A stretch of 62,252 nt of DNA, the filler included, from Jimgerdemannia flammicorona (Eukaryota): NCBI GenBank assembly GCA_003990765.1. It is 3 parts of 3 records of this genome, joined end to end, with 100 filler letters (N's around TTAATTAATTAA, not from the genome) between each part and the next. Parts side by side here need not be neighbours in the genome. Positions count along the whole stretch, not along the records: positions 41,571 to 62,252 come from RBNJ01001613.1; 2 more parts are not named here. One strand, given 5' to 3'. Shown here piece by piece: positions 1-62,252 of this stretch. A program made the translations under genes and the position numbers. The notes under the pieces were generated by a model. The model was not told the DNA's origin, searched no databases, and worked only from the letters and a program-made list of their open reading frames with translations. Position 1 is the first letter of the stretch, and every line of letters starts with the position of its first letter.

Positions 1-439
1 TATCATGAATAGCGAATAAACCTATTTCATAACCCACAAACCACTCTTAAGTAAATCCGCTCTCTGTTAGGTTCTACTCCTAACCCTGTCACGAAATTTC
101 CTAATTGGGTATTGTCTGCAGCGATACGCCAATTAAACTAAGCTGGTCTTAGTTTCTTGAACTTCCTGAAATACGGGAAATCCTGAACATCGAGAACTAG
201 TCCGAAAAAGGACTTTGGTTGAGACGTCAACCCAATCTTGAAATCAATAAGCGTAGAGGACGTACTCCATACGAAATTGATCTTGACCATAGGAAAACGG
301 TCTTCCAGAATATCCAGAACTTCCAGAAAACCCTTCCAGAACTACGTAACGGTTACCCTAAAAAGCAACCCTCTTACACTTATTTAAAAGATATGAGTAA
401 AAATTTAAGCTAAACTTTTCTACTTCAAAATATATATAA

Positions 440-1024
440 TATATATATATAAGAATATTTTATTAAAGTAGTCAGTAGTCAGCAAACTATGCTCTACTAT
501 ATATATAATATAGAAAGTAGTAGTTTGTAAGCAATATTATCTCATATATAATATCATAAATCTGCTCAACTACTATTGAGATTGCTATCTATAGGTCTGA
601 GATTTAATAATATATATATATCTAGTCTTAATTATGAAGAGTTCATACTTGCTGCCAAATACAGACCTTGCAATTTTATACTTGCTGGTCTTTCTGTAGA
701 GACACAGTCTACTTGAGTAGTAAGAGTGAATATCTTATATAAGATTATTATAACTTATATATATCAGACAGAGATAGTTTGAACACTATTGTTGAGTCTA
801 TATAGCACATTCAACCTGTCTGGTTGTTTGCTTCTCTGCTGCTATTTGAGTCTTTTTTTTACTTTGACATTTCTTTGTTAGATATCAAAATATAGAGTAG
901 TGAGATAGAATACTAGAAAAAACAGCAAGATAGAGCCCTGAGATAAGACAGAGAGACAGAGTAAAAGATGAAGCAGAGTATGAGTAGATAGACAAAAATG
1001 AAGCAACTGGAACTGAACACTCTC

Positions 1025-1059
<35 letters not shown>

Positions 1060-1336
1060 CACAAAGAACCAGGGTGAAGTACCTTGATTGAGATTTATGG
1101 CTTTTTTTTTCAAGCAGCAAAGCAGCATAACAGAATGGACACCAAATGGACAGTGAGGGGGTGAGGCAGAACAAAGGGGTAATAATTTTTATAATTAAAA
1201 ATTTTTGATATTTATATTTAAATCATATCTAATACTAATATGCTAACGGAATTTTGAACTGTATCCTTAATTTTATATGTGATTCCCGCAAAATCGAGAC
1301 TGGAATCACGTGATGTTTGGGACTAGTCCACCACTG
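440..1336. repeat. AT-rich decayed dispersed repeat (family X, copy 1), possible transposon terminus at 1336
   Basis: About 452-762 aligns by eye, colinearly, with 52574-52882 (e.g. gtcagtagtcagcaaactat / gtcagtagtcagtaaactat; ataggtctgagatttaata in both). CpG-free up to ~1240. Reverse strand at 1338 reads TA|CAGTGGTGGACTAGTCCC, resembling a DNA-transposon end. Confidence 0.55.
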
Positions 1337-2099
1337 TAACACTTTATTGCCGTCTTCCATGCGCATTGCCTCATTACCTCAACCATCACACCATAAACGA
1401 ACTAATCATCATCACTTCTAAGAGACAGAATCTATATTACAAGGTCGGATTAGGGGTGGACAATTTAAGAAAGAAAGAAAAAACTGTGTAAAAAGGCAGA
1501 TCAAAATGGTACATGAAATGTTTACGATACTCAAAACTGGAGAAAAGAGAAAGAGGAAAACTGGTGCTTGCAGGCTTCAAGTGGCGAAGCTCCATGTCGT
1601 CGGCTGACAAGTATCGATAAGTATCTGCTTCCGTTGTTGATAACCGCATTCCGATATTTATCCGAGAACAGAAGTTTCACGCTACACATCCAGATCCGTC
1701 GAGTGCTGGTGGCCATTGAATTGAGCTGCCGGTCTTGACTATACTGAGTGACACGATGACTATTTTCAACATAAGTATAAGTGCGTAACGTTGCTGCGAG
1801 ATAGGGGAAGGAGGGGGGAGAAATATAAAGAGTGTAGAAGAACTCCAGGGTAGAGCACTTCATCGCACATTGGATCGACGGATTAAGGTGAAATCCCGCT
1901 CGTCGCCAAGTAAATATAAACAGCGCTGTCGTTCGGAAGACTACCATAGATCGAGGTCAGCTGCGCTTCCAGCAATCCACCCATTTACATTCTTCCGACA
2001 TGTTTTTTCCTTCCGCTTTTGGTCCTCCCTCCCTCCCTCCCCCCCTTTTTTTGTTTACGACGATCTTCTTTCTTGCGTTTCTCCGGAAACTCATTTCTC

Positions 2100-5000
2100 T
2101 CATTGAAAAATCTGCACAATTTGTGATAACTAGACACCGATATACTACGCAATGTTCAAGGGTTTGGAAGGAGACACGTAGAGGCGCTTACCTTGTCCAG
2201 CAGGAGCAGAGCGTTATCTGAAAGAAAATTGGCCGCGCGTCTTACATCAGATGCTGGACAAGTACGCCTTTCCTCGGTACTCCTTTTCATCGCTTTCGCC
2301 TTTGATAATGAGAAGGGACAACGACGAAGCCCAGAATTATGGAGTAGAAGGCAACTAGTGTTAAGTGAAAAACACCATCGCGAACACGAGCGAAATTCAT
2401 TTCAACTGGTTCCGAAACAAACCCCATCCAACATCACTTACTCCAATCTCAGCAAGTTGAGCCCTTCGCTATCATCAACGTGCTGCTCCGCTGCTTCGAA
2501 TACTGCGCGCAAGTTCACCGCCGGCTTGGTCAAAGAGGACGATAGACGTAGGCTTGCCAATATGATGAAGTTTAACCACACGAAAAGATTTGATTTCAAG
2601 TCCTTGCTCGGCGCATTAGCCCTAATGAGTGCGGGAACAACCAAAAGAAAAGAAAAGAAAGAAAGAAAGAAAGGAAAAAAAAAAAAAAAAAAAAAAACAA
2701 AAAATCAAAATGTAACGAAACACGTTCCCATATCCGAAAATGATTTCAAAGGATGGGGGTCACGGGACAATAAAATAATAGCGTGCAGGAACACAAAGAA
2801 AAGAAACAGAAAATATGATGCCGATCCCAGAGAGCCTCTCCCCCATAGCATCGAAAACGTTTAGAATGCGCGCGCACCTATACGCCGGGAGTTCCATTGA
2901 ATATGGCAGTTCAAAGCCCAAAATCTTCGCGTAAAGTTGCAGACCGAACTCCACATCTTTCGATAGGTCAGCTGGTTGCCATCCACCTGTACTGTCAAAC
3001 CAAATCCGAGCCGCCTGCACCAAACACCGCGCCAAATCTTCCTTCTGCTTCATAGTCACAAAAAACTTTGCACATCGGTTCCACAGCGCCATCGAACTTG
3101 GTATACGCGACACCGCCTCCCCCAGGATCCGCTCCCCGTCTTGCTGCTGGCCATCGTGTCTCACCACCTCCGCACACAAATCCCACATCTCCGGGAAATG
3201 TGGGTGAGCCTCGCGTGAGCCATCGATTAATTCTTTTACATCATCTGCTGTCTTGTTCGCAGCTTTCAAGAAGCTGATGAAATTCCGCAGGATCGCAATG
3301 TAAGGTTGCCGTGTTGGATATTCCACGAGGTTCACCAATGAGCCCATCAAAGCTAAGAAAATATCGTTGATCGCCGCGCAAAGCTCGAGATTTTCCAAGG
3401 AAGATTTCCAAACAATTAAAAAGAGTGGCCTATCATTGAGGACGGTAGAACCGTTGCCGTTGATAGTGTACTGGCGCAACGACTTAGGGACGCGGTTGTA
3501 AATCAGCAAATAGATGTACGCGAGCCAAGCGATGGCGAGGTCGCGATGGTCGAGCCATTCGAAGGCTACCGTTTGCTCAAGCTCAAACATGGGCATATCT
3601 TGAGCGAGCGAGAGTCGTGTCGAGTTAACTTGAAATCCGCTCGGTAAGGCCGCGAACTCAACCATGTCAGCGCAGGTGAGAAAGCTATACATCCTGAATT
3701 TAGCGATTTCTAGCAACCCATAATTGACATATAGCGATACTAACTCCAAAAAAATATCCAAGATTATTTCCGATCGATGTTTTTCTCCTGCAAAAAACAG
3801 AACACGTGTTATCAAAAAGTGACATGTTGTAAACTGAACATAAATATCGACAAAACATTCAATGCTCACCCAACGTGGTCTTAGCTTCCTCCACAGTGAA
3901 GGCCTTCATCATAGACAACAATACCTCTTCCTTCTTCTCCTTCTCATGCTCCCAAGCCACCCATTTCCACCAAATAACAAGACTGAAGGGCAGATACTTT
4001 AAGGCTTCCTGTACTCTCTCACGGATATCCTTATCGGACGCTCGCCGCACGTATAGCTCCAAGTACAATGTCCATATTTTCTCCTCCAAACGATTTTGAA
4101 CAAGTGCCCGCGCAAGGATACTGAGCGGCCGATCAAGCTCCTTTGCTGGTAGTTGTTCGTAATCCTCGTACCGGAGAGAAGGCAGAGCGCTCACGACGTA
4201 ATCCATCCATATAGCGATGTCTTGGGGCCGTTCCTTAATAGCGCGTTCGTATTCTTCCTCGGGTTGTGATGCTTGGTAATATCGGCTAAGTTTCAAGTGC
4301 TCGGCGGCCAAGATCGTCTGCAGTACATTCACCGTCCTTCCTTGTCTCTCAGAGGCTTGCACGCCTGGCACATCCTCCTGTTGCGTAGCATTCTGTTCAA
4401 TGTTACCAACGCTAGTTGCTTGAGCCGATTTAGGGAGCGGTGCGCGTTTGGACTCTTGCTTTTTACCCGCCACGTTCAGCAGTTTAAGACGCTCATTGAA
4501 ACCGACAACCCGGGTGTTATCCTTAACAAAGAGTTGCCGATACCCCACGATCGCCTTGGCCAACTTTTCCACGTCCGTCATACCCACGTCGCGCAATTCA
4601 GTGAGCCATTCCCGCATCCCGTCCGCATAAGCTTGGCGCACGTCCGGTGCGTCCCCCTCTTGATAGGAGGCCAAGTCAATTAACAAGTCGACATCTGTAC
4701 GTACACAAATAGATATGTGCATACCATAACGTGTGAACGACCTTTTCCGCACGCAAACCATGCAAATAATAACCAAGCGGAGGTACCCACCAGACATTTC
4801 AAACTGCCTGAAATGCTGCGATTCACACGAGTCATCGTTGCACGTCCCACCCGACGTCTCGAACAGGCACAGCCGATGATGTGGGTCTATTGCGTGACTA
4901 TAGGTAAGAGATCGGTAGTTCGCAGGGCCGACATGATCAGGGTAGTGTGGAGAGAACCGGAATGAGCGGAACCAAGTCAGCGGGCTCTCGTATGGACGAT

Positions 5001-8000
5001 AATATGTCACTTGTTGCCGCTGGTGTCGGGATGAAGGCAGGGCCAAAGAGTAGGACTTCTTGAATTTTATCGAGTGATTGGATGCATCAGATAGGGTCAA
5101 CAGATATGAAGTCACTACTCTTACAACAAATTGAGATCGGTTGCGCCAATAAAGAGAGACATAAAAAATAAAATAAAAACAAACAAACCTGTTCTCCTGT
5201 CGCCATCCCTCCTACCTCTTCCTCCTCTCCGTCCCCGCCTCCAATCTCCACTTCAAGTCCAGCAACCACCAAGTCTGATGGCACGCATATATTCGCCTCC
5301 GGTTGCGTATATCCCTCAATTGTTACAAGACGAACGATATAGTCTTCCTGACAATCATCCGTTGTCATCAAGGACGCGTCATTCATCTTTTGATCATCTT
5401 TTCCATCCATCACCGCTACGTTGTTTTTCTCTTTGCGATTCGCCTTTGCCTTCCATTTCAGAACTGGCGTTTCTTGAACCACATCTTTTACTTCCATGTC
5501 GCGTTTGGGTGTCTCATTCATCAACGCCGCTTTCTTGGCGTCGCTCAGGAAGCTATCCAGTTCTCTCAACTGTGTCGGGCTATTCACCCTACTCGAGTTC
5601 GTCGATGTTGATGCCGAGGCTGCGCCACCAGCGTTGACATTCGCCAACCCCTTCCCTTTCTTTTTGTCCAGAAGATTTGCATTGTTTTTGATCAAATCAC
5701 GTTGCTCCTTCTGCACGCTCTCCAGCTTCCGACTGAGCTCTGCCATCTCCTTCTCCTTCTTGGCTGCTGCTGCTGCTGCTGCTACGGAGAAGACGGTCTT
5801 AGCTTTTTTCTTGGTAGCATTTGTGGGAGAGATACCTCCGTCGATTTGCATAGGTTCCCGACTTTCCTCAGGAGGGGCCGCACGCTTCATGAGCGATGTT
5901 TTGGTGGCAATCGGCAGAGGTACAGCAATCGGGAGAGTTGGGGTAATAGTTGGCGAGACAACCTGGACCGGTACAGTAATATTTAAGGTCTTCTCTTTCG
6001 TCTTGACAGAATCGGTCACCGGGGGTTCTTTTGGGGCGGGATCTTTCATTTTCAGTTCCTGTGCCCTTGTCAAGACAACTGCCGTCTGTGTCGGAGCTGT
6101 CTCTACTCGGGCTGTTGCTTTTGTCATCTCAGGCACTTCAACTTGCGCCCTTTTCCCGCCCTTGACCTGTATCGACAAGAGCGCCCTATGTTCGCTTAAC
6201 ACCTCCTCCAGCATAGCTTGCACCCTCGTGGCTGCTTCCACCTTGCGCTGCTTGCGGTTGGCAACTTCTTCCTCTGCACTTCTCAGCTGCTCCTTCAACT
6301 CCACAACCTTCCGTTCTGCCTCAGCGAATGCTAGCTCATGGGCCTCGGCATCCTTCCTCAAAGCCTCCATGTCCCGCTCCTTCCTTTCGATCGTCATCTT
6401 TCTCGCCTCAAACGACGTCTCCGTCGTCTTGACCTCCTCAACAATCGTTGGCGGATGTACCGCGACTCCGGTCAAAGGTGGCTGCGGGGAAACCATTGTT
6501 GATGATGTCGTGGCGACCAGAGGAGGTGACCCGACAGCCAAAGGTGACACCTCCAAAGCGTTCGCTAAAACTTCATCCGGCCCGGTTGCAACCCCTTTGG
6601 CTAGCTCATTCGATTTCGCCTTGACCACCGGAGACGGTTTGGCCGCACTCATCACATGTGTCATCGCAGCCTGGAGGGTTTCGGCCGAGATTCTAGTGGT
6701 CAACTTAGACACCGAAGCGGAATTGGTCGTGACGTCCGGCATATCCACGTCACGGTCAACGAGAGACCCTATATGCGGCATCGCTGGGGCGGTCTTAGAC
6801 CCACTGCCGTGCGTATTGATGCTTACAGCCGCTGGAGACTTCTTCTTGGCAGCTTCTAGTTTCGCGATGGCCGCTAGCATCTTTTGGATGTCTCTCTCCT
6901 TCTCTGCGAGCTTCTTCTTCGCTTCCACCTCTGTCGTCTTATCGTCCTTCGGTGTTCCCGAGCTTGCACCATGCATTTCATCTTCCCGCCGAAGTGTCGC
7001 ATTGTTCTCTTTCCTTGAGGGTAGGATATCCGCGAAAATTGTCGCGGCATGATCATTTTCCTCGTCATCACTCAAGTCGATGATATAGGACACGGGGCGC
7101 TCGGGTATAAATGCCTTTTTCGGTATCGGAGGTACTGGTGATGGTACTGTTGCCGGAATGACAGGCGCCAGAGGTGGCGGCCTATTGTTTAGATCCGCTG
7201 CAACAGGGCGCTTCTTCTTGGTTGAAGGCACCTTGACTGTCACGGGAGAAGGAACTGTGACAGCGGGGGTAACAGTGACAGCGGGGGTAATAGTGACAGT
7301 GGAAGTTTCAGTGACAACAGAGATAGCTGTTCCAGCGGCTAGCGTAGGCACAATCGATGGAACAGCAAGGGTTGGTGTTGGCACTGTGGCTGCGACTTGG
7401 CACTCGATATCGAGAGGTAACATGATCTGCGGCGGTGCCGCTATGTCAACAGGCAAAGCTATCGTCACCTCGGTTTTTGTGATCTCCTTCTCCTTTGCCA
7501 TTACTACAACCTCCTGTGTTCTCCACGCCGTTGGGATTATCACCGTTTCATCGGCCACCTCATCGTCAATATCCATATCCTCGGCCATATCGATCTCGAG
7601 TTCTAGTAGTGGAGGAGGAGGGACAGGTGGCGCGGGCACGAGTGGCGCAGGTGGAGGTGGCTGCTGGAAACCAAAACCGCCGGCGTTACCGGTATTGGTC
7701 GTATACGTTGCCATGACCCTTGAGCCGGATGGTGGGAATGTTTGGTTACGAGTGGAGGGTTGCTGCTGCAATTGCATCATCAGCGGGGCGGAGAACTCAA
7801 GTGATCTAGAAGGGTAGATGATGTTACCATTGTACTGTTGATGATGATGCGGCGGTGGGAACGATTGGACGTGATGCGTAGGGAGGACTTGTTGGAGCTG
7901 TGGCTGACTAACGATGGTCGGTAAACGTGTGTAATCCGGCGTTGACCCACCGGGATGTCGATGTCGATTTGTCTCCATGGTAATGATCGATTGCGGCCGC

Positions 8001-9955
8001 AATCCAGTGGACGAGTCCTGCACTGACCCCGCTTCTAATTCCCCGTTTGACATCCCATATGAGACACCTGGTTGTATTTGCTGATGCTGCGTATGTCGCA
8101 AGTCTGTCGAATCAGCATTCCATTGCGAAGGTGACGGTGATGTGTAATCCGATCGTCCACGCGACTGCGCGTGTGACGATGAGACTGATAGAGTTAGCGG
8201 CGGCGGCGGTGGCGGCGGCGGCGGCGGCGGCGGCGCAGTTGTTGGCGGAAGGGGCGGTTGGGGCACGCCTGTAGGTATTCCTCCCAATACAGGTGGAAGA
8301 GGTAAATTGAGCTCACGGAAGCAATTGATGACGATGTTTGCAGCAATGCCGTGCTGGATGAGATCATCGGCGGTGACTCCCAGCTGGGAAAGATCTGCTA
8401 TCAATTTCTTGGTTTCTTCGACTTCGGTGTCGCTGATATCTGTGTTTGTAGAGGTGATATATACTATAAATCTAAAACGAATTCAGGCAAGGGAATCTCC
8501 AAAACATTGAGTAAATGAAAAGGACTCCATACCTGATTTGTTACTTTTCTCTTCGTGGTGCTGCACGTTCTCGTGTCCACGTCCAGCCCCTCCGGTATAT
8601 TGCTGCGGCAGCTGGTGTCTCGACAGTTGTGTGTTTGGAGTATCCAAACGGCCACTGTACGGTCGAATGCCCTGTGAATGGCGCTTTGGCGGGGGCGAGC
8701 TTGGGTGATGGTTGACCGGGAACACGCTCGTTGGTGGCCGTTCAGAAAAGGGAGAGGCCGCGGTGCTGAGCGGGGATGTCAAATTAGGCGATTTGGCGTC
8801 TCTTGGGCTCATGCTCAGGCGATCTCTGAAGTAAGAGGAAAGAAAAATTTAGAAGATACAATTGATGTATAATATGTAAGCGGTTCCGAGTTCGACGAGA
8901 ACAATTATATATGGCTGACCTAGAATAACCATTCCTCCCATTAGTCGACTCTGCATTATCCTTGTACGAAGATCTCGCCGAAGACGAGCCAGACAGTCCA
9001 GTGTCACGCTTTCCTCTTCGATCAGGGCCTCCGTCGAAATACGCAGAGCCAGGCGTTGCAACAGTCGGCGATGAGTTCTCAGATTTCTCCTGGTACTGCA
9101 TGACAAGTAGGCTGAATTCGTCCTCTTTCGGTTGATGGGTCGTGGCTGGTGTTGTCGTAGGCACATTGGCGGCAGCCGATGCCGGAGCGGATAGAATGGA
9201 AGTCGAGGTTGGGCCGTCTGCTGGGGGTTTAGTAGAAATAGGTGGGGGTGCTGGCTCTATCATTGGTTGAAGAAAGAGAGGGAAGATTGATGCAAATCAG
9301 GTTCATACTTTTTATAAAAAAAAAAATCTACCCCTTTGTGCACTTGCATGACCAACGTGCAATGTGTTATAAATGATGCCGGAAAACTTGAAAATTGGCA
9401 GTCCGATGAAACATATCGGGAAGGGGAACAAGGGGCTACAGCGCATACCAGAAGATGTGCGCAACTGGGTTTTGATGATCGATTTTTTTTACCATCCCAG
9501 GTATTTAGAACCGCTCCATGTTGACGACCCTGAATTGACTATATATACTCACGTCTCCGGTGGGCCTCCTTTTTAGCCTCTTGCTTCGCAACCTTGGCAG
9601 CCGATTCATCCTCATCCGACAACTCACCTTCTTCCCGATCCGGAAAAGCATTTGAAAAAATGAAACGAGAAGGACCGGCGTTTTCAACCAAAGGTTTGTC
9701 CTTGGGCGTCTCCTTGTCCGGGAGCTTGGCCCTTTCGTCCTGGCTCAGTACGCTATGGTCACAGCTGTGCGACGCGGTTGTCGTGAGTTTGACGGCAGAA
9801 GGGCTCTCTTCAGGATCTGATGTTTTCCGCCTTGGTCGGACGGTCTGTAGGGCGGCGGCCCTGAGGGCCTCGAGGACTGAAGGGTCCATTGGAGTGGTTG
9901 CGTTCTGGTTGTTATTTGATACACGGGTGTTCGTTTCCGCGCCCGTCTCGGGCAT
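2100..9955 (-). CDS. ZFC3H1/Red1-like zinc-finger protein (zf-C3H1 domain plus HAT/TPR-like helical repeats), multi-exon
   Basis: ORFs 9539-9955, 8784-9263, 8483-8812, 5087-8404, 3859-5115, 2760-3869 and 2438-2644 join through GT-AG introns (phase checked for 9552-9257 and 8919-8826). Contains YRPYESPL..FRSFRFSPHY..SLTYSHAIDPHHRLCLFETSGGTCNDDSCESQHF (zf-C3H1 signature of Red1/ZFC3H1), a long Pro-rich/coiled-coil N-terminus and W-rich HAT-like repeats. The 3' end is uncertain: secure to ~2440, candidate stop 2100-2102, possible further exon to 1531. Confidence 0.85.
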
Positions 9956-10092
9956 TTCCTTTGTCCGTTTCAGTGAGGGAGGGAGGGAGTGTTGTGTGAT
10001 GGTTGGGTGGTGCGGAAAACTGGATCGTCGGTGACGTCATCGGCATCTGAATACTTTACCGATTTATTATTTCATTATTTGAAATCATCACC
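9956..10092. promoter_or_regulatory. Compact bidirectional promoter with CRE/ATF-like palindrome TGACGTCA (10032-10039)
   Basis: Only 137 bp separate two divergent start codons (9955 minus, 10093 plus); a perfect TGACGTCA lies between them. Confidence 0.55.
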
Positions 10093-10794
10093 ATGGACAA
10101 TCTCACCTGGCACAATCCTCCTCCTTCCCACTCCCACCATGCCCCAACCAACATCCACACCATCCGGGCAACCCCCAGCTCCGACTTTTGGCGCACCACA
10201 ACAGAAACCCGCAACACGGGGAACTTCTTGCACTGCTCTAACGTGCGCGGGAACTTCAAGGTTCAGTGTTTCCTTAACGGAGTATGGACGCACGAGTACG
10301 ACCAGGCCGGTTTGATGATCCGTGTGCAAGGAGAGGAGAAGTGGGTCAAGGCGGGGATAGAGTTGATGGGTGGGGTACAGTATGTGAGGTGAACTATCTG
10401 AAACTGGAACCCCATTTTCGCGACTGTGAGCCAATTTCAAATGTATGTAATCTCAACAAACCTTCTGTTTTTCAGCGCGGTGGTAACCAATCCCTATTCA
10501 GATTGGTCCCTCACACCCTCCTTTCACTCCACTGCCCTCTCCTCGGAGCACATGCTCTTTCTCGAACTTGAGCGCAAGGGTCCCGTGATCTTATTCCGTC
10601 ATGGTTTCGCCCGCTCAACCGACGGTGTTGCCAAAGAAGCTTTGCGATCTGGCGAGGAAACCCTGACGATGTTCAGGAAAGCCGTGGGCTTTGCTGACGG
10701 GATAGAAGCGGTAGACGTGGGTATCGTTGTTGCTTGTCCAAAAAACTCGGAAGGGGTGAGTGTCTCCATCGAAGGATTTAGAATTTTGCAGTAG
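10093..10794 (+). CDS. DUF1349 / Ree1-like concanavalin-A-fold protein, 2 exons (10093-10388, 10476-10794), 204 aa
   Basis: Motifs DFWRTT, YDQAGLM, WVKAGIE and (YV)SAVVTNPYSDWS are typical of DUF1349. The GT-AG intron 10389-10475 restores the frame. Confidence 0.88.
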
Positions 10795-11070
10795 TATGTG
10801 GAAGGTGGTCGATTTATATAATTATGACGGCAAATCAGCTATTGAAAGCGAGAGATGGTTGAGGTGAAGGCGAGAGGGATTTCAAGACGGAAATAAAACA
10901 TAAATACATTAGCCTTTCGGCAACGACTACACAGCTTTGGAGTTCGAGTTTATCAGTGAACATGGTGGTCCGGTTCTCCAGCCGTCAGCCGACCCTCGAA
11001 GAGTTTCTTCAACGAGAAAGAGCCATCCACTTCGTTTTTATTGATTGAACATATACACTCCGTATACCAT

Positions 11071-11103
11071 ACGGGGCGTGCTGCAACAAAACCAGAGAGT
11101 GAA
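11071..11103 (+). mobile_element. Solo transposon-terminus-like motif shared with 52881
   Basis: CATACGGGGCGTGCTGCAACAAAACCAGAGAGTGAA vs CATATAGGGCATGCTGCAACAAAATCAGATAAAGTGAA at 52877-52913; differences are mostly transitions. No inverted partner seen nearby. Confidence 0.5.
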
Positions 11104-14100
11104 TTTGTGGAATGGGAAGGAGCAAATACAGGCGGTATGTTATCCGGTGTGCCAAGAACATCGCACCCAATACTACTGCGGAGTTCTGTATTATATGGAG
11201 AAACATATTATGGTATGCAAATGGGGAATAATTTTTATTGCGTTCGTTTATTATTGAAGCAAGTTCGTCAATTCGTAGTTTTGAAGTCTGACGCTGCATG
11301 AATGGACATGTGTAATCCACTGGCTATGTTCTCAAAATTGCTTTCTCTGTTTTTCTTAACCCCCAGCAGGTGAACTGCCCCGCAATGAAGAACCAACCAG
11401 CACCCTTATGAGATTTGTGTTCTTAGAATTTGGTTGATTGTTTGAGAATATCTCGTGATTCATAATCTAATAGTAGAACTGCCCCGATTAGAGGATTCTA
11501 ACATGCAAGAAAATAATCGCACGACATGTGATGTAACACATCCGGACAGCGAGCTAGTCTGATTTTGAATTCTGGACGAGACGTTCAGTAACACAGACCC
11601 GCACTTCGACAGCCATCTCAAACAGGAAATAGAAGGTAATATTATATCCAACTGTCCAATAATTATATGGCAACCATGCCGCACAAACACCGGAAAACAG
11701 TGATCCATGATGTAATGCAATCCCTATCACCTCGTTTCACTACTATCTTTGAAAACGTCGACGACTTTACTTCCCAGACGTGTTGATTCTGCCGCGGACA
11801 ATCGACAAGATATTATGAACGTGTGAACAGTGGAGGCCGATGGCACGCGAATGGTGAGCCACTTCTAGTGACAAATGCAATTCACCACCTGTATCCGATA
11901 TTTGAGCTGGTAAACGACCTTGGCGTGCCTCGGAAAAGGTCGTGAGATGGCTCAACCACTCCAGCACATATCTATGGGATTCCGTTGCCTATTGCAAACC
12001 GGATGTGTCTACCACCCCAGTAAAGCCCGATCCCCCGCAAGCTGGAAAGACGTGATCTTTGTTGGAGAAGTCAAGCGCAAGAATGATCTGGTCCAGCTGT
12101 GTTTGTGAGGTGTTTGGTGCATAGCTAAATGGGTGTTACATTCTTGGGTTCTCGCTCCGCCATTACGAAATGACTGTGTGGCTCTTCGATCGCTGGCAGC
12201 ATTGGCTCGATTCCATTCGACCTCCACCCCGAAGTCAAGAAATCTATCCGTGTTGTGGTCAGCCTCGCCATAATGACCCGAGCATTCCGATCACGAAAAT
12301 GTGCTTGGCATCATCATCAACGTACGAAATGATCGAGACTACTCTTTTTCATCGGCCAGTGATTAATGGACGTGGCACAAGGCACACAAAGTTGGCAAGA
12401 CATTCGTGATCAAGGATGCATGGCGACAATTGACCTGCAATTCCGAAGGTGATCTGCTGTACATTGATTTCCATTGCACGTTGGTATGACACAAAGCAGC
12501 AGGTGCATTTGTTCTATTCGTTCAACGAAATATCGCGTTTTGGGTGTTGTGAAGATACTGATGGACATTGGTCATTTCGTGCGCATCATTAATCAGGATC
12601 AATCCTATCCGATTCTCAAGGCCTAAAACTTTCGCGCTATTTGACCCGCATGGAGGACGGTGCATTGTGCTGAAGATCAGCAATGCCATTCTTTTCGTCG
12701 TTGTTAAAGGTACGTAGGAGTGCGGTATGATTTTCATCGGTATGGCACATGTTCATTCTCCATCTTCCAAGACAACGGCAATCTCCACAGGTCGGCATCC
12801 TCGGCGCCGCCAGATCTGGCTTCCTCATTGGCGTCAACAATCTCTGGGTCTCTCCTCCGTGCATAAATCAATGTTTGGGACAGAAGACGAGGTTGTTTTC
12901 CTCCTTGATCAGCATACCGTCAAAATTCCGCTCGATGAAGTGTGTATCAGAGCGGTGAAGCCTGTCTATGGTATGAAATGGTTATTCTGTTATGTTTATG
13001 GCCTCCTTTATCCGTCCGACGACCTCCATTCACTCTTGCGAGTCATTCTGTGGTGTGAAAAGGTGATGCGAGTTTGGTGATGATAGTGGGTGAGTTCTCA
13101 GGGATTAGTGTGTTATTGGGTTTGTTTCAGGTTTAACGTTCTTTGTTCATCTTTGCATCGTAGATTGAAACATCTCGAGGGTGCTATCCAAAAACACTCG
13201 ATCGACACCCCAGAGGGGGACTCAGGCCCGTATTATTTGTACTTAAAACCCTGGAGAAGCTCGTTACAAAGTCTGGGTTACAATTCGGTAAAGATCTCTT
13301 TGTCAGCATGACCATCCAAATGGAATATTTCCCTCTTTGACATTATGTTTACACATCATCATTAATATGATCCCGCCTCCACCTCCAATCATATCGGCAC
13401 CGCTATCCCGATGCACCGCAAATCACCCGCCACCCCGCTCCAACGACAAAGACGATGATGAGCCTGGCGCGGCGACGCCGACCCCTGCGAAGGGTAAAAC
13501 CACAATGGGACATGAAGGATCTGTGCGGCACCGGGGCGGCAGCCGTCCTCGGATAATGAGGAATGGCTTGTCGATAACTGCCATATGTTCAAGGACAACT
13601 GGCTTGCATCCGGCGCGGACGATCGCCGAAGCAGATGCATCTTGCAGACTCGGGCGCGAGGCTTACGAAAGCCGTGCAAAAAATAAAAAGTGCATCCGGT
13701 TCAACAGACGGCTTGTCATCGTAGTCGTCGTCGTTGTCGCCGGAGGCCAGATTAGTGAAAGAGTCGCAGTCTGGACAACGGCAACGTGCGGGGCAGTCAC
13801 CGAATTCAGTGTATGCAACACTATCACCTCAGTGTAGCGAGAAGTGCAAGCTGCTGCCCATAGGACTTGGAGGTTACCGACGATGACGAAGAGGGGAAGG
13901 GGACAATGGATGCGTAGAGTTCGTCGCCGGACGTTAGGAAGGTCGTTGGGAAGAAGGCGATGGGGTTGTAGCCGGGGCTGAGGACAAAAGAGAATAAAAA
14001 AAGCATGGAGGAAAATGAAGGACAATGAGAGAGCGACGCGGAGAGCGTGGCAAGTTTCAGAGGGGAAGGCGAAGTGGTGAAAAGAATGAGACGAGGGGCA

Positions 14101-14594
14101 AATTGGAACGACATGCAGATGCTGCTCTTTACGGTAGATCATGAATCTCAAGTTGGCGAAGCAGAAGAGAGATCCGTGGCCGTCTTTTTTTTTTTTTTTT
14201 TGGATTACAACGGAGATGGGTCTCAAGGATGATATAAAATCTATTACTGACGACAGCTTGGATTGTTTTATGATATCGTGAGAATAAACAGTAATAGACA
14301 ATGGACCCATTTTCAAGGGGTTCATCACAAAAGTATCGGGAGGCATCATTCGTTCCGTAATTACCGCACGTTGAAATAGTCGTAGGATGTACTTGAAAAA
14401 AGTCCGTGATTTCCTAATTATGTGAGACTCATCAGTCAGCGTAACTCTTAAGATAATAAAGGCTGAATTCAAGCTCGCAGAGCCCTGCGGGGTGCGCTGG
14501 TGATGGAGTGTTGTTCGGGAGGACGCGCTATTCCTTTATTCAATTTCTTTTGTAATGGTGTCCAATATCGGAAATGGCAAAATAGAGCCAAACT

Positions 14595-14745
14595 CTAATA
14601 ACATGACCCCGCCAACGCGTTAGAAGTGGGGTCAGCAGCAGGGAACACAGCTAGCCAGCTAATAGACATGGTAGAACCCCAGTTCGCGGCAGTCATCGCA
14701 GACACTCTCCGTGCCCGAATCCATGTCGGGTAAAATGTGCTACAG
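14595..14745 (-). pseudogene. Isolated exon resembling an MFS sugar-porter TM11 region
   Basis: FYPTWIRARRVSAMTAANWGSTM resembles the sugar-porter consensus FP..RA.G.S..TA.NW and is preceded by an acceptor-like ctgacctgtag. No other transporter exons recognised. Confidence 0.35.
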
Positions 14746-15049
14746 GTCAGACGAGGGAATTCCAAGAGAGGCTGACAAAGATTGAAAAGGCTGCGAGGGG
14801 TGAGCGTCATAGAGATAAAAGGGGGGCTTGAGAGTTGCCCTGTGAATGGATAAAGAAGTAAGCATCAGATGACATGTGAGTTCAACTATATTCCCTCATC
14901 CCAAATTGAGGCCCCAAAAACACATACCACCCTGCGTGATTGCAACACTCACTAAATACTCTATTGCATTGCCGACGCCGAAGGAATTCCAAGAGATGTT
15001 TGAAAAAAAACACAAAAAAAAAAAAAAGTTAGCATAATGCCAAGTTAGG

Positions 15050-15490
15050 GGAACCATCGCATGCCACCGTCATGACATACTCCCCGCGAGCATAGCATGC
15101 ACGCAAGTCTTATTTCTCAGGCAGCCAAGCACATGAAATCGGTGTCACGACACTGCCCACTTAAAACTAGAAGAACATTGTATGTCATCGTCATAACATA
15201 CTCCATGCGAGCGCCTCAAAGAGAGCGCGTATCTCGTCCCCGACATAACGCATGCCAAAAGTGACATTCCCCGATGGCGCAGGTCAGTCGCACGTCAGAA
15301 GGAACATCGCAATGCCACCGTCATGACATGCACCCCTGCAAGTGCAGGTCTCACAACTGACGTACGCATGAAACTCCCTGCGGCAACGAGTTCAGCGTCT
15401 GCCAGCATAATATAGTATGACACCGTCGTGACATACAAGAGCTAGCGCATGTCTCGTTCTTCACGCACAGTGGCCACTAACCGTGACATG
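15050..15490. repeat. Degenerate ~120-bp tandem repeat (about 4 units)
   Basis: Core catcgcatgccaccgtcatgacat recurs near 15056, 15176, 15305 and 15411. Confidence 0.65.
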
Positions 15491-15645
15491 CACGTTGCTC
15501 CAAGTCAGGGGATCGGGATCCCCGCAAACGCTGGTTGCATTCACGTCAATATCGCTTCACCGAAACACTTTCCAAAGAAAACTAACCTTGAATTGCACTG
15601 TTCGGCTGCTCCTCAAAAACGTCAAAGAGTATGGACGACACCCCT

Positions 15646-15733
15646 GGATGAAAAAGGTACGGAATAGATGGAGGTCCGCTTCACTAGGATGAAAAAGGTA
15701 CGGAATAGAATGGGAGTCCGTTACGCTGGGATG
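15646..15733. repeat. Two-copy 42-bp direct repeat
   Basis: ggatgaaaaaggtacggaataga at 15646 and 15688. Confidence 0.8.
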
Positions 15734-16134
15734 ACTGCAAGCAAATGAGGTCTAGGTAAGGTTATTCCTGAGGCCCAAAGGCCTGAGGCCCTGAGTATAA
15801 GCGGGCGGGATGAACAGCGAACTGAATGCATACCTTGGATAGGTTAAGAAATGGAATAAAGAGAAAAAAAAAAAAAAAAAAAAAAAGGAAACACATAATT
15901 TTGGCACGTGTCGTCACTCAATGATGACGTTGACGTATGGCCGTATATATATTTCAGCGGAGCCGCCATAGCATGCAGGCTGGGGAAGAAAAGGTGTCCC
16001 AGAATGCGGGAAGGCATGCGCAAGGATGTGCTATGATGGTTGTGGCTATTGGAGACGCGAGTTGCATGAAGGCACGACTTGAACAGAAGACATAGTTATG
16101 TCTGGTACAAGGGCAGTTGTCTGTCTGTGGTCCG

Positions 16135-16420
16135 GCATAAAGGGATGCAAAAAACGATAAATGGCAAGAAAGGACGCGAAAACGATAACCGGCGTAAAGG
16201 GATGTAAAATTTGATAACCGGCGCGAAGGGGGGATGACGCGAACATGAGGAAGCAGCGCGAAGAGGAGCGAAAAACGATGACCGGTGTGAAAGACAGATA
16301 GAATGAGGGAGCACGAAAACGATGTGAATGTGGAGCAAACGATAACTAGTGTGAAGTAAGATGGAATGAGGGGACGCGAAAACGACATGAAGGTGGAGGG
16401 ACGGCACGAAAAACGCTAAC
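16135..16420. repeat. Degenerate ~28-30-bp purine-rich minisatellite
   Basis: Recurring gcgaaaacgat(a/g)accgg(c/t)g..aa motif, about 8-9 units. Confidence 0.6.
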
Positions 16421-17016
16421 TGGGGGATCTACTAAAGAAAAAGGAAGGGAGAGGGATGTAGCCAGCCAGCGACAGAACAGCGAACGACATGAGAAGGGAG
16501 GAAACTCGTTCGGACAGGTGGGGCTCATAGAGCTAACAAAGCTCCACCCCTCGTCGTGCTGTTTGTATTGTCTGGTGCCTTTGCTCTGAGTTGTCGCATA
16601 TCGGTATTCAAGCTTGCGAGTTCCGTTGTACTTGTCCCCCCCTGATCCGTTGAGGGACGTTTTCCACCACCCCGGATGCTCATTCAAACAACTCGGGAGT
16701 AGCTCGATCGAGGCTGCCAGGTGGAGTCCATCTTTCGTTGAGACATTCGCTGTCTGAGTTAGTAGTGGTCGTGTTTACCTTTTGTACGGAAGCTTGAATC
16801 AAAAGAGGAAAAGGAGGTTGGATAGGCGGAAAAGCAGAAGAGCTTTTTTTTTTGCGGGTACTTGGTGGCTGTCCTTTTCGCTTTTCGTCCTTGGTGGCTT
16901 TTGGAGGTTTATTGGTGACATCATATGGACGTGTTTTTTTTTTTTTTTTTTTTTTTTTTTTTGTGGTGCTTTGCGATATTAGTCACTTAGGCCTAACATC
17001 AAGTAATCCCCCCGTC

Positions 17017-18505
17017 ATGCAAAAGCCTTCCCCTTCCTTCGGCTTTCTCTCCCTTTTGAACTTCTCTCCCTTTTGAACTTCTCAGGGAAATCGTCTCTTT
17101 CCTGTCTCCAAACGACGTTTGTGCTGTCTATCTCGCATGTAAGATGCTCTCGGAGGCTGCATACACAAAGTTTTGGGCAGGCACCTGGTCAATTCCTGAT
17201 GCACGTCGATAGGAACAGCAATTCCCGAGACCATTTGATTCAGATTCCAGGTGTTAATATTCCTAAACGAGATGATATCGGCGCGTATCCAAATCCCTAC
17301 CTACGCCACGTTTTCAAGAATGCCACAAATATAAGGCATATTCACGTCTATCATCTACATACTGGGACTGCAGGCTTCCGAGGAGCGGCCTTGGACTATA
17401 AGTACCAATTCGCAGACCTAACCTCCTCGGAAACTTCACCTAAAACCCAAACCTGAATTGTTGAACCCCCTGATTTGGTCATCGTAAAGGCACATACGAT
17501 TCTACAGGATCTACATATAAGGTATGCATTCTTTCAGCCTCCTATCGATGGCCTCACAGATGCGCTCAAAAGCTGTCAGAATCTCGCCACAATACGTTTA
17601 CAATATTGTACGGGTTTGAATAGCAATGTGTTGTATGTCACCTTGATAGCTATAAGAATGTGAAGCAGATCGAAATTAGTCCACTGGCGCTTCGTAGTAG
17701 CATCGAACAATCCGAGCTAAAAGATGCTTTTCTCACTACCGAAATACGTCCATCTTACATCGTCCTTGGTGGATGAGGAATCGATTTTCCACGTCGACTA
17801 GCTGGCTGCCCGGCTTTCAAATTCTTAAGTCACTTCAAACTCAGCAACATCGTAATTACCACTGACACGGTTATGTGGATCGGCAAATGCCTTTCCTTGC
17901 GAAGATCATTTTCCACATTTGAATCATCCTTGGACTACGGCAACATATTCGGCAGCGCTCATCAAATGAGTGCCTTTCACGTGAAATTTGACTGGTGTCG
18001 ATTCACGAGAAGCTCAATGCAAGCAATCCTTCGACTATGCGAAGATTCCTTCTGTATCACATCATTTAAGAATACAGATATCGACGAGCTTCGAGTTGGG
18101 AACGTTGTCCTGATCAATGGTCCGATTATCCAACCTCGCTTCACAATTCATATATCTTCGGTTCGATATTTTATGCATCTCATTTTCGAATGCAACATTG
18201 ACTGGGACGATGCCGTCATGGAATCTGATGCCATTGAACGGTATTTAATGAATCCACGGAATTTCCAGAGCTCAGCAAGTGAGCAAGAAGAGCGCTTCCT
18301 CGAAGATGAAGACTGTAGCAGTGAGGCATCCAGCACCAATGAAAATGAAAAATCGGTGGAGATTACAACACGTCGCGGCAAAAAAAAGAAGGTAGAGATC
18401 GACAGAACAGCTGATACTGATCATGCTTACCACTCCCGAAGCTTGACATCCGAGTTGGAACCCGAGGTCATAGTCGGGAAGTGCACGAACTCGAGTTCTA
18501 CTTGA
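17017..18505 (+). pseudogene. F-box / LRR-like gene, disrupted
   Basis: LPFELLREIVSFLSPNDVCAVYLACKMLSEAAYTKFW is an F-box signature, out of frame with ATG 17017 around a 17-bp tandem duplication (17045-17078). Downstream LRR-like pieces (LQDLHIRY..LKSCQNLATIRLQYCTGL) are split over frames with stops. Confidence 0.65.
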
Positions 18506-20655
18506 GTGAGCTCCTGGGGCGTGGTCGCGGGAAGAGCATCCTTAAAGTACTTGGTCGAGTTTGTTAGGATGTGTGGCTAGGGAAGCAGTAGCGATGGGGC
18601 TTGGACATATGTTGGCATCGGAGAACAGTGGATTGCAATATCATCTCAAGTGTAAGACTTGAAATGGAAGAAGCAAAGAGGGGACAAAGTTACATACCTA
18701 AACCATGCAAATGACGCAAACACTCTACAGGCGCAATGATGTAGACCAAGCTATACGAATGAGCGAAATATCGCCAAGTTGAGCGCGGTGCATACAATCA
18801 TAAACTCCGGATGCGACCTTGTTCTTATTTTTCCAATCGCAACATCACCTATATGGCGTCGGTTCAGGCTCAGGCTTTTCAACCAAGAATCCAATATGTT
18901 TTTTTTTTTTCAAGCAAGTTCCACCACACCAGGCCCTAAGGAGGCAGACGAGATAGTTATTGCCCCACCTAAGTAGGGCCCACAAAGGTAGGTCAAAAAA
19001 GATGGGCGATCCCTCACGACCTGATAACAAACAATGCGCTCGGAGGATCTTCCTCCGGGCTTGGCTTGATGGATCTTGGCTTTTTGGTTTTGCCAATTAG
19101 TTAACTATAATACTATAGTTAGCTGACTCAATCCATTCGTCCAGCTGTTTGTATCCAAACAAGTATCCTTAGAGTCATGTGCTTCATCACACGCTACCCA
19201 TAACAAATCCCAAAAACCCTAATGCTCAACGCTTTGCTCTGTTATTATACAATTCGTCCGCGTTTATTTCGTTTTTGGTTTATTAAAACGCCTATCCCGC
19301 ACGCGCGAAAATCCACCACATTCAACCACGGCCACAAGCAAAAAGACGAATAAGAAACACTATATGCAATATGCAACGCTCGACCACTTCACTTCTTGAG
19401 GGTGGCAATGATGGCAGAGAGTGCGTACTTGTCAACCACGTCGGGCTTATGGAGCATTGTGAACCCCTCTGCAGGGGAGAAGGAGGTAAGCAGAGCATCT
19501 AGCCCACCACGCACGATCGTCAGAATCGCTACCTTCGCGAACCAAAACCCAAAAGCAAAATGACTTCAAAATATACCGCTAGCGTCCTCCCAGCATACAG
19601 CAAGATACTCTTTGGTCAGGCAAGAACTTCGTCACATCCAACACCCTCCCATTGACCACAATCCAGCAATAACCCGCAGTCTTATGCTTAGCGACATCCT
19701 CGAGTGAATACTCGCCGGCCTGTTCTTAGGCTCAGCAGTCGCGGCAGAGGATGCGCGAGTCTAGCCTGACTGGCAGAGATAATGTGTGCACTACCCTGAC
19801 CATCGAACGAGGCCTTGACGGTAACCCTTGACATTGTCGCCGGAGATGAGGGAGGCAGGCGCTACTGCGCGACTTGCGTGCTGTTCACCAGGCTCGAGAA
19901 CAGAATTGCCGTCAATGTGCCCGAAAAAAATGCAACCTAGGGGAGAGGAGCCACCAAAACGATTGGCGCCGTGCACGCTGCCGCACATCTCGCCCCCAGC
20001 GAAGAGGCCGCGGATATGCTTGCCGGAGGCTGAGTTGATCTCGGGACTCGGGTATCTGTCTTTAAATCTATATATTTAAATAAAAGTTATTCTTAATATA
20101 CTATCAGTTATTATTAAATTAGCTACTTTATATTTTATATAAATATTTCAGTAATATGTCTGAATAAAAATAGCAGTTTATAACTTTGTGTATATAAAAA
20201 GTAAAAATCACCTGCTATTAGATTTAGGGTTTTAATTAATATCAACCTCAAGCCACATAATTAAAATTAAATGTCTGCAACCTTATCTTGCATCAGAAAT
20301 CCACGAACCTTAACTTGGACCAAGATGAGTACGAATCAAATAGATCGTTGTCTTATTTGCCTACAAGTGATCTTCCATATCCACAACGTTCTCAATGACA
20401 GAAGCATTCCTTTCGGAATCCCCGAGTCTGCCTCCCTTTCCTCGCCTCCTTTTTTTTTTTCACTCAAACTCTCCAAATCCCCCTTTTTATACCTTCAGTT
20501 TCTGTATCCTTTTCCGAGTGCTGATTGCCCTCCTTTCTTTTCTTCTTTCACTCTATATCCCTCGAGCAATGAACAGACCATGCCGTTTATCTATTCTTCC
20601 TGATTGCTGGATTCGGAAAATATGAATTGATCTGCTCGCTGTTCACACCATGTGT

Positions 20656-20686
<31 letters not shown>

Positions 20687-20786
20687 NNNNNNNNNNNNNN
20701 NNNNNNNNNNNNNNNNNNNNNNNNNNNNNNTTAATTAATTAANNNNNNNNNNNNNNNNNNNNNNNNNNNNNNNNNNNNNNNNNNNN
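20687..20786. other. Artificial contig linker (N44-TTAATTAATTAA-N44)
   Basis: Exactly 100 bp with a six-frame-stop 12-mer; identical to 41471-41570. Confidence 0.97.
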
Positions 20787-20921
20787 ATTCGAATCCGATT
20801 CGAATCCGATTCGAATCCGATTCGAATCCATCCGGATGGGATTCGAATCCGATTCGAATCTGATTCGAATCCAATTCGAATCCATCCGAATCCCATCCGG
20901 ATTGACTCGTTCGGAGCACTA
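20787..20921. mobile_element. hAT-like transposon end with (ATTCGAATCCG)n subterminal repeats
   Basis: 11-bp palindrome-containing tandem repeat ending in GACTCGTTCGGAGCACTA (reverse strand TAGTGCTC..., hAT-type terminus); matches 44840-44857 at 14/18. LINE ORF1 sequence starts abruptly after it. Confidence 0.6.
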
Positions 20922-22474
20922 AGGAGAAGTAAAGGGAAAGGGAAGCAGAGAGTTCAGCATCTAGGCTGGTAGGTAGAAGGGCTGGTATAGTAGTAGCTGG
21001 GGGTAGAGGGGGGACTGCTGATGGTGGTATGACTGAGAATCTGGAAAAAAATCCAGATGTGACTACTGATGGGAGAGCTGGGCTGATGGGACCAAAAAGG
21101 AAGGGAGATCTGGCTGAAGTGTGATAGGGCTGGTGGTGGCACCATTACTCAAGAAGTCAATCTTGGAGTTTGAGGCAACCTTGTGCTTCTGGGGCTTAGC
21201 AGTGACAGCAAGGATGGTCCTGGGGATTATCTCAAAGTAAGTGGCAGAAGCTATCTCAGTGAAGTTCCTGAAGGGACTGGAGGGAGTCAAAGTGGGTTTT
21301 GAGAAGACAGGCCCACTAGAAGAAGTATTGAAGACTGGAGTAGCTGTAGGTAAGATTGTGGTCCCCATGGTGTGCTGTCTGAGGTAGGACCCCAGAGTGG
21401 TTCAGTTACTAGTGAAGGGGGTATCTACTATGATGATGGTTGAGATGAGGAGAAGGATTGAGGAGGTAATGGCAGAATATAGTGAAGTGGTGGATATTGG
21501 ATTCCAGATATAGGAGGGCACTACTTTCAGGGCTAAAGATATGAATATTAGGATTTGGCTGACTGGGAGAGAGGCCACTGGAAAGGCAAGTGACTGGCCT
21601 TTAGTAATATTGTGAGGGGTCTTCATCTGTAAGGTGTCAAGGATAAAAGAGAAGGAGAAGGAGGAGAATCTGTTGGAGGTACTGGAGGAGATGAGTAGAG
21701 CAGTGGAGCAGAGGGCAAAGGCATGGAAGACATATGTAAAGTCAATGTATTTAGAGATTATAGATGAAAAACATATTCACACTGACAAGAGGCAGTGAGA
21801 GAGGGCTCAAGGATACAAGAGATAGAGAGAGTTGTTGGCAAGTATGGAAAGAGGGGCAAAGAAGAATGCTGATAGTGCTGAGGAGTCTGGGGGTACTGAA
21901 GTAAGTGTCTGGGCTAATAAGGGAGGGGAAGTAGAGGGGGGCCTAGATGGGGCTGAGAAGATGCTGCACAATGACCATTATGTGGATGGTACATTCAAGG
22001 TCTGGGAATAGGTCTTGGAGGACACTCTCTCCCTTATCAGGAGGGGTCCTGTAGTGAAGAGCAGGGCAGTAGAGGATGTGCTAATATGTAGTGCCCATAG
22101 AGTATACTTTGGAGTTCCCAATATAGTGAAAGGAGAATAGGTAGTGACAGTTAGCAAAGATGAGCTGATGGATATCCCAGAGAAGGAGTGGAATAAGACT
22201 GTGAGTGCAGAGGCAGACACCATAATTCTGGATGCTGAAAGGCCAGTAATACCAGGAGGGAAGGAGGTGGGGAACTTACTGTGGATATGCTGGATAATGA
22301 ACAACTTTGTAGCTGAGGAGTTGGGAGAAGGGGACCTGAGAGTGATGAACAAGGCGTATTGGGTACAGATCTTACATATTGATGGAGTAGTAGTGATACT
22401 GAAGATAGAGATACTTGCAATTCTTCTGGAGGAGGAGGGGTATAAGGTTGATAAGGAAAGGGAGGCTGAGCTGG
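20922..22474 (+). mobile_element. LINE copy A, left part (decayed ORF1)
   Basis: Homologous to ORF1 of the other copies (NLEKNPDV, PLLKKS, DPRVVQL) with many stops and almost no CpG; interrupted by copy B. Confidence 0.85.
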
Positions 22475-25053
22475 CCATCTTTCTCTACTACTACTCACAT
22501 AATACAAACTTTGAGATATACCTTTTGACCAGTTTATTGGAGAAAGATTCTAAGGCTATGACAACCAGTAAGTAAGCAGATGTATATACTAGGTTGGGTG
22601 AACCTGGGGCCTTCAACTGGCAACATGTCAGATGAGGGTATGGACTTAGGATGATGTCTTTCAGTGGCCCAAGTGGGCAGGGCAGCTCAGGCAGTAGAAG
22701 TGGTACTGGTGGAGGAGCCAGAGGGTGGAAGGAGAGGAGCTTTGCAGACATGCTATATGCTGGAGATTGGCCAGTGAGAACTTGGGATGGGCAGGCAGGA
22801 GGGAAGAGGAAGCAGAAGATTGGGGAAGCTGGAGGTGCTGGACCTCAGCCAGTGGGAGATAGGGCTAGTAGAGTAGCTGCTGGGAGTAGTAGTGGAACTG
22901 CTGATGGTAGCATGACTGGGAATTTGGAAAAAAATCCAGATGTGACTGTTGATTACTGGACTGGGCAGATGGGCCCAAAGCAGAAGAAGAACCTGGCTGA
23001 TTGTATAATGGGGCTGGCAGTGGCACTATTACTCAAGAAGTTGATCTTGGAGTTTGCTGCAACCTTGTGTTTCAGGGGCTTAGTGATGATAGTGAGGATG
23101 GTTCTGGGGCTTATATTAGAGCAGATGGCTAGAGTGGCTTCTGTGAAGTTTCTGAAGGAGTTGGAGGGAATGAAGGTGGGTTTCAAGGAGGCAGGCCCAT
23201 TGGAGGAGGCCTTGAAGTCTGGAGTGGCAGTAGGGGAAGTGGTGGTCTCTATGGTGCAGTGCTTGAGGTGGGACCCCAGAGTAGTGCAGCTACTGTCATA
23301 GGGGGTACCTATGGTGACAAAGGATGTGACTAGGAGGAGGGTAGAGGAGGTGATGGCAGAGTATAGCAATGTGGTCTATATCAGTTTCCAGATGTGGGAG
23401 GGGACCACCTTTAGGATAGGTGACATAGATGTCAGAGTTAGACTGGCTGGGAGAGAGGCTATAGGGAAGACAAGTGACTAGTCTTTGGTGATGATGTGGG
23501 GGGCATTTGTCTGTAGGGTATTGAGGGTGAGAGGGAGTGAAGAGGAGGAGGAGGACTTGTTGAAGGCTCTGGAGGAGTTGAGTGGTGCTGTTGAGTGGAG
23601 AGCAAAGGCCTGGAAGTTGTATGTGGAGTCAATGCATCTGGAGATTATAAATAGGAAGTGTATTGGCACTGACAAGAGATAGTGGGAGAGGGCTCAAGGG
23701 TGCAGAAGGTGGAGGGAGCTGCTGGTAAGCATAGATGGAGGGACAAAGATGAAGGCTGGGGGCACTGAGAAGTCTGAGGATATGGAGGCAAGTGTCTGGG
23801 CTAGTAAGGGAGGACGAGATATAGAGGAGGGCCTGGAAGGGGCTGGGAAGGCACTACACAAGGACCTATTTGTAGATGGTACATTTGAAGTCTGGGAACT
23901 GGTCTTGAATGATACTCCCCCTCTGGTCATGTGGGGTTCAGCTGCAAGGGGTCAGGCAGCAGAGGATGAGCTGATGCAGGGTGCTCAGTAGGTACACTTT
24001 GGGGTTTCTGATGTGAGAAAAGGAGGATAGGTGGTGGCAGTTGGTGAGGATGAGTTGGTGGATGTCCCAGAGGAGGAGTGGGATGAGACTACTAGTGTAG
24101 GGGCCGATACCACAATGCTGGATATAGGAAGGCTAGGGATACCTAAAGTGAAAGAGGTGGGGAATCTTCTGTGGATGAGCTAACTTCGCAGCTGAGGAGT
24201 TGGGAGAAGTAGACCAATGAGTAATGAGTGAGAAGTATTGGGTGCAGATTCTGCATAGAGATGAGGTGGTAGAGGCACTGAAGGCAGAGTACTTCCAATT
24301 TTCCTAGAGAAGGAGAGATATATATGAGATTGATAAGGAGAGAGAGGCTGAGCTGGCAGTCATTACTGGTAAGTGGGCTGACTACTGTTGGGCAGAGCAT
24401 CATGGTTTGCAACTCTGGTAAGAGGTATGCCTGGAGTATCATGAGGACTTTGAGAAAAAGGAGAATGGGAAGATGGCTGAACTTCTGATTGGACTGGAGG
24501 CAAAGGCAGCTGAAGAGAAGGAACTGGCAGCTGAACATGACTTAGACTTAGCATAGGAGGAGTTGAATGCAGATTTGTAGAGAATAATATTGATAATTAA
24601 CATTATTCCTTATAAATAGTACAACTAACATTTTCTCTCTGAATGTGAATGGGTTAAGGGGATCAGGGTGATATAAGAAAATTTATACTTGGCTTAAGGA
24701 ATTGGAGGCTGATCTCTTTTTAATGTAGGATATATGATGTGAGAATGAGGAGGATCAGGTGGAGTGGACTTGAGAATAGGGAGGAGCTACTACTTAAATT
24801 GGTAAGGTGGCGATTCTGGTGAGGGGGGGTAGAGATGATTAGGGTGGAATTAGGAGCTGGGGTGACTGTTTGATCTGGGGAGAATGGTATCAACCTGAGT
24901 GAGAACCAGTGAGGGTTGGCTCCTACTACTGCTCTGTGGCTAGGGATGAGTAGATTCAGAACCAAAACAAACATCTTTCACCGGTAACATTCAGGTGACA
25001 CAAGACTTCAACAACACTTTTCACAATGTTTTTGGTGTTCAGCGACTATCAAC

Positions 25054-26970
25054 ATAGATGGCGATGATCGAAACAGTGAGCATACTGGCCAGGGGAGTGT
25101 GGGTGCCTTTGGCTGGCAGCAGGTGGGGAGGAGGGGAGATGGTTTGGGGATGCCAGGGGCCTCGATGGCTAGCCGAGGTCCTGGTGGTGGAGGGAGAGGC
25201 GGGCTGAGGCAGCATTGGGGGGAGAGGTCGACTTTTGCTGACAAAGTCAGAATGGGGAAGAGGGCCTCAGGCTTGGATGGTTGGCTGGGTTTGGGGAAGG
25301 CATTGACGGCAGCTGCTGGGAGCCTGGGAGGTGTACCCAGAGGTGTCTCTGGTGGCAGGGGAGGGGCGGGAGTAGGGGCTGGAGATGTGACTGCTGATGA
25401 GGTTGTGACTGGGGATCTGGCAAAAAATCCAGATATGACGGCAGTTGGAGGTTCGGGTTGAGGAGTAGGCATGAGGCCTGGGGACCTGGCAAATGGTGTG
25501 ATGGGCATGGTATCAGCCCCATTACTCAAGAAGTCAAGGTCGGAATTTGCGGTCATGATGTGCTTCCGGGGCTTGGCAGTGATGACGAGGATGATCTTGG
25601 GGCTTGTGGCGCAGGAGGCTAAGGGGGCTGCGTCGGTGAAGTTTTTGAGGGGAAAAGAAAGGGTGGAGGTCGGATTTGAGGAGGAGGATGCCTTGTTGGC
25701 AGCCATAGAGAAGGGGGTGACAGTTGGCGGGGTTGTGGTCCCTATGGCCCAGTACATGCACTGGGACCCCCGAGTGGTGCAGCTGACGGTCCTGGATCTC
25801 CCCACTGTGTCGAAGGAGAGGACCAGGGAGCTGATTGTGGATGCGATCAAGGAGTATGGAGAGATTGTGGATGTCGGATTCAAGGTCTGGGAAGGCACTG
25901 AGCTTCAGATGGGTGACGTCGATGTCAGGGTGAGGCTGGCTGGGAAGGAGAATACAGGGAAGTCGAGGGACTGGCCAGCGGCACTGAGGTGGGGACCAGT
26001 GGAGTGTAAGGTCACCAGGGTGAAGGGGACTCCGGAGGAGGAGGAGGACCTATTGGAGGCTCTGGAGGACCTGGAAGGGGCAGTGGTGAGGAGGAGATTG
26101 GCCTGGAATGAGTATGAGGCCAGGACGGTAGTGGGGGAGGTGGATGGGAAAAGGGTCAGGATAGAGAAGGGGGCCTGGGAAAAGATGCAGGGGAGGAGGA
26201 TCCAGAAGGAGCTGTTGGCGAAGTTCAGTGGGGATGGGGCTGGAGGAAGCTCAGGGAAGAGAGTTGCAGGGTCACGGGAGAGTGCCTGGGCTGAGGGGGG
26301 AGGGATGGCCCAGGGTGGCGATCGGATTGGAGGTAGAGAGGGGAGGGAGGGCAATTTGGAAGTGGATGCCATAATGGGTGAGGGTGTGTACCCTCAGTAT
26401 AGTGTTCTGGATGGGGCAGAGGGAGAGGAGGAGCTGATGGATGTGCCGGATGAGGAGTGGGATGAGTCGGTGTGGAGGAGTGCACTGGTGGACCCTGAGG
26501 TAGATGGTGGACAAATTGCTCAGGGGGTGGCAGAGGTAGTGGATGAGGAGAAGTGGTTGTGGAAGACCTTAGAAGGGGTAGCAGCTGAGGAGCTGGGGGG
26601 AGAGAACTTCAGGGTATTGGAGGAGAAGCATTAGGAGGAGATCCTGCGGGGAGAGGAGGTGCCAAGGAAGATGAGGAATGAGATCCTGGCAGTCCTCCTG
26701 GAGTCAGTTGAGTATCAAGTTGATGATCAGCGGGAGGAGGAACTTAGGAGGATTGCGAGTGACAGAGCACTTTTCTTGTGGAATTCGAGGAAGGGGCTAG
26801 AGAAGTGGCATGCTGTCTGCTTAGACTACAGGGCTGATATGGAGGAGGTGGACAGGGTGGAGTGTCAGGAAATCTTGAGAGCACTGGATGCTCAGGATAA
26901 TGCTGAGGGGGAATTGGATGCTGAGCAGCGCTTGGATCTGGCAAGGGATGAGATGAGCATGGAATTATAG
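25054..26970 (+). pseudogene. LINE ORF1 (Gly-rich N-terminus, RRM-like core), copy C
   Basis: One frame of 639 codons; start mutated to ATA (aligns with ATG 38472); stops at 25459 and 26632. Confidence 0.85.
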
Positions 26971-27001
26971 ATTGGGGTCTCTATTACAACATTTCTTCAA
27001 T

Positions 27002-30000
27002 ATGAACAGTACAACTAGGATTTTCTCATTGAACATTAATGGGCTATAGGGGTCAGCTAGGAGGAAGTATATTTTTGGTTGGCTTAAGGGACTGGATGCA
27101 GACCTCTTCTTACTGCAGGATGTTCACTATGAGGCAGATGTGGACTTACAGGATTGGACTAAGGAGTGGGGGGGCATGGCAGTTTGGAGGGGGAAAGTAT
27201 GTATGCTCATTCGGAAAGGGATGGGGAACATTGGGAACATTGGACATTGGGGGTCTCGGGTGGTGTGGGGAGTGTGGCAGAGGCCTGGATGGGGCCTGTT
27301 GACGGTTGGGTCTTGTTACTGCCTGGCTGAGAGAGGGGAGAGGGTGAAATGGATCTGCGGATTGAAAGAGGCTGGTGTGTTGGGAGAAGTTGGGTTAGAC
27401 TGTATGGGGGGTGACTTTAACATGGTACGGGATAAGGAGTTGGACAGGACTGATGGAGGGAGAGGCATGCAGAGTGGAAGTAGTGGGTTGGGTGACTGGT
27501 TGGAGATGGAGAGGTTGTGTTCTCTAGTATACTCAGGGTGACATTTTTTGGCAGATCAGTGGATATTCACACACTGGACAGCAGGACTGGGCTCCAGGAT
27601 TGACTGGGTTCTAATGGCAGAGTGTTAGGGGACTGATGTCTGGTCAGTGCCGGAAGTCATATGGTGTCTGTGGTCCGATCACTGGGGGTTGCTGGGAGGG
27701 TGGAGGTTTGGGGGAAATAAGGATGGGCCTGGACATTGGTGACTGAATTCTTCTCTGTTGGAGGATAGAGTGTTGTGCGAGGGATGGGAATTGGAGGTGG
27801 TTGGAAATATAGGCAGATGGCAGGAACAGGGACTGGAGATTGGGGACTGCTGGAGAAGGCTGAAGGTGAAGGCTCAGGAGTATTGGAGGGAGGCAGGGAA
27901 AGGGAAGTGTGCCCAGTGGAGGTGGCAGATGCTGTGGGCCTCACGGCATCTGGCAGCACTCATGGAAAGATGGGCAGGTGTGATGGAGGATGGGGCCATG
28001 ATTGATTGGCATATTGTGAGGATCTGACAGGAGGTGGTGGAGCTCAAAGGGGTACTATGCAGGGAGGAGGAGGAGCAGTTGCAGGGAATGGTGGCCTGCC
28101 TGCAGTGGCAGAGGCTTGAGGAGTGGGAGAGGCCTACCAGGTTCTTGTCACAGTTGTTACAAGTACAACAAATGTGGCAGCAGTGGGAGGGGGTTTTGGA
28201 CGAGAATGATGAGCTAGTAGTGGGGACTCTGGCGATTCTGGACCTACTGCAAACCCGGTGGGGGAATCTTTGGAGTGAGGAGGATGGGGGATTGGATGCC
28301 CTGAACATTGAAAGACAGCTGGGGGATTGGCACCCAGATCCTGCAATGGGACTTGGGGCAGGGAGACCCAGTGAGTGGTGAGGAGATTTGCAGGATAGTG
28401 GCCTCGATGAGTAAGGGGACAGCTCTGGGAGAGGATGGGCTTCCCTGGGATTTTTGGCAGAAGATGACTGGGGTGGGAGAGGTGCTAGCAGAGATGACTG
28501 CGATGTGTGATGGAGTTCTTCGGTCTGGTGCCTGGATTGGGGGACAGCATCTAGGGCTGGTCTCTTTGCTCTTTAAGGACAAGGGTAGGTGGGAGAACTA
28601 GAAGAACTGGTGGCCAATTATGCTTCTCGACATGGACCGCAAATTGGTGATGAAAATTTTGGTGATGAGGTTGCAAGGCATCGCTCAGCAGGTTCTGGGT
28701 GTTGAGCAATGTGGGTTTGTCAGTGGTCAGTTGATTCGAGATGGGACAGCCTGGGTTCATGGAGTGATTGAAGGTGCCTGGGTATTGGGGGTAGATGGAA
28801 GATTGGTGTTCCTGGACCAAGAGAAGGCATATGATAGAGTGCGGAGAGTATGGCTGGAGGGAGTGCTGAAGCGGATTGGTGTTCCGCCAGGGGTCCGAAG
28901 ATCATTAATCAGCCTCTTGGAGAACATGGTTATCAATGGCCATCGGGGAGTGACCTTTCCCCTGGGGCATGGGATACCGCAAGGGGACCCCTTGTCATCC
29001 ATATTGTATGCGCTTTCTCTGGAGCCGCTACTGGACAGGATTCAGCATAAGATTGGAGGCCTGGACATTTTAGGGGTGAACTGGAAGGTGGGGGCCTTTG
29101 CTGATGATATAGTGGTCGGGCTGGGCTCCTTGGGAGATGTAGGAGAGCTACAGAGGACTGTGGAATGGTATGAGCGAGGCTCTGGTGCTAAACTTAACTG
29201 GCACAAATGTGAAATGCTGGTGCTGGGTGCTGGAATTGTTGGGGGCGATGTTATTGGTATGGTGGTACCAGTGGGTGAACCAGTGTGCTACTTGGGGATC
29301 TACTTCTAGTGTTCGGATCACTTCTTCCCCAGGTGTGGTGGAACCATAAACTTCTGGAGTTGGGTAGTGTCTTGCTGCAATGGGGAGGCCGGCATATGTC
29401 CCTTGCTGGGAGGGTGATGGTGTTGAATGTGTACTGGATGCCAAAGCTATAGTATATTGGATATCATTTGGATTTCCCACCCTGGGTGGTTAAGGAGTTG
29501 TTGAAGATGGTGAGGTCATGGATCTGGGGAGGGCGGCATAGCCAGGTTGGATGGGAGGTGCTCACATTGCCCTTGAAAAGAGGTGGGCTGGGCCTAGTGG
29601 ACTTTACTAAGCGGCTTCTTTACCTGAGAGCCTGGTGGCTGAGAAGGGTGAGCGAGCTCAGGGGGCGGGAGTGGGTACCACTCATGCAGAGGTTGTGGGA
29701 GGTTCGATACTCCCCATGTGGTGGCTCCAGGGATCTGCTTGCGATGGTGGCCATGGATGGGAGCAGAAAGATGTGGTTTACAGGTTTTTGGTGGTGAGTG
29801 GTGGATGGTGCTAAGAAGATTGGACTTCGGTGGCGAGGTGATGAAGCTGAGGAGATTTGGGGACCACAGATGTGGTGGTGGGACAGGCTTCTATTGGGTA
29901 GAGTCCTGGTGGAGGACTTCCAACTTGGCAAGGGCCTGGAGTATCTGCGAGGCCTAGGGGGGGACCTGTGGCCAGAGGCCTGGCAGAGGGTTGGAATTGG

Positions 30001-30649
30001 GGAGGAATGGAATTGGAATGGACTCTGGCTTTGGAGCAAGCAGGTGCGGCAGTGGCTGCTCCCAAAGTTCTGGGTGGTATGGTGGAGGGGCCTGCAGCGG
30101 AATGTGATGTTGAACTATCGGTCTGGACACTTGGTAGAGGGTGGGGTATTCGAGTGCAAGGATTGTTTCAATATTGGTCAGGAGGGAGGAGTGATACAAA
30201 CGCCTGAACATTGGCTTGGTGAATGCGAGATTTTGGGGGAGTTTTGGAGGGGAATTATAGACAGGATAGGGATGGGTGTCCGGGAGGGAGAGGAAGGGGG
30301 GAGATGGGGAGAGCTCCACCGGTGACTAGTGAGTGGAGTTGGGGACGAATGGCTGACCCTTAGTTGGGCTTTGGCTATGTGGGTTGGCCTGGCTGGGCAT
30401 TGGGTTTATGTATTTGAGGAAGGACACTGGGCTGGGGTGGCGGATAAGTTGGCCTGGTGGGAATGGTTGATGTCAGATATTTTGAATAGCTGGTGGAGGG
30501 GTTGGGGGATGGGTGGGGGGTACCGCAGGGGTCTGGTGCAGTATATCACCCTGAAGAGTAGTGGGAGGGTTTGGGTAGTGGGTAATTGGGTAGTGCTCGG
30601 GCAGGGGGTGGAGGAGGAGGGGGGTTTGGGCCCTCGGGGCATTGGTTGA
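27002..30649 (+). pseudogene. LINE ORF2: APE endonuclease + reverse transcriptase + C-terminal zinc motif, copy C
   Basis: APE motifs SLNING, GGDFN, SRIDW, SDHW; RT motifs GEDG, PIMLLDMDRK, QCGFV, LDQEKAYDRV, GIPQGDPLS, AFADD, YLG; C-terminal CKDC..EHWLGEC. Stops and frameshifts present. Confidence 0.93.
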
Positions 30650-33600
30650 GGGTAGGGGTGGCACTGTATTGTATTGTTTACACTATAGACATCAGTAATA
30701 AAGGGCAGTCCAAGTGACTATGAAAAAGAGATGAGTAGATTGAGTGGATTAGGGATCTTTTGGAGGTGGGCATTCTATTGGAGGAAGGAGTAGATGTTCT
30801 GGGAGGTAACTTTAATATGGTGCAGAATCCACAGTTAGATAGAACTGATGGAGAAAGAAGTGCAGGCAGGAGGAGTATTGGTCTGGATGCATGGGAGGAG
30901 GTAGAGAACCTTAGCTTCTTAGAAGATATGGGCAGAACATGGTGAGACAAAAAGAGGGTCTACATGCACTGAGTGAATGGACTGGGTATGAGAATTGACT
31001 GGATTCTGACAGCTGAATGCTGGGGTGTGGATGTTTGAAGGACTCTGGAAGTGGAGTGGTGTCTATAGTCTGATCACTGGGGGCTATTAGGGCAGGGACA
31101 GTTTGGTAAAAGTGGAGATGGACCTGGACATTGGCACCTTAACTCCTCTCTGCTGGTTGAGAAGGTTTTGTGGGATCCATGGGTGGAGGACATCCAAATG
31201 AAGATTACTAGCTGGATATATGAGGGTATATCTGTAGGTATTTGTTGGATGAGGTTGAAGGAGACTGCAAGGGTTTATTGGGAAGGAGCTGGTAGGGAGG
31301 CTGGGAGGCAGAGAAGGAAGAGAGTAAGGTATACTTCTAATAGGTTGATTAGATTGCAGATGAAATAGGCTGATTTGATTTCTTCCCAAGAGGTGGATAA
31401 TTGGAGGTTAGAGCAGACAAAATTGGAGGTAGTGGAACTACAACAGATATTGCAAGAGGAGGAGGAGATGTGCATGAGAGGGATGGCAGTCAGGCTGAGG
31501 TGGCAGGGGCTTGGGGAGGGGGAGAGGCCTACTAGATACTTGTCAAGGCTCCTCTAGGCCAGGAGGGTGCAGCATCAATGAGATGGGGTCCTTGATGCAG
31601 AGGGGGGAATGGTGCATGGTACACAATAGATCTTGGGGGTACTGAAGGAGAGGTAGAGGGTTCTGTAGAGTGAGGAGGAAGAGGGTGAGGATGAGGAGAC
31701 AATTGGAGACACATTGGAGGATTGGGATCTACTGCAAGTTGAGGACCTTGGTGAATTGATCCTACCAGTCCAAGAGGAGGAGATCCAGTAAGTCTTTATA
31801 GCAACTAAGCTTGAGATAGCACCAGGAGAGGATGGGTTACCTTGGGACTTTTGGAAGAAGATGGTGAGGGTTCCTGGAGTGATAGGAGAGATGGCAGCCC
31901 TCTGTGACCATGTTCTTCTGAATGGCAAGTGGGTTGGTGAGCAAGACTTGGGATTGATAGCCTTGTTATACAAAGACAAGGGGAGAAGGGAGGACTGGAA
32001 GAACTGGAGACTGATCATGCTTCTGGATATGGATAGGAAGATGGTGATCAAAATGATTATTGCAAGACTACAGAAGGTTGCCCAACAGGTGCTGGGTGAG
32101 GAGCAGTGGGGCTTTGTTGGAGGCAGGCTTATCAGAGATTGGACTGCCTGGGTTCATGGCATTATTGAAGAAGCATAGGCTTGTGGATTAGATGGAAGAC
32201 TGGTCTTTTTGGACTAGGAAAAGGCCTATGACCATGTTTGGTGGGTGTGGCTGGGCAAGGTGCTGGATAGAATTGGTATTCCCTCATGATTTCGAGCTTC
32301 TATGTTGAATCTATTGGTGGGAAGTAGGGCAGCTCTAATGTGTACTGGTCACCAGGGTCTAGTGTTCCCCTTGGAAAGAGGAGTTCCTCAGGGAGATCCT
32401 TTGTCTCCTATCCTCTATACCCTTTCATTTGAACCTTTGATGGATAGGATATGACAGAAGATGGCAGGGCTCACTGTATATGGTGTAGTGTGGAAGGTGG
32501 GGGCCTTTGCAGATAATATCATAGTTGGACTTGGCATAGTGATGGATGTTGAGATACTCAAGGAGACTGTGGAATGGTATGAGGCACATTCTGGGGCAAA
32601 GCTCAACTAGTATCAGTGTGAGATAATGGTGCTGGAGAATGGACTAGTGAGAGAAGATATCATTGAAACAATTGTCCCTACAGGAGAAGCAGTGTGGTAT
32701 CTGGGTATCTTTCTTTCTGTATATGGATCTGTCTTGCCACAGAAGTGGTGGGAGAGGAGGGTGGAAATCTGGAGAGAGGCTCTTAGAGGTTGGGGAGGAT
32801 GCCACATCTCCCTAGCAGGCCAGGTGTCAATTCTGAATATCTACTGGTTCTCCAAGCTATAGTATGTTACTTATCACTTAGACTTTCCAGCTTGGGTGGT
32901 GAAGAGACTGATGAAACTGGCTAGAGATTGGATTTGGGCAGAGAGGTGGTCCCAGATCAGTTGGGACACTCTTGCAATACTGGTGGTTAGGGGAGGGCTA
33001 GGTCTAGTGGATTTTCCTAAGAGACTGTACTGCCTGCGAGCTTGGTGGTTGAAAAGGACTGTTGAACTGCAGAGTGGGGGTTGGGTACTGCTGATGCAGA
33101 AGGTGTGGGAGATGAGATTCTCTCCATGAGGGTCATTGGGAGATTTTCTATCTCTTGTGGGTCTGGATGGAAGCCAATGGCTATAGTATAAGGACTTCTG
33201 GTTGGGGGTGGTGGATGGAGTACACCAAATAGGCCTGCACTGACAAAGTAATAATGGGGAGATGCTGTGGGATCCAGCTATGTGGTAATAGAGCAGACTG
33301 CTTCTGGGGGGTATTCTACTTACTGAATTTGATATTAGTGAAGGAGTGGAGTGTCAGCAGGGACTTGGTCAGAATCTATGACCAAGTAGTTGGTAGGCAG
33401 TGAGGATTGGCAAGAAGTGGAACTGGGCAGGAGTCTGGTCATAGAGTGCTGAGGTGCAGAGGTAGCTTTCTTCCAAGTTCTGGGTGGTATAGTAGTGGAT
33501 GCTGAGGAGAAATATCATGTTAAATTTCTATGCTAGACATCTGGTGGATGGTGGACAATTAGAATGTGAGGAGTGTTATAATGTAGGACAAGTTGGGGAG

Positions 33601-34140
33601 TTTGTACAGATGCCAGAACATTGGCTGGGAGAGTGTTAGGTTCTGGGGGACTTTTGGATAGCAGTAGGAGACCAGATGAGTATGGAGAGGAGGCCAGTTA
33701 GAGAGAGAGATCACTGGGAGGATTTGAAATCTCAGTTAGTGGGTGGTGTGGGCAATGGATGGCTCACTGTAGGGTGGGTTCTAGCTATCTGGTTGGACAT
33801 TGGCTCTTTGTTTTTGAGGAAGGGTGATAGATGGGTATACAGGAGAAGTTATTAAAATGGGAGGGGTTGATGGAAGTTTTGCTGACTAGGTGGTGGGTTG
33901 GTTGGAGTCCCCAGGGTGGGCAATGTCACCATCTGGTGGAAGAGATCTGTAAACAGAGTGGTGGACAGATGGTGGTAGTAAATGACAAAGTAATCTTTCA
34001 TTGAGAGGGGGTGAGAGAGGGGAGAGAGTCCACTAGGGGATTGGGTAGGGGTGGGCACAGTATATTATATAAAGAATAGATGGTGTATTAATAAAGGAAG
34101 GAGTCTGAGTGACTATAAAAAAAAAAAAAAAAAAAAAAAT

Positions 34141-35768
34141 GGAAGGCCAAGATGGTAGTTGTTGCTGGTGAGCAGACCACCTTCTGTTGGGCAGAGCATC
34201 ATGGTCTGAAACTCTGGCAGGAGGCCTGCCTGGAGTATCATGAGAACTTTAAGAAAAAGAAGAATGGGGAGATATCTGAACTTCTGATAGGATTGGAGGT
34301 GAAGGAGACTAAAGAGGAGGAATTGGCTATGAAATATAACTTAGACTTGGCACAGGAGGGGAGGAATGTGGATTTGTAGAGGATGTGCTGGATCTTACTT
34401 CTAAACATTATTCCCAATAAACAGTACAACTAACATTTTTGCTCTGAATGTGTATGAGTTATAGAGATCTGGGTGGTGTAAGAACATTTTTACTTGGCTT
34501 AAGAGACTAGAGGCTAATCTTTTTCTGCAGCAGGATGTATATTGTGAGGATGAGGAGGATCAAGTGGAGTGTACTAGAGAATGGGGAGGAGCTATAGCTT
34601 AGATTGACAAAGTGGCAATTTTGGTGTAGAGTAGTAAAGGAGATTTGAGTGGAATCAGGAACTGGGGAGACCATTTGGTATAGGAGGAATGGTATTGTCC
34701 TGGGTGGGAGTCAGTGAAAGTTGGCTCTTGCTACTGCCTGGTGGTTAGAGGTAAGCAGATTGCATAGATTAAGAGTCTGTTAGAAGAGGGTGCTCTCTTG
34801 GAGGAGAGGGTGGATATTCTGTAAGTGGACTTCAATATGGTGCAGAATCTTCAGTTAGATAGAACTAATGGAGGGAGGAGTGCTGGTGGAAGGAGTGATG
34901 GCCTGGATACATAGGAGGAGGTGGAGACCCTTAGCTTCTTAAAGGATATGGGCAGTATATGGAGGAGAGAAAAGAGAATCTACACATACTGGATGAATGG
35001 ACTAGGTACAAGAATTGACTGGATCCTGCCTGCTGGATGCTGGGGCATAGATATTTGGAAGACTCTGGAGGTAGAGTGATGTCTGTGGTCAGATCACTGG
35101 GGTCTATTAGGGCAGAGACAGTTTGGGGGGAGTGGAGATGGCCCCAGACATTGGTGCCTTAACTCCTCCCTGCTGGCTGAGAAGTTATTGTGGGACCCAT
35201 GGGTGGAGGACATCCAAGTGAAGATTGTTAGCTAGATACATGAGGGTTTGCCAGTGGGTATCTGTTGGATGAAGTTGAAAGAGGCTGTAAGGGGTTACTG
35301 GGGAGGGGCTGGTAGGGATGCTGAGAGGCAGAGAAGGAAAAGGGTGAGGTGTACTTCAAGTAGATTGGCTAGTTTGCAGATGGAATGGGCAGATTTGATA
35401 AGTTCTGGAGAGGTGGATGATTGGAGGTTGGTGTGAGCGAAATTGGAGGTAGTGGAGCTGCAACAGATACTGAGAGAGGAGGAGGAGATATATATAAAAG
35501 AAATGGCAGCTAGGCTGAGGTAGCAGGGGCTTGAGGAGGGGGAAATGATACATGGCACACAATAGATCTTGGGGTTACTGAAGGAGCAGTGGAGGGATCT
35601 GTGGAGTGAGGAAGATGGGGGTGCTGATGAAGAGATAATTGGAGTCATACTGGAGGATTGGGAACTACTACAAGTAGAGGGTCTTTTAGACTTGATCCTA
35701 TCAGTCCAAGAAGAGGAGATCCAGAGAGTCCTTGTGGCAACTAAGCTTGGGACAGTACCAGGAGAGGT
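34141..35768 (+). mobile_element. LINE copy A, right part (end of ORF1, APE and linker of ORF2; 3'-truncated)
   Basis: Resumes ORF1 where 22474 stops; ORF2 start decayed to ATA near 34417; DFN, RIDW and SDHW motifs; breaks off at VPGE. Confidence 0.85.
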
Positions 35769-35861
35769 AAAAGAAGAATAAAAGTTCTTTAATAAATTAT
35801 AAGAAATATTCTTTTCATTTGTTATTACTTATAGAATTTAAATATATAAGTAGTTATTTAT

Positions 35862-37063
35862 CAGGTTCCTTTCTCCACTACCTTACTGGTCACAAGATTT
35901 GGTAGGCAACCTTCCGAGTCTCCTTTCCCCTATTATTACCCCCTCTACCTTGGGTTGGTTTACTATACCTGCATGGGCATAGTGGGAGGAGGGCAATAGT
36001 GATGAGTTGCCTCTTTATCAGTGTCAGATTGGTGTCTTCTCTACTTTTTCACAGTTTCTAATATCTTTGGCTGCATCTGAAGTGCATCTGTTTTGGTATG
36101 GCACCTTCTTCCTTTTGTCATCACCAACTAGGTACTGTCTCGGTGTGTCTCAGGCTATGTAGGGAGTCGGTCAACCTTGGGTGTCAAGTGCTCAGTATAG
36201 GTTATCTGCAGGTCCTCAGTGCCTGTAGTGGGGCCCCCTGGCTTTGGTGAGCTTCCCAGCAAGTGCAGTTCTAGCATAGGTGACTGTTTTTCGGGTGTTG
36301 TCAGGATGGGAGGGGAGATGGCCATCACAGATAGGAGAATGGGTGATTACAGTGAACCAGTGGGGTGCCAGGCTAGGGGCAGTCATCAGGGCTAGGGCAG
36401 ATAATATTTCAGTAGAGCCTTTCAATTAGCTGGTAGAAGGTGGGGTAGTGCAGGGGCCAGCGTCTTAGCTGTACCCAACTGGAACTGGGAGCTGATGCGG
36501 TAATGTGATTGAGGTCCGCAGACTTGGGGAGTAGGATCTTCCTCATTTGGCAGTACCCGACTAGAACCGGAAGCTGACATGGCAATATAATCAAGGCCTA
36601 CAAGCTCAGAGAGTGGGAGTGGAGTCTCTTCAGGCCCTAGCCCATATGTAAGTCCTTTGAGGAAGGTACTGTGTATAAGTCCTTTACTCACTCACTTTGA
36701 ATCTACTTTGTTCTCTATTAGTTAGTTGGGGGGTTTTTTCTTTGCCTTGGGCTTTCTTTTGAGGTTCAGGAGGCTATTCTTTATTCAGTCCTGGTGCTGC
36801 TAGATCCGACACATAGGTGTGCTCTCATGAGTAAATGATGATCTAGCCCTGGTGAGAAGAAAAGTCTAGTCTATATTGTATGGGTCAATATAGCCAGTAT
36901 TTGATAGGCATAGCTAAAGTGGTGGGACTGCTGGACAGTTTAGTAGCCTAGGTTAATGGTGGGATATTGTTTGGTGGGTGGTGGGGGAAGGTTTTGGCCT
37001 ATATAGTCTAGGTTCTCTTCTAATAAAAATCTATGGGACATGAGTCTATTAAAAAAAAAAAAA
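35862..37063 (+). mobile_element. 1.2-kb non-autonomous poly(A) retroposon (SINE-like), copy 1
   Basis: Perfect 16-bp TSD ATAAGTAGTTATTTAT (35846-35861 / 37064-37079), AATAAA, poly(A); homologous end to end with 45983-47155. Confidence 0.88.
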
Positions 37064-37210
37064 ATAAGTAGTTATTTATAATTCTTTAAAAGAAGATAGT
37101 TATAGATAACTCTCCAAACTACAGATTAGTAAAAATAAGACTATGGTATGAAGGAGAAAGAAGATATTCTTAAAATTATCATAATAAAAGTTAGAATATT
37201 CCCCTAAAGA

Positions 37211-37278
37211 TAGGGTTAGGGTTAGGGTTAGGGTTAGGATTTAAGGTATATTTTATTTAGGGTTAGGGTAAGGGTTAG
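37211..37278 (+). repeat. Interstitial telomere-like (TTAGGG)n tracts
   Basis: tagggttagggttagggttagggttagga (37211-37239) and ttagggttagggtaagggttag (37257-37278) inside AT-rich decayed DNA. Confidence 0.85.
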
Positions 37279-38384
37279 AATTAAGCTTCAAGTAATAATT
37301 TATTCATTATAGAATAAAAAGGTATATCAGTATAATAAATAATAAAGTTAACTAGATTAGAAAAAAAAAGTTATTAAGTTTATTAAGATATTTTTGACTA
37401 TTTTTTAAAAAATAGAAAGAGGTCAGTGAAGTAAACAACTAGCTAAGAAGAATAATAAGGCCAAAGAGTTAATTACTTAAAAGATGGTCTATATAAACTA
37501 TTTTCTCATAGTTATTAAGAAAATAAAAGTAAGCAAAATAAAGAAAACTAAATAAAAAATATATATATTTAGTATCAACTACAGAAATAAGTATTGGTAA
37601 CTAAATACTAAGTAGTTATATAAAATGAATAATTTGATATACTCTTAACAATAAGACAACTAATTAGATAAATAAGGAGAGAGAAGAAAAAAAGAAAATA
37701 TAAAATCAATCAATTATCTAAGTATTTTCTTAATCTTAGTTATATAGAATCTAACTATAAGATGGCTATCAGAAAAACATATAGAATTAATAGTATATAG
37801 GCTGTCTTATAAAGAATATGAAGAGAAAAGATATGATGTTTCTTTTAATATTCTTTATTAATAAATCAGTTAAGTTATTCATAACTAAAATTATCTTAAA
37901 ACATAGAATAATAATTATTGAGAAGATTATATTTATAAAAATAACTATGGTAAAACTCATCTCTATAAAGGTATAAGTAGAGATGGCCAAAGTAGTCTTA
38001 TGTAGTAACAGGCAAGTGTAGAGCACATAAGTATAACTCTAAGAAGTTCTGAGATATAATATATTAAACAAGTATTTGAGAAGAGGTAATCTGTTTCTAC
38101 AATAGCTAATTCTAAAAGAAGATCTAGAGAAAAGAGTAGAATAGATAAGTTTTATAAATCTGGAGATTGAGATCCTATTACTAGTTGAGAAAGTTAAGAT
38201 AAAAGATCTAATAATAGAGTTTATCAATAATATATAGGGTCTAAGAGATACATAATAAAGAACTCATTAAGGAGATTAATAAGATTATTGCTAAATATAC
38301 TAAACTAATTCAAATAGGGTTGAAATATATATGTAAAAGAGATCTACATAGTACCACCAAAATGTAAGTTGAATGAGCCTATCT

Positions 38385-41300
38385 GTTCACACCTTTCACC
38401 GGTAACATTCAGGTGACACAAGATTTGGACAACACTTTCTGCGAAGTTTTTGGTGAAAAGCTACTATCAACATGGCGAGCAACGAGCAAACTAGTGGGCA
38501 GGTCGGCCAGGGGGGCAGCCGGGCCTTCGACTGGCAGCAGGTTGGGAGGAAACGAGGAGATGGTTTGGGGATGCCAGGGCCATCTGTGGTGGACGGTGGC
38601 GCTGGAGGTGGAGGGAGAGGTGGACTGAGGCAGAGAGGTGGGGAGAGGGCGACCTTTGCCGACAAGGTCAGGATGGGGAAGATGGCCGCAGGGCTGGAGG
38701 GTTGGTTGGGACTGGGGAAGGCGATGCCGGGTTCAGAAGGAGGGCAGGGAGGATCCCCTATGGGAGCCTCAGTCGGTATGGGGAGTGGGGGAGTAGGGGT
38801 TGGAGATGTGACTGCTGATGGGGCTGTGACGGGGAATCTGGAAAAAAATCCAGATGTGATGGTGGTTGGCGGATCCAGTCAGAAGGAGGGCACGAGGCCT
38901 GGGGACCTGGCTGATGGAGTGACAGGCATGGTGTCAGCACCGTTACTCAAAAAGTCAAGGTCAGAATTCACGGTCACATTGTGTTTCCGAGACTTGGCAG
39001 TGACTTCGAGGATGATCCTGGGGCTGGTGGCACAGGAGGTAAAGGGGGCAGCTATGGTCAAGTTCATGAAGGGGAAGGAAGGGATTGAGGTTGGGTTTGA
39101 AGAAGAGGTGTCGATGCTGGAGGCTATGGAGAAAGGGGTAGTTGTGGGTGGACTGGTAGTTCCTATGGCGAGGTGCATGCACTGGGACCCGAGAGTGGTG
39201 CAGTTGACGGTGCTGGATCTTCCTACGGTGTCGCGGGAGAAGGCTAGGGAGTTGATTGTGGAGGTGGTAAAGGAGTATGGGGATGTCATCGATATCAGGT
39301 TCAAAGTCTGGGAGGGTATGGAACTTAGGACTGGAGACGTTAATGTGAGAGTATGCTTGTTTGGTCGGGAGAACACGGGGAAGGCGAGGGACTGGCCGGC
39401 GATGCTGAAGTGGGGACTAGTTGAGTGTAGGGTTTCTCGGATGAAAGGGATGCTGGAGGAAGAGGAGGATTTGCTGGAGGCTCTTGAGGATCTGACGGGA
39501 GCTGTCAAGAGGAGATGATTGGCTTGGAAGGAGTATGAGGCCAAGACGGTAGTGGAAATTGTAGAAGCGAAGAAGATCAGGATGGACCAAGGAACTTGGG
39601 AGAAGATGCAGGGGAGGCGTATCCAGAAGGAGCTGCTGGAGAAATTGGGAGGAGGCGTGGTGGAAGGTGGAGAGGGAGGAAGTGGCGTAGGATCGAGGGA
39701 AAGTGACTGGGCTGGGGAGCCCAGAGTGGATCAAAGGGTGGCCCAAGAGGTCCATGGGGAAGGAGGGCAGGGCGGCATGGTGGAGGACGCTGGGATGAGC
39801 ATAGAAGTACAGCCACAGTACAGGGTCCCGGGAGGAGTCGGAGGTGAGGAGGAGCTTCTTGATGTCCTGGAGGAGGAGTGGGATGAGTCGGGAAGGAGGA
39901 TCGCAGTGGTGAACCCAGTGGTTGGGGGGGAAGGGAGTGCCCAGGGTGCCGAGGCAGTGGTGGAGGAGGAGAAGTGGCTGTGGAAGACTCTGGAAGGGGT
40001 GGCAGCTGAGGAGCTGGGAGGTGAGGACTTCCGGGTTATGAGTGATAGGCACTGGGAGGAAATTCTGCGTAGTGAGGAGGTGCCAACGAAGGTCTGGAAT
40101 GAAATTCTGGTGGTGCTCCTGGAGTCGGTGGAGTATCAAGTTGATGATCAGCGAGAGGAGGAACTTCGAGTGATTGTGAATGATTGAGCAACTTACCTAT
40201 GGAACTCGAAGAAAGGGTTGGAGAAGTGGGGAGTAGTGTGCAGGGAGTATCGGACCGAATTTGAAGTAGTTGATGGAGCAGAGTGCCAGGAAATCTTGGA
40301 GGCACTGGATGCGCAGGAGGTGATGGAGGATGAGTTGGAGGATGAGCAGCGCCTGGATATGCGGGGGGACAGGAGGAGCATGGAGTTCTAGATTGTGATA
40401 TCCCTACCAACATTATTCAATATGAACAGTACAACTAGAATCTTTTCTTTGAACATCAATGGGCTAAGGGGGGCAAAACAGCGTAGAAACATTTTTAGCT
40501 AGTTGAAGGGTCTGGAGGCAGATCTCTTCCTATTGCAGGATGTGTGGTATGAGCCGGATGTGGACCTACTGGACTGGACTCGGGAATGGGGTGGGGCGGC
40601 TATATGGACAGGGCAGGTGGGCATCCTGGTTAGAAAAGGGATGGGGGACATTGGGGATGATGGACATTGGGGGAGTCGGCTGGTATGGGGAGTGTGGAGG
40701 AGGCCTGGTTGGAATGCTTTGACTGTTGGGTCGTGCTATTGCCCAGCTGAGAGAGGGGAGCGCATAGGCTGGATCAAGGACTTGCGTGAGGCAGGGGTCT
40801 TGGGGGAAGCTGGGATTGACTGTCTGGGGGGTGACTTCAATATGGTGCGTGATAATGTGGTAGATAGGACTGATGGGGGGAGAGGACTGCAAGGTAGAAG
40901 TGGAGGGCAGGAGGGTTGGATGGAGGTGGAGAGGTTGAGTTCATTGGTGGACTCAGGGTGACAGTTCTGGGGGGATCGCCAAATCTATACTCATTGGGTG
41001 GCAGGACTTGGATCTAGGATCGACTGGGTGTTAATGGTGGAGTGCTGGGGAGTGGATGTCTGGGCTACGCTGGAGGTGGTTTGGTGCCTGTGGTCCGATC
41101 ACTGGGGGCTAATAGGGAGTGGGAGATTTGGGGGAAGTGGGGATGGGCCAGGGCATTGGCGACTCAACTTGTCTCTATTGGAGGATGGTTCTCTATGGAC
41201 TGATTGGGAGGTGGAGGCTACTGAGAAGATTATTAGATGGCAGGAGCAGAAATTGGTCATTGGAGATTGATGGAGGAGGCTGAAGTCAAGTGCTCAGCAG

Positions 41301-41470
41301 TTCTGGGGGGAAGCAGGGAGAGAGAAGAGTGCACAAAGGTGGAGGCGGGTACAATGGGCTTCACATAGATTGGGGACACTTTTGGAGAAATGGGCAGGGT
41401 GGATAGAAGGTGAAGGAGTAGTGGAGTGGCGAATTCAGCAGATAAAGAAGGAAGTAGCGGAGCTGAAGGA
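38385..41470 (+). mobile_element. LINE copy D (young, CpG-rich; ORF1 38472-40391, ORF2 from 40422), cut by assembly gap
   Basis: Same 5' UTR as copy C (ctttcaccggtaacattcaggtgacacaag); ORF1 has 640 codons with only two TGA stops; APE motifs present. Confidence 0.92.
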
Positions 41471-41570
41471 NNNNNNNNNNNNNNNNNNNNNNNNNNNNNN
41501 NNNNNNNNNNNNNNTTAATTAATTAANNNNNNNNNNNNNNNNNNNNNNNNNNNNNNNNNNNNNNNNNNNN
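41471..41570. other. Artificial contig linker (N44-TTAATTAATTAA-N44)
   Basis: Identical to 20687-20786. Confidence 0.97.
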
Positions 41571-41574
41571 AGGA

Positions 41575-42095
41575 CTTTTGCTTACTCTACTTTATTTCCT
41601 CACTTACTCTGCTTTATTTTCTCACTTGCTCTGCTTTCATTCTCTCACTTACTCTACTTTCATTCCCTCACTCACTCTACTTTCATTCTCTCACTTGCTC
41701 TATTTTCATTCTCTCACTTACTTTGCTTTCATTCTCTCACTTACTCCACTTCACTTCTCTCACTTGCTCTGCTTCACTTTCCTCTCTCTCTATTTCTTAC
41801 AGCTCATATTCTATATACTTCACTACTTGAAAAGATCATCTATTCTTCATTCTGACCACCCTAACACACCTTACTGCTTGAAAAGACTATCTACACTCTC
41901 TGCCTAAGGTACTTTGTGTACATTCTCTAATCTGCCTCATCTCACCTTGTCTCACCTCACTGCTTTTGATATGCTACTTTTGGTATATTGCTTTTGGTAT
42001 ACTACTTTTGGTATATTACTTTTGGTATATTGCATTTATTTTCTATAACAATGTTTGCCAAGCTAATGTTTGCTAAGCTAATGTTTGCCATAATG
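41575..42095. repeat. Cluster of pyrimidine-rich minisatellites (~23-, 14- and 15-bp units)
   Basis: ctcacttactctactttcattct, tacttttggtatat and aatgtttgccaagct arrays. Confidence 0.75.
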
Positions 42096-42121
42096 ATGTA
42101 CCAGTAACATAAAGACTATTT

Positions 42122-42535
42122 GGGGAGGTGTCTCCTAATCTGTACCAAAAACATACTATCTCATTTCTAAGGAGAACCTCTTGTAGTCTGTCTTTAATGT
42201 TTCATTCAGAAGACTATTCAGAGAGGTATCTCTCAATTTGTACTGATGACATACTCTCTCTCTAGAGGAGGATCTCTTACAGCCAGTCTTTAGCATTCTG
42301 GGGAGGCTAATCAGAGAGGTGTCCTCTGATTTGTACTGACTATATACTCTCACTTTGGTGGAGGACCTCTTTTAGCCAGCCTCTAGTATTCACCCTTGGG
42401 CTCATCTACCTCACTATGGTAGAGATATCATAAGGATAACTAGAGACTAGTTGAGAGGGTGACTTCTAATCTGTACTGATGATATTCTCTCTCTTTGGAG
42501 GAGTACCTCTCATAGCCAGTCTCCAGTATCCTCTG
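42122..42535 (+). repeat. Four degenerate ~93-96-bp units, possibly a decayed coding repeat
   Basis: gagaggtg..tc....t.tgtactga....actctc...t.ggagga.ctctt..agccagtct recurs near 42124, 42221, 42314 and 42453. Confidence 0.65.
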
Positions 42536-43025
42536 GTATCCTCCAGCATCTCTCAGCATCTCTTGACAGTCATAGTTTTTTTTTCATTCTGACAATCCCC
42601 CTCTTTGCACCCACCACTGTCAGGTTCTTCTAGTGAATTATTATAAAATAGAAGCTGATTTTATCCCTACTGATTTCAATTTAAGTAAATTGCTGACTGC
42701 CTTAAGGTAGAAGTTAGAGGCTACTTTAGCAATTCCCTCAACCTTTCTATCTAGTAGAGTCAGTCTGGAGTTGGATTTTGGAAAACCTCTAGAATGTGAT
42801 ATTTTGGAAAAGTTTTTGGGCTCACTAGCTTATATAATTGATATAGAGCAAGAAATTAATATACTTCAAGAGATATTTAGAAGCCCCTACTGTGAGAGAT
42901 TATCTAAGCTATAGTATTTTCATTTTTCTGAAAGCCCTCCTCTAATGGATCAGAAAATATATGATCAAATTTTTCAATATCTTTCCACTATTTAAGTAAG
43001 TTTTTGGAAATTCTCAGAATTGCTA

Positions 43026-43064
<39 letters not shown>

Positions 43065-43699
43065 GAGGGGATATGGGGGCATATTCATCCAATCTGGATT
43101 ATTTACAAGGTTATTTTGCTTTTTATTTTAATTTTTAGAAAGTGAAGAAGAATCAATATAAAGTATAATTAGTAGATTTTTTAAATTAACAATAACAATA
43201 CTGAATAGATCAGCAAAATCTTAAGATCAAATTTATCCAGATTCAGTTCCATATCCCAAGTCTACAGGATTTTGAAATACTGAGAATTCTGAGGCTTTAT
43301 CTTCCTGAAGACTAGATAATAACACTTTATATATAAAATTTAGAAGAAGTAGAATAGCAATATTCTGTCAAGTCTTCAGAAAAAGGATGCCAAAATCATT
43401 TTTGAACTATGATATTTTTGAAGTCCTCCACTTTACTAGCTAGCATTCTAAATTCATACTATAATTATATTATCTTAGATGCTGATATAGAGGAAGTTGT
43501 TCTTATCATTTGAAAGAAGATATTAGGAGATCAAGCAAGCCAGGTTTTGATAGATATTTGTAAGGAGATATTTAAGATTTGGAAAGCTAGATTGCATGGT
43601 AAAGCTTAAGCTAGAACTAGATCTTATATATTAGCTAGCTACACTTTGACCTATGCTGAAGAGATGTATTGCTGTATCATATCTCTTAATAATTTTAAA

Positions 43700-44857
43700 C
43701 CAAAAATTAGATAAAATAAATGAGAGGAATACAAAATAGCTATTATGAAAATAGCTTTATTTCTTTTCAACACTTTTTGTCAGATATAGTGACAAATTCC
43801 CTACTTCATCCAATTTTTGACCAATTCAACACTCCTTATTATTTATCTTCTGAGGAAATTTTGAGTGGTATTCTAATATCCTTAGCATTCTCAGTATTCT
43901 TAGTATCTCCAGCATCCTTGGCATTTCTGGTATTCTCAGTATCCCTGGCATTTCTGGCATCCTCAGTATCTCTAGCATTTCTGGCATTTCCAACTTTAGT
44001 ATCCTCAGCATCCTTAGTATTCCTGACTTCATTAGCTTTGAAATTATCTAGAATAGATAGAGGTCAGATAAATCTAGATCAATCTAAGATACATTTTAGA
44101 CTTGGAGAATTTCAGTTTAAGCAAAATATAGTGAAAGTCAGTAACATATTTTTTAGCCAATATATAAGCTCTCCTATTTATATTGATTAAGATATAATAT
44201 CTATTTTACTTTACATCATTAAATGTAAAGGACAGTATACCTCAAAATCTGAGGGCTTATTCTATAATTTGGCTTATAGTATTGAAGTTCTAATATGATG
44301 ATAGTGTTTCACTCAAATCAACTATATAGTTTAACAGTTATTGGAGATAGTATAGTTTTAAATAGTTTATCTCTAAGTGTTTGTCACAGAATCTTAGAAG
44401 CTATGCACTACTATAACAAATTTTTTGAAAACTTAGAGAAGCAAAAAAATCTGTAGATATTTTATATATTTAGTAGTGGATTTTATATTATGTCTTAGTT
44501 TTTGAATATTTAGTAGAAGTTTGGTAGATATAGTATCCTTTTTTTGGGTTTTTTTCTACTAAAGAATTGTTCTTTTTGGTGGGCTTGTTAATTTGTACTA
44601 ATTGACTCCTAATTCAGTTTGGTTTGTTATCTGAAAAATTTGCTGAGATTCTAGCTCCTAGGATGAATTTGAGCTGACTCAAATTAATCTAAACTAGACA
44701 TATAACAAATTTAAATTTAAACTGATTAAAATTCATCATATGATGAATTCAAACTGATTCAAATTTATCATATAATGAATTTGAACTAGCTCAAATCAGT
44801 TATATGATTGGCAAATTTAAATCAGGTTCAAATTTCTCTGACTTGATTAGAGCACTA
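43700..44857. mobile_element. Decayed hAT-like element with terminus at 44857
   Basis: Ends GACTTGATTAGAGCACTA like 20904-20921, preceded by decayed gaattc/ttcaaat subterminal repeats; 9-bp repeat tract at 43880-44030. Left boundary and transposase not securely recognised. Confidence 0.45.
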
Positions 44858-45047
44858 TATAAAGTATATATATATAAGTTCTCACTATATACATATACTA
44901 TCTTTAAAAGTTGCTTCTACTCTGATAACTTTATATATTCTTTTTTATATATATAGCTTAATAGTAGATGTAATATCTCATAGAGCTCTTATATATAGTA
45001 TAATATAGTTTTAAGATAGCAATATATATAGAAGAAGAAAAGTATAT

Positions 45048-48000
45048 TTCTCTATTATAATTTATATTATATAAACTTCTAATAATACTTTTGATATAGT
45101 ATTTAGAGAAAAGATAATAACAATATAGTAATGAGCAAGAGTTCTGATCATAGTAATGAGTAAGAGTTTTGATAAATGTACTGGTCTAGTAGATCTGAGG
45201 CCTTTGGATGATAGTATATTGAGAGAGAATATGGTCTGAGAATAGACTCTTTCAGTAGTATGAGTAGTTAGGAGAAGTCTGAAGAATGACCAGTATCAGA
45301 TAGAAGTGGAGGCAGACAAGGGTCTATGAGTTTTACTAATAAGATAAAGATAAGAGAATAGCCAATAAGTACTTGGACTAGTGAAACTGGCAGTAGAGGT
45401 GAGCTGAGCCAGAAGAGGGCTAAAGGTCCTCTGTTTGGGAGAGTAAACATAGAGACTAGAAGAGCTATAGCTGGGAGAGAGGGGGAGACTACTGATAGTA
45501 ATATAACTGGGAATCTGGAAAAAATCCAGATGTAACAACTAATGACAGGGCTGGGCAGGTGGGCTAAGAAAGGAATAAAGATCTAGTAAATAGTGTAATA
45601 GGTCTGATAGTAGTACTATTACTCAAGAAGTCAATCTTAGAATTCACTATCATATTATATTTCTAGGAACTAGTAGAAATAATTCTAAAGCTGATCTCAA
45701 AGCAACTATCTGAGACTGCTTCAGTAAAGTTCTTATATAAACTAAAGAGAGTTGAGATAGACTTTGAGAAGATAGAGCTACTGGAGAAGGCTTTGAAGAC
45801 TGGATTGATATTTAGTGAGATAGTAGTACTAATGGTAAGATACTTATATATAATAAGACTCCAGAGTGGTACAACTCCTGGTAAAAGAGATATCTATAAT
45901 GATAACTACTGAGATAAGATAGAGGATAGAGAAAGTAATGATAGAGTACAGTATATAGTAGATATCAGATTCTAAGTCTGGGCAAGCTCTTTTCTCTACT
46001 ATTATATCAGTCATATAGTTTTGGCAGACAACTGTCTAAGTCTCCTTTCCCCTAACTTCTCATTCTCTACTCTAGTATGGTTTGCAATACCTACATAAGT
46101 ATAATAGAAGGAGGGCAATAGTAATGAGTGACCCTTTTATCAGTATATGATTGGTGTCTTTTCTACTTTTTTGCAGTTTTGATGCCTCCAGCTATGTCTG
46201 AAGTATACTCATTTTAGTACAGTGCCTTCTTCCTTTTGCTATTATTAATAAGGTATTATCTTGATATATTACAAATTATATAGGAAGTCAGCCAATCTTG
46301 GGCATCAAGTACTCAGTATAGATTACCTATAGGTCCTCAGTACCTATAGTAGAGCTCTCTAATTTTGATGAGCTTTCTGGTGAGTGCAGTTCTAGTATAG
46401 ATAACTATTTTTCAGATGTTGTCAGTATGAGTAAGGAGATGGCCATTACAGATAAGAGAAAGGACAATAATGGTAGACCAATAGGGTACCAGGCTGGGGA
46501 TAGTCATCAGAGTTAGGATAGGTGCTGTATTGATGGGGTCTTCTGATTGGTACAGAGCAGTTAGGTAATAGATATCACTCATGACTTCTTTTAGTGATTT
46601 GTGAGGTTGGGCCCCAGTTATTGAGAGAGGTCAGAGGGCTTAAGGCTATCTATTTCAGGTATCTTAGCTATTCTCAACTAGAACCAGAAGCTGATATATC
46701 AATATAATTGAGATCTATAGACTTGTATTGAGGGTCTCCTCTTACCTTATATATAAGTCCTTTACTTATCTCATCTGGGAGAACCAGGTCCTATTCACTA
46801 TGATATACTTTAATAGAGGTTTTTTCTTTATCTGTCATTCTTCTTAGAGTAGCAGGGGCTATTCTATTCAGCTTAGGTATAGCCTTATATATATGTTGGG
46901 CTTTTAGATATACATATGCTTTCAGTTTTTAGTATATGGTTGATTTTCTCTGATAGTAGAGAGACCATAGTATACAGAATAAGGTGTGGGCTATATTAGG
47001 CCCTGCTGTATCTGATATAGTTGAGCTACTGGATAATAGCTAGCCTAGGTTTAATGAGAGTATAGTACTTAAGAGCGGATAGGGGAGGGTTTTGGCCTAT
47101 AGTCTAAGTTCTCTTTCAATAAAAATCTATAAAACATTGAGTCTGTTAAAAAAAAAGATTCTGAGTCTAAGAGGAGATAACTTTCAGAACTGAAGATATA
47201 GATATCTGGCTTCAACTTATAGAGAAAGAGGCTATAGAGAAGAACTGAGACTAGCTATTAGTAATGATGTAGAAAGCCTTCATCTATAAGATGATAAGGG
47301 TGAAGGGGAGTGAGATAGAAGAGAAGAATCTGCTAGAAGTACTGGAGGACTTGAGTAGAGCAGTAAACTATAGAGCTATAGTATAGAGAGAGTATATTGT
47401 ATTCATCTACTTAGAGATAGTAGATAAAAAATATATTTGAATAGACAAGATACTGTGGGAGAAGACTTAGAGAAGAAAAAGGCAATAAGATCAATTGGCA
47501 GAGTTGAAGGCAGTATTAGTGACTAAATTAGAGAAAAGTTCAGAGGGTATGCTGGAAAGTGTCTGAACTACTAGTAGTATAGAGAAGTAGGTAGAGAGTG
47601 TGAGAGTGAGTAGAGAAATGAGAGATCAGCAGCTTTATGATAATGGTGTGCTAAAAGTGTAAGAGAAGGAAGAGGTGGGGGAAGAGAGGGCTATAGTTTT
47701 AGGGTAGAGAGCTAGTGAAGACATCAAGATGAGAGATACTAACAGGGTTTAGTTTAGGATACCAGATGTCACAAAAAGAGACAGGTGGTTAATATTAAAA
47801 TAAAGGAGTTAGTAAATGTTCTGGAGGAGAAGTAGAATAAGTCTGTAAGTGCTAGAACTAATACTACAATACTGAGTGGTAAGTGGTCAAATACTTTTGA
47901 GGGAAAAAATATTGAAAACTTATGATAGATATATATAATAATGTACAATCTGGTGGTAGAGGAGTTGGGTGAGATAGACTTAAGAGTAGTTAGTGAGAAT

Positions 48001-51000
48001 TACTAGAAGAGGATTCTGCAGAGAGATAATATGGTAAAAGCTCTCAAGTCTGAGGTATTGGTGGTTTATCTGAAGAGAGAGAGTTATGAGATCAATGCAA
48101 TAAGAGAGATAGAGTTGCTGGAGACTAAACTGCTTTTTAATAGAAGAAGTAGAATGGTAGTATACTCTGGCAAGAGACATATCTGATATATATATAAGGA
48201 GAAGATAGAGGAGAAGAATGATGAGATAATTACTGAGATTCTGACTAGGCTAGAGGTAAGGAAGGCTAAGGAGGCTGAGGTATAGACAGAGTATGGTCTG
48301 AACTTAGATTGCAAGATAATAAGTATAGAGCTATGAGAAGTCAGGTCTACTCTATAATATTATCTTTTTATGAATAATATAACTAACATCTTCTTACTAA
48401 ATATAAATGGTTTAAAAGATTCTATAAGATATTAAAATATTTTTTCTTAGCTAAAGAGATTGGAGGCTGATCTCTTTCTTTTGCAGGATATGTGCTGAGA
48501 GGAGGACTTTAATGGATAGAATTAAACTAAAGAATAGAGTAGTATAGCAGTTTGAAGAAACAAAGTTGAGATTCTAGTATAGAGTAGCAAAGGCAAATTC
48601 TGTAAAGTTGGTAGCTAGAGTGGTCATTTGGTATAGAGAGAGTAGTATGTATAGACCAGAGTGAGAGTCTGTTATTATTGACTCCTATTATTGCCCAGCA
48701 GTATAAGGTAAGTAGATTGTATAGTTGGAGAGACTTCTAGATTATAGAGTATTGACTGAAATAGGAGTGGATATTCTTGAGAAAGACTTCAATATAGTTA
48801 GAGATATAGTATTAGAAAGAACTAATTAAGAGAGGAGTACTAGAGGCTATAGTAGTAGTCTGAAGATATAGAAAGAGATAGTGAGGCTGAGCTCTTTAGT
48901 AAATGCAGACAGAGTATTATAGAGTGACTGAAGAGTATATATCTACTGGATGAATAGATTTGAAACTAGAATTGACTGAATGTTAACAGCTGATTGCTAG
49001 GAGATAAATATTTAGAGAAAATTAGAGATTGAGTAGTACCTATGATCTGACTATTGGAGATTGATAGAGCATGGTCAGTTTGGAAAAAATAGAAATAGAT
49101 CTGGATATTGGTATCTCAATTCCTCTTTACTGACTGAGTAAAAACTATGGGATATATGAGTAGAGAATATTGGCCAGAAGATCTATTGTTAAATTAAGGA
49201 GAGATACTTGATTAGAGTCTACTAGATAAGATTAAAAAAAAAAGAGGCTGCTAGAGTCTACTAGAGAGAGACTGGTAGACTAGCTAGAGAGCAGTAATAT
49301 AGACAAGTAAGGTAGCCTTTAGTTAGATTGGTCTAATTACAGATGGATTGGGCAGGTCTGCTGGGGCTGAAGATAGAGACAAATTGGAGATAGAAGAGTT
49401 ATAAAGAGTGTTAAGAGAGGAGGAGGAGGCTTATGTAAAGAGAATATCAGTAAGGTTACAATAATAGAGGTTTGAGAGGACAAGAGGTCCTTTAAATATC
49501 TATTATAACTTCTTTAAACATAGAGGGTAAAGTAAAGATAAGATAGTGTACTCAATAAGGAGAGCTTACTAATATATAAAATTCAGTGAATCTTAGACTT
49601 TCTAAAGAAGCAGTAGGAGGGAGTTTGTGAAATAAGAAAGAGGGGAGTACTGATGTAGTAGCTATTGAGTATACACTGAAAGATTGGTAATCTCTATAAG
49701 TAAAAAGACTGGGTGATCTGGTTCTACTAGTCTAGATAGTAGAAATCTAGCAAATTCTTATAGCTACAACATCAGACACTGTACCAAGTAAGGATGGTCT
49801 GCTCTGGAATTTTTGAAAAAAGATAGTAAGAGTCTCAGAAATATTAGAAGAGATAGCAATACTATGTAACTTTTTACTCTTATCTGAGAAGTAGATTGGA
49901 GAGCAGGACCTTGATCTGGTAGTATTGCTATTTAAGGATAAGAGCAGATAAGAGAATTGAAAGAACTGGTGGCCAATCATACTTCTGAATATAGATAGGA
50001 AGCTAGTTATAAAAGTAATTATTGTATAGCTACAGAAGGTGGTCTAGTAGATATTGGGTGAGGAGCAGAGAGGTTTTATTAGAGGTTATCTTATAAGAGA
50101 TAGAATAGTAATACATAATATCATTGAAGAAGTGAGAGCTAGTAGATTGGATAGAAGATTAGTCTTTCTGAATCAAGAGAAGGTCTATGATTATGTGAGG
50201 TGAGTATAGCTAGAGAAGGTATTAGACAGAATTGGTATATCTTAGCAATTCTGAGTTTTGATGATTAGTTTGTTAGAGGGTAGCAGGGCAGTACTTATAT
50301 ATAATAATTACTATAGTATAATATTCTCTTTAGAGAGAGATGTATCTCAGAGAGACTTATTGTCTTCAATTCTATATACTCTATTATTGAAACTATTGAT
50401 AGACCAAATTCAGTATATAGTGGCTAAGCCCTTAATCTATGGAATAGTTTGAAAGATTGTACATAGTATTTGCTGATAATATAGTGGTTGGCCTTGACTC
50501 TATTACTAATATTAGAGTATTGTGAGAGACTGTGGAATAGTATAAGAAGTACTCTAAGATAAAGCTCAACTGGCATAAGTGTGAGATGATAGTGCTAGAG
50601 AATAGCTTAGTAGAGGGAAATGTCATTGGAACAATTGTCCTAGCAGAAGAGACTGTATAGTATCTGGATATATTTCTGTTAGTTTATAGTTAAGAGTTTG
50701 ATAGAAGAGGAAGATAGTTAGCTGGGGGAAAGCTCTTCAGAGCTGAAAAGAATATCACATCTCTCTGATAGAGTAGATATTGATTCTGAATATTTACTAG
50801 CTGTTAAAGTTATGGTATCTGGTATACCATCTGGACTTTCTAGCCTGGGTGGTGAGAAGATTATCAAAGTTAGCTAAGAATTGAATCTGAGTAGAGAGAT
50901 GATATCAGATAAGATAGGAGATCTTGATATTATTAGTGAATAGAAGTGGTCTGAGTTTTGTAGACTTCTCTAGAAGACTATATTGCTTGAGAGCTTAGTT

Positions 51001-52096
51001 GTCAAAGCATACTGCTGAGCTACAGAGAGATAGATGAGTACTACTACTATAGAAGATTTGAAAGATATATTTTTCTCTTAGAGGCTCTTTGGAGGATCTA
51101 CTATCATTAGTAGAACTAGGTAACAGTCAGTACTTATAGTTTATAGACTTCTGGTAGAGGGTAGTAGATAGTGCTTATCACATTATATTGTGCTAGAGTA
51201 GTGCTGAGAGAGAAATAGATTGGAATCCTAGAATGTGACAATGAGATCAGCTTCTATTGGATGGCTCTTTACTGGTAAACTTTAATCTCAGTACTAAAGT
51301 AGAGTACCAGTGAGAGATAGACCAGAATTTGAGTAGTAGATAGCTAGTATTAACAAGAAATGGGACTGAGCAAGAGTCTGGTCCTAGAGTTTAAAGATAT
51401 AGTAGTGGCTTCTCTTGAAGTTCTGAGTAGTGTAGTGGCATTTGCTACAGAGAAATATTATACTAAACTTTAGGTCAGAGTACTTGATAGTGAGTAGCAT
51501 CTTTAATTATAAAGAGTACTTTAATATAGAGTAGAAGGAGAGATTTATACAGATGCCTGAACATTGACTAGATGAGTATAAGATTCTTAGTAATTTCTGA
51601 GTTATGATTGAAAATTACCTAGGAGTAGTGAGAAGAGTAGATAGTGAGCAAAATTAGTAGGAGAATTTGCAGGAACATCTGGTGAGCTGTATTGGTGATG
51701 AGTGGCTCACTAATGGGTAGGTCTTAGTAGTATAGATGAGTCTGGCTAGATACTGGTTATATATATTTAAGAAGGATAAGAGAATAAGTTTAGAGGAGTA
51801 CTTATTGAGATAAAAAAGATTGATAGAGGATGTTTTGTCTGACTGATGAGTAGAATAAGATCTCCAAAGAGTTACCATCATTGTCTAGTAGAGGGAATTT
51901 ATAGGAAGAGTAGAGGAAAAGTTATAGTAATTAATAGTATAGTGGCTTTTAATTGTAAAGGAGTGGAAGAGAGTCTCTTTAGAGAGATTAGATAGAGTTG
52001 AGGCTTTTGTATTATATATAGATTAGATTAGTCTGATAATAAATATAGAAGCCTGAGTAACTATAATATATATATATATATATATATACATATATA
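45048..52096 (+). mobile_element. LINE copy E, full length but heavily C>T/G>A mutated
   Basis: TSD GAAGAAGAAAAGTATAT (45031-45047) / GAAGAAGAAGAGTATAT (52097-52113); relic motifs NLEKNPDV, PLLKKS-like, DFN, WWPIILLN, NQEKVYD, FADN; (TA)n tail; contains the 1.2-kb retroposon. Confidence 0.88.
45983..47155 (+). mobile_element. 1.2-kb non-autonomous poly(A) retroposon, copy 2, inserted in ORF1 of LINE E
   Basis: 16-bp TSD AGATTCTAAGTCTGGG (45967-45982) / AGATTCTGAGTCTAAG (47156-47171); same 5' and 3' ends as copy 1. Confidence 0.85.
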
Positions 52097-52573
52097 GAAG
52101 AAGAAGAGTATATATACATAGAGTCTGATCAATAGTATTATATCTATTATTGGGGTCAGACCAAGTAAGATACTATTGCTGATATAGTTGATGAAAGATT
52201 GCAATATATCTGTTCTCTTAACTAAAAATAGTACTTTATGTATATAGATAAATATTATAAACTTCTATATATAGATTACTATTTATAAACTTAATATCTA
52301 TTAAGTCTGTAATATTATATAGTTGAAAAAAGATATACTTATATATCTTTTACTCAAAATTTATAATGATGTAATTATAAGTATTCTTCTTTATACTAGT
52401 TATTACTATAGATAATATATATCAGAATAGTCTAATCTTTAGTAGTAGTACATCAGTAGATCAAAGCTATATATATAAAGTAAAAGTAACTTATAACTCT
52501 ATAAATATAACTTTCTATAGACTAGATAGATGCTTTTAACTCTTATCTTATGAGTTATATATATATATATATA

Positions 52574-52882
52574 GAAGAATATCTAATTGAAACAGTCAGT
52601 AGTCAGTAAACTATATTTTACTATATAGTATAGAAAGTGATAGTTTACAAGTAATACTATCTTATATATAATATTATAGATCTGCTTAACTATTATTAAG
52701 ATTACTGCTTATAGGTCTGAGATTTAATATATATATATATATTTAGTCTTAATTGTAAAGAGTTCATACTTACTACTAAATATAGATTTTATAATTTTAT
52801 ACTTACTAGTCTTCCTATAAAGATATAGTCTACTTGAGCAATAAGAGTAGATATCTTATATAGAGTCATTATGACTCATATA
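52574..52882. repeat. Family X dispersed repeat, copy 2 (interrupted at ~52882)
   Basis: Colinear with ~452-762; homology stops where the GGGCATGCTGCAACAAAA motif begins. Confidence 0.8.
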
Positions 52883-52913
52883 GGGCATGCTGCAACAAAA
52901 TCAGATAAAGTGA
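52881..52913 (+). mobile_element. Putative left terminus of a DNA transposon
   Basis: Marks the breakpoint in repeat X (+/-2 bp) and matches the motif at 11071. Confidence 0.6.
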
Positions 52914-52931
52914 ACATTTGACATCACTTGA

Positions 52932-53216
52932 TTATTTATTTTTGCTACTGCTTTGCTTGTAACTTTTAATTATTCAATATTCACTATATAAATTGATTAG
53001 AGTAAGTAAACCGAAAGTATAACCTAATGTTCTCTGTTTTCATGCTTCTTTAAAGTCTTCACCAAAACTGATAGAACTTTGATATATCATAATTAGGCAG
53101 AACATAATTTTTTCAGGGAACGTTTCTTTATTTTCATACTATAACTGGATTATCATCAGTAAAAATACAAATCTGGTGTATTTTCATTCAGAACCACCTT
53201 AAAGAAAAATAATCAT
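52932..53216 (-). pseudogene. Small Mollicutes-like ORF (code 4), 95 codons
   Basis: MIIFL*GGSEWKYTRF..FKEAWKQRTL..SEYWIIKSYKQSSSKNK: three TGA read as Trp, two TAA/TAG; divergent from the ORF at 53310. Confidence 0.4.
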
Positions 53217-53309
53217 TGCTTTTTTTTTTTACTAAAATAATCTATATACTTAATATAACCTTATAAAAAGAAATATATAAGTATATAAAAGAAAAATAAA
53301 TATATATTT

Positions 53310-54428
53310 ATGACAAAAAATACAATCAATGAACTCTAATAGAGAAACAAAAAATTATTAAACCAAATTGAATAATTAAAAGCATTATTACGAGTTAAGC
53401 TATTGAATAATGAAGAAATTAAATAAGAGATAATCAAATATTTAGGGGATGAATACATTACTCATGATCTTGATCTAGTAGTAGTTGATAAAATCGCCCA
53501 AATTATTAATAAAGAATATTGACCAAGGTTTTATAAGAATTATTCTACTGAAAGTTCTCAGCAAAGATATATTTGCTTGCTTTATCAATATATTCAATAT
53601 TATGATGATTGATTTAAACACTATAATGAAATAAATAATGCTAAAAAAGATATTTTCTCTACTCTGCAAGGTTTAAATTTAGAGAAAAGTAAGAAAATTA
53701 TTGAAAAATGATTAGAAGAGGATAAGATAAAAAAGGAACTATTTGAAGAAGGTTGAAGAGAAGAATTCAGAAATAAATATGACCTCCATGATATTTCCTT
53801 GAAAGATATGGTAAAAGGTATTACTGAATAAACTGAAAAAGTTAAAATTGAACATGAAAGTTTCAAAAAAACTATTGAGGAACTTTTATTAGATTATTCT
53901 GAATTAATAGAAGAGGATATAAAAAATGAAAAAATTTATTGGTTAGAAGGAGAACTACAAAAATTATTAGAGAAAATCAAAAACAGTGAATTAGATAAAC
54001 TCAATGAGGTTATTATGAGAATTATTGAGAAATAGGAAGTGAATGCTAAAACTCACTTTATCTCTTTTACTAAAATTAGTAAGGAATAAAATGATAAAAA
54101 AGAAGTATCTTTAAAAGAGAAAATTAGAGATAATTCAGAAATCATTCAGTGAAATCGTATTATAATTGAAAATCAAGAAAGAGAAATTCAAAAATTGCAA
54201 GAGAAAGTAAAAAATAATGCAGAATTATTGAGAAAAGCAAGAGAAACAATTCAAATATAGGAAATACTGCTTAATTTAGCTGATAGGCCCTTGCCTCCTT
54301 TACCTAAAAAGCAAAACAGATTTCAATACTTAAAAACAGGAATAAAAGTTAAGGCTCAGAAATTGGTAGAAAAAATTAAGTCTCAAACTCAAGAAATGAT
54401 TGCTTAGATAGAAATTAAAGTTAAGTAA
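53310..54428 (+). pseudogene. MRE (Ca. Moeniiplasma)-like coiled-coil protein, genetic code 4, 373 codons
   Basis: One frame with no indels; five TGA in Trp-like contexts (YDDWFK, IEKWLEE, EEGWREE); nine TAA/TAG compatible with CAA/CAG>TAA/TAG; C-terminus RPLPPLPKKQNRFQ..IA(Q)IEIKVK; K/E/I/N-rich and intronless. Confidence 0.75.
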
Positions 54429-55024
54429 TGAAAAAACTGCTTTACACAGTTTTAGATTTAGATGAGTGAAATAAAGAGACAGCTTGTGATTTTTGTCCTG
54501 ACTTTAATAAGAGAAAAAGAGTGGTTTGCCAAATTAGAACTTGTAATAAAGTAAGTCATAGAATAGTTGATAATGCTTGTGTTTGTGAGGAATATAAGGA
54601 GAAGTTTGAGAATGATGAGTTGCTAAAATGTGAAAGATGTAGAGAGCTAAAAATTAGAATAAGTTTTTACTACAATTGTTCTGACAGTAATGAAAAAGAA
54701 CTTCTGGTCTTGCCTTATGAAGAAAGAGCATCTACTAGATATGAATGGCAAATAAACACTTTACAAGAACAATTTAACAATACTGAATGAATAATAGCTA
54801 AAGAAAGAGAAGCCCATGAGAATTTTATAGAAAAATCTAAAGACTGACATAAAAGACAAAAGGAAGAATTATTAGACAAGATTAAAGAATTAGAGGCAAA
54901 AGTGGAAAGGTTACAAAAATTAACTCCTAAAAAACTAGTAAGGGAAATTAATGAATTAAAAGTCCAATTAGAGCAATGAAATAGCCAATTCACAACTCAA
55001 ATTGAGGTTAAAAAGTGACCTTAA
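54428..55024 (+). CDS. MRE-like Cys-rich plus coiled-coil protein, fully open in code 4 (198 aa)
   Basis: ATG overlaps the upstream stop (TAATG, 54426-54430); five in-frame TGA, no internal TAA/TAG; CDFC, CVC and CERC motifs; ends TTQIEVKKWP. Broken in the standard code. Confidence 0.78.
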
Positions 55025-55048
55025 TCGAAAGTAAAGAAGTAAATATTT

Positions 55049-56798
55049 TTATTCATTGACAGTATAAATTAGTTTAGAACAAGTAATATCTTTGAATTCA
55101 TCTTAGACAAAGGGACAAATATTGTGATAAAGATATTTCTGATATTTCAATTCTATAGGAGGAGGTACTAGCACTGGAAATGACAAGATCTTGATTATTT
55201 CTATGACTTTTGAAGTCTCGGATTTACTACTTTTTAATAGTTTGAATTCTTGGAATGGACTATTGGTGATTTCTTGTACTTTGATAGTACCTGGATTCAC
55301 TCTGGTGAAAAGAAAATGTTGAAACTTTTGCATAACAGACAGCTTCTTGAAGTATATTTCCAAACTACTCACAATGTTAAAGTATTAGAAACCATCCCTG
55401 CCATTATAATACTATACTTTATTTAATCTGGCGATGTTAGACCTTTTTACCACATCAATGATGTGATCTATACAGTCCACCATAGTTTTACAATAAAACC
55501 TTTTAATCAGGCCAAAACTACCATCACATTTAAATTTGGTATGGCCCAGAACCATGAAGTTCAATTCAATACTTTCATAATACTCGCAAATTACCAAATA
55601 CAAATAAAACCAAAGAGTGGCATTGTTCTTGTTTTGTCTACCTGCATTATTGTAAGTGATTTTTAAATATCTTTCACCTCAATTCAATTGCTTAATTTCA
55701 TCAAAGACTAGACTAAGTATACTATTTAGACCTTTTCCAAGCAGTTCATTCTCATTAAGAATATAATTAATTTGCTCATAGACTGCTTCATCTTGGATTC
55801 CAAACAAATGTACTTTATGAGTACTAAGGTAATACACTTTGCTTATCTGTTGATCGGAATGAGGCACATGGACATTTTGGGCTCAGTCATAACTATAATA
55901 GGTAACTATGTTAATACTGCAGAATGATATCTCGTCTTTCAGCATAGAATAATTCTGGTCAATAAGTTTTCTTTGTTCTTCTACCAATTTTGTATTTCTG
56001 TTATAATAGTTTCATTCTAACTTAGCTTTGGTGAGATGCTCTTTATATCTCTTTAATAAATCTCAGGCCTCTTCCTCTTTATGAGCTTTGAATTGTAAAT
56101 CATTCTGCAAATGTTGACAGGTATCGCATAAGTTGGTTTGAGGACTCATGATTTGGATATGTAGAGTTAGCTGATGCTACAATTTGCAGAAAGTATTATA
56201 TTTCAGAGTGTGCAGAGTACTATCTTCCAGACTGGCTAAAAAGTTATAGTGAACAGATTTAAAACTCATTTCTACTGGTAAAAAGATTATTGATTGAGTC
56301 ATATAATTAACATTTCTCACTGGACTAGACAGCCCATGAACTTTAGCATAATTCAAAAAAAAATTCTTAACAGTAGTAGCGACATTCTGGTTGATCACCA
56401 TTTTAGTTTTTCACTGAGGCATTCTTTTGGTATTGCCATGGAGCCATGATAAAAGGCTATTTTTCAGCAGATGATCTCGTACATTTTCAAAATGGGCATG
56501 ACCAATTCCCAACATATTTAAATAAGTTTTCTGGTAAAGAGATGTGTTGCAATTCCAGTAATAGATGGTTCTCTTATTAACGCGAGCCCTATTCTTGAGA
56601 CATCAACTAGTATTAGTTACTTCTCTATCCATGGCCTTGAGTTGGGCCATTAAAAAGATATCTTGTTCAAGCTTGGAAAATACTTGAAAGGCTTCTCGCA
56701 TTTTAGCAAATGCTTCCTTAAGGACTTTGGTTGAGCAGCCACAGCCACAGCCTAGCTTTAAAAAATATGTATTCAGTTAGATTTTTGTCATTCATCAT
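55049..56798 (-). mobile_element. Sola-like DDE transposase pseudogene
   Basis: Motifs GCGCGC (N-term), HGNTKR, CDTCQ, YD(W)AQNVHVP, NAGRQNKNN, FMVLGHTKFKCDGSFGLIK and C-terminal FKDITC, in the order expected for Sola-type transposases; stops and frameshifts. Confidence 0.75.
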
Positions 56799-57485
56799 AT
56801 ATATATATTTTATGCACAGTTTGTTCAGTTTTGTAAAATTTCTTTTACACAGTATACCTTTAAAATACATAGGACTACCTCTATACCTATGCAGTCTTGC
56901 TCTTTTAATATTTTCGTTTTTTCCTTGATTCTTCAGAAGTTTCTGGTAATTCTCACTTCTTAGTATTTAATTCCTGCTGAAGCATCTTCTCAGTAAGTGG
57001 TATTTATGTTCCTATTAGAATTAATATGTAATTATTGGTAAATTTCATAGGTAATTCTCTCTTTATCCAAATATTCTTGGATAGCTTTGATGTTGGATAC
57101 TTTGAGCTATCTTTTCACCCCGCTCTTGTTTCAAAATACTTCTGATGGTACTATAGTTTTTCGGTTCCATAGTGGACTTGATGTAAACTAGTTTCATTGA
57201 TATTTTATATAGGGATAATTATTCATTAATAAAGATGATCTGAAAGATGAGAAGTTTTTATATATGAAAGTAGGTCTAAAAAGATGGTTAAACCGATATT
57301 CGTTGTGATTTCAAGGGCAACTTTCCTCAATAATATGCCATTAGAGGAACAGGTAAGTTTCATTGGTGATTATAGAAAGTTTTTTACTAAAGCTTTCACT
57401 CACGTGACAGTTCGTTACACCATTTATGAACAAATAAATTTTTGACGTGACGCGTAGAACTTCACTATTCTGGCACTTTCAAAAC

Positions 57486-60400
57486 ATGTCAACGTTCTTC
57501 GACGCACCCGCAGAAAATTGGACGTATGACGCTATTGCAGCAAACTATTGCGCCGACGATAACATTAGTCGCGTTTTCGACCGTATTAAGAAGGATCTTC
57601 AGCGACGTGCTGAGAGGGAAGATCGCGATGCCGTGCATGCACAAAGGCTTCTGGATTCCGGCTGGCAGGTGAGTAAGACGTTGCCTATAAAAATGTTATT
57701 ATTGCTATAGTCGAGTGGGCTATCCTTTCTCACTCATGAGGAAAAAGGAAGGTCTGTGAATTTTGAATAATTCCTCGGACGTCGTGGATCTAGCTGGGTT
57801 ACTGCTCGTCGCCCAGTGATGGCTGCTCGCCGATCCCTTTTTCAGCAGCTAGCTGGGTTACTGCTCGTCGCCCAGTGATGGCTCCTCGCCGCTGCTGAAG
57901 GCGCCCAAAGGGGACGTTCTAACCATGTTATATTTTTTTGCCCTCTTGAACAAGAAACTTGTTAAAGCGGTGAAGAACCGCGTAAGCATTGAAAACACAA
58001 AGAAGCGGCCTATGGCCGCGAACAAGCTTAGCCCAAATGAGGTATAACATTCTCCGAGTTTTTCCGAAATCTACACCGATATCCCATTTGCGCAAACTCC
58101 CTATACTAATATGGTTATTCTAATGACCCTTTTTTTTTTTTAATGTGCAGGAGCGCCAAGCGGTCCATGACCGCCTCGAATGGGAGGGCGACTCGAACAC
58201 GCCGAAGGTCAAAGTGACGTACAGCAGCAAGCGGTCCATAGCCGCGAGCAAGGAAGACGAGGAATTCTTCCCTGGTTTTCAAGGTAAGTTATATGAAAAC
58301 AAGAATGTGGGAGAAAATATTTCCGGGTCTCAACTTGCTATCAAACATTCTAGAACTTATGCGCTACCTTGAGAACAATGAAATCTGGTCTTATGCTGAA
58401 TTTCTGGTTCAGCACCATGATGTTATCCTTGTCTCGCCACCTTTTTCCGACGATTGGTCTGTTCTTGATGGTTGCTGGGCTCGTCGATTTTTGTTTCAAG
58501 CAAAAAATTTCGATTCAAGCGACCATAGTGTTTTAGAAAAAAAGGTGATGTATTTCTATACTTTGTCTATACTTTGTTTAGGGAGCTCCTATCTGCTATC
58601 TCAGGATTTGGAGTATTGGATATCGCTCCAACCCGAGTGACGGATCGGTGGCACTCCTATCTGCTATCTCAGGATTTGGAGCATTGGATATCGTTCTAGC
58701 CACCACCGTTGCGATATATATTTGCTTGAAATTGAAATTTTATTTTTGAAAGGAAAAAAATCGATACTCATGTCTACATTCTACTCTGACAGGTGAAATC
58801 TGAGCGTTCAAACGGAAGGTTTCAGTTATATTGGGAGGAGATAATATATGAACGGAAAGAGGTCTACAAGCTTTCTTAATGTCCATCGCCTATTCTTTTA
58901 TCATTAATCACTAACCTCATGTTTGTTTGCAACGCAGATGGCAACAAACCGGATACATCTCAAGGCTAGCATGGATTTACTAGGTGTAGCTGGCACACAG
59001 AATTTACAAAAAAATAACCTCTAGAGGACATCTGAAAGCTTTTGTTGGGCACGATCTGAACAGAAAGGTAAATGATAGATTGCTCTTTAGGCTCCGGTGA
59101 TCAAGCCTAACTTATTATATGTGTCTATATATACTAGGGAAAAGCTAGTGAAACCGGTCTAGCCGAACCTCGAGAAATAACTTCGGATGCTGTCAACAAC
59201 CCATTTTTATCTAACGAAGAGGATGAATCGAACATAGCGTCCGATCAGGTATGATAGTTTCTTTGGAATTTCATAACACAAAACTACAGGTATTATGAAT
59301 TCACTCGAAGTGAAACAACTTCCGACAGATAGAGCAGACAGCAACCCGAAACAAAAATACCCGGAAGAGATTCTGGGAAGACGACAATCCAAATGCGAAG
59401 CGACAGACGAATAAACATGCGCATACAGAAAATGATGAGGAAGATGATGAGGAAAATGAGGAAGAAGATGATGAGGAAGATGAGGAAGAAGAAACAGCGA
59501 GGTAGGCAAATAATAATCTATACTTTGTGAAGGATCACTTTGGATTATTCTCATTACATTATTGATTGCTGGATAGCAACGACCAAGAGGAAGACGCTAT
59601 GAAGCGGCTGAAGGACGCATATTTAGATGCGAAACAAAACAAAGCTTCGACTGAGTAAGTAAGCCCTTTGTCTTCGGCAACGAATTGTTGCAATTTTCTC
59701 ACTTCGTGTCGATAGCCCGATTTGGTGGCGAGTTGTAGATATGACAACCACCAGCATTAGATGGCGACCCTCCCAATCTTGGCTGGAGAACACAAGGAAA
59801 ACTATACGCGGCCGGATCCCGGACAACATCTCCGAGATGGCCAAGATATTTATTGCAGCGTTGTATCAGGTACGTACTTGGGACAGGATTGCTTGAATCC
59901 CTTGAGATTGTGACTCACGGCCTACGCGCTTATGTGCAGCTTCCACTCGCAGAGTTGCAGAAGGTCGCACGGGACTACAAGCAGATTGGATCGAAAGGCA
60001 TTCTGAGAAACCTATCAACGACAGAGGTGCCGGTCAAGGCCTCTGCGAAGGACCGGCTACAAGCGATGGTGTGTGACATGTCTCCGGCTCCTTCTCCTCC
60101 ATGTCTAGAGGTGAATGCTGTTGATCCCTCTGCGGCAGAAATTATTTGGATCCTGGATTGCCTCAGTGAGATGTAAGGGATCTATTTCCTTAAATTCGTT
60201 CGGTTTCGTGTATATTTTATTTATCTTATTTACTGGCAATAGCTATACCAACACTGAGCGCGGCATTCCGCAAAGGAGGAATACGGAAAGAGACATTGAC
60301 ATCTTCTACAACAGATGTCTTTTTCGGATTGTCGAAGACGTTGTTGATGTCCATTTGTAAGTGGTATTTTGCGTTAAGATTCATCGTAATTGTTAACCTT

Positions 60401-61279
60401 GTGCTAACGGCGCACAACTCGTTATAGTGGGGAAATGTGTAGTCGTGCGTCCAGAGAACGTCGGCAAGTTGCTGTGGACAGAGCGAAGATAAATGAAGGA
60501 AGCAAACTTGATTGGCTTTTTTCGGTATGTTTCCATTCATTTATATTCGATATACCTTACGCCTTGACTCATATTTGTATCTATTATAGCGTCATGACTT
60601 GGGCCCAGCCTATTACTGGGGTCAGGAGTTTGGCATAGTGGAAAATGCTGGAACCAAGTGCGACAATAAGCGAAAGGTATCGAAGGATTCTCTAAGGACA
60701 ATGAAGAACCTCAGAGACATGCTATTGTCCATAAGAAAGCGGTTTCCCGTGCCCGGGGAGAGCTCGATCCTGGACGAAGCCTTCAAGCAGCTGGTCCTTC
60801 CAGGGATCGTCATGTCGTCATGGACGTACCGTATCATAGCAGTTTCGCCAATCGATGACACTTGGCATGGCTTAATAGACGTAGATAAATTCATACTTCC
60901 GACGACTATGAATGAACTTCAGCAAGTGTTGAAGTGTTGCCGTTCGATGTTGTTGGTTCGAGTAAGTGTAACTTGTTGCTGTTGTCGATCCTTTAAGCGC
61001 TTTCGAGCTCTGAATCAGTATTTGCCATCCTTTCTATATGACTAGGAAATTCTCAAGAAGACGATACAGATCATGAGGTTGGCTGCGGAAGTCGTGGACG
61101 AAGATGGCTTTGTGCCGTGCGAAAATCAAGGTAGTCCAGAAGAGCAACGAACTCCTAAAAAAAAAAAGCAAGGTATGAATATCGTTATGAAGATATTAGG
61201 GAATCTTCAACTTCTGAATCTTTGCATTTCCCATCTCTTAGGTTCGAAGGCACCAGCCAAGGTTGGAAAGAATGTGTAG
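57486..61279 (+). CDS. Intron-rich Crinkler-related gene with C-terminal restriction-endonuclease (PD-(D/E)xK-like) domain; probably recently pseudogenised
   Basis: About 15 exons with GT-AG introns (e.g. 57669-57954, 58042-58150, 58284-58353). C-terminal GEMCSRASRERR..GSKLDWLF..QEFGIVENAG..KVSKDSLRTMKNLRDML fits REase-fold families expanded in Mucoromycota; acidic linker; in-frame TAG near 59022 and two TGA near 59297-59312. Confidence 0.68.
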
Positions 61280-61555
61280 AACACAATAAAGTCTCTGATT
61301 GGCACTCGAGCCTTTACTTTCTCTTGAGGAATTCCACTCCGAATATTATTGAGAAAAGGAACAAGGGTATTTATACTTGCGGAACGCAGCATTCAACTCC
61401 AATATAAAAACTTCAACGAAAGTTACCAGAAACATCCCAAGGACCTAGGAAAAAGAAAATATTAGAAAAGATTGCACGGCTATATATATATAGGGAGTAT
61501 TCCTTTATAGAAGAAATTTTACAAAACCGGACAAACTGTGTGTAAAATATATTAT

Positions 61556-61934
61556 ATGGTTGTGATGACTGAATATGAAAAAGTAATCGAGTTCTTGAAA
61601 GTGGGCTGTGGTTGTGGTTGTTCTTCCAAAGTTCCCAAGGAAGTGTTTGCTGAGATGCTTGAGGCTTTTCAAGCTCTTTCCAAGTTAGAACAAGACATCT
61701 TTTTAATGGCTCAACTTAAGGCCATGGATTGTGGATTCACAAGCACTAGTCACTGGCTTAAAAAGAAAGCTTATGTCAATAAAAGAACATTATACTGCTG
61801 AGACTGCAATCCATCTCTTTACCAGAAAACTTAATTGAATATGCTGGGAATTGGTCAAGCTCATTTTGAAAATGTCAGAAATCATTTGCTAAATAATAGT
61901 CTTTTATCACGACTCTATGGCAATACCAAAAGGG
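61556..61934 (+). mobile_element. Second Sola-like transposase copy (5' part), interrupted by LINE F
   Basis: FLKVGCGCGCSSKVPKEVF..LEQDIFLMAQLKAMD..YGNTKR homologous to 56798-56425 (minus); the upstream flank from ~61420 also matches ~56950. Confidence 0.8.
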
Positions 61935-62252
61935 TCATCTCTCTCCACTACAATTCACGTTACACGCACTTTTCAACACACTTTCGAAGCATTTATTGGA
62001 GAAAAGATACTAAGGCAATGTCAACCAGCAAGCAAGCCGACACGCATACTAGGTCAGGTGGACCTGGGGCCTTCGACTGGCAGACTGTCGGGAGAGGGTA
62101 TGGATTGGGGATGGGGTCCTTCGGTGGCTCGAGTGGGCAGGGTGGCTCCGGCAGTGGAAGTGGCACTGGAGGGGGGGCTGGAGAGAAGCAGGGGAGGAGC
62201 TTTGCAGACACGCTGAGGGGTGGGGGCTGGCCGTTGGGCACTTGTGGTGGAC
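61935..62252 (+). mobile_element. LINE copy F, 5' end (young, CpG-rich; ORF1 ATG 62018), runs off window
   Basis: Homologous to the 5' ends of copies B (22475) and E (45048); MSTSKQADTHTRSGGPGAFDWQ. Confidence 0.88.

Follow-up and report, generated by a model that had tools for sequence, protein, structure and literature searches.

Context-graded C>T decay of LINE copies in Jimgerdemannia flammicorona is probably the product of transposon-targeted methylation and continuous deamination

In canonical RIP, a single event introduces numerous mutations, in clusters and with strand polarity. RIP has been reported to leave between 0 and 108 mutations per progeny (PMC12543289), and the quoted duplication thresholds are 400 to 600 bp and 80% identity (PMC4165359). 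As described for Neurospora and Zymoseptoria, the mutation that depends on DIM-2 covers fewer contexts (CpA) than its methylation does (10.1101/115501; PMC8016269): in Zymoseptoria tritici over 98% of the new C>T changes fell at CA and CG was spared, while Dim2 methylates CA and then CC, with almost no CT (PMC8016269, legend S8). Phycomyces blakesleeanus, a member of the Mucoromycota that encodes DIM2, carries CG and CHH methylation on its transposable elements (PMC11258239), and Tuber melanosporum is described as having MIP-like CpG methylation (PMC4165359). In MBD4-deficient cells, in which 5mC deamination goes unrepaired, the order is ACG > CCG > GCG > TCG, with the same 5' order at CpA (PMC11564873). 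A kingdom-wide survey came to the conclusion that only ascomycetes carry RIP-like signatures (PMC12543289). J. flammicorona and an Endogone appear in its table with an N50 near 11 kb, whereas its k-mer screen was limited to scaffolds above 50 kb; thus, the Endogonales lineage was probably barely tested there. Our own search, by listings and abstracts, returned no report of the pattern described below in Mucoromycota.

The window, meaning the whole stretch of 62,252 nucleotides that was analysed from this mycorrhizal fungus of an early-diverging lineage, contains six LINE copies (A to F), which self-BLAST, tblastn and an RVT_1 match placed at the positions given by the initial annotation. Copy C lies within B and B within A; in self-BLAST, the two parts of each host copy join up again around the insertion. 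The features are as follows.

1200..20686, no strand: control, gene-rich block, CpG o/e 0.99
20914..22472 (start approximate), + strand: 5' part of LINE copy A, outermost in the nest (self-BLAST)
22473..24956, + strand: 5' part of LINE copy B (self-BLAST)
24957..30729, + strand: LINE copy C, inserted in B with a 12-nt duplication (RVT_1 match); stretch analysed, 24971-30726
30730..34143, + strand: 3' part of LINE copy B with its poly(A) end (self-BLAST)
34144..35800 (end approximate), + strand: LINE copy A resumed after B, truncated (self-BLAST)
35850..37059, no strand: second, less decayed copy of the repeat family inserted in E (self-BLAST)
37060..38388, no strand: AT-rich block without CpG, GC 0.23, its dinucleotides patterned as in late-stage decay
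38389..41470, + strand: LINE copy D, of the youngest family, cut by an assembly gap
45024..45047, + strand: left target-site duplication of E, 24 nt, 23/24 identical to the right one
45048..52089, + strand: LINE copy E, full length and most decayed, with 0 CpG in its own sequence and about half of its CpA and 40% of its CpC cytosines lost
45849..47156 (ends approximate), no strand: A-tailed 1.3-kb repeat inside ORF1 of E (self-BLAST)
52090..52113, + strand: right target-site duplication of E, 24 nt, 23/24 identical to the left one
52114..52900, no strand: AT-rich block without CpG, GC 0.22, partly similar (82%) to 431-761
57473..61400, + strand: control, multi-copy gene, CpG-intact and apparently intron-containing, with dispersed paralogues
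61933..62252, + strand: the 5' end alone (320 bp) of LINE copy F, which runs into the end of the window, CpG o/e 0.48

The copies form a gradient in composition, much as the initial annotation had described it. D and F keep CpGs (81, o/e 0.46, and 12, o/e 0.48; F, for which the fetched loci offered no close sister, was assessed by composition alone), C is intermediate (97, o/e 0.29), B and A are nearly CpG-free (6 and 2, o/e 0.02 in each), and E has none. The span 45048-52096 holds 1 CpG versus 179 expected from base content; the genes at 1.2-20.6 kb have 1115, with an o/e of 0.99. The further erosion noted in E was equally evident in a sequence that remains colinear: its TpA/ApT ratio was 1.30 (0.54 to 0.55 in C and D), its RIP substrate index was 0.93, and its reverse transcriptase contained 10 stops in the 229 residues alignable to C, opposite Q (3), R (3), W (2), P and C. 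The comparable region had 5 stops in B and 0 in C.

C>T changes in D, C, B, A and E were counted by comparison with the genome's own sister copies. The CpA losses were 13/367 in D, 42/684 in C, 63/385 in B, 46/168 in A and 89/180 in E. The nesting order agrees with the decay, as had been claimed, with A above B (P = 0.004, a comparison that drew on different parts of A and B, with the A family sampled at 6 of 42 matches) and B above C (P = 2e-7). Loss at CpC was similar in A (32/240) and B (78/559) (P = 0.91). Compared with its nearest sister, C984, copy E showed 21.8% transitions and 1.8% transversions. A separate count for E gave 131/261 at CpA, 156/377 at CpC, 36/217 at CpT, 12/675 for T>C and 12/1575 for transversions; the state-calling rule used for E favours C>T calls, and the firm contrast is only that of CpA and CpC together (287/638) versus CpT (P = 1e-14). 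Tabulation by dinucleotide context, which the initial annotation had proposed as a check, thus revealed a bias of non-CpG C>T to CpA and CpC over CpT, and this held in every LINE family, with P values from 3e-13 to 3e-151. The repeat inside E had decayed about as far as E itself (CpA 69/116, CpC 61/198, CpT 17/112), and a non-LINE repeat family of 15 copies likewise showed CpG and CpA excesses. Sites in CAG, CCG and CTG were not spared. At CpT there was no excess of C>T over T>C in the D family and a weak one in C and B.

Expressed as hazards per C, -ln(1-p), at CpG, CpA, CpC and CpT, losses were 0.21, 0.025, 0.019 and 0.011 in the D family (30 copies), 0.59, 0.061, 0.046 and 0.016 in the C family (26 copies), and 1.55, 0.141, 0.129 and 0.043 in the B family (30 copies). 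Across these families the CpG:CpA ratio was 8 to 11 and the CpC:CpA ratio 0.74 to 0.91, so that one ranking, approximately CpG 10 : CpA 1 : CpC 0.8 : CpT 0.3, spans the age classes. For D, C, B, A and E alike, a single rate set run forward came close to the observed GC, CpG, TpA and two RIP indices, but it overshot CpC/GpG at the stage of E (1.09/1.03 versus 0.68/0.72 observed). We therefore dropped the two-stage model; CpG merely saturates first, and its early exhaustion gives the appearance of two stages. The 5' neighbor also mattered. At CpG in D the order was ACG (0.31) > GCG (0.21) = CCG (0.20) > TCG (0.15), with C behaving likewise and TCG the slowest CpG context (262/1800 in D, 601/1665 in C), and at CpA it was ACA (0.084) > GCA (0.064) = CCA (0.059) > TCA (0.031). 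From D to E, the CpA hazard rose by about 0.67 and transversions by about 0.005 per site.

Paralogues of the gene at 57473..61400, at 75 to 98% identity, showed no C>T excess in this one family, a small sample that is possibly under selection. Their C/T differences per C were 0.061 at CpG, 0.049 at CpA, 0.069 at CpC and 0.060 at CpT, with a transition/transversion ratio of 1.7. A duplicate of about 780 bp (two blocks of 361 and 417 bp, 96 to 98% identical) carried 8 transversions and only 1 CpG and 2 CpA transitions, and paralogues of 560 bp at 94% and 514 bp at 88%, near the length threshold, also kept CpG and showed no bias.

On the sense strand of the LINE copies, G>A predominated in raw counts, a skew that is due to the G-richness of that strand. 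Per-site rates on the two strands of E were alike (CpA 29/53 and 102/208; CpC 24/52 and 132/325), and CG>TG and CG>CA were similarly frequent in D (601 and 628) and C (1959 and 1860). Same-strand runs of adjacent events, tested in the C, B and D families, were not in excess of simulation (C, 1661/2520 versus 1698±27; B, 1732/2728 versus 1793±29; D, 455/675 versus 469±15, and at CpG 517/1041 versus 519±16), nor was there an excess of close spacing or, within 10 columns, any clustering. To explain the strand tables of the C family, about 220 or more independent choices of strand are needed for the roughly 147 CpG events of each copy. All 30 D copies carried non-CpG events, from 11 to 43 in each. 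Event loads were overdispersed among copies (chi-square 60 on 29 df in D, 114 on 25 in C, 206 on 29 in B) and, within families, did not follow the number of private transversions (rho -0.05, -0.31 and -0.21), which made a transversion clock uninformative there; thus, these loads give age no independent confirmation within families. L156 and L174, two D copies whose surroundings are CpG-rich, were mutated like the others, and their flanks keep CpG. Because the choice of sisters could have favored lightly mutated ones, we inspected a small sample of 12 matches met incidentally, of which 2 were D, 5 C and 5 B, and some were repeat sightings of one place or parts of the copies in the window itself; none was a near-erased young copy, and three B-like pieces had CpA values of 0.24 to 0.29, above the family range.

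The initial annotation had also suggested a search for DNMT1-, DIM-2- and RID-like genes, and of these the DIM-2 type was found, twice. Among eight candidates scored, four matched PF00145: two DIM-2-type genes (P0001 and P0004), both with intact catalytic motifs, and two pieces that we take to be DNMT2-like from their motifs. Enzymes related to these occur in Endogone, Phycomyces and Gigaspora. P0001 has the architecture RFD-DUF7893-BAH-methylase, its best PDB match was Neurospora DIM2 (136 bits versus 92 for DNMT1), and its gene is spliced, with GT-AG introns skipped in contigs of 2/2 runs, presumably RNA. In a tree of 15 rows with long branches and no RID row, from which P0002, P0003, P0015, P0019 and P0020 were excluded, both enzymes grouped with the DIM-2-type rows, P0004 without a firm position among them. 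No RID-like gene was among the four PF00145 matches, in a weak search of a fragmented assembly. For DNMT1, PF12047 gave no match, but its positive control was also silent, and an algal-type DNMT1 query, likewise a weak search, matched only a DIM-2-type locus. Few candidates were scored for HhH-GPD, which matched a MUTYH-like and an NTH1-like gene. A TDG-like glycosylase fragment is present, so lack of G:T repair cannot be taken as given.

From the earlier reading, C>T change outside CpG that is biased by context and limited to the transposon DNA of a member of the Mucoromycota therefore stands, while its second stage and RIP proper are not supported: loss at CpG runs about ten times as fast as at CpA, loss at CpC almost matches that at CpA, bursts and strand runs are lacking, and the duplicated genes of the one control family are spared. 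The pattern is best explained, and probably was produced, by methylation that targets transposons in every context, with continuous deamination afterwards, a reading drawn from sequence. Cytosine methylation would be placed on transposon copies soon after insertion, most likely by the two DIM-2-type methyltransferases, densely at CpG, more thinly at CpA and CpC and least at CpT. Methylcytosines would then turn to thymine singly, on either strand, with poor repair. Each copy decays in a clock-like manner at the relative rates given above, which would make D < C < B <= A < E mainly an age series. In the small sample available, the mark appears to travel with the element rather than its surroundings, and ordinary gene duplicates seem to escape it. 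Several features that decay of 5mC predicts were found, namely, CpG as the fastest context, both strands affected, independent events, and 5' A highest and 5' T lowest with the middle two tied; the ACG-highest, TCG-lowest order resembles that of unrepaired 5mC deamination. Several observations count against this explanation. The excess of C>T over transversions from D to E may be beyond what passive chemistry yields, a TDG-like fragment is present, the loads are overdispersed and do not follow private transversions within families, and the single rate set predicts a surplus of CpC/GpG at the stage of E. Phycomyces shows no CHG enrichment, whereas CAG, CCG and CTG lose cytosines here, and in Neurospora and Zymoseptoria DIM-2 methylates more contexts than its mutation affects.

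The excess of C>T over transversions, roughly a hundredfold at CpA and larger still at CpG, would suit the DIM-2-type enzymes acting as mutators themselves, by catalysed deamination or by methylation with a deaminase, in a continuous low dose amounting to a vegetative RIP-like defence that includes CpG. The two genes with intact catalytic motifs add to this case, as do the Dim2-dependent mitotic C>T of Zymoseptoria (PMC8016269) and the DIM-2-dependent RIP of Neurospora (10.1101/115501). However, both precedents, as described there, are strongly CpA-specific (over 98% at CA in Zymoseptoria, with CG spared), whereas CpG dominates here, the 5' order resembles passive deamination, and processive clusters are absent; we consider this explanation unlikely, although worth keeping in view. 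A broader proposal, which we put forward with comparable doubt, is that Endogonales possess a continuous DIM-2-driven mutator of transposons in all contexts (CpG > CpA = CpC > CpT), without RID and possibly without DNMT1, that erases elements at about a hundred times background and spares duplicated genes, possibly an ancestral state before RIP sharpened.

The two processes of the initial annotation, recast as true premeiotic, pairing-triggered RIP that acts through numerous very weak rounds and is superimposed on ordinary CpG-methylation decay, would account for transition-only change in repeats only, the RIP-like indices of E (TpA/ApT 1.30, substrate index 0.93), the overdispersed loads and the mutation of L156 and L174 beside flanks that keep CpG. 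We find it improbable, given the steady ratio of CpG to non-CpG loss (8 to 11) over three families, the lack of strand runs or bursts, the lack of a RID-like gene among the four PF00145 matches, and the near absence of CpG and CpA transitions from the approximately 780-bp duplicate at 96 to 98% identity, which exceeds the thresholds quoted in PMC4165359 but belongs to the single, possibly selected control family. Least credible, with very little probability left to it, is that ordinary neutral decay with an AT bias was combined with CpG decay, or that the element underwent APOBEC-type editing during retrotransposition. The lead of G>A in raw sense-strand counts, with its TGG>TAG stops, and CpT C>T in the youngest family (0.007 to 0.011) that does not exceed T>C would agree with it, but the skew disappears in per-site rates, CpA and CpC exceed CpT in all LINE families and not in gene paralogues, and the 15-copy non-LINE family also has CpG and CpA excesses; this reading is already largely refuted.

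If methylation followed by deamination is indeed responsible, the rate ranking predicts a methylome of CG >> CA >= CC > CT. Repeat-restricted C>T decay together with DIM-2-type enzymes in a member of the Mucoromycota makes a case for studying methylation-linked mutation apart from RID. Two warnings also follow: RIP indices score old methylated elements as RIP-positive, and transition-based dating of these elements is badly inflated.

Compared with described systems, the LINE copies share with Neurospora crassa RIP (RID and DIM-2 branches) the transition-only C>T change that turns repeats into AT-rich, TpA-rich relics (10.1101/115501; PMC12543289), but they show no preference for CpA over CpG and no bursts or strand runs, gene duplicates of the one control family are spared, and a weak search found no RID. 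The TpCpG hypermutation of Pucciniomycotina, as reported in PMC3318451, is likewise CpG-directed C>T in transposons outside Ascomycota, whereas here TCG is the slowest CpG context and non-CpG sites are lost too. SBS96, the signature of unrepaired 5mC deamination in MBD4-deficient cells (PMC11564873), has the same dominance of CpG with a CpA tail, and in each of these contexts loss is quickest after A and slowest after T; here, CpC is strongly affected as well, 5' C and G are tied, transposons are the target and a TDG-like gene fragment is present. With Phycomyces and Tuber the likeness would be repeat-restricted 5mC that is highest at CG, methylation being read from sequence in our case. Phycomyces has DNMT1 and no CHG enrichment (PMC11258239), whereas CAG, CCG and CTG are not spared here, and for Tuber the account in PMC4165359 describes no RIP-index shift. 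Zymoseptoria differs in its almost exclusively CA-directed mutation, versus CpG at about ten times CpA and CpC nearly equal to CpA here, but it shares a DIM-2-type enzyme and C>T confined to transposable elements, and its non-CG methylation order, CA > CC >> CT (PMC8016269), is the non-CG mutation order of these LINE copies.

The host genome belongs to the Endogonales, within the Mucoromycota, as judged from a methyltransferase exon outside the window that matches proteins named Jimgerdemannia flammicorona at 100% identity along 87% of its length. The window consists of three contigs separated by two N gaps. In it, LINE copy C lies within B and B within A; copy D is interrupted by an assembly gap, and copy F is represented by only its initial 320 bp. 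The features are as follows.

1.2-20.6 kb: gene block, CpG o/e 0.99
2130-8482 (minus strand): gene matching zf-C3H1 and HAT/NRDE-2-like, presumably a ZFC3H1/Red1-like nuclear RNA-surveillance factor
20787-20910: short tandem array (unit length 10-11 nt) containing ~15 intact CpGs, adjoining copy A (CpG-free) and an assembly gap
45048-52089: copy E, full length, flanked by a 24-nt target-site duplication and carrying a 1.3-kb insertion
45849-47156 and 35850-37059: two members of a repeat family, A-tailed and 1.2-1.3 kb long; further copies flank other loci, and one sister (L052) is nearly free of mutation
56424-56949 and 61423-61932: inverted pair (74%) on either side of the following gene
57473-61400: apparently intron-rich, multi-copy gene retaining CpG, with no Pfam match in the single ORF scanned; its paralogues are dispersed (75-98% identity), often as CpG-rich islands adjoining decayed repeats

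Both arms of the inverted pair belong to a many-copy dispersed repeat family and therefore are probably not the terminal repeats of one element.

The gradient of CpG loss described in the initial annotation was borne out (CpG o/e: D, 0.46; F, 0.48; C, 0.29; A, 0.02; B, 0.02; E, 0), and the nesting order tracked the decay as proposed. The TpA/ApT ratio was 0.54 in D versus 1.30 in E, whose reverse transcriptase carried 10 stops per 229 aligned residues. Transversion distances from E (12% to B, 16-17% to C) identified the window copies as different subfamilies; thus, no copy was scored against another, and sisters were fetched for each. We used 26 of 30 loci for C, 30 loci of 41 matches for B, 30 of 40 for D, 6 of 42 for A, and, from 43 distinct places for E, the 14 within 5.2% transversions, all sets being top-scoring candidates rather than random samples.

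C>T changes in the window copies, scored under one common rule (changed/total cytosines by 3' context)
Copy; CpA; CpC; CpT
D; 13/367; 9/579; 4/380
C; 42/684; 51/1132; 23/615
B; 63/385; 78/559; 22/339
A; 46/168; 32/240; 10/159
E; 89/180; 109/258; 29/143

C>T hazards per cytosine, -ln(1-p)
Set; CpG; CpA; CpC; CpT
D family; 0.21; 0.025; 0.019; 0.011
C family; 0.59; 0.061; 0.046; 0.016
B family; 1.55; 0.141; 0.129; 0.043
E (131/261, 156/377, 36/217); -; ~0.70; ~0.53; ~0.18
Non-LINE repeat family, 56.3-57.2 kb, 15 copies; 1.45; 0.19; 0.13; 0.09

Transversions were 0.3% to 1.2% across the five window copies of the first table. The CpG/CpA hazard ratio was 8.4 in D, 9.6 in C and 11.0 in B, and CpC/CpA was 0.74 to 0.91 in the same families. 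Symmetric counts upheld the claimed context bias of non-CpG transitions: in each of the three families, loss at CpA plus CpC was greater than at CpT (p at most 3e-13). C>T changes at CpT did not clearly exceed T>C in the young families. Copy E is unexceptional among its relatives, which had decayed alike (CpA 0.33-0.59, CpC 0.34-0.45 in the 13 that were scored out of 14). With ratios this steady, the suggested two-stage process is superfluous, because one rate set run forward approximately reproduced GC content, CpG loss, the TpA rise, and the way CpA/TpG first climbs and later drops along the series D, C, B, A, E and the AT-rich blocks; its misfit was an excess of CpC/GpG remaining at the stage of E.

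The effect was large. Over 2702 sites, E differed from its nearest sister by 21.8% transitions and 1.8% transversions; between D and E, the hazard at CpA rose by ~0.67 and transversions by ~0.005, roughly a hundredfold difference, and CpG loss was another tenfold quicker than CpA. Paralogues of the 57.5-61.4 kb gene, a control consisting of a single, partly coding family, had a ts/tv of 1.7 and flat contexts (C/T differences in overlapping, nonindependent pairs: CpG 80/1318, CpA 62/1260, CpC 73/1061, CpT 81/1356); the closest pair (blocks of 361 and 417 bp) showed 8 transversions, 1 CpG transition and 2 CpA transitions. Neutral bias or APOBEC editing is a highly improbable source of the changes.

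RIP is strand-polar within a round. Same-strand adjacent non-CpG events showed no excess over simulation (C, 1661/2520 versus 1698; B, 1732/2728 versus 1793; D, 455/675 versus 469), non-CpG events were not clustered, and strand proportions were uniform among copies (p 0.34, 0.46, 0.70). CpG events gave TG and CA products in equal share, without strand runs in D (517/1041 versus 519 simulated), and the CpG tables need at least ~23 independent strand choices per copy in D and at least ~220 in C. Every one of 30 D copies held 11 to 43 non-CpG events. Although its relics end RIP-like, the pattern failed both the CpA-preference and the burst tests for RIP. We consider it unlikely that RIP acted in numerous weak rounds alongside CpG decay. 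Mutation loads were overdispersed among copies and uncorrelated with private transversions, which counts against a pure clock; the two findings may stem from differences in age among copies, from how strongly each locus is methylated or from weak episodes. Among the 23 D copies with flanks available, two sit in CpG-rich DNA; they carried 17 and 19 non-CpG events, like other copies, and their flanks kept CpG to within 150 bp.

The C>T changes are restricted to repeats, on both strands, unclustered, fixed in context ranking and rising along the nesting order, and the pattern behaves as methylation-linked decay ending in RIP-like relics. Probably, DIM-2-type enzymes would methylate the elements in all cytosine contexts, and the methylcytosines would then deaminate with little repair. 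That these enzymes are themselves the direct mutators is a less likely reading, if a better one than repeated weak RIP.

The search for DNMT1/DIM-2/RID-like genes succeeded in part: DIM-2-type genes are present, one of them spliced, and weak searches of this genome found neither DNMT1 nor RID. A PF00145 profile search over 8 candidates matched 4 of these places, of which we take two to be DNMT2-like by their motifs; the other two are larger methyltransferases. P0001 (C8187) combines RFD and BAH domains (both below cut-off) with DUF7893 and the methylase, and clusters with Phycomyces enzymes (support 90/94); 15 listed joints of its gene skip GT-AG introns in contigs of both sequencing runs. Its near-identical twin annotation, P0002, best matches PDB entries 9BAQ/9BAP, described in the available text as Neurospora DIM2 (PMC11315935). 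The two public annotations disagree at L065:2400-2700, P0002 being without motif I, and the intron at 2645-2722 is spliced in the run contigs as in P0001. P0004 (C3657) has motifs I, IV and VI intact and scores 123 bits against DIM2 and 116 against DNMT1, and the tree gives it no firm placement. The DNMT2-like pieces L067 (G000:C58:1-2260) and L068 (G000:C2181:1-2237) both lie at contig starts and may be halves of one assembly-split gene. A TDG/Mug-like glycosylase fragment (L188, G000:C34337:5-118) occupies one end of a contig of 1 kb, and MBD4 was absent among 2 HhH-GPD matches.

The literature searched held no published report of such decay for Mucoromycota, and a 2025 survey, in its accessible portion, records such signatures in ascomycetes only (PMC12543289). 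The window supplies nested copies that form an age series in which rate ratios stay constant, strand and burst tests that came out null, a gene-duplicate control and a 5'-context match. CpG loss in the D family depended on the 5' base (ACG 325/1042, GCG 254/1223, CCG 326/1652, TCG 262/1800), the C family had a pattern of the same shape, and CpA followed ACA > GCA = CCA > TCA. As far as the accessible parts of these sources go, unrepaired 5mC deamination in MBD4-deficient cells has a similar order, with A top and T bottom (ACG > CCG > GCG > TCG, repeated at CpA; PMC11564873), whereas the TpCpG target of Pucciniomycotina is the reverse of the LINE pattern, in which TCG is slowest (PMC3318451). 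Neurospora DIM-2-mediated RIP is strongly CpA, unlike the CpG-led loss here (10.1101/115501). In Zymoseptoria, over 98% of the mutations fall at CA and CG is spared, whereas CpG is fastest here; however, the methylation order of its Dim2, CA > CC >> CT, equals our non-CpG order (PMC8016269). Phycomyces, from the portions available, encodes DIM2 and DNMT1 and methylates its TEs in CG and CHH (PMC11258239, PMC13297926, PMC7862722).
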